From: Chiloscyllium plagiosum
Lineage: Eukaryota
Assembly (NCBI RefSeq): GCF_004010195.1
Contig: NC_057718.1
Span: 98,366,518 to 98,430,517, forward strand
Direction of reading: 5' to 3'
DNA length: 64,000 nt
Below are positions 1 through 64,000 of this stretch, one piece after another. The notes beneath the pieces were generated by a model. That model saw nothing but the letters and a program-made list of their open reading frames with translations. It was not told where the DNA came from and did not search any database. Position numbers and translations under genes: made by a program. Position 1 is the first letter of the stretch; every line of letters starts with the position of its first letter.

Positions 1-1704
1 GCAGTATCATCAGCTAAGTTCACATCAACACTTAATACATGAACCGTTAAATGTAAATTCTCTTGTGAAAGATACACATGCAACAAATAAGTTGCTCACA
101 GCAAAAAGTCATTTGAAGGTCCTCTTGAAGGGAGGTCACTGAGTTGTTTTTTTTTTAACTCATAAGTATCCAGTTGGTAATAGACCTGAAAATTAAATAT
201 TTTTAAGCTCCCACGCCCTGACCTAAACGATGGGTTTAGTGAAAATTCAAATTGAACAGTTGCTACGGTAGATACAATCTGCAATGCTGCCTAGATGAAG
301 GGCACATGCTTGAAATCTCAATTCTCCTGCCCCTCGGATGCTGCCTGACCTGCTTTGCTTTTCCAGCACTGCACTCTTGACTCTGATCTCCAGCATCTGC
401 AGTGCTCACTTTCTCCTATGTCCTGAAATGACAAGTTGAAGCCTAAAAAGGTGTTGTGGAGTATTCCTTGTTTAATCAGAAACAAAAACAGAAGTTGCTG
501 GTAAAGCTCAGCCGGTCTGGCAGCATCTGGGAAGAGAAATCAGACTTAGCCCTTCTTCATAAACGTTGTTTAATCATGTTGATGTGTGAAAATCAATGTT
601 GTGTAGCAAAAGTCAGTGAATTTGATGCTTTCCCTTCACATTGTCCTTCACTCACCTCACATATGCATTTACACACCATTTATTTATGTCCTACAGAGAA
701 TGTAACGTACTTGAGTGGAGACTGGAAATGGCAGGGGAGTTATATCGCTTTATTATAAGTTAATAGAAATATTCCACTCTGGGAGAGTTCCTGTCATTCA
801 CTTTAAAGTAATTGTGGCAGTTCATGTAGGATACATAAAACACACTGCAGTGTCTTGCCAAATCTCCTTGATAGCACCTTCTAAACCAACAAACTCAAAC
901 CAACAAACTCTTTGACCTTAAAGGGCAAGAACAGTGGACAATTGGAGCGTTCCAACCAGCAAATTATGCCTCACTTGTGAAAGTTCACAGATTCTCAAGC
1001 TCCACATCTCCCTCGATCATCACGGGCATTGATAGAGAATTGGCTCATGGGCAAGAATCAGCAAATAGGGATAAGGAATTCTTTTTCAGATTGGTGATCC
1101 GTGACCAGTAGGGTTCCACAGGGATCATTGCTGGGACCATGACTGTTTTACAATACATACATTAATGACTTGGAGGAAGGAAGTGAATTTATTGCAGCCA
1201 AATTTGCAGACAACACCAAAACAGGTGGTAAGGCAGGTTGCGAGAGGGTTACATGTCTGAGTGTCTAGTGTCTGCACCCAGAATAGTTTTGCTGGTGATA
1301 GCATGTGGGTGCAGTTTGGTGCACTATTTCAGTACCACCTGAGTGACCACAGATTTGGAGAGCGTGCAGAAGAAGAATGGAATGGAGGTGTGATTCCGTA
1401 ACTATTAAGACATCGTAAGTAGCTTTCTGAAATGTAAGCAGTAATGGTTGAGAATGGTTGAAGGAAAAAGATGGGATGCTGCCCCGATAGACAGCATTAA
1501 CTAACATCCATGTCACTTTCAGCCCTTCCATCACACCCTGGCTACCATCAGCAAGACAACTTGAATAGAAATAGGATTCTACCCAAATCTTCTATGGGTA
1601 GATTTTTCACCACCAACCTGTCTGATAATACTAGTCTACAGGCTTACTCATTTTCAGGGGTGTAGGATTAACCACAGACTCTTCAAGAGAAGAGATACTT
1701 CCAT

Positions 1705-2075
1705 AAGACATAGGAGCAGAAATTAGGCCATTCAGCCCATCTAGTGTGCTCTGCCATTCAATCACGGCTGATAAGTTTCTCAACCTCATTTTCCTGCCTT
1801 CTCCCCATAACCCTCAATCCCCTTTTCCATCAAGAACCTATCTATCTCTGACTTAAAGGCACTCAATGACCTGGCCTCCACAGCCCTTTGTGCAATGAGT
1901 TCCACAAATTCACCACCCTCTTGCTGAAGAAAGTTCCACCTCATGTCAATTCTAAAGGTTGTCTCTTCATTCTGAGGCTGTGCACCTCCCACTCCCCCCC
2001 CCCCCCCCCCCCCCCGACCCCAAGGCTTAGTCATGGAAACATTTTCTCCACATACACTTCATCCAGGCTTTTCTA
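1705..2075 (-). mobile_element. CR1-like 3' tail (taaga-tail family)
   Basis: RAVEARSLSAFKSEIDRFL...GIEGYGEKAGK on minus; cataagacataggagcag tail. Confidence 0.8.
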
Positions 2076-2185
2076 AATTCTGTCAGATGATGAAAACATG
2101 TTTGCAAGTCTTTGTAAAATGTCAGATTGGACACAGAACTTCAATGTAAGCAGATTATTAACAAGAAAAATGATATACATGCAAC

Positions 2186-2432
2186 TGTCTGTGTGGAGTT
2201 TGCACATTCTCCCCGTGTCTGTGTGGCTATACTCCGGGTGCTCTGGTTTCCTCCCACAGTCCAAAGATGTGCAGGTTAGGTGAATTTGCCATGCTAAATT
2301 GTCCATAGTACTAGGTGCATTAGTTAGGGGTAAATGTAGGGGAATAGGACTGAGTGGGTTGCCCTTTGGAGGGTTGGTGTGGACTTGTTGGGCTGAAGGG
2401 CCTGTTTCCACACTGTCGGTAATCTAAAAAAA
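2186..2432 (+). mobile_element. HE1-type V-SINE, 5'-truncated
   Basis: V-domain tgtgtggagtttgcacattctccccgtgtct...ttcctcccacagtccaaagatgtgcaggttagg plus CR1-like tail gggcctgtttccacactgt. Confidence 0.85.
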
Positions 2433-3299
2433 ATGCACAAGCATCTAGTGTCTGCGACCTGAATAGTTTCATGGGTGATCACACATGGGTGCAGTTGGAT
2501 GCACTATTTCAGTACTACCTGAGTCACCAGAGATTGAGAGAGTGTGTGAATGTGTAAATTTCATGAGAAAGCCCTCAACCTTCTAGACTCCAACGTGTTC
2601 AGATCCAGTATCTTCAACCACTCCTCATATGGCAAGTCTCTCATTCCCAGGATCATTCTTGCGTCTGGAGACACGTACAGGTCAGACCAGGTAAGGTCAG
2701 CAGATTTCCTTCCCTGAAGTGATGTAGATGAGTTTTTACAACAGTTGACAATAGTTATAAGACTGCTTTTAGGCCAGATCTTTATCCTGGGATTATTTAT
2801 TGAAGTAGATTCAAACTCAGAACCCCAATACGTTGTCCTGAATTTCTGGATTGCTAGTCCAATGACATCATCGCTGCCTTCCCCATTATCCTTAAACTGC
2901 TTCAAATGTTATTTCATGGAGCATGTGGATAATAAGAATATTTCTTAAACATTCAATACATTGACTCTAATTTTCTGTTTAAACTTTTCTAATGAGCTGT
3001 ACAACAATTTCAAGTGTGACATTTACACTTCAGTCAAAGCCATCCATCCTGGCTTTAGATGTTTTCTAATCAACCTGTTCAGAGATTTTATTACACACCT
3101 CTGGAGTAGGTGGGCCTTGAACCCACACATCCTAAGCTCAGGAGCAGAGACATTATCACTGTACTACCACCTGGATCACACATAAAGGTAGTCCTTAGGT
3201 TGTGAGCGGGTTCTGTTCAGGAGTCCATTCATAAGTCAAACAGTACGCAGGTTGAGGCACAATGCAGAACAATGGAAAGCGGCTGTTTGTAAGTATGAC

Positions 3300-3577
3300 T
3301 AGATTATCTACAGGGCATTCGGCCCAACAAGTCCACACCTACCCTCAAAAGAGTAACCCACCCAGACCCATTCCCTCTGACTAACACACCTAACACTATG
3401 GGCAATCCAGCATGGCCAATTCACCTAACCTGCACATCTTTGGACTGTGGAAGGAAAACAGAGCACACCCAGACAGACACGGGGAGAATGTGCAAACTGA
3501 CAGATGCCCAAGGCTGGAATTGAACCTGGGTCCCTGGTGCTGTGAGGCAGTAGTGCTAACCACTGAGCCACTGTGCC
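3300..3577 (-). mobile_element. HE1-type V-SINE
   Basis: Reverse complement shows a tRNA-like head (ggcacagtggctcagtggttagcact...ggttcaattcc), V-domain and tail. Confidence 0.85.
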
Positions 3578-4049
3578 ATATAGGAAATGTTCATCTGTTA
3601 GATCTTTAAAATTACACAAATTCGTAAGTATGACTTCCTCATTCAGACATTCGTAAATCAGGCAATCCCTGTGTGCTGTTAGTAACAATTGGTAAAATTT
3701 AAATTTTTTTTGAATAGTAGTTGTTTGGAGTAGTTTATTTTAAAGAACTTATTACATTACTTTAACCTTCCTCTGCAGCTAATTATGTACCAACAAACCT
3801 CTTATGTTTGTCCAAATGAAACTTCTAAATTACAAGCATCTGACTGATGTAGGAAAATTATTTTCCGAATCCTAATTTTGAAAAGGAGGGGGAGAAAACT
3901 CCCTCAGTGGACAGACAGCATCTTGTGATGATGTTGCGATATCCAAAATATGAATAACGGTTTGATGTGTTTATCACTCCTGTGCCTGTTAGTTCTTTGT
4001 CGACTGTTCTAAAACCATACATTAGAGTAACAGTGTTTTCTGTCCCCAG

Positions 4050-4118
4050 GCAAAAGAGATGCGGCAGATGGTGAAGCTGGAAGCAGAGATGGCTCGCAGA
4101 CCAGCAACAGTGGTCTGA
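4050..4118 (+). CDS. PLCB4: PLCB4 (phospholipase C beta 4) terminal coding exon, frame ending ...ATVV
   Basis: Acceptor gttttctgtccccag, then AKEMRQMVKLEAEMARRPATVV*. This matches the recalled human PLCB4 C-terminus AKEMQQMVKLEAEMDRRPATVV. Synteny with LAMP5 and PAK5 agrees. Confidence 0.93.
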   Translation, partial: AKEMRQMVKLEAEMARRPATVV

Positions 4119-6830
4119 ATTCCCCCGAAACTGACTGAGACCAATGCCATACGATGAACAGTAATGTGCAAACTACCAATACTAACAGCAATTTTGCCAT
4201 CTCTTCTTACCTCACAAATCTACTGTAGCCAGCAACTTTCTGTATCAAAAGGATCTACGTATATCAAGTCAATGGCTTTGATGTTACGAGCACTTTAAAG
4301 GTTGCTGATTCTACTTAGTATGTGTCCAAATCTGAATCGCTGTCTTCTGGTAAAGGAAACCAGCCTAGAAATGCTGGCAGGGTTAGGATTTCATTTCATT
4401 TCGTTAAAATCCATAGGTTGGAAAATGGCTATTCCAGCAAAGTGGAGATAAAGTCACAAAATTATAAATGTTATACACAGTAAGAACATTATTAAATTAG
4501 TTAGAACACATTTTATTGCTTGCCGAGAAATATCCTACATTAGGTCTGCATATATTGCCAATAAATGTTCAGAATCCTAGACATGTAGATTGATCTACCA
4601 GAACCCCACCATGTCACAATGACTGATCCTGCATTCCCTCTCCAATTTGGAGCTTCCAAGGACCAATTGCAGTTACAATTACTCAGTCTTGTTTGTCATA
4701 AGTGGACAACCTAACCCAAGCGTGATGATCCTTCTAGCCCAGTGACCAGAATTGATCACAAAAGTGGCTTTACACAGCAAATTAAACATCATCATTTCAA
4801 ATTGGAGAACTGTTTCAACCATTCATGTAAATGTTGAGCTCTTTGCATGGTCTTGCACAAGTAACTAGCTTTTAGTTTACAACGGATTGCTGCATGTTTT
4901 TACTCCCTTGGAGTTGTTGGCGTGCTACCATTCAGCATTAGACTGCCTGAAATACTGGTAGCTTTGTCCTCAAAGCGATGAAGCTAACATGTATATTGAT
5001 AGCTTTCCCAAAGGTGATACCAAGGAATCCATCTGGAAATAATTCATTATATCCAGTACCTGGAACTGTCCAGGATGCATTTATGGATCTTTGTCAGGGG
5101 TTGTTGGTAAGGGAAAATCCTTGTTGACAATGTTGATAGACACAAGTTTTGTTTTCTAAAAAAGAAAATACGTAAAACATGTACACAACCATTGCATTTC
5201 TTACTTTGCAATATGTGAACACTATAAGACAAAGTAGATTCAGACCAAGTTAATGTACTTTATAATAAAACAAGAAAATAAATCAGATGAGGAATGTTGA
5301 ATCAGGGAATTTATTTAATATTTTAAGCACATAATGTGAACAAAACAAGTTTTATTACACTGGTGCCAGAAAGTCGGACATCTTTTTGTAATCAAATATA
5401 GGTAGCAAAGTATTCAACAAGGTTTGCTGAGGTTTGGGGCTACTGTAGCAAAGAGTCTTGTAGTCCAAACAGCATATATGAAACAAAAATACACATCTGT
5501 GCAAAGCAGATATTCACCAAATTGTTCTATTTTAAGCATATAGTACTTATCAGAGCAAAATTTGAAGGGCAACCGTAATATTGCCCGATTCAGCACAGAG
5601 TCCTGAGCAATTCCAGATCTTATATGGCAATATACCTTCACACTATAAACTAAAAGGACATCTTAAGTGATGCCGCATAAAACAAATCAAAACAAAGATT
5701 TTCTGTAGCTCAGTGTAGCTCATAGTTATAGTACGATAGTGCACCATATTATTTCATGCTTTGGGAGAAGGTTCAAATCTGTGTCTTAAGAAGTATTTGA
5801 AATGCTCTTGCCAGACGATAACATGCATCCATCACCCAAATAAACTTCCCAAAAATGTTTGTAGCATTACACAAGAGAAGGTAAAAGAACACTTGTCTAC
5901 CAGAGCAGAAATGTTGAAATGTACCATGATGAAATATTGTATGTAAATATGTATTTAATTCTATAATATCATTTAAGACCAAAATGTGTTTTAAGGCATA
6001 TCGATTATCTTAAGGGCTGTGTGGTCGTGTAATACTTGCAGACTTGCTAAGAATATATTTGTTTCTGAGAATGCAATTTCGTGTTATCAGCCATTTTGAG
6101 GGATTCTTCTCCAGCAAGCCATTTTTAACCCTCTTAACACAAGTAGCTTTTACAACATATCAATTATGGTATTGTATATGTAAGGTGATATTCCTAAAAT
6201 GTAATGTGTACTACTGTAACAGTTCTTTTAATGTGCCACTGGTATACCTAACTGATGTAGGTGGGTTACTGGGAATTGCTGCTTTCACAAAGAAATGAAG
6301 TGCAATGTTGAAACAATTTGAATTATCTAAATTCTGCAACTCGGGTATATAGTTTTTAAAAACAAAAGTACACAAATTCTGTTCTGTTTGCTGGTAGACG
6401 CTGTCTATAAATGGCTGTTCTGTTTTATATCAGGTAACTGTCCTACTGCTTATATATAATTAGTTATGTAGGTTTACTGAAAAAGCAGGCTGTTTTACAG
6501 GTATCACTAACATGTATTGGTTTTGTTTAAATATATATATATATATTTAGAAAAGAGATTTGGTGAAGGTGTTTTATATTTATATTATCTGTCAAATTAA
6601 AAGGTAGAAAATCATGAACTCTTAATTGATGTTCCCAGAATTCTTTAATACGATTTTATAGTTTCTGTACCCCATTATAAATAAATGATAAAAGTTGAGA
6701 AGTGACTTAATGATTCGAGTGTTATTGATGTGACTGTGGCAGTGTTTGCAACAAAAATGATTTCTCAGCGTTGAGAACACTTTGAAAGTTTTGGTCCCAT
6801 TATCGAAGGAAAGATATACCGAAATAAAAG
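4119..6830 (+). other. PLCB4: Probable PLCB4 3'UTR
   Basis: About 2.7 kb AT-rich stretch without recognisable repeats after the stop. AATAAA at 5264, 6680 and 6823; repeats resume at about 6830. Confidence 0.6.
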
Positions 6831-6984
6831 CGCAGAGCTGCAGGATGCTGGAAATCTGAAACACAAGCAGCATCTGTAGAGAGAGAAGTAGAATTAATGT
6901 TTCAAGTCCAGTGGCCCTTTGTAAGAACAGAGTCCGTTTCTCTTCCTACATATGCCGAGTTTCTCCAGCACTTTCTGTTTGTGT

Positions 6985-8390
6985 GAAAGGTGTACTGACA
7001 TTGGAGGACGTTCAGAGAAGATTCATAGAGTTCATCTCAGATATGGAGGGATTATTTTACGAGGAGAGGTTGAGTAGGTTGGGGTCTGTGCTCATTGGAA
7101 TGTAGAAGAATGAGAAACAAGTTAATTAAAACTTATAGAATTTTTAAGGGCCTTGACAGCATAGGTGTGGAGCAGTCATTTTCCATCATGGGAGAGACTA
7201 GGACCAAGGTCTTAATCTCAAATTAAGGAGTCATACAGCACAGAAACAGACCCTTTGGTGCAACCAGTCCATGCTGACCATAATCACAAACTAAACTAGT
7301 CCCACCTTGCCTGCACTTGGCCCATATCCCTCCAAACCTTTTTTAATCATGTACTTACCTGAATGTCTTTTAAACATTGTAATTGTACCTTTATCCATCT
7401 GGAAGTTCTTTCCACACACAAATCACTCCCTGTGTTAAAAAAAAGTTGCCCCTCGTATCTTTTTAAATATTTCTCCTCTAACCTTAAAAATATGCCCCCT
7501 AGTTTTGAACTCCCCTACTCCAGGCGAAAGACACTTGCTTTTCATCTTATCTATGGCCGTCATGATTGTATAAATGCCTATAAGCTGACTCCTCAAGCCC
7601 TACACTCCAATGAAAAAAAATCCAGGCTATCCAGCCTCAAACCCTCCAATCCTAGCAATATCCTGTTAAATCCTTTTCTGAACCCTTTCCAGGGTCATTG
7701 ATTTAAGACAGAGAGGAGGAACAATTCCTTCTCTGAGGGTGGTGAATATATGGAATCCTTCAGTGCAGAGGGTTGTTGAGGGCTGATCATTAAATATATT
7801 GAATGAATTGAATTTATTGTCACGTGTACCGAGGCACAGTGAAAAGCTTTGTCTTCCAAGCAATACAGGCAGATCACAGAGTTAAGTAGCATAGATAATA
7901 AATAATAGGTAAACAGCAGCAAAAACAAAAACACAGGTACATGCAAATGTTAAGAGTTTGTAAGTCCATTCAGTATTCTAACAACAGTTGGGTAGAAACT
8001 GTTACAAAATCGGCTTGTGCGTGTGTTCAGGCTTCTGTACATTCTCCCCGATGGTCGAGGTTGTAGAAAAACATTGCCAGGGTGGGATGGATCTTTGAGA
8101 ATGCTGGCAGCCTTTCTTGACAGTGGGCCTGGTAGATGGATTCTATAGATGGGAGGTTGGCCTTTGTGATTGTCCGGGCCGAGTTCACCACTCTCTGTAA
8201 CCGTCTCCGACCTTCAATGGAGTTGCCATACCAGGTAGTGATATATTCAAGACTGCGATAGATTTTTAATCAATATGAGAATCAAAGGTTATGAGGAAAA
8301 AGCAGGAAAGCGGGGTTTAGGATTATCAGATGAGCCATTGAGTGGTGAAATAGAGATTGCGGGCTCTATGCTCCTACGTCTGTTCTGATG
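6985..8390. mobile_element. Nested cluster: CR1 (+) interrupted by a CR1 tail (-, ~7230-7695) and a Rex1/Babar 3' end (-, ~7800-8240)
   Basis: LEDVQRRF and YEERLSRLG on plus; minus-strand ILKDPSHPGNVFLQP...GRMYRSL with caataaattcaattc tail. Confidence 0.8.
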
Positions 8391-8669
8391 TCTTTTGGCC
8401 TTGAAAACTTCAGCTTGAAATTAGGAAAAGGCATGTTTTGCATCTAAACAACTTAAACTGTGAAAGAAATGAGAGCTGATCTCTGTTTTCCTGAAGGTAA
8501 CTCTGTGAAACCTTCTAAATCCATCTGGATCAAGAGTGAAAGGTGAATCATGCCACTTCTGTAATAATATTTCATCTATCCTTTTTAAGTGGCAAAATAA
8601 ACCAATTTCACTGATTCACATGCAACATGTTTGGAATGCTGTTGTGAAGTATTCAATCCTGCCCAATCA

Positions 8670-9470
8670 CGCTAAGAATTCCTCAGTGTCCTCAGCCCAA
8701 CCATCTTCAGCTGCTTCATCAGAAAGTCAGATGTGGGAATGTTTACCAATGATTCACAATGTTCAGCACAATTCCCAACCCCTCAGATATTGAACCAGTC
8801 CATGTCCAAGTGCTGCACGGTCTGGTCGATATCCAGGTTTGGGCTGACAAATGGCAAGTAACATTCGTGCCACGCATGTGCCAGGCAATGACCATCTCCA
8901 ACAGGAAAGAATCTAACCAATGTCCCTTGACATTCAATGGCATTACCATCACTGAATCTCCCACTGTCAACATCCTTGGAGGGCTGAGATGCAGTGGGAA
9001 TACTCCCCACTTGTGTTGATGAGTGCAGCGCCAATAACATTCAAAAAGCTTGACACATCCTGGACAATACAGCTTGCTTGATTGCCACCACATTCACAAA
9101 TGTCCAATACCTCCACCACCGATGCTGAGTAGCAGCTGTGTGTACCATCTACAAGATGCACTGCAGAAATTCACTAAGTCTCCTTAGACTGTATCTTCCA
9201 AGTCCGCAACTATTTCGAACTTGAAGGACGAGGGCAGCAGATACCTGGGAATACCACCGCCTGCATGTTCCCCTCCAAGACACTCACCATCCTGACTTGG
9301 AAATCTATTGCCTTCATTGTCACTAGGTCAAAATCCTGGAACTCCCTCCCTAACAAATGCAATGGTTCAACAAGGCAGCTTACTACCACCTCCTCAGGGG
9401 CAATTCTAGATGGCCACTAAAAGTCAAGCCTGGCCAGCAAAACACACATATCCGAAATGAATAAAAAAAA
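8670..9470 (+). mobile_element. CR1/L2-group LINE 3' fragment (distinct family)
   Basis: DIQVWADKWQVTFVPRMCQAMTISNRKESNQCPLTFNGITITESPTVNILG and tail gaatgaataaaaaaaa. Related pieces at 9620-9890 (-), 43950-44800 (-) and 50100-50510 (+). Confidence 0.75.
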
Positions 9471-12400
9471 TGCTTTCATGACCAAAATGAGGAAAACAAA
9501 TCAGCATTCTAACTATTGATGCGTCTCTTACAGTTAATGCTAGGTTAAAAATCTAAGATGCTTTTATCATTTGTATTCACTAGCTTGCCTAAGTTCATAT
9601 TTTATACTCCTTTATGCAGTGAAGGGTGTTAATGTTGAGGGTGGCAGATGGGGTTGTCAGTAAAGTGAGCTGCTTGGTTCTGATGGATTGAATTTCTTGA
9701 GAGTTGCTGGAGCTGCACCCATCCAGACAAGTGTGGAATATTCCAGACATGTCCTTGTAGATGGCGGTCAGATTTTGGGAGTCAGGGGATGCAAAATTCT
9801 TAGCCTTCAACCTGTTCTTTTAGCTATTAAGTTGTTTTATCTTTTGTTAAATTGTGGTTAATGGTATCTCCCAGGGTATAGATGGAGGAAACTTTAATTA
9901 ATTAGCAGTTATTTATATACATTTTAATATTTTTTCATATGGAACTTTCAACCAATGCCTCTGCTGATGGCATGAATCCAACAGTCTGTCACAACATATG
10001 CCATCTTGTTCATTTTACATTTCTAATTAATGTGAGCATCAGTATTAAAATGTAGTCTTTGTTAGCCACAACCAGTGCCTGGAGATGTTATTAATCCATC
10101 AAAACATCATTAGGGTTGGATTTGCACAGAAGTTTAAAGTGAGTGGGGATTTGTATCACAGTACAACAAATACTAATGAATTTAGGGAGTCTGCCCATTG
10201 AAACTTAAAGGGCTACATTTTGTGAAGTAAGGTTTTCACCACTGAGCTCAAAGAAGGTTGCTTGGAAAAGTTAAGTAACCTCTGTAGCATGCATTAGCCC
10301 ATTTCCAATAGATGCTTAAATCTGCTTAAGTAATTTAAGACGAAAAATGTGGTGCTGGAAAAGCACAGCAAGTAAGGCAGCATCCGTGGAGCAGGAGAGT
10401 CAACATTTCAGGCATAACCCTTCATCAGCTTAAATACTTAAGGGATCTCAAGACATCCAGCAGCGGTGATGTCACCTGGAAGTATTCTCACAGATAGCAA
10501 AACAAGAAGTTAAAAATGTTAAATCATTCACCTCCAAATTTTTCAGATAGCAAAATAAACTATTGTAATTAGATTAAGATAGAAGTTAAAATATGACAAA
10601 TAATATTTTAAAACTTTTATGTATCTATATGGAATCGATCTGTCATTAGGAAGAAGGGGCAATGTTGACATATTCGCTGTCGGTTTCGGATTTCACTTTG
10701 AAATAACCTTATCATCAGACCCTGAGAGTGTAAAATCATTGACAGCAACTTTTGAATTTCTGCATTATTTTGCACATGGTTCCATCAGTTTCAGCATAAC
10801 AATGACAGAAAATACCAACAGGTCCACAAATCAAAATGCAGGCCAAAAGTCAGAACAATTCCTAATTCCAATAGTTAAAGCAAAGCCATACTAAGCTAGT
10901 GACCCACCATTTACTTGTTTATCAGGAGAAGCATTTGTAGATCAATGTCAAGGTCCAACATTCTATTCAATGGCTTCAGTGAATGTAATAGGAATGGCTG
11001 TGAATCCACCAGGCATGCACCTCTCAGGGCAGGAGCTCATTGTACAGACTACAGTCTGACTTGGGTGGTCACCACTTGGGTCATTCCCCAGGTTCAACTT
11101 GTGGGAGTAAAGGTCCACATCGTCCCCAGAATGTCGCCAACAGTTCTGGGTTGTCCAGACTTTCCTTGGAAGGTCAAATCCTAGGACTCAGGTCAGTTAC
11201 CAGGTTGGGGTTTGTAATGTCTGTAGTCAACAAAGGTGTGTCATCAAGAGGCTGGGCTATCATCAGTTTTCAGGGTGTGGAGGAGATTCCATTAGGGGCT
11301 GTGGGATTACAGGTGAGGGGTTTGAGGTCCTGTGTCATTTGTTAGCTGTCAGCCAGTGGTATTCTAGGAGGAGGCTGGGTTCCCTGCAGATATTGGGAGG
11401 TTTAATGTGTGTGAGCCCAAAAAGCCACTCAACCTGCATGTCTCAATGTCCCAGAGAGAATCTTTATGACTTCCTGGAGATGGGCATCAACTGTGTTTTG
11501 TGTAAAACCTTTGAGCCAGTGCACTTGTGATGTAATGCATAATTCATGCTTTATCTGTGAGCCATTGGATTTCAGCTTTCACAAAAAGCCAAGACCAATT
11601 GTGGAAACTCATGAAATCTGATTCAATGAAACAGAATTTCATCTCCTCTGTCACCAGTGATGTTGGCCATTAGTCTTCATTCACCAGTGATTATTCAATT
11701 ATATGCTGCATTTTTGGGTTGTCAGTAGTTTTCAGCCTTTCTGGGTGAGGCACGCTATTTTTATTGCAACATTCTTTCATTGGACGTGAGTGTCACTTGT
11801 AAGGGCAGTATTTATTGCCCTAAATTGCCCTTGAACTGAATGTCTTGTCAGGTAAATTTCAGAGGATAGTTAAGGTGTGACCTGATACATGTTGGTTTAG
11901 AGTCATATGTAGGCTAGACTAGGTAAATATGGCAGATTTCTCCTTAAAAGTTGAGTGAACCTGATGAGTTTTAGGACAATTAATGATCAAGTCATCGTGA
12001 TGATCACTAAAGTATTGTCCAAGTTCCTGTGAATTAATGGGGGGTTGATGGTGGGAGTGGTCATGTCACTAGAAAATTATCACAGGAGGAAACAGGTTCA
12101 GTTTCCACAATGGCAATTTGTGGTATTTATATTCAAACAGTGATTCTGAAATTAAAATCTAGTCTCAGTCATCTTGAGGTACCACATTACACAAACAGAG
12201 ATTACAAAACTTAAGTGGTCTCAACTTGACTTCAACTCTTTTATATTCTCACTCTATATTAATAAAGACTAGCATCAATTAGCATTTTATGCTGATTTTC
12301 TGTACCTGTCCATGACCATTCCCTGTATTATGCACCTGGAAATATATGCCTAATTTGAACCTCCACCATTTTGAATATATTTGATACTATCTTGTTGTTA

Positions 12401-12600
12401 GGTCAAATTAGATGACCTCACATTTGTTTACATGGGAATCCATTTACCACTGTTATGCCCATTTACTTGTCAGTCTCTCTTTGTAGTTTTAAGTTTCTAT
12501 CTTCACTATGACAATATCACTCATCTTGAAGTCACCTGTAAATGTGGATATGCAACTTCCTATCCCATCATTCCAATTGTTAGTAGTTAAGGCCTCAACA

Positions 12601-13333
12601 GATCTCTTCAGAACATTGGCAGCCTTACCATGGCAGTGAGCCATGTAAATGGAGTTTATGGATTGATGATTGGCTTCCGTGATGGTCTGGGCTGTGCACA
12701 CCACTTTTTGTAGTTTCTTACAGTACTGGACAGGCCATTATGCAATTGGACAGTATGGTGCATCTGTAGAGGTTGGTGAGAGTCCTTATGGACATGCCAA
12801 ATTTCCTGAGCCGCCTGAAGAAGGAGAGGCATTGTTGTGCCTTCTTGACCGTCGCATCTACGTGGGAGGTCCAGGACGGGTTGTTGGTTATTGTCACTCT
12901 GAGGAACCTGACAATCTCCAACCTCCCAACCTCCGTTACGTTAATGTAGATCGGGGTATATTCTCCTCCTTTCTTTATGAGGTCAATGATCAGTTCTTTA
13001 CCTCTGCTGATATTAAGGTTTCCTACAACCTCTTCCCTCAGGCAGAAGATACAGTCACCTAAACACTCACACCAGCAGGTTCAGGAACAGCTTCTTCCCA
13101 GTCGGTATTAGACCAATGAATGGATTCTGTAGCCTCAAATAATGCTCACTTGCTAACACTAGTCTCGCCTTGCACACGCCCTGTGCAGTATAACCTGTAT
13201 ACCTCTGTGTATGTCTCTCTGATCTGTACATTCTTGCTTACTATGATCTGCTTGTACTGCTTGTACTACTCGTAAACAAAGCTTTTCACTGTACCTCGGT
13301 ACACGTGACAATAAATCCATCAATCAATCAATC
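12601..13333. mobile_element. Rex1/Babar LINE copy with an inverted 5' segment
   Basis: Minus 12601-13015 encodes ITNNPSWTSHVDATVKKAQQCLSFFRRLRKFGMS...LYRCTI. Plus 13018-13333 encodes LQPLPSGRRY...SRFRNSFFP and ends in a (caat)n tail. Confidence 0.85.
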
Positions 13334-14549
13334 GTCATAGAACCATAGAGATGTTAAGCACGGAAACAGACCCTTCAGTCCAATTCGTCTATGCCGACCA
13401 GATACCCTAAATTGATCTAGTCCTATTCGCCAGCATTTGGCCCCTATTCTTCTAAATCCTTCCTCTTCATGTACCCATCCAAGTGCTTTTTAAACATCAT
13501 GTTGCACTCTGCCAATCTGACTGCCTGCTCAGTATCTCTCCTCGCTAACTCCTTTGGCAAAAACAATTTTCTGATCAGGTCAATTAATTGTCTTCAATTC
13601 TGTGGGGTTCAATTGGAGCTAATAGTCTCTTATGAGGGACTTTACCAAATACCCTCTGCACGTCCAAATAAATAACATCTATAGACATTCACCTGTCCGT
13701 TACTTCAGTCACTTATTCAAAAGTTTCAATCAGGTTCACCACGTGACATACAATTTGCAAATTTGTGCGAGCTCCTTCTGGTCAACTGAAAATGTTTAAG
13801 ATGTTCAGTCACCTTCCCCTTAAATATAGTCTTGAGTAATATCCTGATACTAGAAGTTAGACTAACTGATTGATAATTCTTACTCTCACCTTTATCAAAC
13901 ACAAATTTTCCAATCTAAATGTACGTTTCCCAAATCATGAGAACTGTGAAAGACTACAATTAGAGGAATTGTAATGTTTGGAGGAAGCTCGTAGTATAAT
14001 TGTAATGCTACTGGGTCAGTTATCCAGAGACCCCAGCCTTATGTCTTGGCACAGGGGTTCAAATCTCAACCCTAGTAGCAGGTGCCATTTAAACTCAATT
14101 AAAAAATGACCTGGAATTGCAAGTTAGTCTCAGTAATGGTAGCCACCATGCATGGTCATAAATACCCATGTGGTTCATGAATGTCCCTTAGAGAAGGAAA
14201 TCTGCCAACCATATCCAGCCTGATCTATTTATGACTCTCGATCAACAGCAATGTGACTGACTCATAACTGCTCTCTGAAATTGTCTAGCAAGCCATTAGG
14301 TTCATGAACACTGTATCCCATGAAAGAATGCAAGAAACCACTTGCTTGGAAACTATCTGGGACTGGGCACCCTTCACATTTTAATTTCATTACTATCTTT
14401 TATTATCAGTTTTCATCAATCATGGGAACAACATTCCCAGTGCAGGATCATCTCTGTAGGAACAGGTAATATCAGATGAAAAGCTGGTGGTATCACACAT
14501 GTGTACCATTTGGCGAACTGCATGATTTAGAGACTATATATGCAATGCA

Positions 14550-14865
14550 CATAGAGCCATACAGCACGGAAACAGACCCTTCGGTCCAACTAGTCCAAGC
14601 CAAAACATAATCCCAAGCTAAACGAGCCCCACCTGCCAGCTCCTGGCCCATATCCCTCCAAACGTTTCCTACTCATGTACTTATCCAAATGTCTTTTAAA
14701 CATTGTAACTGTACCCACATCCACCACTTCCTCAGGAAGTTCATTCCACACATGAACAACCTTCTGTGTAAAATATTTGCCCCCCATGTCTTTTTTAAGT
14801 CTTTCTCCTCTCACCTTAAAAATGTGTCCCATAGTGTTGAAATCCATCATCCTAGGAAAAAGACA
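14550..14865 (-). mobile_element. CR1 3' tail
   Basis: GHIFKVRGERLKKDMGGKYFTQKVVHVWNELPEEVV on minus. Similar tails at 39185-39545 (+), 45775-45950 (-), 46260-46530 (-) and 50655-51005 (-). Confidence 0.85.
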
Positions 14866-16004
14866 TGCAGATTTCTAAAAGAAGTGGAAATAATTAGAGT
14901 TAACATAAGGTTTTGATGATTGTTTTCTTTGTGACCATTTATCTCGTGTCACCTGATTATCTTACAACGGAAAATAATAGCTCATGCATTTTTTTTCTTA
15001 TGACAGGGAAATTGTTTGGAGAATTGTATATGTCCCCTTCCTGTACTGGCTGGCTTGCTGTAGTCATACGACATCTACCTTTGCCTTTGTGTCCAATCTT
15101 TGGCAGTCATTAAATTCACATCATTTGGAACATGGTTCCTTTGGATCTTTCCCAGTTGCCAATTGCGAGGATCTGAGCTATTTTTAGCATTGTTATATGC
15201 CTTGTATGTTATCGATTATCATTTCAGTCATCACAGCTATTTTTCTTGAGCAAGAGGACTCCTGTCCCCTCGGGATAGAAGCTGGTTCTGTACCGCATTA
15301 AATTCCTTTTCGGACACCTCCCACAGATCTTTTGTTGTTTTACCCATTAATAGACTTGCACAATTTACTGTAGACAGTTTCTGTCTCATTGCATTGAAGT
15401 CAGCTTTACATAGATCCAAACCCTTAATCACTCTTTTGCAGTTTTCCCTTTCAAAACAATACATTGAGCTTAACCATTTTATGATTGCTATTGGAGAGAA
15501 ACATTAACTTGGACTGAATGACCTATCTCTCCAATGTAATAGTCTGTGACAACATTGCACTAAATTAGGTGTCTCCAGTCATGCCTAGAAAACTACAAAC
15601 TAATATGATCCAGTGCTAGGCTCTGCACTAACTTTATGTTTGATTTATTGAAGTGCAAAGTAAATCAAAGTAATACAGTAAAACAAATTGTTAAGTGAAG
15701 CCAAAATTGCAGATTGCAAGATGAATTTCTTCAGAACGTGTTTTGGTATGAAAGATTAAGAAGAGAAAATTAGATCTTCTGTTTTCTAGCAACCTCTATG
15801 GCAGAGCTAGGGAAAATATAACTGAGCCCAACATGGACAATAGTCAGTCGAAGGAAGAAAGGGAAGGTTAACCTGGGATTCGGCATCCATAGGTGTCTTT
15901 CAATCTGCCTGATGATTAGAGAGTTGATGTTTGGGGCTCTTGTGGTGCTGTGGTAGTGTCCCTCTGCCTTTCCCATGATACCCAGGTTCAATTCCAGATG
16001 TAGG

Positions 16005-16480
16005 AGAAAGTGAGGACTGCAGCTACTGGAGATCAGAGTCGAGAGTGTGGTGCTGGGAACATACAACTGGTCAGGCAGCATCCGAGGAGCAGGAGAATCC
16101 TGATGAAGCAGTGCCAGTGTTGGTTCAGCATGGGGGTCCAGTGGCAAAGAGATGCTGGCAAAGTCTGGTGACTGCTATGTTCATGTGTCCAGCAACAACG
16201 AGGCAGTGGAGGACTTTTTCAGTTGCTGGAGACTAGGTGCCAGTATGGACTGGGTTGGACTGTTTACCTGGAGAAAGTGAGAACTGCAGATGTTGGACAT
16301 CAGAGTCGAGAGTGTGGTGCTGTAAAAGACCAGCAGATCAGGCAGCATCCAAGGAGCAAAAGAATCGATGTCTCTGGCAAGACCCTTTCATCAGGAAGCT
16401 CTTGCCCGAAACGTTGATTCTCCTGCTCCTTGGATACTGCCTGACTTGCTGTGCTTTTCCAGCACCACACTCTCGACTCA
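16005..16480. mobile_element. Composite of Penelope-terminus fold-back arms enclosing a duplicated segment
   Basis: Arms of the gagaaagtgaggactgcag...gtgctggaaaagcacagc...ggagcaggagaatcg family at 16005-16108, 16272-16395 and (inverted) 16400-16478. Other copies at 290-415, 10345-10428, 24678-24885, 30842-30930, 33605-33680 and 38050-38245. Confidence 0.75.
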
Positions 16481-16724
16481 ATTGCACAGGTGTGTACTAA
16501 CATCTGTGCAAAAGGTGAATTATAAGAAGCAAATAGACTAACAATTTTCTGTTGTTATTTCTGGTGCAGTCAGGATTCTGGGAGCAGGGACTTCATTTTA
16601 GTTTCATTATAAAAGCATGAAAAAACTAATATTATTTCTGAATAAAAGTATACTGTTCACCGGAATGATAATCCATGGGCTGAGGTTAATGGCCTGGGTA
16701 CATGGGTTTAAAACCCAGAAGACC

Positions 16725-17850
16725 TGTTCAGGTGTGCCCTAGTACTCTGTGGGAAGCTAGGGAAGTGATTGCTGGGCCCCTTGCTGAGATATTTGTATCA
16801 TCGATAGTCACAGGTGAGGTACCGGAAGACTGGAGGTTGGCAAACGTGGTGCCACTGTTTAGGAAGGGCGATAAGGACAAGTCAGGGAACNNNNNNNNNN
16901 NNNNNNNNNNNNNNNNNNNNNNNNGTATAGTTAGTACATTTGCAGATGACACCAAAATTGGAGGTGTAGTGGACAGCGTAGAAGGTTACCTCAGATTACA
17001 ACGGGATCTTGATCAGCTGGGCCAATGGGCTGGGAAGTGGCAGATGGAGTTTAATTCAGATAAATGTGAGGTGCTGCATTTTGGGAAAGCAAATCTTAGC
17101 AGAACTTATACACTTAATGGTAAGGTCCTAGGGATTGTTGCTGAACAAAGGGACCTTGGAGTGCAGGTTCGTAGCTCCCTGAAAGTGGAGTCGCAGGTTG
17201 ATAGGATAGTGAAGAAGGCGTTTGGTATGCTTTCCTTTATTGGTCAGAGTATTGAGTATAGGAGTTGAGAGGTCATGTTGCGGTTGTACAGGACATCGGT
17301 TAGGCCACTGTTGGAATATTGTGTGCAATTCTGGTCACCTTCACACCGGAAGGATGTTGTGAAACTTGAAAGGGTTCAGAAAAGATTTACAAGGATGCTG
17401 CCAGGGTTGGATGGTTTGACCTATAGGGAGAAGTTGAACAGGCTGGGGCTGTTTTCGCTGGAGTGTCGGAGGCTGAGGGGTGACCTTATGGAGGTTTATA
17501 AAATCATGAGGGGCATGGAGAGGGTAAATAGACAAAATCACTTCCCTGGGGTGGAGGAGTGCAGAACTAGAGGGCATAGGTTTAAGGTGACAGGGAAAAG
17601 ATATAAAAGAGACTTCAGAGGCAACTTTTTCACGCAGAGGGTGCTACATGTATGAAATGACCTGCCAGAGGATTTGGTGGAGGCTAGTATGATTGCAACA
17701 TTTAAAAAGGCATCTGGATGTGTATATGAATAGGAGGGATTGGGCAGGGTGCTGGCAGGTGGGACTAGATTGGGCTGGAATATCCGGTTGGCATGGACGG
17801 CTTGGACCGAAGGGTCTGTTTCCATACCGCACATCTCCATGACTCTAAGC
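16725..17850 (+). mobile_element. CR1-clade (HER1-like) LINE 3' part, interrupted by a gap
   Basis: RT motifs VPEDWRLANVVPLF, FADDTKIGG, WQMEFNSDKCEVLHFG, RPLLEYCVQFWSP, LERVQKRFTRM, RRLRGDL; tail atgactcta. Confidence 0.95.
16891..16924. other. Assembly gap
   Basis: Run of N inside a CR1 element. Confidence 1.
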
Positions 17851-20054
17851 AACTGGTAGAATTTAGGGTAGGTGATGGGCCAGTGGTATTATCATCTAGA
17901 CTGTACACCTACAGACCCAGGTACTGTTCTGGAGATTCAAGCTTGAATGCCACTCCAGCAGATAGTGGAATCTAAACTCAACTGGAAAGAAAAACCGAAA
18001 TTTGGAGTCTAAAGATGACCATGAATTTGTTGGATAAACCTATCTGGTTCACTAATGTCCTTTAGGGAAGGAAACTACCATCCTTACCCTGGTCTGGCCT
18101 CCATGTGACTTCCACGGCAATGTGATTGACACTTAACTGCTCTTTGGCACTTAGGGATGAGCAATAAATGTTGGCCCAGCCAGTAATGGCCTCATCCAGT
18201 GGATAGTAAAAAATTAAATTCAATTCAAAAACAAATCTAGTCTCAGTAACAGTGAAACTGTCATTGATTGTTGTAAAAGCCTATTTTATTCACCCATGTT
18301 CTCTCGGGAAGGAAATCAAGCCTGAGCTCTTAACTCCCTCCTGGGAGTTCCTAGGCCTTGGAAAATATAACAGCTTCAAGCAGACGTCGAATGCCATTAC
18401 TGCCAAAAGTTGTATAAGATTATGAGTTAAAAACCACACAATACCAGGCTGATGAAGGAGCACCACTCTGAAAGTTTGTACTTCCAAATAAACCTGTTGG
18501 ACCATAACTTGGTGTTGTGTATTTTTATCTTTGTCCACCCCAGTCAAACACCAGCACCTAGAACATGGAATATACTACATTACAGCACAGTACAGGCCCT
18601 CCAGCCATCGTTATTGCGCCGCCCTGTGAAACCAAACTGAAGCGCATCTAACCTACACTATTCCATTCTCATCCATATGTCTATCCAATGACCATTTAAA
18701 TGATATTAAAGTTGACGAGTCTACTACTGTTGCAGGCTGTGCATTCTACGTCACTACTACTCTACGAGTAAAGAAATTACGTCTGACATCTGTCCTAATA
18801 CAGATCCTATCTGATCTGTCTTCCACATCAAGATTATGAGTGGCTTACACAGGGTAGGTCATGGGAAGCCTTTCCCCATGGTAGACATATATATAAAACC
18901 AGAGCACACAGTTTTAGATGAGGAGTAATTGGTCAAGAAGGATCTGAGTCGACATCTTCATCCAGAGGGTGGTAGAAATATGGACCATAGTGCCTGACAG
19001 GATGGTAGCGACATTTAAGAAGCATATGGATGAGCATTTAAAATGCCAGTGGTCCATGAAACAAATACAGGTCAATGGGATTAGTGCAATTTGGTGTTTG
19101 TTGGTCAGCATAAACATGGTCGGCTCAAGGGCCTGTTTCTATTTAAAAGATCCTCCCTCGCAATCCCTATGTAATTTTCCCACGCCATCGGACGCTCCCC
19201 CATACTAAGATGCCTGAGTGCAAGGATCAGACTGCCCCATCCTGGATTGGATATCCAACCTCTCCACCTTGGAATTGGGAAACTAAACATCTTTGTGACC
19301 ATGGAGCAAATGTAAATACATACCCCAGCAGCTTGCTTCAGAGCCCTCCCCATCAGACTGGAAGCCAAGCTTGTTTATCTGGGCTGGGAATCAGTCAAGA
19401 GCAGAAGACACATGCTGTGGAGTCCAAGTTCCACAACATGAGGAAAAATTGGATTCCTGTCTAAAGCTTTTCCCAACAAATAACATCAATCCCTCCCCAA
19501 TTTTGCAAACCATTGTTATTATCCAGGCCAAGATTTCTATCAGTACAGTGACCAACAACATATTGTTGAGACCAACATATTGTACACACACTGCCAAAGC
19601 AGACTTTAGTGAAGCAAAGAATTAATATTATTTTACAAATAAAATGAATGTAAATGCAATAAAGATCGATTATCTGCTGCCACAATATGTTTGCAGAAAT
19701 ATGGGTCCAGGAAATTCCTTCATTGCCTTTGAACGTTGGAACACCATGGGATGAAAGGAATATTGGAATCTGCCAACATTAATGAACTCTAGGAATGGGA
19801 ATGAGGACTAAATAGAGACCAGGAGGAATTTCTTCTGTCAGGACAGACAAATTTTTAATCAGGAAGGAAATCAAGGGTTATGGGGAAAAAGCAGGAAAGT
19901 GGAGTTGAGGATTATCAGAACAGCCGTGATCTCATTGAACATATGAACAAAGAACAGGAGTAGACCATTCAGCCCATCGTACCTGCACTCCCAGTCAATA
20001 AGGTCATGATTAGCCCTATTTAACCGCAACTCTGCATTCCTGCGTATCCCCCAA

Positions 20055-20860
20055 TATGGAGAAGTTGCTGGAGGAGATTCTGCAGAACAGGATTTGGAAA
20101 GGCAAGGACTGATTAGGGATGTTCACCATGGCTTTGTGCATGGGAAATCATGTCTCACAAACTTGCTTGGATTTTTTGGAGAGGTGACAGGGATGATTGA
20201 TTAAGTCAGAGCAATGGACGTTGTCTATATGGAATTCAGCAAGGCATTCGACGTGGTTCCGCATGGTAAACTGGTTAGTAAGGTTGGATCCCAGGGGATA
20301 CAGAGGGAGCTAGCCAAATGTATGCAAAATTGACTTGAAGGTAGGAGACAGAAGGTGATGGTGGAGGGTTGCTTTTAGGAGTCGTGACCTATGATAAGTA
20401 ATGTGCCACACGGATTGGTGCTTGGTCCATTTCTTTCTGTCGTTTCATAAATGATTTGGATTTGAATAGAGGAGGCATGGTTAGTAAGTTTGCAGATGAC
20501 AGCAAAATAGGTGGCGTAATGGTTGGTGAAGAAAGTTATCTCAAACTATAATGGGACCTTGATCAGATGGGCCAATGGGCCGAAGAGTAAGAGAAGGAGT
20601 TTAATTTAGATAAATGTGAGGTCTTGCATTTTGATAAGACAAACCAGAGCAGGACTTATGCAATTCATAGAGTTGTACAACACAGAAACAGACCCTTTGG
20701 TCCAACTTGTCCATGCCAACCAGATATCCTGAACTGATCTCGTCCCATTTGCCAGCACTTGGCCCATATCCCTCTAAACCCTTCCTATTCATATACCCAT
20801 CCAGATGCCTTTTAAATGTTGTCATTGTACCCGCCTCCAACACTTCCACTGGCAGCTCGC
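20055..20860. mobile_element. CR1 RT fragment (+, 20055-20660) abutting a CR1 3' tail (-, 20666-20860)
   Basis: HGFVHGKSCLTNLLGFF and EFSKAFDVVPHG motifs; reverse-complement tail catagagttgtacaacacagaaacagaccc. Confidence 0.85.
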
Positions 20861-21037
20861 TCCACGGACCCCCGAGTCTGTATAGATCTGATTGTTCTAA
20901 ACTCCACAGTATATCGGGCTAACCTCTCTAGGCTTTCCTTACAGGGGAATCTGTTCATTCCAGCTATGAGTCTCATAAATCTTCCCAGAACTACTTCCAA
21001 TACATTGATGTCCTTCCGTAAGAACAGTGACCTGTAG

Positions 21038-21260
21038 TGGGGTCAGTCTGGGTTTACTTAGCTTGGACGGCTGGTTTGCGCTGCAGACTGAAGTCAACAG
21101 CATGGGTTCAATTCTTAGTACTGCTGAGGCTCCTTCTCAATCTCTCCCCTTACCTGAGACATGGTGACCCTCAGGTTAAACCACACAGCTTACCACCACT
21201 GCCACCCCCTCCCCAGTCGTCTCGCCCTGTCTAATGAGAGAGTGGGATTGTAGCAGCTTT
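21038..21260 (+). mobile_element. tRNA-derived SINE (family not identified)
   Basis: tagcttgg...ggctggtttg...gggttcaattc head and ggtgaccctcaggttaaacc core. Related reverse copy at about 55425-55615. Confidence 0.5.
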
Positions 21261-21622
21261 ACACACACTACTCCAGTCACTGCATCATCGGTGAATTGGA
21301 TAGCGGAGCAGACTGGATGGGCTGACTGGCAGAGACATCGGGGCATCAGCAGTCAGCGCCTGAGGTTGGTGAAGTCAGTGTTGAGAGCTGGAAGCTGTCT
21401 GACTGCAACGATTCGGAGTGCTGCTAAGTGGAGATGGAGATGCAAAGGGCCCCTTGATTCTGAGCCAGCCAGGATTCTACAAACAGGATGTTGCCTAGAC
21501 GACTGTGTTGGAGAGAGAGTGGGAGGGAGGGGAGAGGGAGGAGGGGGATGGGGGGTAGAGAGAGAGAAGGGAGAGGGAAAAGAGGTGGGAGAGAGAGAAG
21601 GGAGGGGAGAGGAAGGAGAGGG

Positions 21623-21935
21623 NNNNNNNNNNNNNNNNNNNNNNNNNNNNNNNNNNNNNNNNNNNNNNNNNNNNNNNNNNNNNNNNNNNNNNNNNNNNNN
21701 NNNNNNNNNNNNNNNNNNNNNNNNNNNNNNNNNNNNNNNNNNNNNNNNNNNNNNNNNNNNNNNNNNNNNNNNNNNNNNNNNNNNNNNNNNNNNNNNNNNN
21801 NNNNNNNNNNNNNNNNNNNNNNNNNNNNNNNNNNNNNNNNNNNNNNNNNNNNNNNNNNNNNNNNNNNNNNNNNNNNNNNNNNNNNNNNNNNNNNNNNNNN
21901 NNNNNNNNNNNNNNNNNNNNNNNNNNNNNNNNNNN
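21623..21935. other. Assembly gap within a purine-rich (GA/G) low-complexity tract (~21510-21970)
   Basis: Run of N flanked on both sides by GGA/GA-rich sequence. Confidence 1.
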
Positions 21936-21970
21936 GAGGGGGTGGGGAGAGGGACGGAAGATGGGAGGGG

Positions 21971-22049
21971 GATTGGGGGTATAAATGAGCAGCCTCCTGT
22001 CTCTGTGTCAGGGAGCTCAGTCTGGGTGGTATTGGCCAATCCTGTCGCC
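21971..22049 (+). promoter_or_regulatory. Candidate core promoter/5'UTR of the ANKRD63-like gene
   Basis: TATAAA at 21980-21985, inverted CCAAT (gattgg) at 21971, palindromic ATTGGCCAAT at 22031-22040, strong Kozak gtcgccATGG at 22050. Confidence 0.5.
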
Positions 22050-23645
22050 ATGGAGGCAGCCAGAGAGGAGCAGGGGGGCTGTGCCCTGCTGAATGCCATC
22101 TCCAAGGGGCAGGTACACTTGGCTCGCTTCTTGCTGGAGGCGGTGGACGGGAGTCTACTGGAGACCCGGGACCAGGAGGCTCGGACCCCGCTCATGTACT
22201 CGGTGTTACTGCCGGCTCCCGCCGCCCGGGCTCGCTTCATGCGGCTGCTGCTGGAGCGGGGAGCCCGGGTGGATAGCAGCGAGCGGACGGGCCGCACGGC
22301 CCTCAGCCTGGCCTGTGAACTCGGCCTGGTGGACGCGGTGAAGCTGCTGGTGCAGAGCAGCGCTGACCCGGAGCTGGCTGACCATCGCGGGAACACTCCG
22401 CTGATGTACGCTGCCGCCTCCGGCCACAGGGAGGTGATCACCTTCCTCCTCCGGGCCTTCAAACGCCTGGGGCTCGACATCGAGCGGCCCAACCAGGCGG
22501 GACTCTCCGCCGGACAAGTGGCCAGGCTCCTGGGCCATCGCGACTGTGCCCTAGCGCTGGAGGCAGCGGCCAGGACAGGGCGGGAGAGAGGCCATCTACC
22601 CCCTGACCAGCCCGCTGGTCACTCCATTGGTCAGTCTCTTGGTCAGTCCCCTGGTCACTCCCATAGTCATTCCCCTGGTGACCCCCTTGGTCACTCCCCT
22701 GACCATTACGTTGGTCACTCCCCTGGTCATTACCTTGGTCACTCCACTGGTCACTCCTCAGGTCACTCCTCTGGTCATTTCCCTGGTCACTCCATTCTTC
22801 ACTCCTCGGGTCATCCCCTTGGTGACTCTCTTGATCATCTCCTTGCTTACTCTGGTGACTCTCTTAGTCAGTGCCTTGGGCCCTCCTCTGGTCATTCCCT
22901 CAGTCAGTCCCCTGGTCACTCCAGGACTCCCTTCCCCTCAGGCATGGACAAAACAGCTCCTTTCAGCAGTGGCCGGGATGCCATGGTCTCCATCGATGAG
23001 GAACAGGATCAGGATGAAGATGAGGACCCGGCGAGGGAACACCTCTTGTCCCAGTCCTCCCGGTCTCGGCTCTGCTCCCTCAGCCTCCAGCATGGCAGCG
23101 ACCCCTGCACCAGCCTCCTGCCTCCTCTCAGCAGCTTCTCGGAGATCTGCACCCTCAGAACAACGATCCCTTACTCCCCACGGCCGGTCAAGAATGAAAC
23201 CACCACCCAGAGGCAGTGGGCAGCGGTGTGGACCAAGATCACCCCAGGAGGGTCAGCTTCCACTGAGAGGGGCTCAGGACCTTCCCAGGGCAGGGCCTCC
23301 AGGGGCCTGACCAGTTACTTCCAGAAGAGGTGCAGCCTCCCCACCAGCACCCTGTGTCCCTGTCCCCCAGAGAAACAGCCAGCCTTCGGCAAGGGCAAGG
23401 ATGTGCCCAGTACCCGCTCTGGCACCTTCACCGCCCTGGGCAGCAGACTCTTGAGACGCTTCACCTTCCCCAATTTCAAACAGTGCAGCGGGCACCGGGG
23501 CAGTGCCACCTTGGAGGCTGCCCACAGGATGCCCCGATCAGAAACTTTCCCCATCAGAAAGGATCACCCGCAGATCTCCCACAAGCCCAGCATCGACAGC
23601 ATCAGTGGAGTCCAGTGTGAGTTCCCAATCTTAAACAAATCCTAA
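22050..23645 (+). CDS. Intronless ankyrin-repeat protein, ANKRD63 family (531 aa); probably a paralog rather than the ortholog
   Basis: N-terminal ankyrin repeats (GQVHLARFLLEAVD, RTPLM, GRTALSLACELG, DPELADHRGNTPLMYAA, FLLRAFKRLGLDIERPNQAGLSA) align by eye to recalled ANKRD63 (GKVHLARFVLDALD, GRTALSLACERG, FLVRSFRRLGLRLDRTNRAGLTA). Single exon, CpG-rich, ends TAA at 23643-23645. Confidence 0.9.
   Translation: MEAAREEQGGCALLNAISKGQVHLARFLLEAVDGSLLETRDQEARTPLMYSVLLPAPAARARFMRLLLERGARVDSSERTGRTALSLACELGLVDAVKLLVQSSADPELADHRGNTPLMYAAASGHREVITFLLRAFKRLGLDIERPNQAGLSAGQVARLLGHRDCALALEAAARTGRERGHLPPDQPAGHSIGQSLGQSPGHSHSHSPGDPLGHSPDHYVGHSPGHYLGHSTGHSSGHSSGHFPGHSILHSSGHPLGDSLDHLLAYSGDSLSQCLGPSSGHSLSQSPGHSRTPFPSGMDKTAPFSSGRDAMVSIDEEQDQDEDEDPAREHLLSQSSRSRLCSLSLQHGSDPCTSLLPPLSSFSEICTLRTTIPYSPRPVKNETTTQRQWAAVWTKITPGGSASTERGSGPSQGRASRGLTSYFQKRCSLPTSTLCPCPPEKQPAFGKGKDVPSTRSGTFTALGSRLLRRFTFPNFKQCSGHRGSATLEAAHRMPRSETFPIRKDHPQISHKPSIDSISGVQCEFPILNKS
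22617..22922 (+). repeat. In-frame 12-bp tandem repeat (ggtcactcccct-like, about 25 degenerate units) encoding GHSx
   Basis: Seen in the DNA and in the translation GHSIGQSLGQSPGHSHSHSPGDPLGHSPDHYVGHSPGHYLGHSTGHSSGHSSGHFPGHS... Confidence 0.9.
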
Positions 23646-24992
23646 GTTCGGTGGCTGAAACACAGGAGAAGAAATTGCCCCGCAGTGTCCAGGGATGTTG
23701 CTGGTGAACCCTGGGAAATACCCCACGCGGAGAATGGGGTCTGCGTGGGATGTTCTTGGGAGGGTCAGTGCAGCCTCAAGGGGCCGAATGGCTTGCTCCT
23801 ACACTGTGGAGATTCTGTAACGCTGAGGGAGAACAGACATCCCGGGAGATTGTGAGCTCAACCGCGGAGGAAGAGGGCGGAACAGAATTCCTCTGGGCGT
23901 TAGATCGAGAGAAACGCTTAGCTTTTATGTTCTCCCGGTGTGCCAAGGGGAGTGCAACAGCCAGGGACTATCTGAGCACTGGGTCTTACTATAGCAAAGA
24001 CTCCCACGTGTTTACCCTTTAACCAGATTTAAGCTGTAGTTGCATCGCTGTTTATTGGGGCTGTTGGAATCTTATGACCCAGAAGAAGACCGTTCAAGCC
24101 AACGTGCCTGGCCCGAAGCTCCTGGGCAGAGCTTTCCAATCTCTCCCACCCCCAGAGCGCCGGAGTTTATTTTATATACTTTTCTGTATTTGTCCGACTC
24201 CTTCAACTCAGCAAACTTTCCGCCTTCGATCGTGACGCGTGTATCCATTGGAATAACTGTGTTGTCCACGGAGAGACTTGGTGCAGACGTGGGCCAGGAG
24301 TTAAAACTGGTTGCATGGTGTTGTGCCTCAGCACAGAGTCCTCAGACTGGCCTTAAAGCGGGACCAAGGAGCGTACCGCAATGCCGGCGTTCATAGCGAC
24401 ACTGTGCCTTTTCCTCAGCACTCGGTAACGCTTTACATCTTGTGTCGTTGCAACTTTCTCTCCGCTTGTACGAACGGTCTGAATGTCAATTAAATTGCTC
24501 GCGAGATTTCCCTCATGTTAACCTTATAACGGGTGGGATACAGCTATTGATGGGGTAAAGGTAACGCTGAGATGAAGCCAATGATGAGATCCTGTGCTGC
24601 CTTTACTCCGAAAGCTTGTACTTTCAAATAAACCTGTTGGACTATAACCTGGTGTCGTGTGCTTTTTTTTTTAATTTGAGAAAGTGAGGACTGCAGATGC
24701 TGGAGAGTCAGAGTGGGAAAGTGTGGTGCTGGAAAAGCACAGCGGGTCAGGCAGCGTCAGAGGAAGCAGGAGAATCGATGTTTAGGCCATGCACCCCACA
24801 TTCCTGACGAAGGGCTTATGCCCGAATGTCCGTTCTCCTGCTCCTCGGACCTGCTGTGCTTTTCCAGCGCCACCCCTTTCCGACTTTGATTTTTAACTTC
24901 GTCCACCCCAGTCCAACGCCGGCACCTCCACATCACGGTCTTTACCTTAAGATCACTCGTAATGTGATATCGATTTTGAGACGTTTTAATAA

Positions 24993-25270
24993 CTGGTTCC
25001 TGGGTTCGATTCCCGCCTGTCTGTGTGGAGTTTGCACATTCTCCCCGTGTCTGTGTGGGTTTCCTCCGGGTGCTCCGGTTTCCTCCCACAGTCCAGAGAT
25101 GTGCAGGTCAGGTGAATTGGCCGTGCTAAATTGCCCGTAGTGTTAGGTACGTCAGTCAGGGGTAAATATAGGGGAATGGGTCTGGGTGGGATTCTCTTCG
25201 GAGGGGCGATGTGGACTTGTTGGGCCGAAGGGCCTGTTTCAACACTGTACAGAATCTAATCTAATCTAAA
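24993..25270 (+). mobile_element. HE1-type V-SINE
   Basis: B-box ggttcgattcc, V-domain, (aatct)n tail. Confidence 0.85.
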
Positions 25271-25884
25271 TTTCTCTTGTATAAAATATGCCATAGAGTC
25301 ATCCCGCACGGAAATAGATACTTCGGTCCAAATCCAAGTTTCCCAAACTAAACTAGCTGTATTTCCTATATCCCTATCCCATGTAGCCCATATCCCTATA
25401 AACCTTCCCTATTTGTGTGCCTGTGAAATGTCTTTTAAACGTTCTAATTAAATGTTTAAATGTTCTAACTGTATTTGCATCTATCACTTCCTCTCAGTTT
25501 ATTCCATAAACGCATCACCCTCTTGTGTGAAAACGTTGCCCCTCAGGACCCTTCCAAATCTTTCTCCTCTCACCTTAAAAATATGTCCTCTAGTTTTTGA
25601 CTCGCTCAGAAAAAAGACCTCTACTGTTCCCCTTATCTATGCCCCTCGTGGTTTTACAAACCTCTGCAGAGGTCACCACTCACCCTCAGACTCTGCATTG
25701 CAAAAATTCAAAGACAACTCAAAATACTGGGTACCAGCAAGTCCTAAAACTACACATGTTGTTAATTGTGTTGTCTATTGCAGCTTTTTGGGGATTGGCG
25801 GCTGGTGTTGGGAGGCAATAGAATTTTAAAAGAAAAAACAGTGGCTTTTTTTACACGTAGGGTAATGCACTTTTCGGATGAACT

Positions 25885-26700
25885 TAGAGTCATAGAGATG
25901 TAGACAGGGAAACAGACATTTCGGTCCAACTCGTCCACGCCAACCAGATATCCTAAATTAATCTAGTCCCATTTGCCAACAGTTGGCCCATATATATCCC
26001 TCCAAGCCCTTCCTATTCATATACCCATCCAAATGCTTTTCAAATGTTGTAATTGTACCAGCCTCCACCACTTCCTTTGGCAGCTCATTCCATACACGCA
26101 CCACCCTCTGCTTGAAAAAGTTGCCACTTAGGTCCCTTTGCCTAAACCTAAACCCAAAATCTATGCCCTCCAGTTCTGAGCTCCCTACCCCAGTGAAAAT
26201 ACCTTACCCTATTTATGCCCGCCATAATATTATAAATCTCTATAAAGCTACCCCTCAGCCTCTGACGCTCCATGGAAAACAGCCCCAGCCTATTCAGCCT
26301 CTCCCTATAGCTCAAATCGTCCAACCCTGGCAACATCCTTATAAATCGTTTCTGAACTCTTTCAAGTTTCACAACATTCTTCCTATAGGAAGGAGACCAG
26401 AATCGCACACAGTATTCCAAAAGTGGCCTAACCAATGTCCTGTACACCACAACATGACCTCCCAACTCCTATATGCAATGCTCCTACCAAAAAAGGAAAG
26501 CATACCAAATGCCTTCTTCACTATCCTGTCTACCTGCGACTCTACTTTCAAGGAACTATGAGTCTGCAATCCAAGGTCTCTTTGTTCAGCAACACTCCCC
26601 AGGATCTTGCCTGCTTTGATTTACCTTCCCAAAATGCAGAACCTCACATTTATCTAAATTAAACACCATCTGCCACTCCTCAGCCCATCGGCCCTCCTGA
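25885..26700 (-). mobile_element. CR1-clade LINE 3' part
   Basis: Minus ORFs YRTLVRPLLEYCVRFWSP...LERVQKRFIRMLPG; tail tagagtcatagag at the left end. Flanked by other CR1 tails (25290-25690 minus, 26700-26900 plus). Confidence 0.93.
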
Positions 26701-27391
26701 GGGAATGATGGATGTGAATACAGTTGCAATGTTTAAAAGTCATTTGGATAAGTACATGAATAGGAAAGGTTTGGAGGGATATGGGCCAGGAGCAGGCGGG
26801 TGGGACTAATTTAGTTTGGGATTATGGTCAGCATGGACTGGTTGGGCAGAAGGGTCTGTTTCTGTACTGGGGAACATTCATATACCTCTATGACTCTAAT
26901 TGTACAAGTTCATCTTTTTTTCAAAAGAAGATTTGTTGGGTGACAGATTTATACAATATTTTCCGTGTGAATCTACGTATACGCATCTGTATTTGTAAAC
27001 TTGTGAGATGTTGGTTGGATCAAGAATAATCACCTTTATAACCAATAAAGATCACTGTTTCTCTAGTGGACGCCTGATTCACCTTTACATCTCCCAAATG
27101 AAGAAATGTCCTCTGCAGGTCCCTGTTAAAGGTTTGGAGGTTTTACGTGTTTGGTAATTGGAATTAATAGCACAGATTTTTTTTAATGAGGCGCTTTTCT
27201 ACAGATCTATTCTTGGGGTTTGGGTGAAGTCGTGTCATTTAGATTTATTTCCCAAGAATGAATCTCCATGAGTCGTGATATCTCTGGAGGTGTCTGATGG
27301 ATTCTGTGGGTTTGTTGCCAACTCAGGCAGGAGTCCGCAGGCGATGTGTAGGTGCTGCTCAGCTCATTTCAAGAGAAGCAGAGCTCAAAGA

Positions 27392-28495
27392 ATACAGCTC
27401 TGCCATCCTGCAGAGCTCCACCACAGAGCCCTGACAGTACAGCTCCATCGCAGAATGTAGCTCCGCCACAGAGCCCAGTGAGTTCAGCTCCGCCACAGAG
27501 CCCAGTGAGTACAGCTCTGCCACAGAGCTCAGTGAGTACAGCTCTGCCACAGAACCCAGTGAGTTCAGCTCCGCCACAGAACGCAGCTCTGCCACAGAGC
27601 CCAGTGAGTACAGCTCCGCCACAGAGCCCAGTGAGTACAGCTCCGCCAGAGAGCTCAGTGACTACAATTCCGCCACAGAGTCCAGTGAGTACAGCTCTGC
27701 CACAGAACCCAGTGAGTTCAGCTCCGCCACAGAACGCAGCTCTGCCACAGAGCCCAGTGAGTTCAGCTCTGCCACAGAGCCCAGTGAGTACAGCTCCGCC
27801 AGAGAGCTCAGTGAGTACAATTCCGCCACAGAGTCCAGTGAGTCCAGCTCTGCCACAGAGCCCAGTGAGTTCAGCTCCGCCACAGAGCCCAGTGAGTTCA
27901 ACTCCGCCACAGAACGCAGCTCCGCCACAGAGCCCACTGAATATAGCTCCACCACAGAGCCCAGTGAGTACAGCTCTGCCACAGAGCCCAGTGAGTTCAG
28001 CTCCGCCACAGAGCCCAGTGAGTTCAGCTCCGCCACAGAGCCCAGTGAGTACAGCTCCGCCACAGAGCCCAGTGAGTTCAGCTCTGCCACAGAGCTCAGT
28101 GAGTACAACTCCGCCACAGAGCCCAGTGAGTCCAGCTCTGCCACAGAGCCCAGTGAGTACAGCTCTGCCACAGAGCCCACTGAGTATAGCTCCGCCACAG
28201 AGCGCAGCTCCACCACAGAGCCCAGTGAGTTCAGCTCCACCACAGAGCCCAGGGAGTACAGCTCCACCACAGAGCTCAGTGAGTACAGCTCCATCACAGC
28301 GCCCAGTGAGTTCAGCTCCGCCAGAGAGCCCACTGAGTACCCAGTGAGTTCAGCTCCGCCAGAGAGCCCACTGAGTATAGCTCCGCCACAGAGCGCAGCT
28401 CCGCCACAGAGCCCAGTGAGTTCAGCTCCGCCAGAGAGCCCACTGAGTATAGCTCCGCCGCAGAGCGCAGCTCCGCCAGAGAGCCCAGCGAGCTC
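27392..28495. repeat. Minisatellite, 27-bp unit (cagctccgccacagagcccagtgagta) with 18-bp variants
   Basis: Roughly 40 tandem units visible. Translates as SSAPPQSPV repeats (+) and VAELNSLGS repeats (-). Confidence 0.95.
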
Positions 28496-28869
28496 TGCAC
28501 GCTTTCAGGAAAGCCGCTGCCACAGAAGCTGAGGCGCTGCTCTCTGACAGTCACACTGCACCAAAGAATTCACTCTGGGATTCCTCAGCACTGCTCTGCG
28601 TATTTCAAACAGAGAGAGGGGGAGAGAGAATCCATTCGACAGCCATCGCTGACCACGGAGGCAGCACAAAAAGCCCCAGTCCTGTCAGCCGGGGGGTGGG
28701 GGTGGGGGTGGGGGGGAAGGGTTGGGGTGGGGATGGGAGGGAAGGGTTTTTTTTGGTGGGGGGAAATCTGAGCTGCTTCATTCCTGGGCAGGTTATCAGT
28801 CTGAGCTGCTGTCCGCCGGTCAAAGGAACCGCTCACTCAGCAGTGCAGGTTCCCGATCTCCAGTACAGT

Positions 28870-28936
28870 ATGGAAACAAGCAAGAGGCACCATCCTCATC
28901 TCAGCCCAGCACTGCATCTGCTCGCCTTCATCCTCA
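28870..28936 (+). CDS. LAMP5: LAMP5 exon 1 (start of signal peptide)
   Basis: ATG at 28870 gives METSKRHHPHLSPALHLLAFIL plus 1 nt, then donor gtaagt. Phase 1 matches exon 2. Confidence 0.8.
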
Positions 28937-29874
28937 GTAAGTACAGTCTCTAGAGGCATGCTGCATTGGAGGGAGAGTGGGGTCCGGGAGGGGGGTGATA
29001 GTGGGGGGCTGCAGATCTCAACATTACACCCTCCCCCCCCGCCCCCCCCAGCCCCAAAGCCAATGTGTGGAGAATAATCTCTACACCCTCACCCACCCCG
29101 ATCGAATCTCTTGGAAAAGGTTATGTTGGAATATCTTCCGAAAGCTGCCTAACGAAGCGTTTTCCGCAATTTTGCACGTTAACCCCTTGTGTACCTGACA
29201 GCTGTTTATTTTTTCTTCTAATGTCAGGAATCACATTAAACAAGCTGCTGTAAATGTTTCGCAGGTGAATCCAATAAGAAGGAGCGGGACGTTAGAGGGA
29301 TGCTCTGTTCCGAAAATTCACTGATTTTTTTTTCCCCTTCCCTCAATTTTCATTGATTCGGACAAAGTGCTGCATTCCTCAAACAACCTCCTCCCGTCCT
29401 CGGAGCGTTCGGAATTCGTGGTTAGAGAGACAGTGAATTGTTTTTATTTTAATTTTATTTTTATTTAAGAAAATGACCAAACAGAGAAACAAATGACTGG
29501 GGTGTTCGGGCAAATATTTGAAATAAGTTCTTCCGACCCTGGAGCTGAGTTCACGGGATTGAACTGTTAAGACTAGCCGGGACATTTAAATACACCATTC
29601 CCCGGTTCCATTTCTACTGCAAACCCAACCTGTTCCCTGTTTTGAGTTAATCTTGTGTTAATCTCCCTTTGCAACTATTCCAGGTGCATTTTGTAACATG
29701 GTATTGAGGAGGGCGATAGTAACTGTTACCTCTTCTGCGACTGAGTTCATTTTAATTTATTTTCACATCACGGATTTGCCTGTAAATGTTGAGATAGAGA
29801 GAAAACCATCGAGCCATTTTTTTTTTAGCAAAAGATTACACTTTTGAGATGTGAGCCATATTGTCACTTTGCAG

Positions 29875-30047
29875 ATGTTCTTCCTGGGGTCTGTGCGGAA
29901 CAGGAGACGGAGAACCTCTCAGGGCTTTCCACTGATCCTTACAAAGACATTTTTGTGGTTCGGGAGAACGGAACAACGTGTCTGATGGCAGAATTTGCAG
30001 CAAAATTTAACATCGCCTACGACGCAAGGGCTAGTAACTATGTAGAT
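29875..30047 (+). CDS. LAMP5: LAMP5 exon 2
   Basis: Acceptor ctttgcag, donor gtaaga, 173 nt. [51 protein letters not shown] closely resembles the LAMP5 N-terminus. Confidence 0.95.
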
Positions 30048-30234
30048 GTAAGACAACGTTTACACATAGCTCCCTCCTTGAGATTAACACGCGAAAAAAA
30101 AACCCTTCAACTTTTGCGGTCAAAACCAAATTGTTTTAAAATCTGTTGTATCTCTAACTGATTTAGTTCACCTTTTGCAACGAATTACTCGGCGCACACA
30201 CACGCCCACAACTTTTTGATCTTTTTGGCCCTAG

Positions 30235-30366
30235 CTCATTACAGAACAAGCTGACATCTCGATTCCACGTGGAGCAGGCGTGAGGGGAAAATGCGGAAAT
30301 AACGAATCTGAGCTGCAGATTTCTTGGCTGGACGACATCTACAGTTTTAAGCTCTTTTTTGTGAAG
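30235..30366 (+). CDS. LAMP5: LAMP5 exon 3
   Basis: Acceptor ccctag, donor gtaaac, 132 nt: [44 protein letters not shown]. Confidence 0.95.
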
Positions 30367-31165
30367 GTAAACTCAACCTCCCCCCACCCCCTCCGGCGCG
30401 CTGGGAGGGATTAAAAAATCGAATATCTAAAACAACAAAAAAAAATTGCCTGAGACGCTTAGTGGGTCTCCTCTGTCTCTGTAAGCAGCAAAGTTGTATC
30501 TGAAGCTGGGGAGAGATATCCAATGTGAAGTTTGTCCACACGAAGAGAGAAAAAGCAGAGAATCTGTGTGTGTGTGAGAGAGGGAAAGAGACAGTGTTAT
30601 TGTTTAAGGGTCCGTAACCTTTCATCAAAAATGGGAGGTGAATTAGTTTTGACCGAGAGACAAGGACAAAAGTAGAGTTTGCATAAATGCTACCCCTTCC
30701 AGACTTCACGATTCTGATGAAGAATCGTGTAACCTCGGAAACTTTAGCTTGCTTGTCTCTCTCCATGGACACTGCCTGTGATCTCCAGCATTTTTTATTT
30801 GCAGTTCTGACGGGACAGACTGGGTGACAGAAAAGATTTTAGAGTGATGCTGGAAAAGCACAGCAGGTCAGGCAGCATCCGAGGAGCAGGAGAATCGACG
30901 TTTCGGGCAAAGACCCTTCACCAGGAATCCTGGGTGACAGAAAAGTTATGCCTCCCACCCCATTCGAGCGCCAAAAGCAAACAGAGTTGGGAGCAAACGA
31001 AAGATGTACCGAGTTGCTGCAGACTGGCATTAGGAAACCAAGGTCCAGAATCAAATACAAACAGGACGAAAACAGAAATTGCTGGAGAAACCCAGCAGAG
31101 ATAAAACAGAGTTAACGTTTCGAGTCCAGTGAGCCCTCCTTGGTTCTTAAAGATGCTGCTCGAGG

Positions 31166-31452
31166 TGCTGAAAACGAGAAAAAAAACAAAAACAGAAATT
31201 GTTGGAAAAGCTCAGCAGGTCTGGCAGCGTCTGTGGAGAGAAATCAAGAGTTAAAGTTTGCGTTCTGAGGAAGGGTCACTGGACCCGAAACGTTAACTCC
31301 TGATTTCAGTGCGGAGAGAAATCAGGAGTTAACGTTTCGGGTCCAGTGACCCTTCCTCAGAACGCAAACTTTAACTCTTGATTTCTCTCCACAGACGCTG
31401 CCAGACCTGCTGAGCTTTTCCAACAATTTCTGCTTTTGTTTCTGCTGAAAAC
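31166..31452. mobile_element. Fold-back Penelope-terminus element: perfect 115-bp inverted repeat with a 10-bp flanking direct repeat
   Basis: 31193-31307 is the exact reverse complement of 31318-31432 (spacer agtgcggaga). tgctgaaaac occurs at 31166-31175 and 31443-31452. Confidence 0.9.
31262..31297 (+). ncRNA. Minimal type I hammerhead ribozyme motif (mirror copy on minus at 31328-31363)
   Basis: GUU-CUGAGGA-A-GGGUC(ACUG)GACCC-GAA-ACGU-U-AAC: CUGANGA and GAAA core, 5-bp stem II, palindromic ACGU stem III, GUU/AAC stem I. Confidence 0.6.
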
Positions 31453-32010
31453 AATTTCTGTTCTTTGGTTTATTATGTTTGTTTGTTTGAGATTTCCCGC
31501 TTCCTCAGTTTGTTTTCATTTTACTGCAATGGGAAACAAATGGAGTGTTGTGTTTGTAGTGGAATGAGGAATGGGTGAGGAATGCGACATAGTTCACTGC
31601 CTGAAATTGTTGGACTCGGTATTAACTCTGCTTGGTCTAGGGATGGTCTCCTGTTCCCAGTTCTGATGAGAAGTCGCAGATTTTGAAACGTTAACCACCC
31701 GCTCCCCGACCCCACACAGTCGCTGCCAAACGTGCGGAAATATTTCCAGCATGTTCCTCTCCAGTAACGGTGGCATTCTGTATATCTGAGGTTGGCCAAT
31801 CGCTGTTCTCTCTCTCTCTCTTCGCCATTTCAAACATCAATAAGGGAGACCCAAGTGTTAAATACCCTTGAAAATACGCCAGTCTCCAAGTGGGAAACCA
31901 GTTTGAGGTCAAGTTGTTCGTGTTGGGTTCTGTGGAATAGGCGGCGTCTTATAAGAATGTCATGTCTTTGGTTACAGTCTGATGATGGATATTGCTGAAC
32001 TTTTCAACAG

Positions 32011-32116
32011 GAAATCCGCAACGTTTCGACGAGGCAAGACAGTTACTGGAAGATCAGCAAGATGCAGTTCGTTTACGATTCGTCTGATACCGCTCACTTT
32101 AAGGACGCGGCCAATG
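32011..32116 (+). CDS. LAMP5: LAMP5 exon 4
   Basis: Acceptor ttttcaacag, donor gtgagt, 106 nt: EIRNVSTRQDSYWKISKMQFVYDSSDTAHFKDAAN. Confidence 0.93.
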
Positions 32117-32720
32117 GTGAGTTCTCCAGTGAGAATCCCGAACGGACTCGGCGCTACACCAATGCAAATCTGGCCCGAATCATTTTTCCTCCCCCTGAGG
32201 TCACGCCTTCAGATGCACGGTCTCGGCGAATCAAGCGAGACGATTTGGTTACACGTAAAATGTTCTGGTTTTGTGTTTGTGATCTCAGCTGGATCCCCGT
32301 TCTGCGTTTCCTAATACCCTACCCCCAATGAAGTTAACCAGCCTCACCATGAAATCATTCTGGAAATCATTCATGGAAATCTATATAACCCGAAATTTTT
32401 GGAAAGGGATCAAGGTTGTGACATTAATGCCGCCTTTTTCAGTTTGAAAATCTACGTTTAAGGGCGTTCGTTCTTTTTTTTAAATTTATTCGTTCTCGCC
32501 CGTAGGCTGGGCGCATATGTAATGCTCATCTCTAACCGCCCTGCAGGAGGCGGTGGCGAGCAGCTTTCTTCAACCCTTGCAGTTCGAGGGGGATTGATAG
32601 GTGTGTACGGCCAGGGAGAAACGAATAGTTAGACTGAAGTCACACTGACACAGTGCACGGAGAGGGCTGGAGAAGCTCGACAGGAAATGAAGGGAGAGAG
32701 AGAGAGAGAGGGATAACTTG

Positions 32721-33006
32721 GGGTGGCACGGTGGCTCACAGCACCAGGAACCCGGGTACGATACTAGCCTCAGGTGTCTGTGTAAAGTTTGCACATTCTC
32801 CCAGTGTCTGCATGGGTTTCCTCCCACCGTCCATAGATGTTCAAGTTAGGGGGAATTGACCGTTCTAAATTGCCCGCAGTATTAGGTGCATTAGTCAGGG
32901 GTATATGTAGGGGAATGGGTCTGAGCGGATTGCTCTTCGGAGGGTCGGTATGGGCTTGTTGGGCCGAAGGGCCTGTTTCGATACTGAAAGGAATCTAACC
33001 TAATCT
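32721..33006 (+). mobile_element. HE1-type V-SINE in LAMP5 intron 4
   Basis: gggtggcacggtggctca head, V-domain, aatcta tail. Confidence 0.85.
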
Positions 33007-33309
33007 GATTTTGAGTCCTGCGATGAATTCTGTTTCTGCTCCACGGACCTGCTGAGTTTCTCCAGCAAGTTCTAGATTTGTTTCAGATTTCCGGAGTCTG
33101 TTTGTTTTAATGCGTCGGTGCATCTCAAGTATTGAGATTTTTCTTCGTCCTGATGTACCCTGCTGGTGTTGCCCACACTCACGGCCGAGCTGCGGTTTGA
33201 TCTTGGATTGTACACCTCAGGTTGCATGCTCTCTGTCAGTTCTTTTGCAGGAGCTCTGTTGCAGTTTTATTTTTGGTTTGGTGTCTGAGCAAGGACTTTC
33301 TCTCTGCAG

Positions 33310-33498
33310 CCGGGAAGCACACCGCCAGTTCTCGCCGTCTGTCCCTCTTTGTGACCCCTCTGGGCAAGTCTTACAAGTGTGAGGCGCAGGAAACCATCTC
33401 TGTCATCTCCAGTGACCAGCAGAAGGTGGTGGCTATCCTGCTCTCTCAGATCCACATCCAACCGTTCGGTCTCAAGCGAGACTTCATCTTTAGCGAAG
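33310..33498 (+). CDS. LAMP5: LAMP5 exon 5
   Basis: Acceptor tctctgcag, donor gtagag, 189 nt: [63 protein letters not shown]. Confidence 0.95.
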
Positions 33499-33908
33499 GT
33501 AGAGAGGCGGGGGGGGGGGGGGGGCACGGTATTTTATTGTTTCTCTACATGGGGTGGGAGGGGTGGCAGTTACGGGGATGGCTGGGAGGTCACACTAATC
33601 TAGAGTCTGGGAGATCACAACAAGCCAGGCAGCATCAGGAGGTGGAGAAGTCGACGTTTCGGCTGTAACCCTTCTTCAAGTGCACAACAGCAAGATAAAC
33701 ATTGATTTGAAATTAGAATTCAAGAAATTGAAGGGGGAAACAATTACATACTTTCTGTCCCACGTTTTGTTATTGTATGTAGAATGACCCGAATACTATA
33801 CCAGTCTCAAGCCTCACCGTTCGACTGTTTTTTCTTGAACTGATTTTTTTTTGAAAGAATCTATCTTTGTAGTATTCATGCTTTCATCCCCTCGTCTCTC
33901 CTCTGCAG

Positions 33909-34087
33909 CTTCTAAGTGTGTGGTAGATCAACAGGAACAGCTGGAAGAGACTCTGCCCCTTATACTGGGGCTGACCCTGGGACTCCTCATCGTGGTAATC
34001 CTGTCTGTCTATCACATCCACCACAAGCTGACGGCCCCCAGTCAAGTGCAGATCCCCAGGGACAGGTCGGAGTACAAACACATGTAA
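33909..34087 (+). CDS. LAMP5: LAMP5 exon 6 (TM helix and YKHM sorting motif)
   Basis: Acceptor ctctgcag. [58 protein letters not shown]. The six exons sum to 846 nt (281 aa plus stop). AATAAA at 34558. Confidence 0.96.
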
Positions 34088-35599
34088 AGAGAGGCGATAT
34101 AGAGCGGTACATATGTTCTGTGGAGAGCCACTAGGAGACTTGTATGTGACGCTTTCAGAACCTCTACAGCACAAATGTAAATAGCAACGCCCTGAATTCT
34201 CGCTGTATATATTTAAGCACGCTTCTTAATTTAAACAGTGAAATAGTATGTGGAATGCTCTAAAAAAATGGAGTCCCGCCACTGCCAATGCACAACCGAC
34301 ACATTTAAAGCGATTAAACTGATTGCAAAGATTACGGAATTAGTGTAAACGCCAACTTGTATAGTATATTGGAAACCTGCATCGCTGCAATTATGTCGAG
34401 AAGGTTCAGCTCGATTTGGTTCCTTCAAACGCTTTTTTTTTTGCTTAAAATGTACACGGGGCAAGGAGTTGGTGCATGAATTGGAAAAAAAAAGAACAAA
34501 CGCGAATTTGTACAAATTCTCAGCCGAACTGTTTCGGGCTCAGTCCTGAACGCAAGAAATAAATCAGTCACTTTTAAAAGGAAATCTTACGGCGTCCCTG
34601 TGGCTTGGTTCGAGTCTTGTTTTACTTTCAGGATGCACTCGGAGCAATATTGAGGTCAGGTCAAAGAGAAGCAGTCACAATTTTTCATGCCCGCTCCCCC
34701 CTCCGTTTGAAAACCCATTGTCCTTTTCCGTATTCTGTTTGGACATTTGATAAACCGAACGCAGGAAGTTTCAGCGATTTTTAGCAGAAACTCTCTCGGC
34801 AGGTCCCTGAAATCCAGTCGCTGTCAGGCAAAACGATTACCTCCCGAATGTGGGAGGAATACAAAGGGGCACTGCATTATTTCTGATTTTTTTAAGGGGG
34901 TGGTGGAGGCTGGTACGATTACAACATTTAATAGGGCATCTGGATGGGGAGATGAGTAGGAAGGGTTGAGAGGAATATGTGCCAAATGCTGGCAAATGGG
35001 AATACACTGATATAGAATATCTGGTCGGCATGTTGAGTTGGATTGAAGGGTCTTGGTGACAGTATCTGACCAATTTGGGCTCATTTACTCCCCTCAGTTT
35101 ACAATAGGGAGATGGAATTGTGGAACATGTTTTCCCCGCTTTCCCACCTCCATCACTGAGCTGCTCTGGAGGAAGTGATTAGCAGTAGAGCGAGTAAGGC
35201 TCGCTTCACAATACACGTGCATTTTCTTTTTGTTTGAACGGATGCTTTAAAACAGTCATTGGGCCGTTCCACTCGTATACTTTTCCGATGTTCTGTATTC
35301 CAGTTATGGAGAGGCTAATTCCTCTGGCAAAAAGACTGAGCTAAATCCACAAGAGTTGTGTACTCAGATTTAGTTGCTAAATCCTTTGCATATTTGAAGC
35401 ACAGCAGGCCGGGTAAAATATGCTGCTTCGATAGTTAATTACACTCAAGGAAGGTTAGTGACTGGGAATTATCAATCAGTTTGTTGCCAGTTTTGTTCTG
35501 TTTCCTCTCCCCAAGGGCAAACAGTCCATGTCACTGAAAGTTACTTTAATAAACCCGTTTGGACATATTATAACACACCTCAGGAGCAGGTGGGATTCG

Positions 35600-35890
35600 G
35601 GCAACACGATGGCTCAGTGGTTAGCACTGCTGCCTCACAGCACCAAGAAATCCGGTTCGATGCCACACTCGGGCGATTGTCTGTGGGGGAGTTTGCACAA
35701 TCTCCCCGTGTCTGCGCGGGTTTCCTCATACAATCCAAAACCGTGCAGTTTAGGTGAATTGCCCATAGTGTTCAGGAATGTGTAGGTTATGTGCATTCGT
35801 CAGGGGTAAATTCATGGGAACAGGTTTGGGTGGGATACTCTTGGACTTGTTGGGCCGAAGGGTCTGTTTCCACACTGTGGGGATTCTATG
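35600..35890 (+). mobile_element. HE1-type V-SINE
   Basis: ggctcagtggttagcactgctgcctcacagc head, V-domain, gattctatg tail. Confidence 0.85.
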
Positions 35891-38800
35891 AACCCTGATC
35901 TTCTGTCCCAGCTGAGATATATTCTACTCCTTGCGTTGAACTGTCGGCTCCTTCCCCTCTCTGTTCCTTAAATTTCTGCTTCTGTTTTAGCTGGGAGGAC
36001 ATTTCCCCCAATGTCTGTGTGGTAAGACTCAATACCTGATCACAGCTATGAATCCATTGTCTTCAAAATACTGTTTTAGATTTAGTTTAATGTCAATTAA
36101 AAAAATAAAACATATTTTTAAGTTAAAGAAAAAAACAGATGGGGAAAAATTGAATCATAAGTTAAAATTTACTTTATTATTTTGTTACACAATGAAATAA
36201 ACAATTATAACAGCAACTTGCCCCCATAAGGCGGGCTATAAAAACTGTTCCATTTTTGTTTGAGCATTTTCAATTAGCTCTTGTGTGAATGTGGCCTACT
36301 CTCATAATTAATTCAGAAGCATTTTTGGTTTGCTCCTCTAGGTAAAAACGCTTAAATTACAATCTTAGGTAAGTCAGATTTCTTCCAGGTAGTTGAAACG
36401 TTTCTGTGAGGAATTAGCATATGAGGAATACAATTAGGACACAATTAGTACTTTAACTAGATAAGTATATCAGCTTTTGCCTCAGTTTGAAAAGTGTATG
36501 TTTTTTTTAAACACTGAGGGTGCATAGCACCTTGTCAATTTTATTCTTTATCAATGTTATGATCTTAAGCCACGATCACTATTGTTCTACCAATCTTATG
36601 AGATTTGTATTAGTAACCGATATCTTTTAGTAGATTCACAATTTTATTGATGTTACAGCTATCTTTGATAAAGAGGGCAACTTTATTTTTAAAAAGTAGA
36701 TAAAGCACATTATTAAAAATAAACATGATTGGTGGATGTAACAAAGATGAATGACTGCATATTCTTCCCACAACTAATTCTGAAAACAAATGTTTGCTGA
36801 ATAATTTTCTTTATTTTAAGCTTTTTTAAAAAAAGAAATCTTACTTTTCATTTCACCTTGATCAGTAGCCAAAAGTAACTAATGTTGTCATTAACTCAGC
36901 TGCTTGTCTACCCTGTGATAATAGTGGATCACAGAATGAGATTAAATTCCCCAAGTACTACCCATTCTATCATTTTGTGATACTACAGATTCTTTTCATA
37001 ATGTTTATGCTGGAGTAGAATGCTCCCTAGAATAAATTTGTTCTGTTGCTTAAGAGAGGCCCATACATTCTTATGGATAACCTTTTTTTGGAGCATTAGG
37101 AATCCTTAGGTTAGTACTCTGCTGGGATAAATAGTTCATCATTGCTTTCTGATGACATGATATTTGTACCTACAACTATATTTTGCATGAGATTCCTGAA
37201 GGTGGAGAGATATGGTTTATAGTGGTTATACTCAGGAGTGGTGATTTGAAGACAGTGCCTTGTTTTATTAACAGATCTACCCATCAACTCATCCATAAAT
37301 ATCTCCTACAGATATTACTATGCTCCTGCTTTGGCATCCTTGAGACAAGGCAGTGGTTCAAACACACTTTTTTTTGGAATATGTATTCTGCACTCAACCT
37401 TGTTCTTAACATCTCTGCACAAACATTGCAGGAACAGATTGGAGGGCTCAGAAGGTAAATTGAGCATTGGAGCAGATTATCTGACAGCAATCTAACATGG
37501 TTCAATGAGTAACAGATATCACAATATTATATTTAACCATCTGAGGGGAAAATACAGGTTAAGATTTTGAGATTGCCTGTTTCATCCTCTTTTTCATGTT
37601 ACTCTGCAAAATGAAGCCAAAAGCAATACCAATACCTTTTAAATATTTCTTGCCACCTCCCCTTGACTTGTAAATTATTTACTTACTTACTTTTACTTAC
37701 ACTCAAATGCACTTTAGAATCATGCATTCTAAGTAACAGCAGCTCCAATCCCTTACTGAAAATTAGTCCCCTGAAGTCACAAGAGTGTTTTGAATCGTGC
37801 ACCATCTCTGAACAACATAATTCAGCCAGAGCTCAATGAATTGAATTGAATTGAAGCAGCTTTATTGTCACATGTACTCAAATAAAAAGTTGTTGTCACC
37901 ACATAAGGCACTATCTTCGGTACACAGGTATGGATTTTTAAGTGCAAATTTGTTCAGGAAAAAAAGAGAAAAATAAAGAAATAAAAAGCCCTACACTTCA
38001 TATCCTCGGAATAAATGAGGAACAGAGAGAAGCAAACAGTCCAGAGTATTGTGCTGGAAAATCACAGCAGGTCAGGCAGCATCCAAGGAGCAGGAAATCA
38101 ACGTCTTGCGCAATAGCATCCTGATGAAAGGCTCTTGCCTGAGATATTGATTCTCCTGCTCCTTGGATGCTGCCTGACTTGCTGTGCTTTTACAGCACCA
38201 CACTCTCGACTCTGATGTCCAACATCTGCAGTTCTCACTTTCTCTAGGTAAACAGTCCAACCCAGTCCAAACTGGCACCCAGTCTCCAGCAACTGAAAGA
38301 GTCCTCCACTGCCTCGTTGTTGCTGGACACATGAACATAGCAGTCACCAGACTTTGCCAGCATCTCTTTGCCATTGGACCCCCATGCTGAACCAACACTG
38401 GAATTGAAACCAGGAGTCCCCGACTCCACAGCCTCCTTGCGATTAACCAGAAGTCCTTGCTCCGGGCCTGCTCCAACGCAACCAGGAGGCTAACCAAATT
38501 ATCCACCTAGGATTGAGACATCTCTGCTGGATCAGTCAGACATTGGAAAACAAATCCTTCAAACTAGAAGCCATTACAGCACTTACAGAATTGACAGAAT
38601 CTATAGGAAGCAAAGGACAGATTAATAATTTCCAGAGTCATTGCTCGTGTTGTACTGAGGACAGTTGTGCTACTTCAGTTGTGACAAAGAGCCTGGGTAA
38701 TGGAGGGGCAATAGAATTAGGTGGAGCTGGGGGGGTGTGGGGTAGAGTGAATAACTTTAGTCATACCAGTTTGATAATTTGCCTATATGCCAAAATATAA

Positions 38801-40602
38801 TAAGTGTTGAGAAACTCTTTCTGCCCGAATCCAATCAGATGGTCTGTGTAGGTCAAAAATATGTGTAATGAAAACATGGGAATCATCTTTGAAACATCAG
38901 CAACCTTCTTCTAAATGATTGACAGTGAGTCTAGTTGCCCACAAAAAGAACCATGCCTTTCTCCTACATTGCAACCATGAGCACACTTCAGAAGTAATAA
39001 TCGGCTATGAAATGTTTTTAGTCAGCTGTCCGATGCTATACTAGATAGCAGGACAAATTAGTCAGTCCGGCACTTCCTTGAAATTTGCTCACGAGTACAG
39101 AATATCTTATATTCATTGGACTGATGAAAAAAATGTTCTGAGCAAAAGTGGCATTCTAGGCAAAGTAGGGATATAAAACAAAAATGAAATCAGGTGGATA
39201 AAGTCAATAGATAAGGTATTTTCCTTGGGATGGGGAGGGTGGGGGTACAAAACTAGAGGACATAGTTTCAAGGTGAGAGAGGAAAGATTTAAAAGACATC
39301 TAAGGGGCAACTTTTTCACACAGAGGATGGTACATGTATGGAATGAGCTGCCATAGGAAGTGGTGGAGGCTGGTACAATTACAACATTTGAAAGGCATTT
39401 GGATGGGTGCATGAATTGGAGTGTTTAGAGGGATATTGGTGAAATACTGGCAAATGGGACTAGATTTATTCAGGCTCTCCAGTTGGCATGGATGAATTGG
39501 ACCGAAAGGTCTTATTTCCATGTTGTAAAGCTCTGTGACTCTATGAATACATGTTACAATGAGTATTTCTTGTGATATTACCTTGCATCAATTAAACTGG
39601 TCTCGCAATTGTATGCTTCATTCCAACATTTATTTATAAGAACTGGGAGCAGGAGTAGGCAATTCACAACCTGCTCTGCCATTTGATATGATAGTGATTG
39701 ATCTCTTGGCCTCATCACTACTATCTTGCCGACTCCCCATAAACCTTTTAGCTCATAACCAATTAAAACTCTATTGCCTTCTTTAATTTACTAAATGACC
39801 CAGTATCCACCGCACACTGAGTGAATGAATACCACAGATTCATGAGCCTTTGAGAGAAGTAATTTCTCCTCATTTTGGTTTTAAATCTGCTATCCCTTTA
39901 TCCCTAAACTGTGGCCCACGTACCTTTGATGTAGCACACTTAATGACAATTTACAGGACTACGAGAAAGCTATAAGTCACATCAGGAGATATTATGGCAA
40001 ATTGGTCAAAGTGGGAAGGTTTAATAAGCATCTTTGCGGAGGGAAGAGTGGTCGACAGGCAGAGATTGAGGAAGGGAATTCCAGAGCTTAGGGCCTGGAG
40101 AGCTGAAGGCATGTCCTCCAAGGATGAAGCAATAAAACTGTAGTATGCTCAAGATGGAAGAACTGGAGAAGTGTAGACACAGTTATCTCAGAGAGTTGGA
40201 AGGCTAGTCAAGATTACAGAGATGGAGAAGTGTGAAGCCATGGAAGGATTAGAAAACGAGGGAGCAAATGTTATATCTAAAAGCATTGCTTAAGCAGATG
40301 CCAGTGTATGTCAGCACATGCGGGGCTGATGTGTGAACAGAACTTGCTGTGAATTTGATTTCATGGACCTTCATAATATTCATTCCTTATTGTTTACTTT
40401 CCTGATAGTGCATTGATTTTCTAGTTAATGGCAAAAGTGACAGGAAGGACAACCAGAACATTTCAACACACTGCAGTAAGCTAACATCTGATCAAAAGAC
40501 TAGTGAGTAACATATATTGTGACAGCAAACTTAAGTATTTTACTATTGGTGTTTTGTGAATGTTGAGACAAAATAAAGGCATTTAATAAATAACCAGGAT
40601 CA

Positions 40603-41619
40603 TTTATTTCCTCTGCAGAGGCACGCACATTTCACTCAACGCAGCAATACAGCTCACTAGGTATCCATCAAACTTTGCATGACTGTTAAAACATGCAACC
40701 ACATTTAACAAACATCACATTTAATTTAATGTTATAAACACTGACAAGTAGACAGCAGCAAAAATATTTTTTAAAAAATGATAAAGTAACATGGTCAAGA
40801 AAAACGGTGTTAATTTATCAAAATGAACAAGTTCTTTAGTGTTCAGTATAGTGCCTTAAGTCAGAAACAAAATGTTTCAGTACATAAATTTGGAACAAGT
40901 TTGTTAATATCTGCAACTCAAACCATTTGCTCCTACAAAGTGACTAACCCCCACCCATGTAAAGGTCTTGTTAATTTCCCTGAAAAATTCTTAATACTGA
41001 TTGCTATCACAACAGTTACTTCACCACAAAACACTGTTAGTTTATCAGAAAAAAAATGTAGGTAAGATACAAATCCAATCCAAAATACATTGCACATCTA
41101 AGTGTGGAAAAAGTGCTCACCAAAGGAAAAAAATGTCACTATTTTATAGAAATACAAATTCCACACAATTCACCGAGCAGGACCCTGCGGGAAAGTTCTG
41201 AATGTGCTGAAATCTGTTACAATGTCAGAGTCTTTAAAGCTGATATGAATTCCATTCCCTGTACATTTTGAAAGACATACAAACTGACTCCTGAGGAAAC
41301 TAAGTTCCAGAAGGTACTGCTTGAAGTCACCAGCCAAGTCACATCACGAGAACACAACTCCTGACTGCCTGATTGATTATACTGCGGCACTGTGCACCTG
41401 AATTGGTAAACCAGCAGCTCAGGGAACGGGAGGACTACACGTCATTGATTCCTTTATTTTGCTTTGTATATCTCTGACCAACAGTTTCAAGAACGATCAT
41501 AATCTGTTATCATTGTAATATCCTTCAATCTTCTTCATTCACATTTTCTGGTGCTATTAACTAATCTTTAATTCTCATTTCATTGCCGTGTGAGGAGGTG
41601 CAGCTGAATTCCTCTCCCT
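40603..41619 (-). other. PAK5: Probable PAK5 3'UTR with polyA signal
   Basis: Repeat-free AT-rich kilobase after the stop. tttatt at 40603-40608 reads AATAAA on the minus strand. Confidence 0.55.
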
Positions 41620-41775
<156 letters not shown>

Positions 41776-44293
41776 CTAAAACAGACCAGGAAAAAAAAAA
41801 GTGTCAAATGTAGAATTTTCTCAGTTACTTTGACTCAAACACATTTAACTTGCTCAGATTTAAAATTAATTTAATTTTTAATATTTACTTTTATTCATAA
41901 ATGCCACAATTTTATTATTTCATTGTACAAAGATTAGAAATAAAAAAACTATCCTCTTTCATCTAATACATCCATGTACAAATTTTATTACAGTTGGCTA
42001 TGCCATAACATATTTCTTCAATGTGAATTGGCTTTAATGCGATTGAAGAATTTACATAGTTTTTTGAAGAATACAAACTTTCCTTACCTATAACACGATT
42101 TCGGCCCCCTTCGTTTAAATGACGCGATTATTGCGTGATTTTCTTAACGTGAGATCACACATGCATGGTAGAATAATATATTGGGGCATCGTGTGGCATA
42201 ATTCGGGACTAACACGTTATATCAGAACCGTCTGTATTTATATACCAGTGATGCACACTTGTAGTGTTAGGGAATCAACATATTTCACAGGATCATTGAA
42301 TTGTTACAGAATAGGAGACAGTTCTCTAAATAATGATTCACCTCGCCATTCCCCTATCTCTACTAGTTAACACTGAACATTGTCCATTTTCATAGCAGAG
42401 TCAAATTCTCTTTTGAATGCCTTGATTGAACTAGGCAGTGAATTCTGGAACTTAGCCATTTATGATGTGATAAAGGTTTAATTTCCCCATATAACTTTTG
42501 TTTCTTTTCCAACTTCATATCTGAGCCCAAGTGAGAATATTTTCTCCCTACTTACTCTACTCAGACCCCTTAGGACTTTGAATACCTCTATCAAATCTCC
42601 TCTTAGCCTTCTCGTCAGGGAAGCAGTCCTAACATTGATTTTGAAAAAAAGATATTCGCAATATCGAAGAGATAGATGCCTTCAAGTGTGTAACTCGTAA
42701 CAAAATATATGTACTTTTATTGTTGAATATTAATGTTAAAATGCCAGAGGCATTATTCATAACAGGTTGACAGGTATATTGATTTATAAGGGCATTATGC
42801 CACACCATGTGCCAATGTAGTATTCTGACATGCATGTGCATTAGGGTCTGTTTTGGTGCTCTCCTTTAATGCCAGTGCAATAATTGTGGTCTTCTCAGCT
42901 TAAGGTGCTGACTAGTATTAGCAGGCATGTGGATGATTCAAAGCATGATTAACTTCCCTTTAATTTTTTTAAAAATCTAATGCGATATGGAAATTTGTAA
43001 TGACTGATTATGACCTGTACACTTGCCTGTTAGCTGAATTTGTTTTAAAAAAGATAATACCCAAAACATCTGTAGAGTTCTTATAGTAAATGAAAACTTT
43101 TCAATGACAGGAGTGATATTCCATGAAATGCAAACTGCTTTATGATAGCAAGGGCAAGTATTTCACTTCAGTGAATCATCATGCAAATTGAATTTCCAAC
43201 AACCTGGATCACAAGAGAAATAGCTTTTTAAAAACACAATACAAATTTATTATAGCAGGGTTAGCGAGGGGAAATATTGGCTGGAATGAGGGGAAGCGTG
43301 TTAATCCCCTGCTAATTTGCCTTCAGATAATAATCTTTCTTTTCTGCACTTTTCTCTCTCATGGATTCTCTCTGGTTTGCTGTATGTCTGCAGTATTTAT
43401 CTTCTCTGTATACGTGAGTCTCTTGTTTGATTAGCATTGTCTACCGATGGCGAGAGAAGCAAACAAAAAACATCCAGCCTATGGAAATAGTGCTCTTATC
43501 AAAACACACCTTTGTAAAATATTTAAAAGCTCAGATTTTGTTTCAGAGTCTGTGGGTTACAATCCACAGCCTTTCCTTCTTCAGGTGTTAAACCTGCATT
43601 GCAGATTTTTGGCAGGGACTATAATCGATGCATACTAAAACTGTCCAACACAGTGAAAATACTCAGACTGCCACACACTGGAAATTAGACATAGAATTGC
43701 TTGCTGAATTCTAGGTAAGGTAAATCTCTTCATCTCCCTTTGATGGTTTTGACAAAGCCATTAACTTCACATTCTCAGCCTTTCCGAGAGGCTGAGATAT
43801 CTAATGATAAATAATTAAACATAGAAAATGAATTCGGATATACAAGTTTAATTATCTTCTTGTAAGTTTTGTACATTTCTATTGACCATATCTGCAGAAA
43901 TAAGTGCTGAGGCTAGTAGAGAATGCAAGCTGGCAATCAACATTTTTTTGTTCTTTCATGGGATGCGGGCATTCAGTGGCTCAGGAAACATTTACTCCCC
44001 ATCCCTCAGTGCTCTTGAGTGGTGGCAAGTTCCCATTTTACAACTGCTGCAGTCTATTTGGTGTTGGTACTTTACATGGTCCTAATACTAAGGGAGTTCC
44101 AGGTTTTTGAACCAGTAACAGTAAAGGACAGAGATGTAGGTCCACATCACAATGGTGTGTAGATTACAGGAGAACTTGCAGGGGGGGTAGTGTCCCCATA
44201 CATCAGCTACTCTTGTCCTTCAAGGTGGGAGAGGTGATAGATGATTGGAGGTTGGTGAGTTGCTGTAGTGCATCTTGTAGGTAGCACACATTA

Positions 44294-44580
44294 TTAGATT
44301 AGGTTAGATTACTTACAGTGTGGAAACAGGCCCTTCGGCCCAACAAGTCCACACCGACCCGCCAAAGCGCAACCCACCCATACCCCTTACCTAACACTAC
44401 GGGCAATTTCGCACGGCCAATTCACCTGACCTGCACATCTTTGGACTGTGGGAGGAAACCGGAGCACCCGGAGGAAACCCACGTAGACACGGGGAGAATG
44501 TGCAAACTCCACACAGTCGCCTGAGGTGGAATTGAACCCAGGTCTCTGGCGCTGTGAGACAGCAGTGCTAACCACTGTCA
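44294..44580 (-). mobile_element. HE1-type V-SINE inserted in an older LINE fragment
   Basis: Reverse complement of the same head, V-domain and tail. Confidence 0.85.
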
Positions 44581-46567
44581 TGGTGCATTGATGGTGGAGG
44601 GAATGAACGTTTAATGTAGTGGACTAGGTGACAAGCAGCCCTGGATAGTGTAGAATTACTTCAGTGCTGTTGAAGCCACCTCTATTCAGGTAAGCAAGGA
44701 GTATTCCATCACACACCTGACTTGTGTTTTGTCAATAGCAGACAGGTTTTGGGGAATCTGGAGGTGAGTTACTCACCAGAATTCCTACATTCTGACCTGT
44801 TCCTATAGTTTTTATTTGATTGATTCTACTTTATTTCTTTCATTTGATCATTCCTAATTGGAGAGTTGTCTGATATATGTGGCTATTAAGACCATGTTAA
44901 CCTGCATAAAAATCTAAAAATAAAGTTAAATATTTGCATTTTTGCCTAGGGACAAGACTGACTTCTGGTTAAAGCAGATGATAAGCAGATGATGCAAATT
45001 TAAGTACAGAAATCAATTCCACTTCTCAGGTTTCCTGATTAGTGTTACACATTAAGGCTGGGATTTAAATGTTATCATCAATATTAAATCATCCTTCAAC
45101 AAGGAGGTGAAGTATTCACCATTCATAATTCCAATTAAAATTTCTTCTCAGTGTCTCAGTCATGCTACTATTGATAAACTAAATGAAGATCATAATGGAT
45201 GCCCAAATATGAATTATAATTGAAGCATCTTTAGGGTCTCAATCAAAAATAAATATTGATTTTTAATAAAAACATGCAGTGTCATGAAATTTTGACTTTA
45301 AGAAACAGCATCATTTGATGGCGAAGTGGTATTATAGACTTTAGAGATTTATATAGATTATATATAAAGAATCAGTTTTCTTGTCTAATTACAAACAAAA
45401 ATAGAAATTTCTGGAGAAACTCAGCACATCTGAAAGATCTATAGAGAGAAAACAGAATTAATGTTTCATGATGTGTGATCTTTCTTCAGAACTTCTGATA
45501 ATCCTCAACTCCACTTTACTAGTATTTTTCTTCAGACACGTTACGGATAGCATTCCTTAGCAATCATAGGAACAGAAGTAGATCATTTGCCCCTTCAAGA
45601 CAGTTTTGCGATTCAAATAAATCATGGTGGATCTGTACCTTCACTCTATCTGTCTATTTTACTTCCATACTACCCAATTCAATTGGCTAATACAAATTTA
45701 CTAACCTTGGTATTAAAACTTCCAGCTGATTCCCCAGCACCAACATCTTTTAGGTAGGCGATATTTATATGTCTTAGAGACATACAGCACGGAAAGAGAC
45801 CCTTTGGTCCAACCAGTGCATTCTGAACATAATCCCAAACTAAACTAGTCCCACCTGCCTGCCCCTGCCCCACATCCCTCCAAACCTTTCCTATTCATGT
45901 ACCTATCCAAATTCTACCCATATCCACCAACTCCTCAGGAAGTTCAAATATATTTTTGATATCACTCTGATTGATTAAACTCTATTTTTAATGTTTTGCT
46001 TTCTTGTCTGGATATCCCCATCAGCAGTAATAATTACTCTTCCTATCTAGACCACCAATGTGTTTGATCATCATAAATCTCAATTAGCTCATCACTCAAT
46101 CTTATCTATTCAAAGGAATACAAATATACAATTGATCTAATACTTAACCCTTTAGCCCCTACATCATTCTGGTGAATCTGTTGCTGCATTCCCTTAATGT
46201 CTTCCCAAAGTGCAGTGCCCAGATCTGAATGTAAAACGTGTTGTATTTTGCACCATGGTGTCATAGAGGTGTACAGCATGGAAACAAACTCTTCAGTCTG
46301 ACCATGCCAACCAGATATCAAGTTAATCTAGTCCCATTTACCAGCAGTTGCCCCATATCCCTTTAAACCCTTCCTATTCATGTACCGATCCAGATGCCTT
46401 TTAAATGTTGTAATTGTACCAGGTTCCACCACTTCCTCTGGCAGCTCATTCCATATACACACCGCCCTCTGAAAAAGTTGCCTCTTAGGTCTCTTTAATA
46501 TCTTTCCCCTGTCACCATTAACCTATGAACAGAGGATTGCGGTTTTCAGTGGCAAAGCAACAGCAAA

Positions 46568-46905
46568 ATCATAGAATCATAGAATCCCTGCAGTTTGGAA
46601 ACAGGCCCTTCGGCCCAACAAGTCCTCATCGACCCTCTGAAGTGTAACCCATTCAGACCCATTCCCCTACCCTATCACCTCGGCCTAATGCACCTAACCT
46701 ACACATCCCTGAACACTATGGGCATTTTAGCATGGCCAATTCATTTAACCTGCACATCTTTGGATTGGGGGGGGGAACCAGAGCACACACAGGAAACCCA
46801 CGCAGACACGGAGAGAATGTACAAACTCCACACAGACGGTTGCTTAAGGCTGAAATCGAACCCGGGTCCTGAGAGGCTGCAGTGCTAATCACTGAGCCAC
46901 CATGC
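46568..46905 (-). mobile_element. HE1-type V-SINE, near full length
   Basis: (atagaatc)n tail and reverse-complement tRNA-like head ending at about 46905. Confidence 0.85.
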
Positions 46906-48249
46906 CACCCCCACCTTGGTCAGTTCATGGGCTGGCTTTATTTTTCCTCTAAGGTTACCTGCTGAGACCAACGCTCAAAATATATGGAAGCAGCGAACAT
47001 ACGTGGGCATAAAAAGGCATTATTTCTGAAGTAACAATCAGATAAAGGCGAAGGAGAAAGAACAAAAAAAGGCCAGCACAACCTATTGTGACCACAGAAT
47101 TCAGGAAATAATTGGTTAGAGCCCCAACTCTGGTGACTGGCCCATTTCCCTCCTCTGAAAAGTTACATAAAGCCAGTCTGTGTTACGCCACGCCTCACTG
47201 GGATAGCATGTTTGAAAACAAGGCCTGTTCTTCTCAGAACCTCACAAAAGTTAAAAATTTTATCAATGGAAGCAAACATCCCCAATTTACCTATTGGATA
47301 GACCTAGGCTAACAAAACAAAAATCAGGTTCCTGTACCTAACAAAAAAATTTATTTCTTACAAATGTGTAAGTTATAAATACAAGTAAACAGATATGAAC
47401 GATCAACATATGGCTATACTAGTTAAGATTTAACTCCTTTTCATAATTCCTTCATCCACACACACACACACACGTATGAGATAGACACAGATAAACACAC
47501 AAAAAATTTTTTTTTTTAATGGGAGGAGTGAAAAAAAAACTGGTTCAATAACAATTCAATCGCACCAGTCCAGAGAGCTCACTGAGATGAGTCTTTTGGT
47601 TGCCAGCATTTTCTACTTTCAATCTATCATTTCCAGGTTGTTTCACTTCTTCACAGGAGGCACAGGGCAATTGGTACATTAACTGGGAGGAAATAACTGG
47701 CTTTCTACATACTACAGACTTTTACTGCAGTGAACATTGCTTTACACAACCTCTCTCCTCTGGAGATCTGAAAGCTTTGCAGTTCTCATTCACACAAACT
47801 GTTCAGCTACAAATCAGTGTTGTCATCAGGCTGATGATCTTTGGCATCCACAACTGGTCACAAGTCCATAAACTAATCAGCAAACTGTTGGCAGTCGAAT
47901 CTCACGTCGTACATGTGTGCCAGTGTTGAACAGTCTCCTCTTATACCTTTCCCTACTGCTTACAAAGTGACTATGTAAACACGACCCACAACGGGTTTCA
48001 GTAACTTTGCTTTTTAAAAAGTACACCAATCTGTTCCTCAATCTTTTGCTCTAATACAGCACTTTTTTCAATTTAGTTCACAATCAAAAACTGACTAAAA
48101 TAAAAAGATATGATTCTTTTTACAAGTAGAAGTCCTTGTTAACCTTTAAACTGCACCGTTAAAGCTGGCCTGGAATGCAAGTCAGTTTTGGACTCAATAT
48201 ACCTGCCTAAAATTCATTCTGATTAAAATCAGTTCTCACATGTTAGTTA

Positions 48250-48429
<180 letters not shown>

Positions 48430-48573
48430 TTAATGTCATCCATTAAATACATAACAATAATCTAATAAGTTGATCACTGCTGCCGAAGTATTGTAGCAAT
48501 AGTTTGGTTAGAATTAAAAAATTAATGAAATATTGTAAGTTATGCAATTAATGATATCATAATTCTGAAACTA

Positions 48574-48750
<177 letters not shown>

Positions 48751-49338
48751 CTAGAAAAAAGAAAGAATTCTGAAGTCAATTTCCTTTGCAAAACTCTGTT
48801 TACTAACACCCTTTTTTTTTTAGAAAAGTTGAATATGTTAAAACTTTAACTGTTTGGGTTAAAATGGGAGAGGCATTCTGTAGTTTTCTTTATTAAACAT
48901 ACTAACATTCTATTAATTATTGCTGAAAACAGAGGCGTATTGCTGAAGCATTTTTGTCTAGTTTTATCATTACAACTACAAGAGTACCAAATTTCAAACA
49001 ATTACACAATTCATATGCAGTTTCCTACTGACTGGTTGGCGAGTTGATGCTCATTGGTCCAGGATTGCCATGGAGAAAGCACCAGAGAACTATAGGTCTG
49101 CAAACTTCAGAATAATTCACAAGAGCATATTCCTCTGTTTGCAGAGAATGGCTCTCTGCATGAATGTATGTCACTTCTAGGATGTGTTAGTGAGCCTTGT
49201 TATATGTTGAACTTTTTGCTTATTAGTATTAGGTATTGGTGGACTCAAGCTTGTTCAGCCAGTGCTTTCCAATCATGGAATCATATCTATTAATCTCATT
49301 CTATGAATTACTAAGTTACCTTATTATGACATAGGCTA

Positions 49339-49542
<204 letters not shown>

Positions 49543-52449
49543 TTACTCCTAAACAGGAAGATTCCTTTAACTGATGATACAAATTAATATATTTAGCTGG
49601 TGATGCACAAAGTTAGATATTCCATTATCCCCCTGTGATTTCAAATTAAATAACACATTTCGATTTATGTTCCTTGTTGGAGGTTAACATAGGTCACCAT
49701 TATTATATTATTTCACCATTTTTGGCCAGTTTATCTCTTGAACGTATTAACAACGTAGCCGTGCAATATGGATTTTACAGAATCAGGGCAACAAGGCTGA
49801 CTTTGAGAGTTTCAGTTCTGAAGGGTCATCTTTTGGACCTGATTCATCAACTTTGCTTCTCTCTCTCCACAGATGCTGCCAGACCTGATGAACTTCCTCC
49901 AGCACTTTCTCCTTTGATTTCTGATCTCCAACATGTTCAGGACTTTGTTTTTAATTAAGAAAGAATAGCTGTTATGGATAGTGGAATTTGTACTTATTTT
50001 AACGATTGCTTGGCCAAAAGGCATCATCTTTGAGAAATTTACTCTTATTCCTCCAACTGAACTACACTAAATTTTTAATCTTCCTTTTCTTTCAAATTGA
50101 TTGATCGGCATTACATCCACAAACATTCAGTCCCTCCAAGACCAATGCTTAAAAGCAGTGTGTATCATCCACAAGATGCATCACAAAAATTCATCAATAA
50201 TCCTTCGACAGTACCTTCTAAACCCATGGCCATTACCAAGTAGAACAACAAGGGCAGCAGTTACATGGGAACACCACCACATGCAGGTTCCTCTCCAAGC
50301 CATTCACCACTGACTTGGAACTACATCACTGTTCCTTTAGTGTTGCTGAGTCAAATCTGGGAATTCTCTCCCTGAAGGCATTATGGGTCTATCCACAGCG
50401 CAGATTGTAGGGGCTCAAGGGTACCATTACCTTCTCAAAAGCAATTAGGAATGGACAATGAAAGTGGTCTAGCCACTGATGCCTCATTATGTTCCTGAAT
50501 GAACATAAAATAACTTTTTAGGATATTAAACATTTAAATTGTTCCATTTACACTGAAAGAACAAACACCACTTCAGTTCCCAAAAATAGGAGGAAAGCCT
50601 TGCAAAATTTGTAATATTTTGCTTAACAGTTTAGATTGCAGTGAACTCTGATTTATAGAGTCATAGAGATGTACAGCATGGAAACAGACCCGTCCATGCC
50701 GACCAGATATCCCAATCCAATCTAGTCCCACCTGCCAGCACCATATCCCTCCAAACCCTTCCTATTCATATACCCATCCAAATGCCTCTTAAATGTTGCA
50801 ATTGTTCCAGCCTCCACCACTTCCTCTGGCAGCTCATTCCATACATGTACCACCCTCTGCTTGAAAAAAGTTGCCCCTTAGGTCTCTTTTATATCTTTCC
50901 CCTCTCGCCCTAATCCTATGCCCTCTAGTTCTGGACTCGTCGACCGCCAGGGAAAAGACTTTGTCTATTTATCCTAGCCATGCCCCTCATAATTTTGTAA
51001 ACCTATAAGAAGTTTTCTGTAAAGGTAAATTCAATGATTATAAAAGCAACTGTTGTTACCCTGGCAGTAAAGTAAACTTTCTAAACAATTTGCAGCTTTG
51101 AAATTTGCTATCTTTTAGCTGATCAAGTCAAGTTAGACTGTTATGATTAACCAAGCTTCAGTGATTCAGACTAAGTGCCACAGCCCATGCTGAAACAATG
51201 CCAACATAGAAACTCAAATTTCCCCTAAGGCGTAAAGGTCACAAGCTCCTATGTTGCATGCCAGACACTGTACTGCATTTTTTGATAAGGAAAAGCTGAA
51301 CAGATCAATCTGACCCCATCCTACAATAAAGACATTGGGCCTACTCGTAGACATTAGCAACATTGATCCAAGAGAGTTTCGCTATTGGAGCTAATGTATT
51401 GGCAGCAGTGAGAACTTAACAGAGGTACATAAAATAAAAATGCTCAAAACTTAACAAACATTGCGTATTTTGGTATTTATATTTCACTATACAAAGAAAA
51501 CTAACAAATTATTAATACTATTGAAGAATACTTAGTTTTTCAGCTTCCAACCCTCAATCAAAAGTTTAATGCAGTTGATTATTTTTAATGAGATTATATC
51601 CAAACTAAACTTAATTATTGCATCATTGAATTCAAGATAACAGAAGGTAAAACATTAAAAAGTTAATGAAATAGAATTTTGATGGTTAATCTCCACATTT
51701 AAACAGGTCATTGCTATTCTCTGTAGGGTAGAATGCATAGACGAGAAAGAAATTCAGCTCATACAGCCTGACTACCACCCAGTGAGTTTCTACACTATTA
51801 AAAAATGATAATCTGGCATTCAGCTGACTTCAGTCTGCTTTAAAATCAGAGGAAACAGAACAACTCAACTCCTGCTAAGTATGGATGAAACTTTTAATGC
51901 ACAAATTATTTTAACCAGCTTTCAGATATCAGAAAAAGTGGATCTATAATGTGCAATTCAGTTAGCATAATATTTCTGCAGAACATAGGAGTCACATTTC
52001 ACAACTGGTTTGTGTGCTTTGCAATGTGAAAATGCTAATTTAGTAGCTTATGAATTTGAAGACAAAATAAATCTGCTGTGTTTCAAAAAATCATGTATGT
52101 TTCAATTTCTGTAGAAACTCCAAAACAAATTTTGAGGTGATGAACCATAGTTTTTCATAGGTTTATGAATCTAAACTATCGGCATCAATAATGTGAGGTA
52201 GTGATGTTTTATCATATACCATTCATGGAGAATTCTGGCTTTGGTAACTGAGGTTCTAATAATGTTACACAGATTTTGCTTAATTTTTATAGATGTACAT
52301 TAGCAAACCAAAGGCTGTATCTGATTTACTGAAGCTTCAGTTGAAGTTATTGCTCATAGGAATTTTGCATCTTTCACCCTAATATTTACTGAGCTGGGTT
52401 TTATATTTGGTTGGATGAGTTTTGCTTGGAGTTAGGCTGGCCACTTATA

Positions 52450-53120
52450 TCCATTGCAAACCCATCAATTCCCACAGTTACCTGGATTACACATCCTCAC
52501 ACCCCGTTTCTTGTAACGACTCCATCCTATTCTCCCAGTTTCTCCATCTCTGTTGCCTCTGTTCTGACGATGTCACTTCCACATCCAAAGGATCATAGGC
52601 CACAGTTCTCCAGTAAGATGCCATGACCAGGTTGCCTCTCCTCTCTCAGCATTTCGCAGGGACAATTTCTTCTGGGACATTCAGTCCATTCCTCCTCCAT
52701 TCCAAAAACGTCCCACATCCCATAGCACGAGAAGGTGTTACACCTCCCCATTTATCTCCTCGCTCCTCAATATCCAAGGCCCCTGACATACCTTCCAGGT
52801 TAAGCAGAGTTTAACTGCACTTCATTTAATCTAGTCTACTGTACTCGCTGTTCACAATGTGGTCTCCGCTACATTGGAGAGACAACTGCAGACTGGGTGA
52901 GTGCTTCACAGAACCCCAGCATTCTGTTAATAAAAAATGACTCTGAGTTTCTACTTGCCTGCCATTTCAACACACAGCCATATTCCCACACCAACATTTC
53001 TGGCGCAGACCTGCTGCAATGTTCCAGTGAGCCTTAAGGATAGCTGGAAGAACAGTATGGCATTTTCCGCTAGGGACCCTGTACCTCTAGGACCCAATAT
53101 AGAGTTTAATAACTTTAGGC
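52450..53120 (+). mobile_element. Penelope-like element ORF remnant (end of RT region plus GIY-YIG endonuclease)
   Basis: About 52795-52920 translates to FNCTSFNLVYCTRCSQCGLRYIGET, the PLE GIY-YIG signature (xVYxxxCxxC...YIGET). Frameshifted. Terminal-repeat-like sequence follows at 54340-54500. Confidence 0.8.
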
Positions 53121-53335
53121 CCTTGATTCCATCTTTCTATATTTTCTACCTACCCCCACAACCAGTCCTGTTATCCTGTGGGCTGCTTTCAGCACAATCA
53201 ACACAGTCTCATCCATTCTTAGACCTATCATCCCATGACATGGATTGCTATCAGCACAGCTGACATACTCTAACCTATTCTGGATTAGTGGTGCTGAAAG
53301 AGCACAGCAATTCAGGCAGCATCCAAGGAGCTTAA

Positions 53336-53371
53336 AATCGACGTTTCGGGCAAAAGCCCTTCATCAGGAAT
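53336..53371 (-). ncRNA. Minimal type I hammerhead ribozyme motif within fold-back element 53280-53490
   Basis: Minus strand reads AUUC-CUGAUGA-A-GGGC(UUUU)GCCC-GAA-ACGU-C-GAUU. Confidence 0.6.
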
Positions 53372-56300
53372 GAAGGGCTTTTGCCCGAAACGTCGATTTC
53401 GAAGCTCCTTGGATGCTGCCTGAACTGCTGTGCTCTTCCAGCACCACTAATCCAGAATCTGGTTTCCAGCATCTGCAGTCATTGTTTTTACCTCTATATT
53501 CTAACCTATTCCAAGATGGTGATGCTGGCAAAGTAGGCAATGTTCGGATTCCTGGGCTTGTGCACTCCAGACCAGTTGCTTCCACCTTCTTTCCTTACTT
53601 TTTTGTTTACTTTCCTTTTCTCCATTTTTTTTAACCTGTTGGTGATGGTGACATTGCAAAGGAGGGCAGCCGGAACGGTCTCTTGGCGAGACGGTGGCAT
53701 GACCTTGCAGTGGAGCCAGGGACTCCTGGTTGTGGTCTGCCCTGACTCTAGGCATCAGTGAGGTGGGGACTGAAGCAGTGGTAGTGTAGTGTCCTGGTTA
53801 TCGGCAAGGTGGTGGCGGCAGCAGAGTGGTGGCAGCAGAGTCAGAGTCTCCTGGTTGTGGAAGGCCGGAGTCGGGGATTCCTGGTTGCAGGGCGAGTGTT
53901 AGTCTTACACTGGACCTGGTATTGGTGGCCCATCATTGAGGGAGGCCAAGCAACAAAGAGGTGGTACCTGAAGAGTGGTGGCTCTGATGTTGAAAGGTCC
54001 AGCACAGGATGCAGAGGGATGGTGGCGCAGGGGTCATAGGTCAGCCAACTCAGGGTTCAGGACTCAAGGTGGAGGCCTGGGAATGACAACTGACTCTCTT
54101 TCAGCTACATCTTTTAATTCTTAAGCTATTCAAAATGACACTGGACTGTGGCAACGGTTGAAGCTTTTCACTGTATTTTATCGTGTAGAGTACAACTGAC
54201 AACAAATCATCATTTACTATTCTCAGCTCTCATTATCACTTATTCAGCTTCTCATCTATCCTGACCTATTATCAATAATCCCACTGTCTGCCTACCTCTT
54301 TCATATCTCTCACTCTTTGGCCTCTGTCTCCAAATATCCGCTCACCTCTCCCAACCTCGCCTTTAGCATAGATACCACCTTTTCCCAGCTGCTATCACTT
54401 CTGATGAAAAAGCATCGGACTCAAGACTTTAACTTTGCTCTTTCCCCCACAGATGCTGCCAGACCTGCTGAGCTCTGCCAGCAATTTCTGTTTTTGTTTC
54501 ACTCAACCCAAACTCATCCATTTTGGTTGAATAAAGTTGCCAATTTTTATTGATGTATATCTTATATCTTTGTACACACCAATTTTTGAGGCAAATGTTA
54601 ATTCAGTCAGTGTACAATTAATGTGAAGACCAGACTAAATTTCATTCTTATTCAGTTGCATGTTCAAGATCCAAGTGTGGGGCAGTCCAGATAGGGAGCA
54701 ACAATGTGATGACATAGCACATCAAAGCACATCATATTTCATGATGCTGCTACTCAAGAAAGCAGGGAGAATAAACAAAACATGAAACTAGATGCATGTT
54801 AGGCTGACATCAGTTGTTGGGAAAATAGTGGATTCGCTGATTAAGTCTGAACAATTCATTTTGAAAATCAACACGATCAAGAAAAGTCAACATTGCTTTA
54901 CAAAAGACAATTGCATTTGATAAATTAATTGTAGCTTGTATTTACAATCTAATTCATAGGTATATACAGGAGTACAGGTGATACCCTTTGATTTCCAAAA
55001 TACAATTGCAAAGGTAATGTGGTAATATCATAGCATAGATAGAGAATTGGTTAATAGTTAAGGAGGTAGATATAGGGACTTAGAAAGTAGCAATAGAGGA
55101 GACTTAGCCCTTCCAATTACCCAACAGATTCAAAGTTCTTATAGCTTATATGGTGGAGAAAAGGACCTAAAGGGAAAATAATCAAATGTCAGCAATGTGC
55201 AGGGACAAATCAAGTGAGAGGATTAAAAATGAAAGCAGCTGGTAGTTGGAACAGATATTAAGTAGGACAGATACCACTCACTGCAACTGAGAATGAGTCA
55301 TGAAGGTTGTGTTGCCTCCCTGGTGCCAGGGTTAAACACATCTTCTCGAGGTGGGAGGGAACCTTCGAATGAGAATGGAAGGATCCAGTTGTACTGGTCC
55401 ACATGGGTGTCAACAGCATAAAAGGCAAACTCGCCATAACCCCATTTGACCACAGGGCTGTGTTCTCATTTAACCAGAGTGTTACCACACTTCAACCAAA
55501 GGGGTGAGCTTGAGAAGGAGAGTCTTTCATGGTAACTTCAGTTGGTGTCGGAATTGAACCCACACTGTTAGCATCACTCTGCATCACAAATCAGCCATCT
55601 AGCCAACTGGGCTAACACCCCCAACAACATAGGGAGGACTAAGAAGAAGTTCTGCTGAGGGACTCTGAGTAGCTTGGGACTAAGTCAAAAAGTAGACCAA
55701 AGATTAATAGTCGCTGAATTACTATCTAAGCCGCCAGGGATCTAGCACAGGGTAAGTAAAATCAGAGAGCTGAAAATCTGGCCTAAAGATTGGAGTGGAA
55801 CAACTACAGGACAGTTTAAAAAAAAAAGATGTCGCCTATATAGGTAGGAGATAAGGAGGAATTTCCTCTCTCAGATTGTCATTAATCTTTGGAAATATTT
55901 TCCACAGAGAGCACTGGAGGCTGAATAAGTGAGACAGCTTTTACATTTACAAGTGAGCTAGGGGCTATGGGGTGGGGTGGAGTTAATGTTACAATCAAAT
56001 CAGCCATGCTTATTATTGAATGATGGAGCAGATTCAAATGGGCTGAATAGGCCTAATCTTCGAGAAAGAGAATAAGGATAAACAGGGAATTTTAAAGTTA
56101 GTAGGCTGCAATTAGTGGAATGCTGCAAACAACAGTACTGGGATTCTATGGACCTGGTCAAAATGACTGAAAGTTATGCAATTACATTTGTTGACATTAC
56201 AAGTGAACCTTCTAAATGCTGATGTTCAGAAATATTTAGCTATACCTGTTCAAATATGCAAAAAAATTAGCATGCAGGTCCAGCAAGCAATTACAAAGAC

Positions 56301-57015
56301 TGGCTTTTACTGAAAAAGAACTGGAGAATAGGAATGAGGAAGTTGTGCTGCAATTGTACAAGGAAGAGGAGATTGGATTGCAGATTGCACATCCATGGCT
56401 TTCAAAGGCAGATGTACATGTAAAAGTACAGCTGTTTTCAAATTGATAGAATTTTTGTCAATGGTTTGTCCAAAACATGACTTGTAGGATTTACATTTTC
56501 AGGATAAAGTCTGGCAGAGTTCTTTGGTGAGGTAAGGTACCCTGGTGAAGAGATAAGGGAGATGTGTCTGGAATGACCTTTGGGAGAGTAAGGAGCCTGT
56601 TGGAAGGATTCAAATGCTCTTTGGAATTGTTGAAAGAAAACATGACTGTGTATAAGTAGTAGAAATTTTTTTGGATCAGTTAAGGCATTAAAATCTAATG
56701 GGAATTTTCAAGCAGGTAAGACATTTTAACCTCCTGCATTCAATCTTTTTTAAAAAGGTCCACAGTAAAGTGCTTGCTATTTCACTCTGCCTGTTGACCC
56801 AAGTCGGATGTTTATTATTATTGGATTTGTGCTGTATGATTAATTACACCTCAATATCATTGTTGAGGTGTTCCTGTCAGTTCACAATTACATTGATAGT
56901 TTCAAGTGGTGATAAAGTCTCTGATGTTTATATAATAAATCAACTAGTTGAAGTAAATGTTTTATAAAGGATTAATCAGTTTAATCCAAGCCCACCTAAC
57001 CTACACTAGCCCACT

Positions 57016-57515
57016 NNNNNNNNNNNNNNNNNNNNNNNNNNNNNNNNNNNNNNNNNNNNNNNNNNNNNNNNNNNNNNNNNNNNNNNNNNNNNNNNNNNNN
57101 NNNNNNNNNNNNNNNNNNNNNNNNNNNNNNNNNNNNNNNNNNNNNNNNNNNNNNNNNNNNNNNNNNNNNNNNNNNNNNNNNNNNNNNNNNNNNNNNNNNN
57201 NNNNNNNNNNNNNNNNNNNNNNNNNNNNNNNNNNNNNNNNNNNNNNNNNNNNNNNNNNNNNNNNNNNNNNNNNNNNNNNNNNNNNNNNNNNNNNNNNNNN
57301 NNNNNNNNNNNNNNNNNNNNNNNNNNNNNNNNNNNNNNNNNNNNNNNNNNNNNNNNNNNNNNNNNNNNNNNNNNNNNNNNNNNNNNNNNNNNNNNNNNNN
57401 NNNNNNNNNNNNNNNNNNNNNNNNNNNNNNNNNNNNNNNNNNNNNNNNNNNNNNNNNNNNNNNNNNNNNNNNNNNNNNNNNNNNNNNNNNNNNNNNNNNN
57501 NNNNNNNNNNNNNNN
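57016..57515. other. Assembly gap
   Basis: 500-nt run of N. Confidence 1.
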
Positions 57516-58643
57516 AACTTTCAAATTTAAACCGCTAAACAAACATCACCAAGCCTTCAAGCAGCCACTGCCAAACAGCCCTTACCTGCTCCGCTGAGAG
57601 AGTGAGCAATGGGTACAGAAGCACCAGGTGCATGAGGCAACACTGCAGGGAAGTAAAATGGCATGTGCTGGCATAGGGGTTATGAGGAACCCATAGGGGA
57701 TGAATAGGACAGAAGGTGGCACCAGATGGCATGGATGAAGCATGCAGCATGTGGAAGAGATTGATGGCATGAGGATTAGATGGTTATTTTTTATGCTATT
57801 GTTTTCCTAAATACGAGTTAGAGTTGGATCAGCAAGGTGGGCCTTATATGCAGCCTGCCTCCATGCCTTGCAGCACCCGTGGCTGCCCTTGTGCTATTCC
57901 CGGCAGTGAGAGTCCAAATCCTGGTATCACTCATGCATCCTCCCACCCCAGAATCAAAAAATCAGAATACATAGAATACTCTCTTCCCATTTGGTTTGCA
58001 CAGTTGGGCATTTTCCTGACTGTGTGCGCCCAACTTGGGAGTTTGGCCCAATATTATATATTAATGCATGCTGTACATAATCATGCTTGCAATAATAAAG
58101 TTGCTGATCAGAATGAATTAATCAAAGTTTTCCATTTATATAATTTCCATATACTACTGAGTTCTGATCGAAGGTTCAAATACAAAACATCAGAGTAGTG
58201 ATTCCAGTGGGGAGCCATGCTCAAAAGGAACATCAGTCTATGACTATCAACACAAAGGTGTAACCCTATCTCTGACCAGTACTTTTTTCGAGTGGGGCTG
58301 AAAGCTTAGCATTAGTGAATCGACCCAGTTAACTCATCACTTCTTTCTGAGGTGCTAACGGCCATTTCCAATGTTTTCAATTTGCATTCCACTGATGTGG
58401 GAGTAAATCACATTATGTATAGCCTGGTCAGCATTTAATAATATCATCAATGGAAGAACTAACAGAGTCTCCTGTGGCAGACAGTCAATACTACCATTAT
58501 ACAGCAAATCACTAAGATCAGTTCCCACTAAGATTCCATTTACAGGCCTCAAACTGAATTAGCTTTTTAACAAATTATATTTGATACAAAAAGAGTTTAT
58601 GGTCTAAGAACACTTTACATTTCAATTAGGTAAGGAAGCTTCA

Positions 58644-58802
<159 letters not shown>

Positions 58803-59534
58803 CTATTTGTTAAATGAGATATCATAAAACTCATATCTCTGAAGCAGACACTACATCATTTAATAATTTACATCCTGTTTGATTACATCTTAAAATTTTG
58901 TAATTTTTTTCTACTTTTAATCCATAGTTATAATACCCATATCAGAATACAGAAAATTATTGCTATTAAGACAGACAGACAAGAAATAACCCAACCAGAA
59001 TCCAGCACTGTAATTTGGGAACTTAACATCTAGTAACAAAAAAAGTATTTATTTTGTACTGTGCAATTACAAAACAATCTTCGATCACTGAAGTCTACTT
59101 TAAATATAAGAGGCACAAATGATTATTCCCGAAGTGTATTATAGATCACCCAATTAGTCAAGAGTGTCCTTCAGAAAATGGTGTAAATTAAACGACAAGG
59201 CAGAAAAAAAAATCAACTTAGCAGCACCAACAGACAAAAAATAAAACTTAAGGATTCAGAGGGAACCCTCCAATGAAATCACTGATAAAAATGCAACTTG
59301 TTTTCCATATCGGCAACAAGTTGAAGGAAGCAACATGTGAGAGAGATGGTGCAAGACCAAGAAAGAGAATCCCATAAGATTTATTGCAGGTTTTGTTTCA
59401 AAATTGGGAATATTAAGTTTCACAGTCTGGTGATTACGTCTCAATAATCTGCAAGACTCCTTTATAATTCAATGTAAGACCATTACTTTTAATATTTGCT
59501 CCATTGACAATGATCATGTTCTGCATTTAAACTG

Positions 59535-60545
59535 ATTTTCAGACTGGAAGCCTGTGACCAGTGGTTTGCCACAAAGGCTGGTGTTGGGTCCACTGCTTTT
59601 TGTCATTTATACAAATGATTTGGATGTAAACATAGGTGGTATAGTTAGTACTTTTGCAGATGACACCAAAATTGGAGGTATCGTGCACAAAGAAGGTTAT
59701 CTCAAGAGTACAACGGAATCTTGACCAGATGGGCATATGGGGTGAGGAGTGGCAGATGGAGTTTAATTTAGGTAAATGTGAGGTACTGTATTTTGGAAAG
59801 GCAAATCAGAGCAGGATATATACACTTAATGGTAAGGTCCTGGAAAATGTTGCTGAACAAATAGACCTTGGAGTGCAGGTTCGTAGCTCTTTGAAAGTCA
59901 CAGGTAGATAGGATAATGAAGAAGGCATTGGGTATGCTTTCCTTTATTGGACAGAGCACCGAGTATAGGAGTTGGGAGGTCATGTTGCGGCTGCACAGGA
60001 CATTGCTTAGGCCAGTTTTGAAATATTGTGTGCACTTCTGGCTTCTCTCATATCAAAAGGATGTTATGAAACTTGAAAGGGTTCAGAAAAGATTTACATG
60101 GATGTTGCCAGGGTTGGAGGATGATAGCTACATGGAGGGGCTGAATTGGCTTAGGCTGTTTTTCTGGTGCATTGGAGGCTGAGGGATGACCTTATAGAGG
60201 TTTATAAAATCATGAGAGGCATGGATAGGATAAATAGACACGGTCTTTTCCCTGGGGTGGGGGAGTCCACAACTAGGGGCTTAGGTTTAGAGTGAGAGTG
60301 GAAAGATTTAAAAGGGACCTCAGGGGCAACTTTTTCACGCAGAGGATGGTGCGTGTATGGAATAAGTTGATAGAGGAAGTGATGGAGGCTGATACAATTA
60401 CAGCATTTAAAAGGCATATGAAAAGGAAGTTATGGGCTATGTGCTGGCAAACAGGACTAGATTAATTCAGGATATCTGGTCAGCATGGATGAGTTGGACC
60501 GTAGGGTCTGTTTCCGTGCTGCACATCTCCATGACTCCGACTCTA
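59535..60545 (+). mobile_element. CR1-clade LINE 3' kilobase, frameshifted
   Basis: Same RT motifs (FADDTKIGG, WQMEFNLGKCEV, LERVQKRF) and CR1 tail. Confidence 0.93.
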
Positions 60546-62789
60546 TTACCAGATAATGTAATTGTAAAGTTAAGCATTCAAAATAGGCTTCTTTGTACAG
60601 TCACTGGCCACATGTCACTACTGGCAACTTCATTAGAGATATTGTGAGCAATCGCTCTCACTAATTTCATTTGCTCTGCTATCACTTTGGGTAGAAAATG
60701 TACATGTGCAGTTCTTTTGACTCACTTCCCCCAACTACGCCATCTACCTTCCAAGTGTCTCCAATAAAGATAGACAAACCAACATTCTCACATCAATGCA
60801 CAATCTTCATCTTCAATCTTAACACACAGATTGCATCAAAGAGAACAGAACAGATGAAACAAAGGATTTAGTGTGTGTAAATTGTCAGTTTTAAAAATAA
60901 ACTGAGTTTATGCTGCCAAAGTAGAGAAACACCTAAATTTAATGTTAACACATCCCTAGCAGAATCAAGGTAAGTTACTTATGATGATTTATAAAGTTCT
61001 GGTCTTTGAACAATTAAAAGATTTAGCAAGGCACTTGGGATAAGAATTTTGTTCAAAAAGACAGGAAAATGAAAAATTTAAAAGTGTGACTAGTGGCTTA
61101 TAAATGGAAATTGAGGTCAATGAAATAGATTTATGAGTAGTAAAGAGATTAAAATTGGAGCACCAAGGGAAAGGAAAGGAAAGACAAAGAGAGACAGGAA
61201 AGAGAAAGGAAAAGAGAGGGTATAGCCAGGAAAAAGCAAGGAGGGATATGAGAGCAATTTTTTAAAAAAAAGGCAGGAAAAGAAATTTGAACTAAGCTCG
61301 AGCTGAGGAGCAGGAACCCTGTTACATCATATGAAGACGCCACTGACTCAGACATAAGGGAGGTAATTGGTATATCTAGTTAATTCGCAAGTTTTAGAAG
61401 GTATAGGCAGATGTTTTCTTTATCTCTTGAGCAGGAAGCTCAGCAGTTAAAGTAGCTTTTCAACATTAATCCCTATTACCACAGAGTAAGCTTTCGGGGA
61501 AAATGTGCAAGGTTTAATTCATTGTGCCTGAGGTAGGTGACAGTGATTACCAGTAAGTGCTCACAGCAGTTAGTGTCAGTGGCATGCTGTCAAAACCTCT
61601 GTACCTTCCAGACATACCTGGAATTTGAAAGGCTTAAGCAGTTTGCTTTTGACCAGTGGTATGGGCTCTTAACACAGCAGCCGATTATCAAAACCTTGAT
61701 GAATGAACTCTCCTTGAGGGTAAAAATTCTCTACCCTTCCTGACAGTGAGTGACTAGGTCTAACCAGGCATCCACACTAGCTGATAACTATGAGCTGACC
61801 CACAACCCTTGTATCAGAAGAAACCCTCTCCTTCTCAACCTCAACAAGCTGAAAGGACAACTGATTTGTGTGTTATGTTCCTTATTTTAGGGTTTAGCAA
61901 CTAATAAACTCACTCTTATTAATTTAACAAATTGGTCCTTTGCAAACATAAATACACTTGGCCCTGGGAGGCATCCTTTTAAACTTTGATGTGACTATTC
62001 AAAAGGTGGGTGAATAAAGAAAGGAAGCCAGTTAATCACTCCCAGCCCAAAAGCTTAACAATTTGGGGTATCCATCTGGAACAGTAACAGATTGGAGAGC
62101 GTTACCACTGACCTTGCAATGCAGCACAGAAGGAGGCTGTTCAGCCCATCATTGCTGCGTTTGTTATTTGAAGTGGCAGTCATGCTTAGTCCCAAACCCT
62201 CCCTTTAGATGCTTAACCCTGCAAGCCCATATCCTCAAGTAACCAACCCCCTTTTACACTGATTTCTGGAATCACTTTCTACCATAATTTTAGGCAAGAA
62301 CTTTACAGATCCAAGTGATTGAAATTTCTCCTCAGTTCTCCTTTAGTTGTTTTGCTAGATATTTGGAAACTTTGATCTCTGATTATTGACCCATATACAC
62401 AAGAATTACCACCTTTGGCAATCTCGTCTGTGAAACTGTCTCACCTTGTATACTGACTGGGATCAAATGGACCTCGTTGATTATGAGGTCCTTGGTTGGG
62501 GTTGTTAACCTGGGCCAGTCAGTCAGAAAAGCCTTGGCTGACCAATACAACCAGGAGATGAGATTCTCCTCAGTTTTGAGAGCTGATTCTGACTGGCTGA
62601 TCACAGCTCGTGTACTGTACATGAGTGGAAAAATAGGGTGACTTGGTGATGGACCTGGTCTCTGTGCAGCTATTTCATTTTGGGAACTTCTAGCAAGTCA
62701 TTTTTTTCGAAGGAGAACTTTCCCAACCTCCCTCCAAAGTGTACTCCTTCATTAGTGTAAACATCTTTTCTGAGATTTTAAAATATAAA

Positions 62790-63205
62790 AACAATGAGTT
62801 TTTTTTAATTCATCCACAGATGTGGGTGTCAGTAGTTATGCCAGCATTTATTGCCATCCCTACTTGTCCAGAAGGCAGTTGTGGGTCTGGAATCTCATGT
62901 AGGTCTGAAATCTCATGTAGGCCTGGAATCTCATGTAGGCCTGGAATCTCATGTAGGCCTGGAATCTCATGTAGGCCAGACCAGGTAAAGATGGCAGATT
63001 TCCCTCCTTAAAAGGACATTAGTGAACAAGATGGGTTTTTACTGACAATCAACATCTGTTTGATGGTCATAGACTCTTATTTCCAGATTATTATTGAAGT
63101 CAAATTCCACTATCTGCCGTGGTGGTATTTGAACCCAGATCCCCAGAACATTACCTGGGTCTCTGGATTAACAGTCTAGCAATAATACCACTAGGTCATC
63201 GCCAA
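62790..63205 (-). mobile_element. Deu-domain SINE (SacSINE1-like) with an internal 18-bp tandem amplification (62884-62975, five units)
   Basis: Reverse complement shows a tRNA-like head and the cactaatgtccttt-aggggaaatctgccatc core. Related copies at 2670-2880 (-), 11760-12000 (-), 13980-14300 (+) and 17870-18210 (+). Confidence 0.7.
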
Positions 63206-64000
63206 CATGCTATTTCTCCAAGTGGCTTGTTAATTTTTAAATCATTTAAGTGAATTGTTGTACCCTATTTAAGAAACTGTATGCAGGTGTATATGACTAT
63301 CACACTCTTGCTCCGTATCCATTGTCTCATTTAGAGTATATTTATCTTTCCATGTTGATGATCCCAAAAGGCACTTGCTTCACTACTGAGCTTTGCCTGC
63401 TATGCTTCATCCCTTTCACCAGCTAAGGGTTACCCTAATACTCAAAGTTATCCAAATCAATACCTAGTACTATTACCCAGTTTTCATTTCTTCTTCCATT
63501 TTTGTAATCCCTACACCGATTCTTAATCATTTACAAAAATGAGTAATCTTAATAACTTTAATATTTGAATTATCTCAAAATTTTTAAAAGCATGCCCCCC
63601 ATGGTGTATACACACCCACCCACAAATAAAATAGCCTAAGAAGTGAATATTGAGACCTGCAGAGAGAGATTTGGGGAAGGAGTGGTTAAAAACTAGATTG
63701 AAAGGACAGTATTTGAGAAGGACATTGACAGTGCAGGGAGAAGTGCAGATATATAGGAAGAGATTTGCAGAAAATGGAATTGGAGATTCTATAAACCAAT
63801 GATGGGCTGAAATAATGGAATGTATATAAAACATTAATGCCAGTGGAAAAAGGGTATGAAGCCAAAACAGATTGCTGATACAGTGGGGTAAGATGTTACA
63901 GAAAAGGAAATGTAACTTAAAACACTGACTGTAACCTTTTTCTTTCTCTAGAAAAAATCTTTTCTAGCTGAACTTTGGTGGACAATATTTATAAAGTCCA

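Follow-up and report, generated by a model that had tools for sequence, protein, structure and literature searches.

ANKRD63 (human NP_001177408.1, C9JTQ0), the closest described relative of the gene analyzed here, is in mammals also a single-exon gene. Its mouse counterpart is described in one report as a sleep-need-index phosphoprotein of Sik3 Sleepy and sleep-deprived brains, whose over-expression in mice reduced NREM sleep (10.1101/2021.05.05.442860), and a supplement to another lists mouse Ankrd63 with a sumlog2 Slp/WT of 2.55, the residue not being given there (PMC12088394). T332 of human ANKRD63 ranks seventh among the top-20 predicted 14-3-3 sites of the human phosphoproteome in Table 2 of PMC4495292, a table in which ANKRD63 carries no 2R-ohnolog mark. 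Human ANKRD63, PAK6 and PLCB2 are placed within one chromosome 15 interval, and the interval of ANKRD63 is described as schizophrenia-associated, in PMC5545733. As for proteins that might work in a similar way, PMC4495292 and PMC8057676 show 14-3-3 binding for FAM122A/B, the CRTCs and class IIa HDACs; for the shark protein described below, such binding is only predicted.

We analyzed a window of 64,000 nucleotides from Chiloscyllium plagiosum (contig NC_057718.1), in which an ORF related to ANKRD63 lies between a phospholipase C beta (PLC-β) gene and LAMP5 (Table 1). The ORF belongs to a second clade of the ANKRD63 family, which likely goes back to early vertebrate genome doubling, and its product is predicted to be a phosphorylation-gated adaptor. 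With ANKRD63 it shares an ankyrin domain (58% identity to the human protein), a tail site at T472 equivalent to T332, and a place downstream of PLC-β on the same strand (for ANKRD63, from gene model P0378); both also have a group II PAK gene nearby. It differs from ANKRD63 in falling into a separate clade, in its linkage to LAMP5 and PAK5 rather than PAK6, and in the N terminus and middle region of its protein. The window protein is already present in NCBI and UniRef. No description of a second ANKRD63 paralog was found in the open-access literature; ohnolog catalogs and bioRxiv supplements may list one.

Table 1. Features of the window, with positions counted from its first nucleotide
Feature	Position	Strand	Evidence
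PLCB4-type phospholipase C beta, last coding exon (upstream neighbor)	4050..4118	+	20/22 residues match 6ird_B C terminus, E 1.2e-05
Assembly gap (N), 313 bases, in purine-rich stretch just 5' of promoter	21623..21935	.	sequence
TATA box candidate TATAAA, 70 bases 5' of ATG	21980..21985	+	sequence; function inferred
Single-exon ORF, clade A sister of ANKRD63, 531 aa	22050..23645	+	ORF, trees, contig 22057-24633
Ankyrin-repeat domain, aa 1-180, about five helix-pair repeats	22050..22589	+	Pfam, AlphaFold, Foldseek
12-base tandem repeat in frame, about 26 copies, Gly-His-Ser-rich insert	22615..22922	+	TRF period 12, 25.9 copies
Acidic Ser motif MVSIDEE, aa 312-318, clade A only	22983..23003	+	137/166 A, 0/47 B
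Site 1, KRCSLP (S429), basophilic S-x-P	23325..23342	+	162/166 A, 5/12 fish-type B
Site 2, LLRRFTFPNF (T472), aligns with human ANKRD63 T332	23448..23477	+	158/166 A, 45/47 B
Site 3, RSETFP (T499), basophilic T-x-P	23535..23552	+	159/166 A, 12/12 fish-type B, 0/35 tetrapod-type B
Terminal motif SIDSISGVQCEF	23589..23624	+	159/166 A, 12/12 fish-type B, 0/35 tetrapod-type B
Likely 3' UTR; AATAAA at 24627 within interspersed-repeat tail	23646..24633	+	contig end 24633
LAMP5, downstream neighbor	28870..34088	+	exons 29889-34088 by tblastn; first exon 28870 a reading
PAK5 kinase-domain exons, convergent to LAMP5 and ankyrin gene	41620..58760 (upper bound approximate; gene continues)	-	homology

The reading frame, its product and its neighbors

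As an initial annotation of this DNA had claimed, the window holds an intact, intronless ANKRD63-like frame: 22050-23645 on the plus strand is open from ATG to TAA with no internal stop, and a frame of at least 531 aa arose in 0 of 300 shuffles of 21936-24700 (mean 161, maximum 321). The TATA and start-context signals that it had named are both present, as TATAAA at 21980 and as the ATG context GTCGCCATGG. Relatives begin at most a few residues away from this Met. An 803-aa ORF was rejected as an artefact that reads through the N gap at 21623-21935. The GC3 of the ankyrin part is 0.83.

Expression was examined in 4 of the 20 sequencing runs on our list. A 2578-base contig of run X5, a run of unrecorded kind with 95 million letters of contigs, spans 22057-24633 unspliced, at a depth of 34 and with 7 differing letters and 1 gap, and 21936-22028 had no coverage. 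The ends of this contig fit a transcript that starts shortly downstream of the TATA box and stops near the AATAAA at 24627, a match that is suggestive only, the 3' end being also a repeat boundary; a second copy of the interspersed repeat, 87% alike, lies at 18465-18526. Run X1, from a related organism and only by guess RNA, gave four short pieces on the gene at depths of 2-6. The 1057 reads of single-cell run X9 fell nearly all on the repeat tail or on other loci, at 90-95% likeness, and single-cell run X10 placed 0 reads on the gene stretch. Poly(A) tails at 24644-24647 were discounted, as the reads that carry them are 90-95% alike and probably come from other repeat copies.

Pfam ankyrin matches in the ORF reach an E value of 4.6e-20. 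In the AlphaFold model (14-sequence alignment) pLDDT is mostly >90 at aa 11-170, the fold is confident to about residue 180, and pLDDT is <50 across residues 182-531, a tail predicted to be one long disordered region. The best Foldseek matches of the ankyrin domain were DARPin and natural ankyrin folds, with rmsds of about 2 Å; the ESM Atlas gave no usable match for the tail, and the Heptranchias query there returned only ankyrin and ANKRD63 clusters. Like other members of the ANKRD63 family in the broad sense, the protein combines an N-terminal ankyrin domain nearest ANKRD63 with an L-x-R-x-x-T-x-P site in its tail. Its closest named relatives are from Chiloscyllium punctatum and Hemiscyllium ocellatum, with 171 of 175 ankyrin-domain residues identical, and identity to the clade A protein of Heptranchias is 61% in this domain. 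Carpet sharks differ from other clade A members in evolving faster and in carrying the Gly-His-Ser insert, which is limited to the three carpet-shark proteins; those of Heptranchias and bony vertebrates are without it.

Exon homology agrees with the order proposed in the initial annotation, PLCB4(+), ankyrin gene(+), LAMP5(+), PAK5(-). The upstream exon was matched to PDB 6ird_B, whose file names no isoform and which we take to be PLC-β4, so that the isoform name is assumed. LAMP5 exons were located by tblastn with the LAMP5 part of P0091 and P0040 as query, and the minus-strand kinase exons score best with PAK5 (85 bits for the last exon, vs. 63 with PAK4 and 55 with PAK6). The gene thus lies among PLCB4-type, LAMP5 and PAK5 neighbors and not between PLCB2 and PAK6, the position expected of ANKRD63.

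Gene models extend this picture beyond the window. Clade A-type models are fused to LAMP5 in two teleosts, Alosa (XP_048106534.1) and Pimephales (XP_039507297.1), and these genes therefore have the same neighbor on the same strand as in the window. In model P0378 a PLC-β C-terminal domain is fused ahead of a clade B-type ankyrin start, which indicates that clade B likewise follows PLC-β on the same strand; the PLC-β part best matches PDB 1jad, presumably PLC-β2 (E 2.4e-11, vs. 0.022 for PLC-β3). Both kinds of fusion are probably annotation artefacts and lend the synteny indirect support. A read-through ankyrin–LAMP5 fusion protein was rejected, as it would set a cytosolic domain before a protein that bears a signal peptide, and as the ORF of the window ends in a stop codon of its own. 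PLC-β and group II PAK genes flank both loci, by indirect evidence for genomes other than that of the window. In humans, we take the PLCB4–LAMP5 interval (20p12) to be empty of ankyrin genes and ANKRD63 at 15q15 to be oriented as PLCB and convergent to PAK. Co-duplication of a PLCB–ankyrin–PAK block is the simplest reading.

Two clades in the ANKRD63 family

Relatives were collected in several searches. Two of them returned 1094 matches among 7999 candidates and 814 among 8000, of which the best 120 were listed, down to 245 and 291 bits, respectively. The full-length relatives listed represent sharks, sturgeon, gar, bowfin, numerous teleosts, coelacanth, lungfish and, among amphibians, frogs, caecilians and salamanders; named amniotes are absent from the best 120 matches listed in either search. 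A representative search with alignment A1 was dominated by long ankyrin-repeat proteins and yielded the first clade B proteins, P0289 and P0276. A length-limited search with a caecilian ankyrin domain (140-447 aa) gave 523 matches among 4135 candidates, with family matches at 118-357 bits and background at ≤123 bits; no invertebrate relatives were among the best 120 matches listed. This list reached clade B and runs down into unrelated ankyrin proteins.

The family divides into two clades. Clade A contains the window gene and genes of sharks, ray-finned fishes, coelacanth, lungfish and amphibians, and clade B is true ANKRD63 from fishes, amphibians, squamates and mammals, including the human protein, which falls in the cluster of clade B-type P0340. 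The split between them received 99 SH-aLRT with 47 rows under a quick mixture model and 100/100 in three further trees (27 rows, 184 ankyrin columns; 25 rows, full length, 351 columns; 15 rows, mixture model), the last of which joins the window protein to Heptranchias at 84/79, a grouping that carries no star there. Both copies are found in six species (Latimeria, Acipenser sinensis, Pimephales, Xenopus tropicalis, Microcaecilia and Geotrypetes), on contigs that differ in length in X. tropicalis (164.0 vs. 147.2 Mb) and Microcaecilia (535.5 vs. 228.1 Mb). Sorting of 261 proteins <900 aa with two profiles, whose 25 training rows are counted within this number, gave 193 clade A and 59 clade B proteins and 9 under threshold, with no sign of a third or fourth clade. 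By tree and motifs, orthologs of the window gene include Heptranchias XP_067844505.1, Latimeria XP_006007115.1, X. tropicalis XP_002931794.1 and Microcaecilia XP_030050535.1. Clade A proteins appear in databases as ANKRD63, ANKRD63-like, uncharacterized, mucin-1, inversin-A-like, ANKRD34B/35/36B-like and LAMP5 fusions. The phylogeny supports the window gene as an ancient sister of ANKRD63 that is separate from ANKRD63 itself, in keeping with the initial annotation.

All 23 named amniote rows of the length-limited search (15 mammals and 8 squamates, among the best 120 of 523) belong to clade B; bird, turtle and crocodilian rows of neither clade were listed, and an amniote clade A protein >447 aa and <291 bits would escape the searches. 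In a FastTree phylogeny of 166 clade A proteins, all unnamed rows lie inside teleost, frog or salamander groups. From the matches listed, it is fairly probable that clade A was lost in mammals and squamates. The initial annotation had spoken of loss in mammals, which fits the lack of a mammalian clade A protein among the matches listed, but the apparent loss is wider and takes in squamates (8/8 clade B). The case resembles retained vertebrate ohnologs lost in amniotes or mammals, of which Pax10 is reportedly an example, in that a sister in fishes and amphibians is hidden by the name of the human paralog; it differs in concerning another gene family.

Placement of the shark gene and origin of the duplication

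The carpet-shark proteins form a long branch in the trees. At 12 columns diagnostic of the two clades, the window sequence has 5 clade A, 3 clade B and 4 other states; holding it with clade B in the 27-row ankyrin tree costs 6.8 log units, which the AU test does not reject (p-AU 0.164). An LG+G4 full-length tree puts it between the clades at 60/90, and FastTree likewise sets it at the base of clade A, adjoining clade B. Its tail scores 142.8 bits on a clade A profile and 70.3 on a clade B profile, both trained without sharks, and the best outside match of its middle segment is Heptranchias (E 2.8e-13 among 278 proteins), the ten best matches all being clade A. We place the window sequence in clade A because of the tail scores, the middle segment, the mixture-model tree and the LAMP5 linkage. 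Shark clade A proteins group with those of bony vertebrates to the exclusion of clade B; the tree is unrooted, and a duplication before the split of these lineages rests partly on synteny. The only outgroup, lamprey P0381, sits on a branch of length 3.7, too long for it to root the tree or to date the split of the clades. No chondrichthyan clade B protein was among the best 120 matches listed per search, as may be expected because each list consists of the best 120 only.

We consider it quite likely that the two clades arose by whole-genome duplication from an ancestral order PLCB–ankyrin–LAMP5–PAK. Both copies occur within one genome in the six bony-vertebrate species, and paralogous neighbors are found at both loci. 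The sister copy proposed in the initial annotation is indeed ancient, and its synteny agrees with a joint duplication of the ankyrin, PLCB and PAK genes; it is not a shark relic, being widespread in bony fishes and amphibians. An ancient paralog could instead have arisen before jawed vertebrates radiated, through local duplication of a segment or transposition of this gene alone. Such an origin would accord with a split that no outgroup dates, with the different PLC-β neighbors (PLCB4-type in the window, PLCB2 in the human interval) and with the want of a third or fourth clade among the 261 proteins, but it leaves aside that each locus has members of both flanking families. We take PLCB1 to be the 2R sister of PLCB2. 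PLCB1 adjoins PLCB4, and a single cattle interval listed in PMC12652844 contains both as well as PAK5. PMC9444074 terms PAK4, PAK5 and PAK6 ohnologs; with this evidence, segmental duplication or transposition is improbable.

The shark gene might also be an unduplicated pro-ortholog of both bony clades, or a third lineage, with the duplication on the bony-fish stem. The intermediate position of the window pair in some trees and columns would then be explained, as would the absence of a shark clade B copy among the matches listed. However, the mixture-model tree unites the window protein with Heptranchias inside clade A, the middle segment is nearest Heptranchias with only clade A proteins among its ten best matches, the acidic motif restricted to clade A is present, and linkage to LAMP5 is common to the window gene and teleost clade A genes, so that we regard this possibility as very unlikely. 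Least probable is that the gene is ANKRD63 itself in a new place, or a recent retrocopy, which the trees already refute unless composition has misled them. Its lack of introns, the similarity of its ankyrin domain to that of human ANKRD63 and the name ANKRD63 given to several clade A proteins would suit such an origin, whereas the maximally supported split, the six species with both copies and a family that extends from sharks to amphibians do not; the single exon is explained without a poly(A) or target-site scar, since mammalian ANKRD63 has only one exon too. Rather than a recent retrocopy, we find a widespread gene, separate from the ANKRD63 clade and linked to LAMP5 in two teleosts. Genome duplication remains our preferred origin.

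Conserved tail sites and a predicted adaptor function

Motifs were counted in clade A proteins of at least 330 aa (n = 166) and in 47 clade B proteins (12 full-length fish-type and 35 tetrapod-type), leaving aside P0381, P0378, P0375, P0306 and P0307 (lamprey, fused or partial) and shorter rows. Site 2 is the one tail site retained in both clades: the strict pattern RR[FL]TxP is found in 157/166 clade A proteins, all 12 full-length fish-type clade B proteins have the site, and, with a looser pattern, Leu stands at -5 in 155/158 clade A and 45/45 clade B proteins. Hemiscyllium has an Arg-to-His change at -2 of this site. In the window tail, three R/K-x-x-S/T-x-P sites were found vs. 0.75 expected in shuffles (p 0.035), mildly above chance; they lie 43 and 27 residues apart in the region predicted to be disordered. 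The initial annotation had named C-terminal motifs and basophilic sites that differ from mammalian ANKRD63. These are present and do differ from tetrapod ANKRD63, in which the acidic motif and the full three-site tail are missing, but they are not marks of this copy, as fish ANKRD63 has site 3 and the terminal motif too (12/12 fish-type clade B). Judged by this distribution, the tail motifs are an ancestral trait of which tetrapod ANKRD63 has kept one site, site 3 and the terminal motif having been lost (0/35).

PMC8057676 gives LxB(S/T)xSxxxL as the SIK consensus, BBxS/T as that of PKA and SxP as a 14-3-3 motif. Sites 1 and 2 of the window protein fit the PKA pattern, and sites 2 and 3 fit the SIK/AMPK-family pattern in part, site 2 deviating from the SIK consensus in its Thr acceptor and its Arg at -2. 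As in 14-3-3 clients, at least two conserved R/K-x-x-S/T-x-P sites fall in a predicted disordered region, from which binding is predicted. The protein shares with FAM122A/B, the CRTCs and class IIa HDACs at least two basophilic S/T-x-P sites that are spaced by >15 residues and lie within a disordered region; it has no sequence homology to them, and the comparison is of how such proteins work. In the mechanism that we propose, the ankyrin domain would hold a partner protein, PKA or AMPK/SIK/CaMK-type kinases would phosphorylate S429, T472 and T499, and docking of a 14-3-3 dimer on a pair of the phosphorylated sites would switch the place or the partners of the adaptor, probably in neurons; tetrapod ANKRD63 would keep the middle site alone. 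We give a kinase- and 14-3-3-gated ankyrin adaptor of this kind, probably neuronal, about an even chance.

The tail might instead serve mainly as a degradation or trafficking signal, with CK1/CK2 and either an E3 or a coat adaptor reading its terminal SIDSIS-x-V-x-CEF motif and its acidic Ser motif, and with 14-3-3 binding incidental. Although the terminal motif matches the basophilic sites in conservation (159/166 clade A) and is not a 14-3-3 motif, the sole tail element kept in tetrapod ANKRD63 is the basophilic T-x-P (45/47 clade B), with Leu at -5 in 45/45, and we find this alternative rather doubtful. Returning to the gated adaptor, a joint reading can be offered tentatively, and we would not expect it to hold in full: the ancestral jawed vertebrate may have had two three-site SIK/PKA and 14-3-3 adaptors, of which tetrapod ANKRD63 was cut to one site and the full-tailed sister was lost in amniotes, and fishes and amphibians would keep a neuronal, sleep-linked module of which a stump is left in mammals, with human T332 as the functional switch of ANKRD63, the sleep-need phosphoprotein from a schizophrenia locus.

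Retained ohnologs in cartilaginous fishes are a common class, and what is new here is a likely member from the ANKRD63 family. The two clades correct the orthology of fish, frog and shark "ANKRD63" genes, which mix two paralogs, and the hidden sister could mask an ANKRD63 knockout in zebrafish or Xenopus models. Their comparison also singles out human T332 as the only tail element retained, presumably over a span of more than 400 million years.

Composition and repeats of the carpet-shark gene

The ankyrin domain of the carpet-shark protein (window 22050–22574) carries the ANKRD63-type residues G20, M49 and L87 at clade-diagnostic columns, and its GC3 is 0.83. These residues likely reflect convergence on a fast branch; an old gene conversion is a possible alternative source of the same residues. 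The gene also harbors an in-frame 12-base repeat (see table), the motif of which was matched 15, 21 and 23 times across the three carpet-shark proteins and 0 times in the orthologue from the shark Heptranchias. The window copy of this repeat is shorter than those of both other carpet sharks, Chiloscyllium punctatum and Hemiscyllium ocellatum, and the repeat probably explains the annotation of one relative as mucin-1.

Relatives in other vertebrates

The amphibian ANKRD63 proteins (P0322, P0323 and P0347) are already truncated, at 287–328 aa, and those of squamates (P0351–P0372) span about 245–275 aa. The truncated forms end just past site 2, the tail site common to both clades (LLRRFTFPNF in the window's own protein); fish ANKRD63 reaches 570 aa. 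The single lamprey relative, P0381 (Petromyzon marinus XP_032803875), is short and, at 167 versus 177 bits, roughly equidistant from the two clades (A, the window-type sister of ANKRD63, and B, true ANKRD63). P0381 lacks the tail motifs. In cattle, a table in PMC12652844 (chromosome 13, 2.23 Mb) places an unnamed Ensembl gene, ENSBTAG00000054174, next to PLCB4; this could possibly be a remnant or a lncRNA within the interval.

Neighboring elements and the 3′ end

GC content rises to 0.45–0.61 over the ankyrin gene and LAMP5 (window 22001–36000), compared to 0.30–0.45 elsewhere; the GC3 of the PAK5 exons is ∼0.3. The repetitive 210-aa open frame within the minisatellite is probably non-coding.

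Non-genic and repeat features of the window
Feature	Position	Remarks
Decayed, putative LINE-type reverse-transcriptase fragments	16702–17655, 20050–20650	between PLCB4 and ankyrin gene
Interspersed repeat, second copy	18465–18526	
12-base repeat	22615–22922	in frame within ankyrin gene
Interspersed repeat, tail region	24596–24667	holds AATAAA
Minisatellite	27459–28489	GC-rich 27-base unit, about 1 kb, directly upstream of LAMP5
210-aa open frame	27662–28294	minus strand

The AATAAA at 24627, which sits within the interspersed-repeat tail, is likely the poly(A) signal of the ankyrin gene. Because many RNA reads from other copies of the repeat end in poly(A) 15–20 bases past this hexamer, the repeat may be a wide donor of poly(A) sites across the shark genome.
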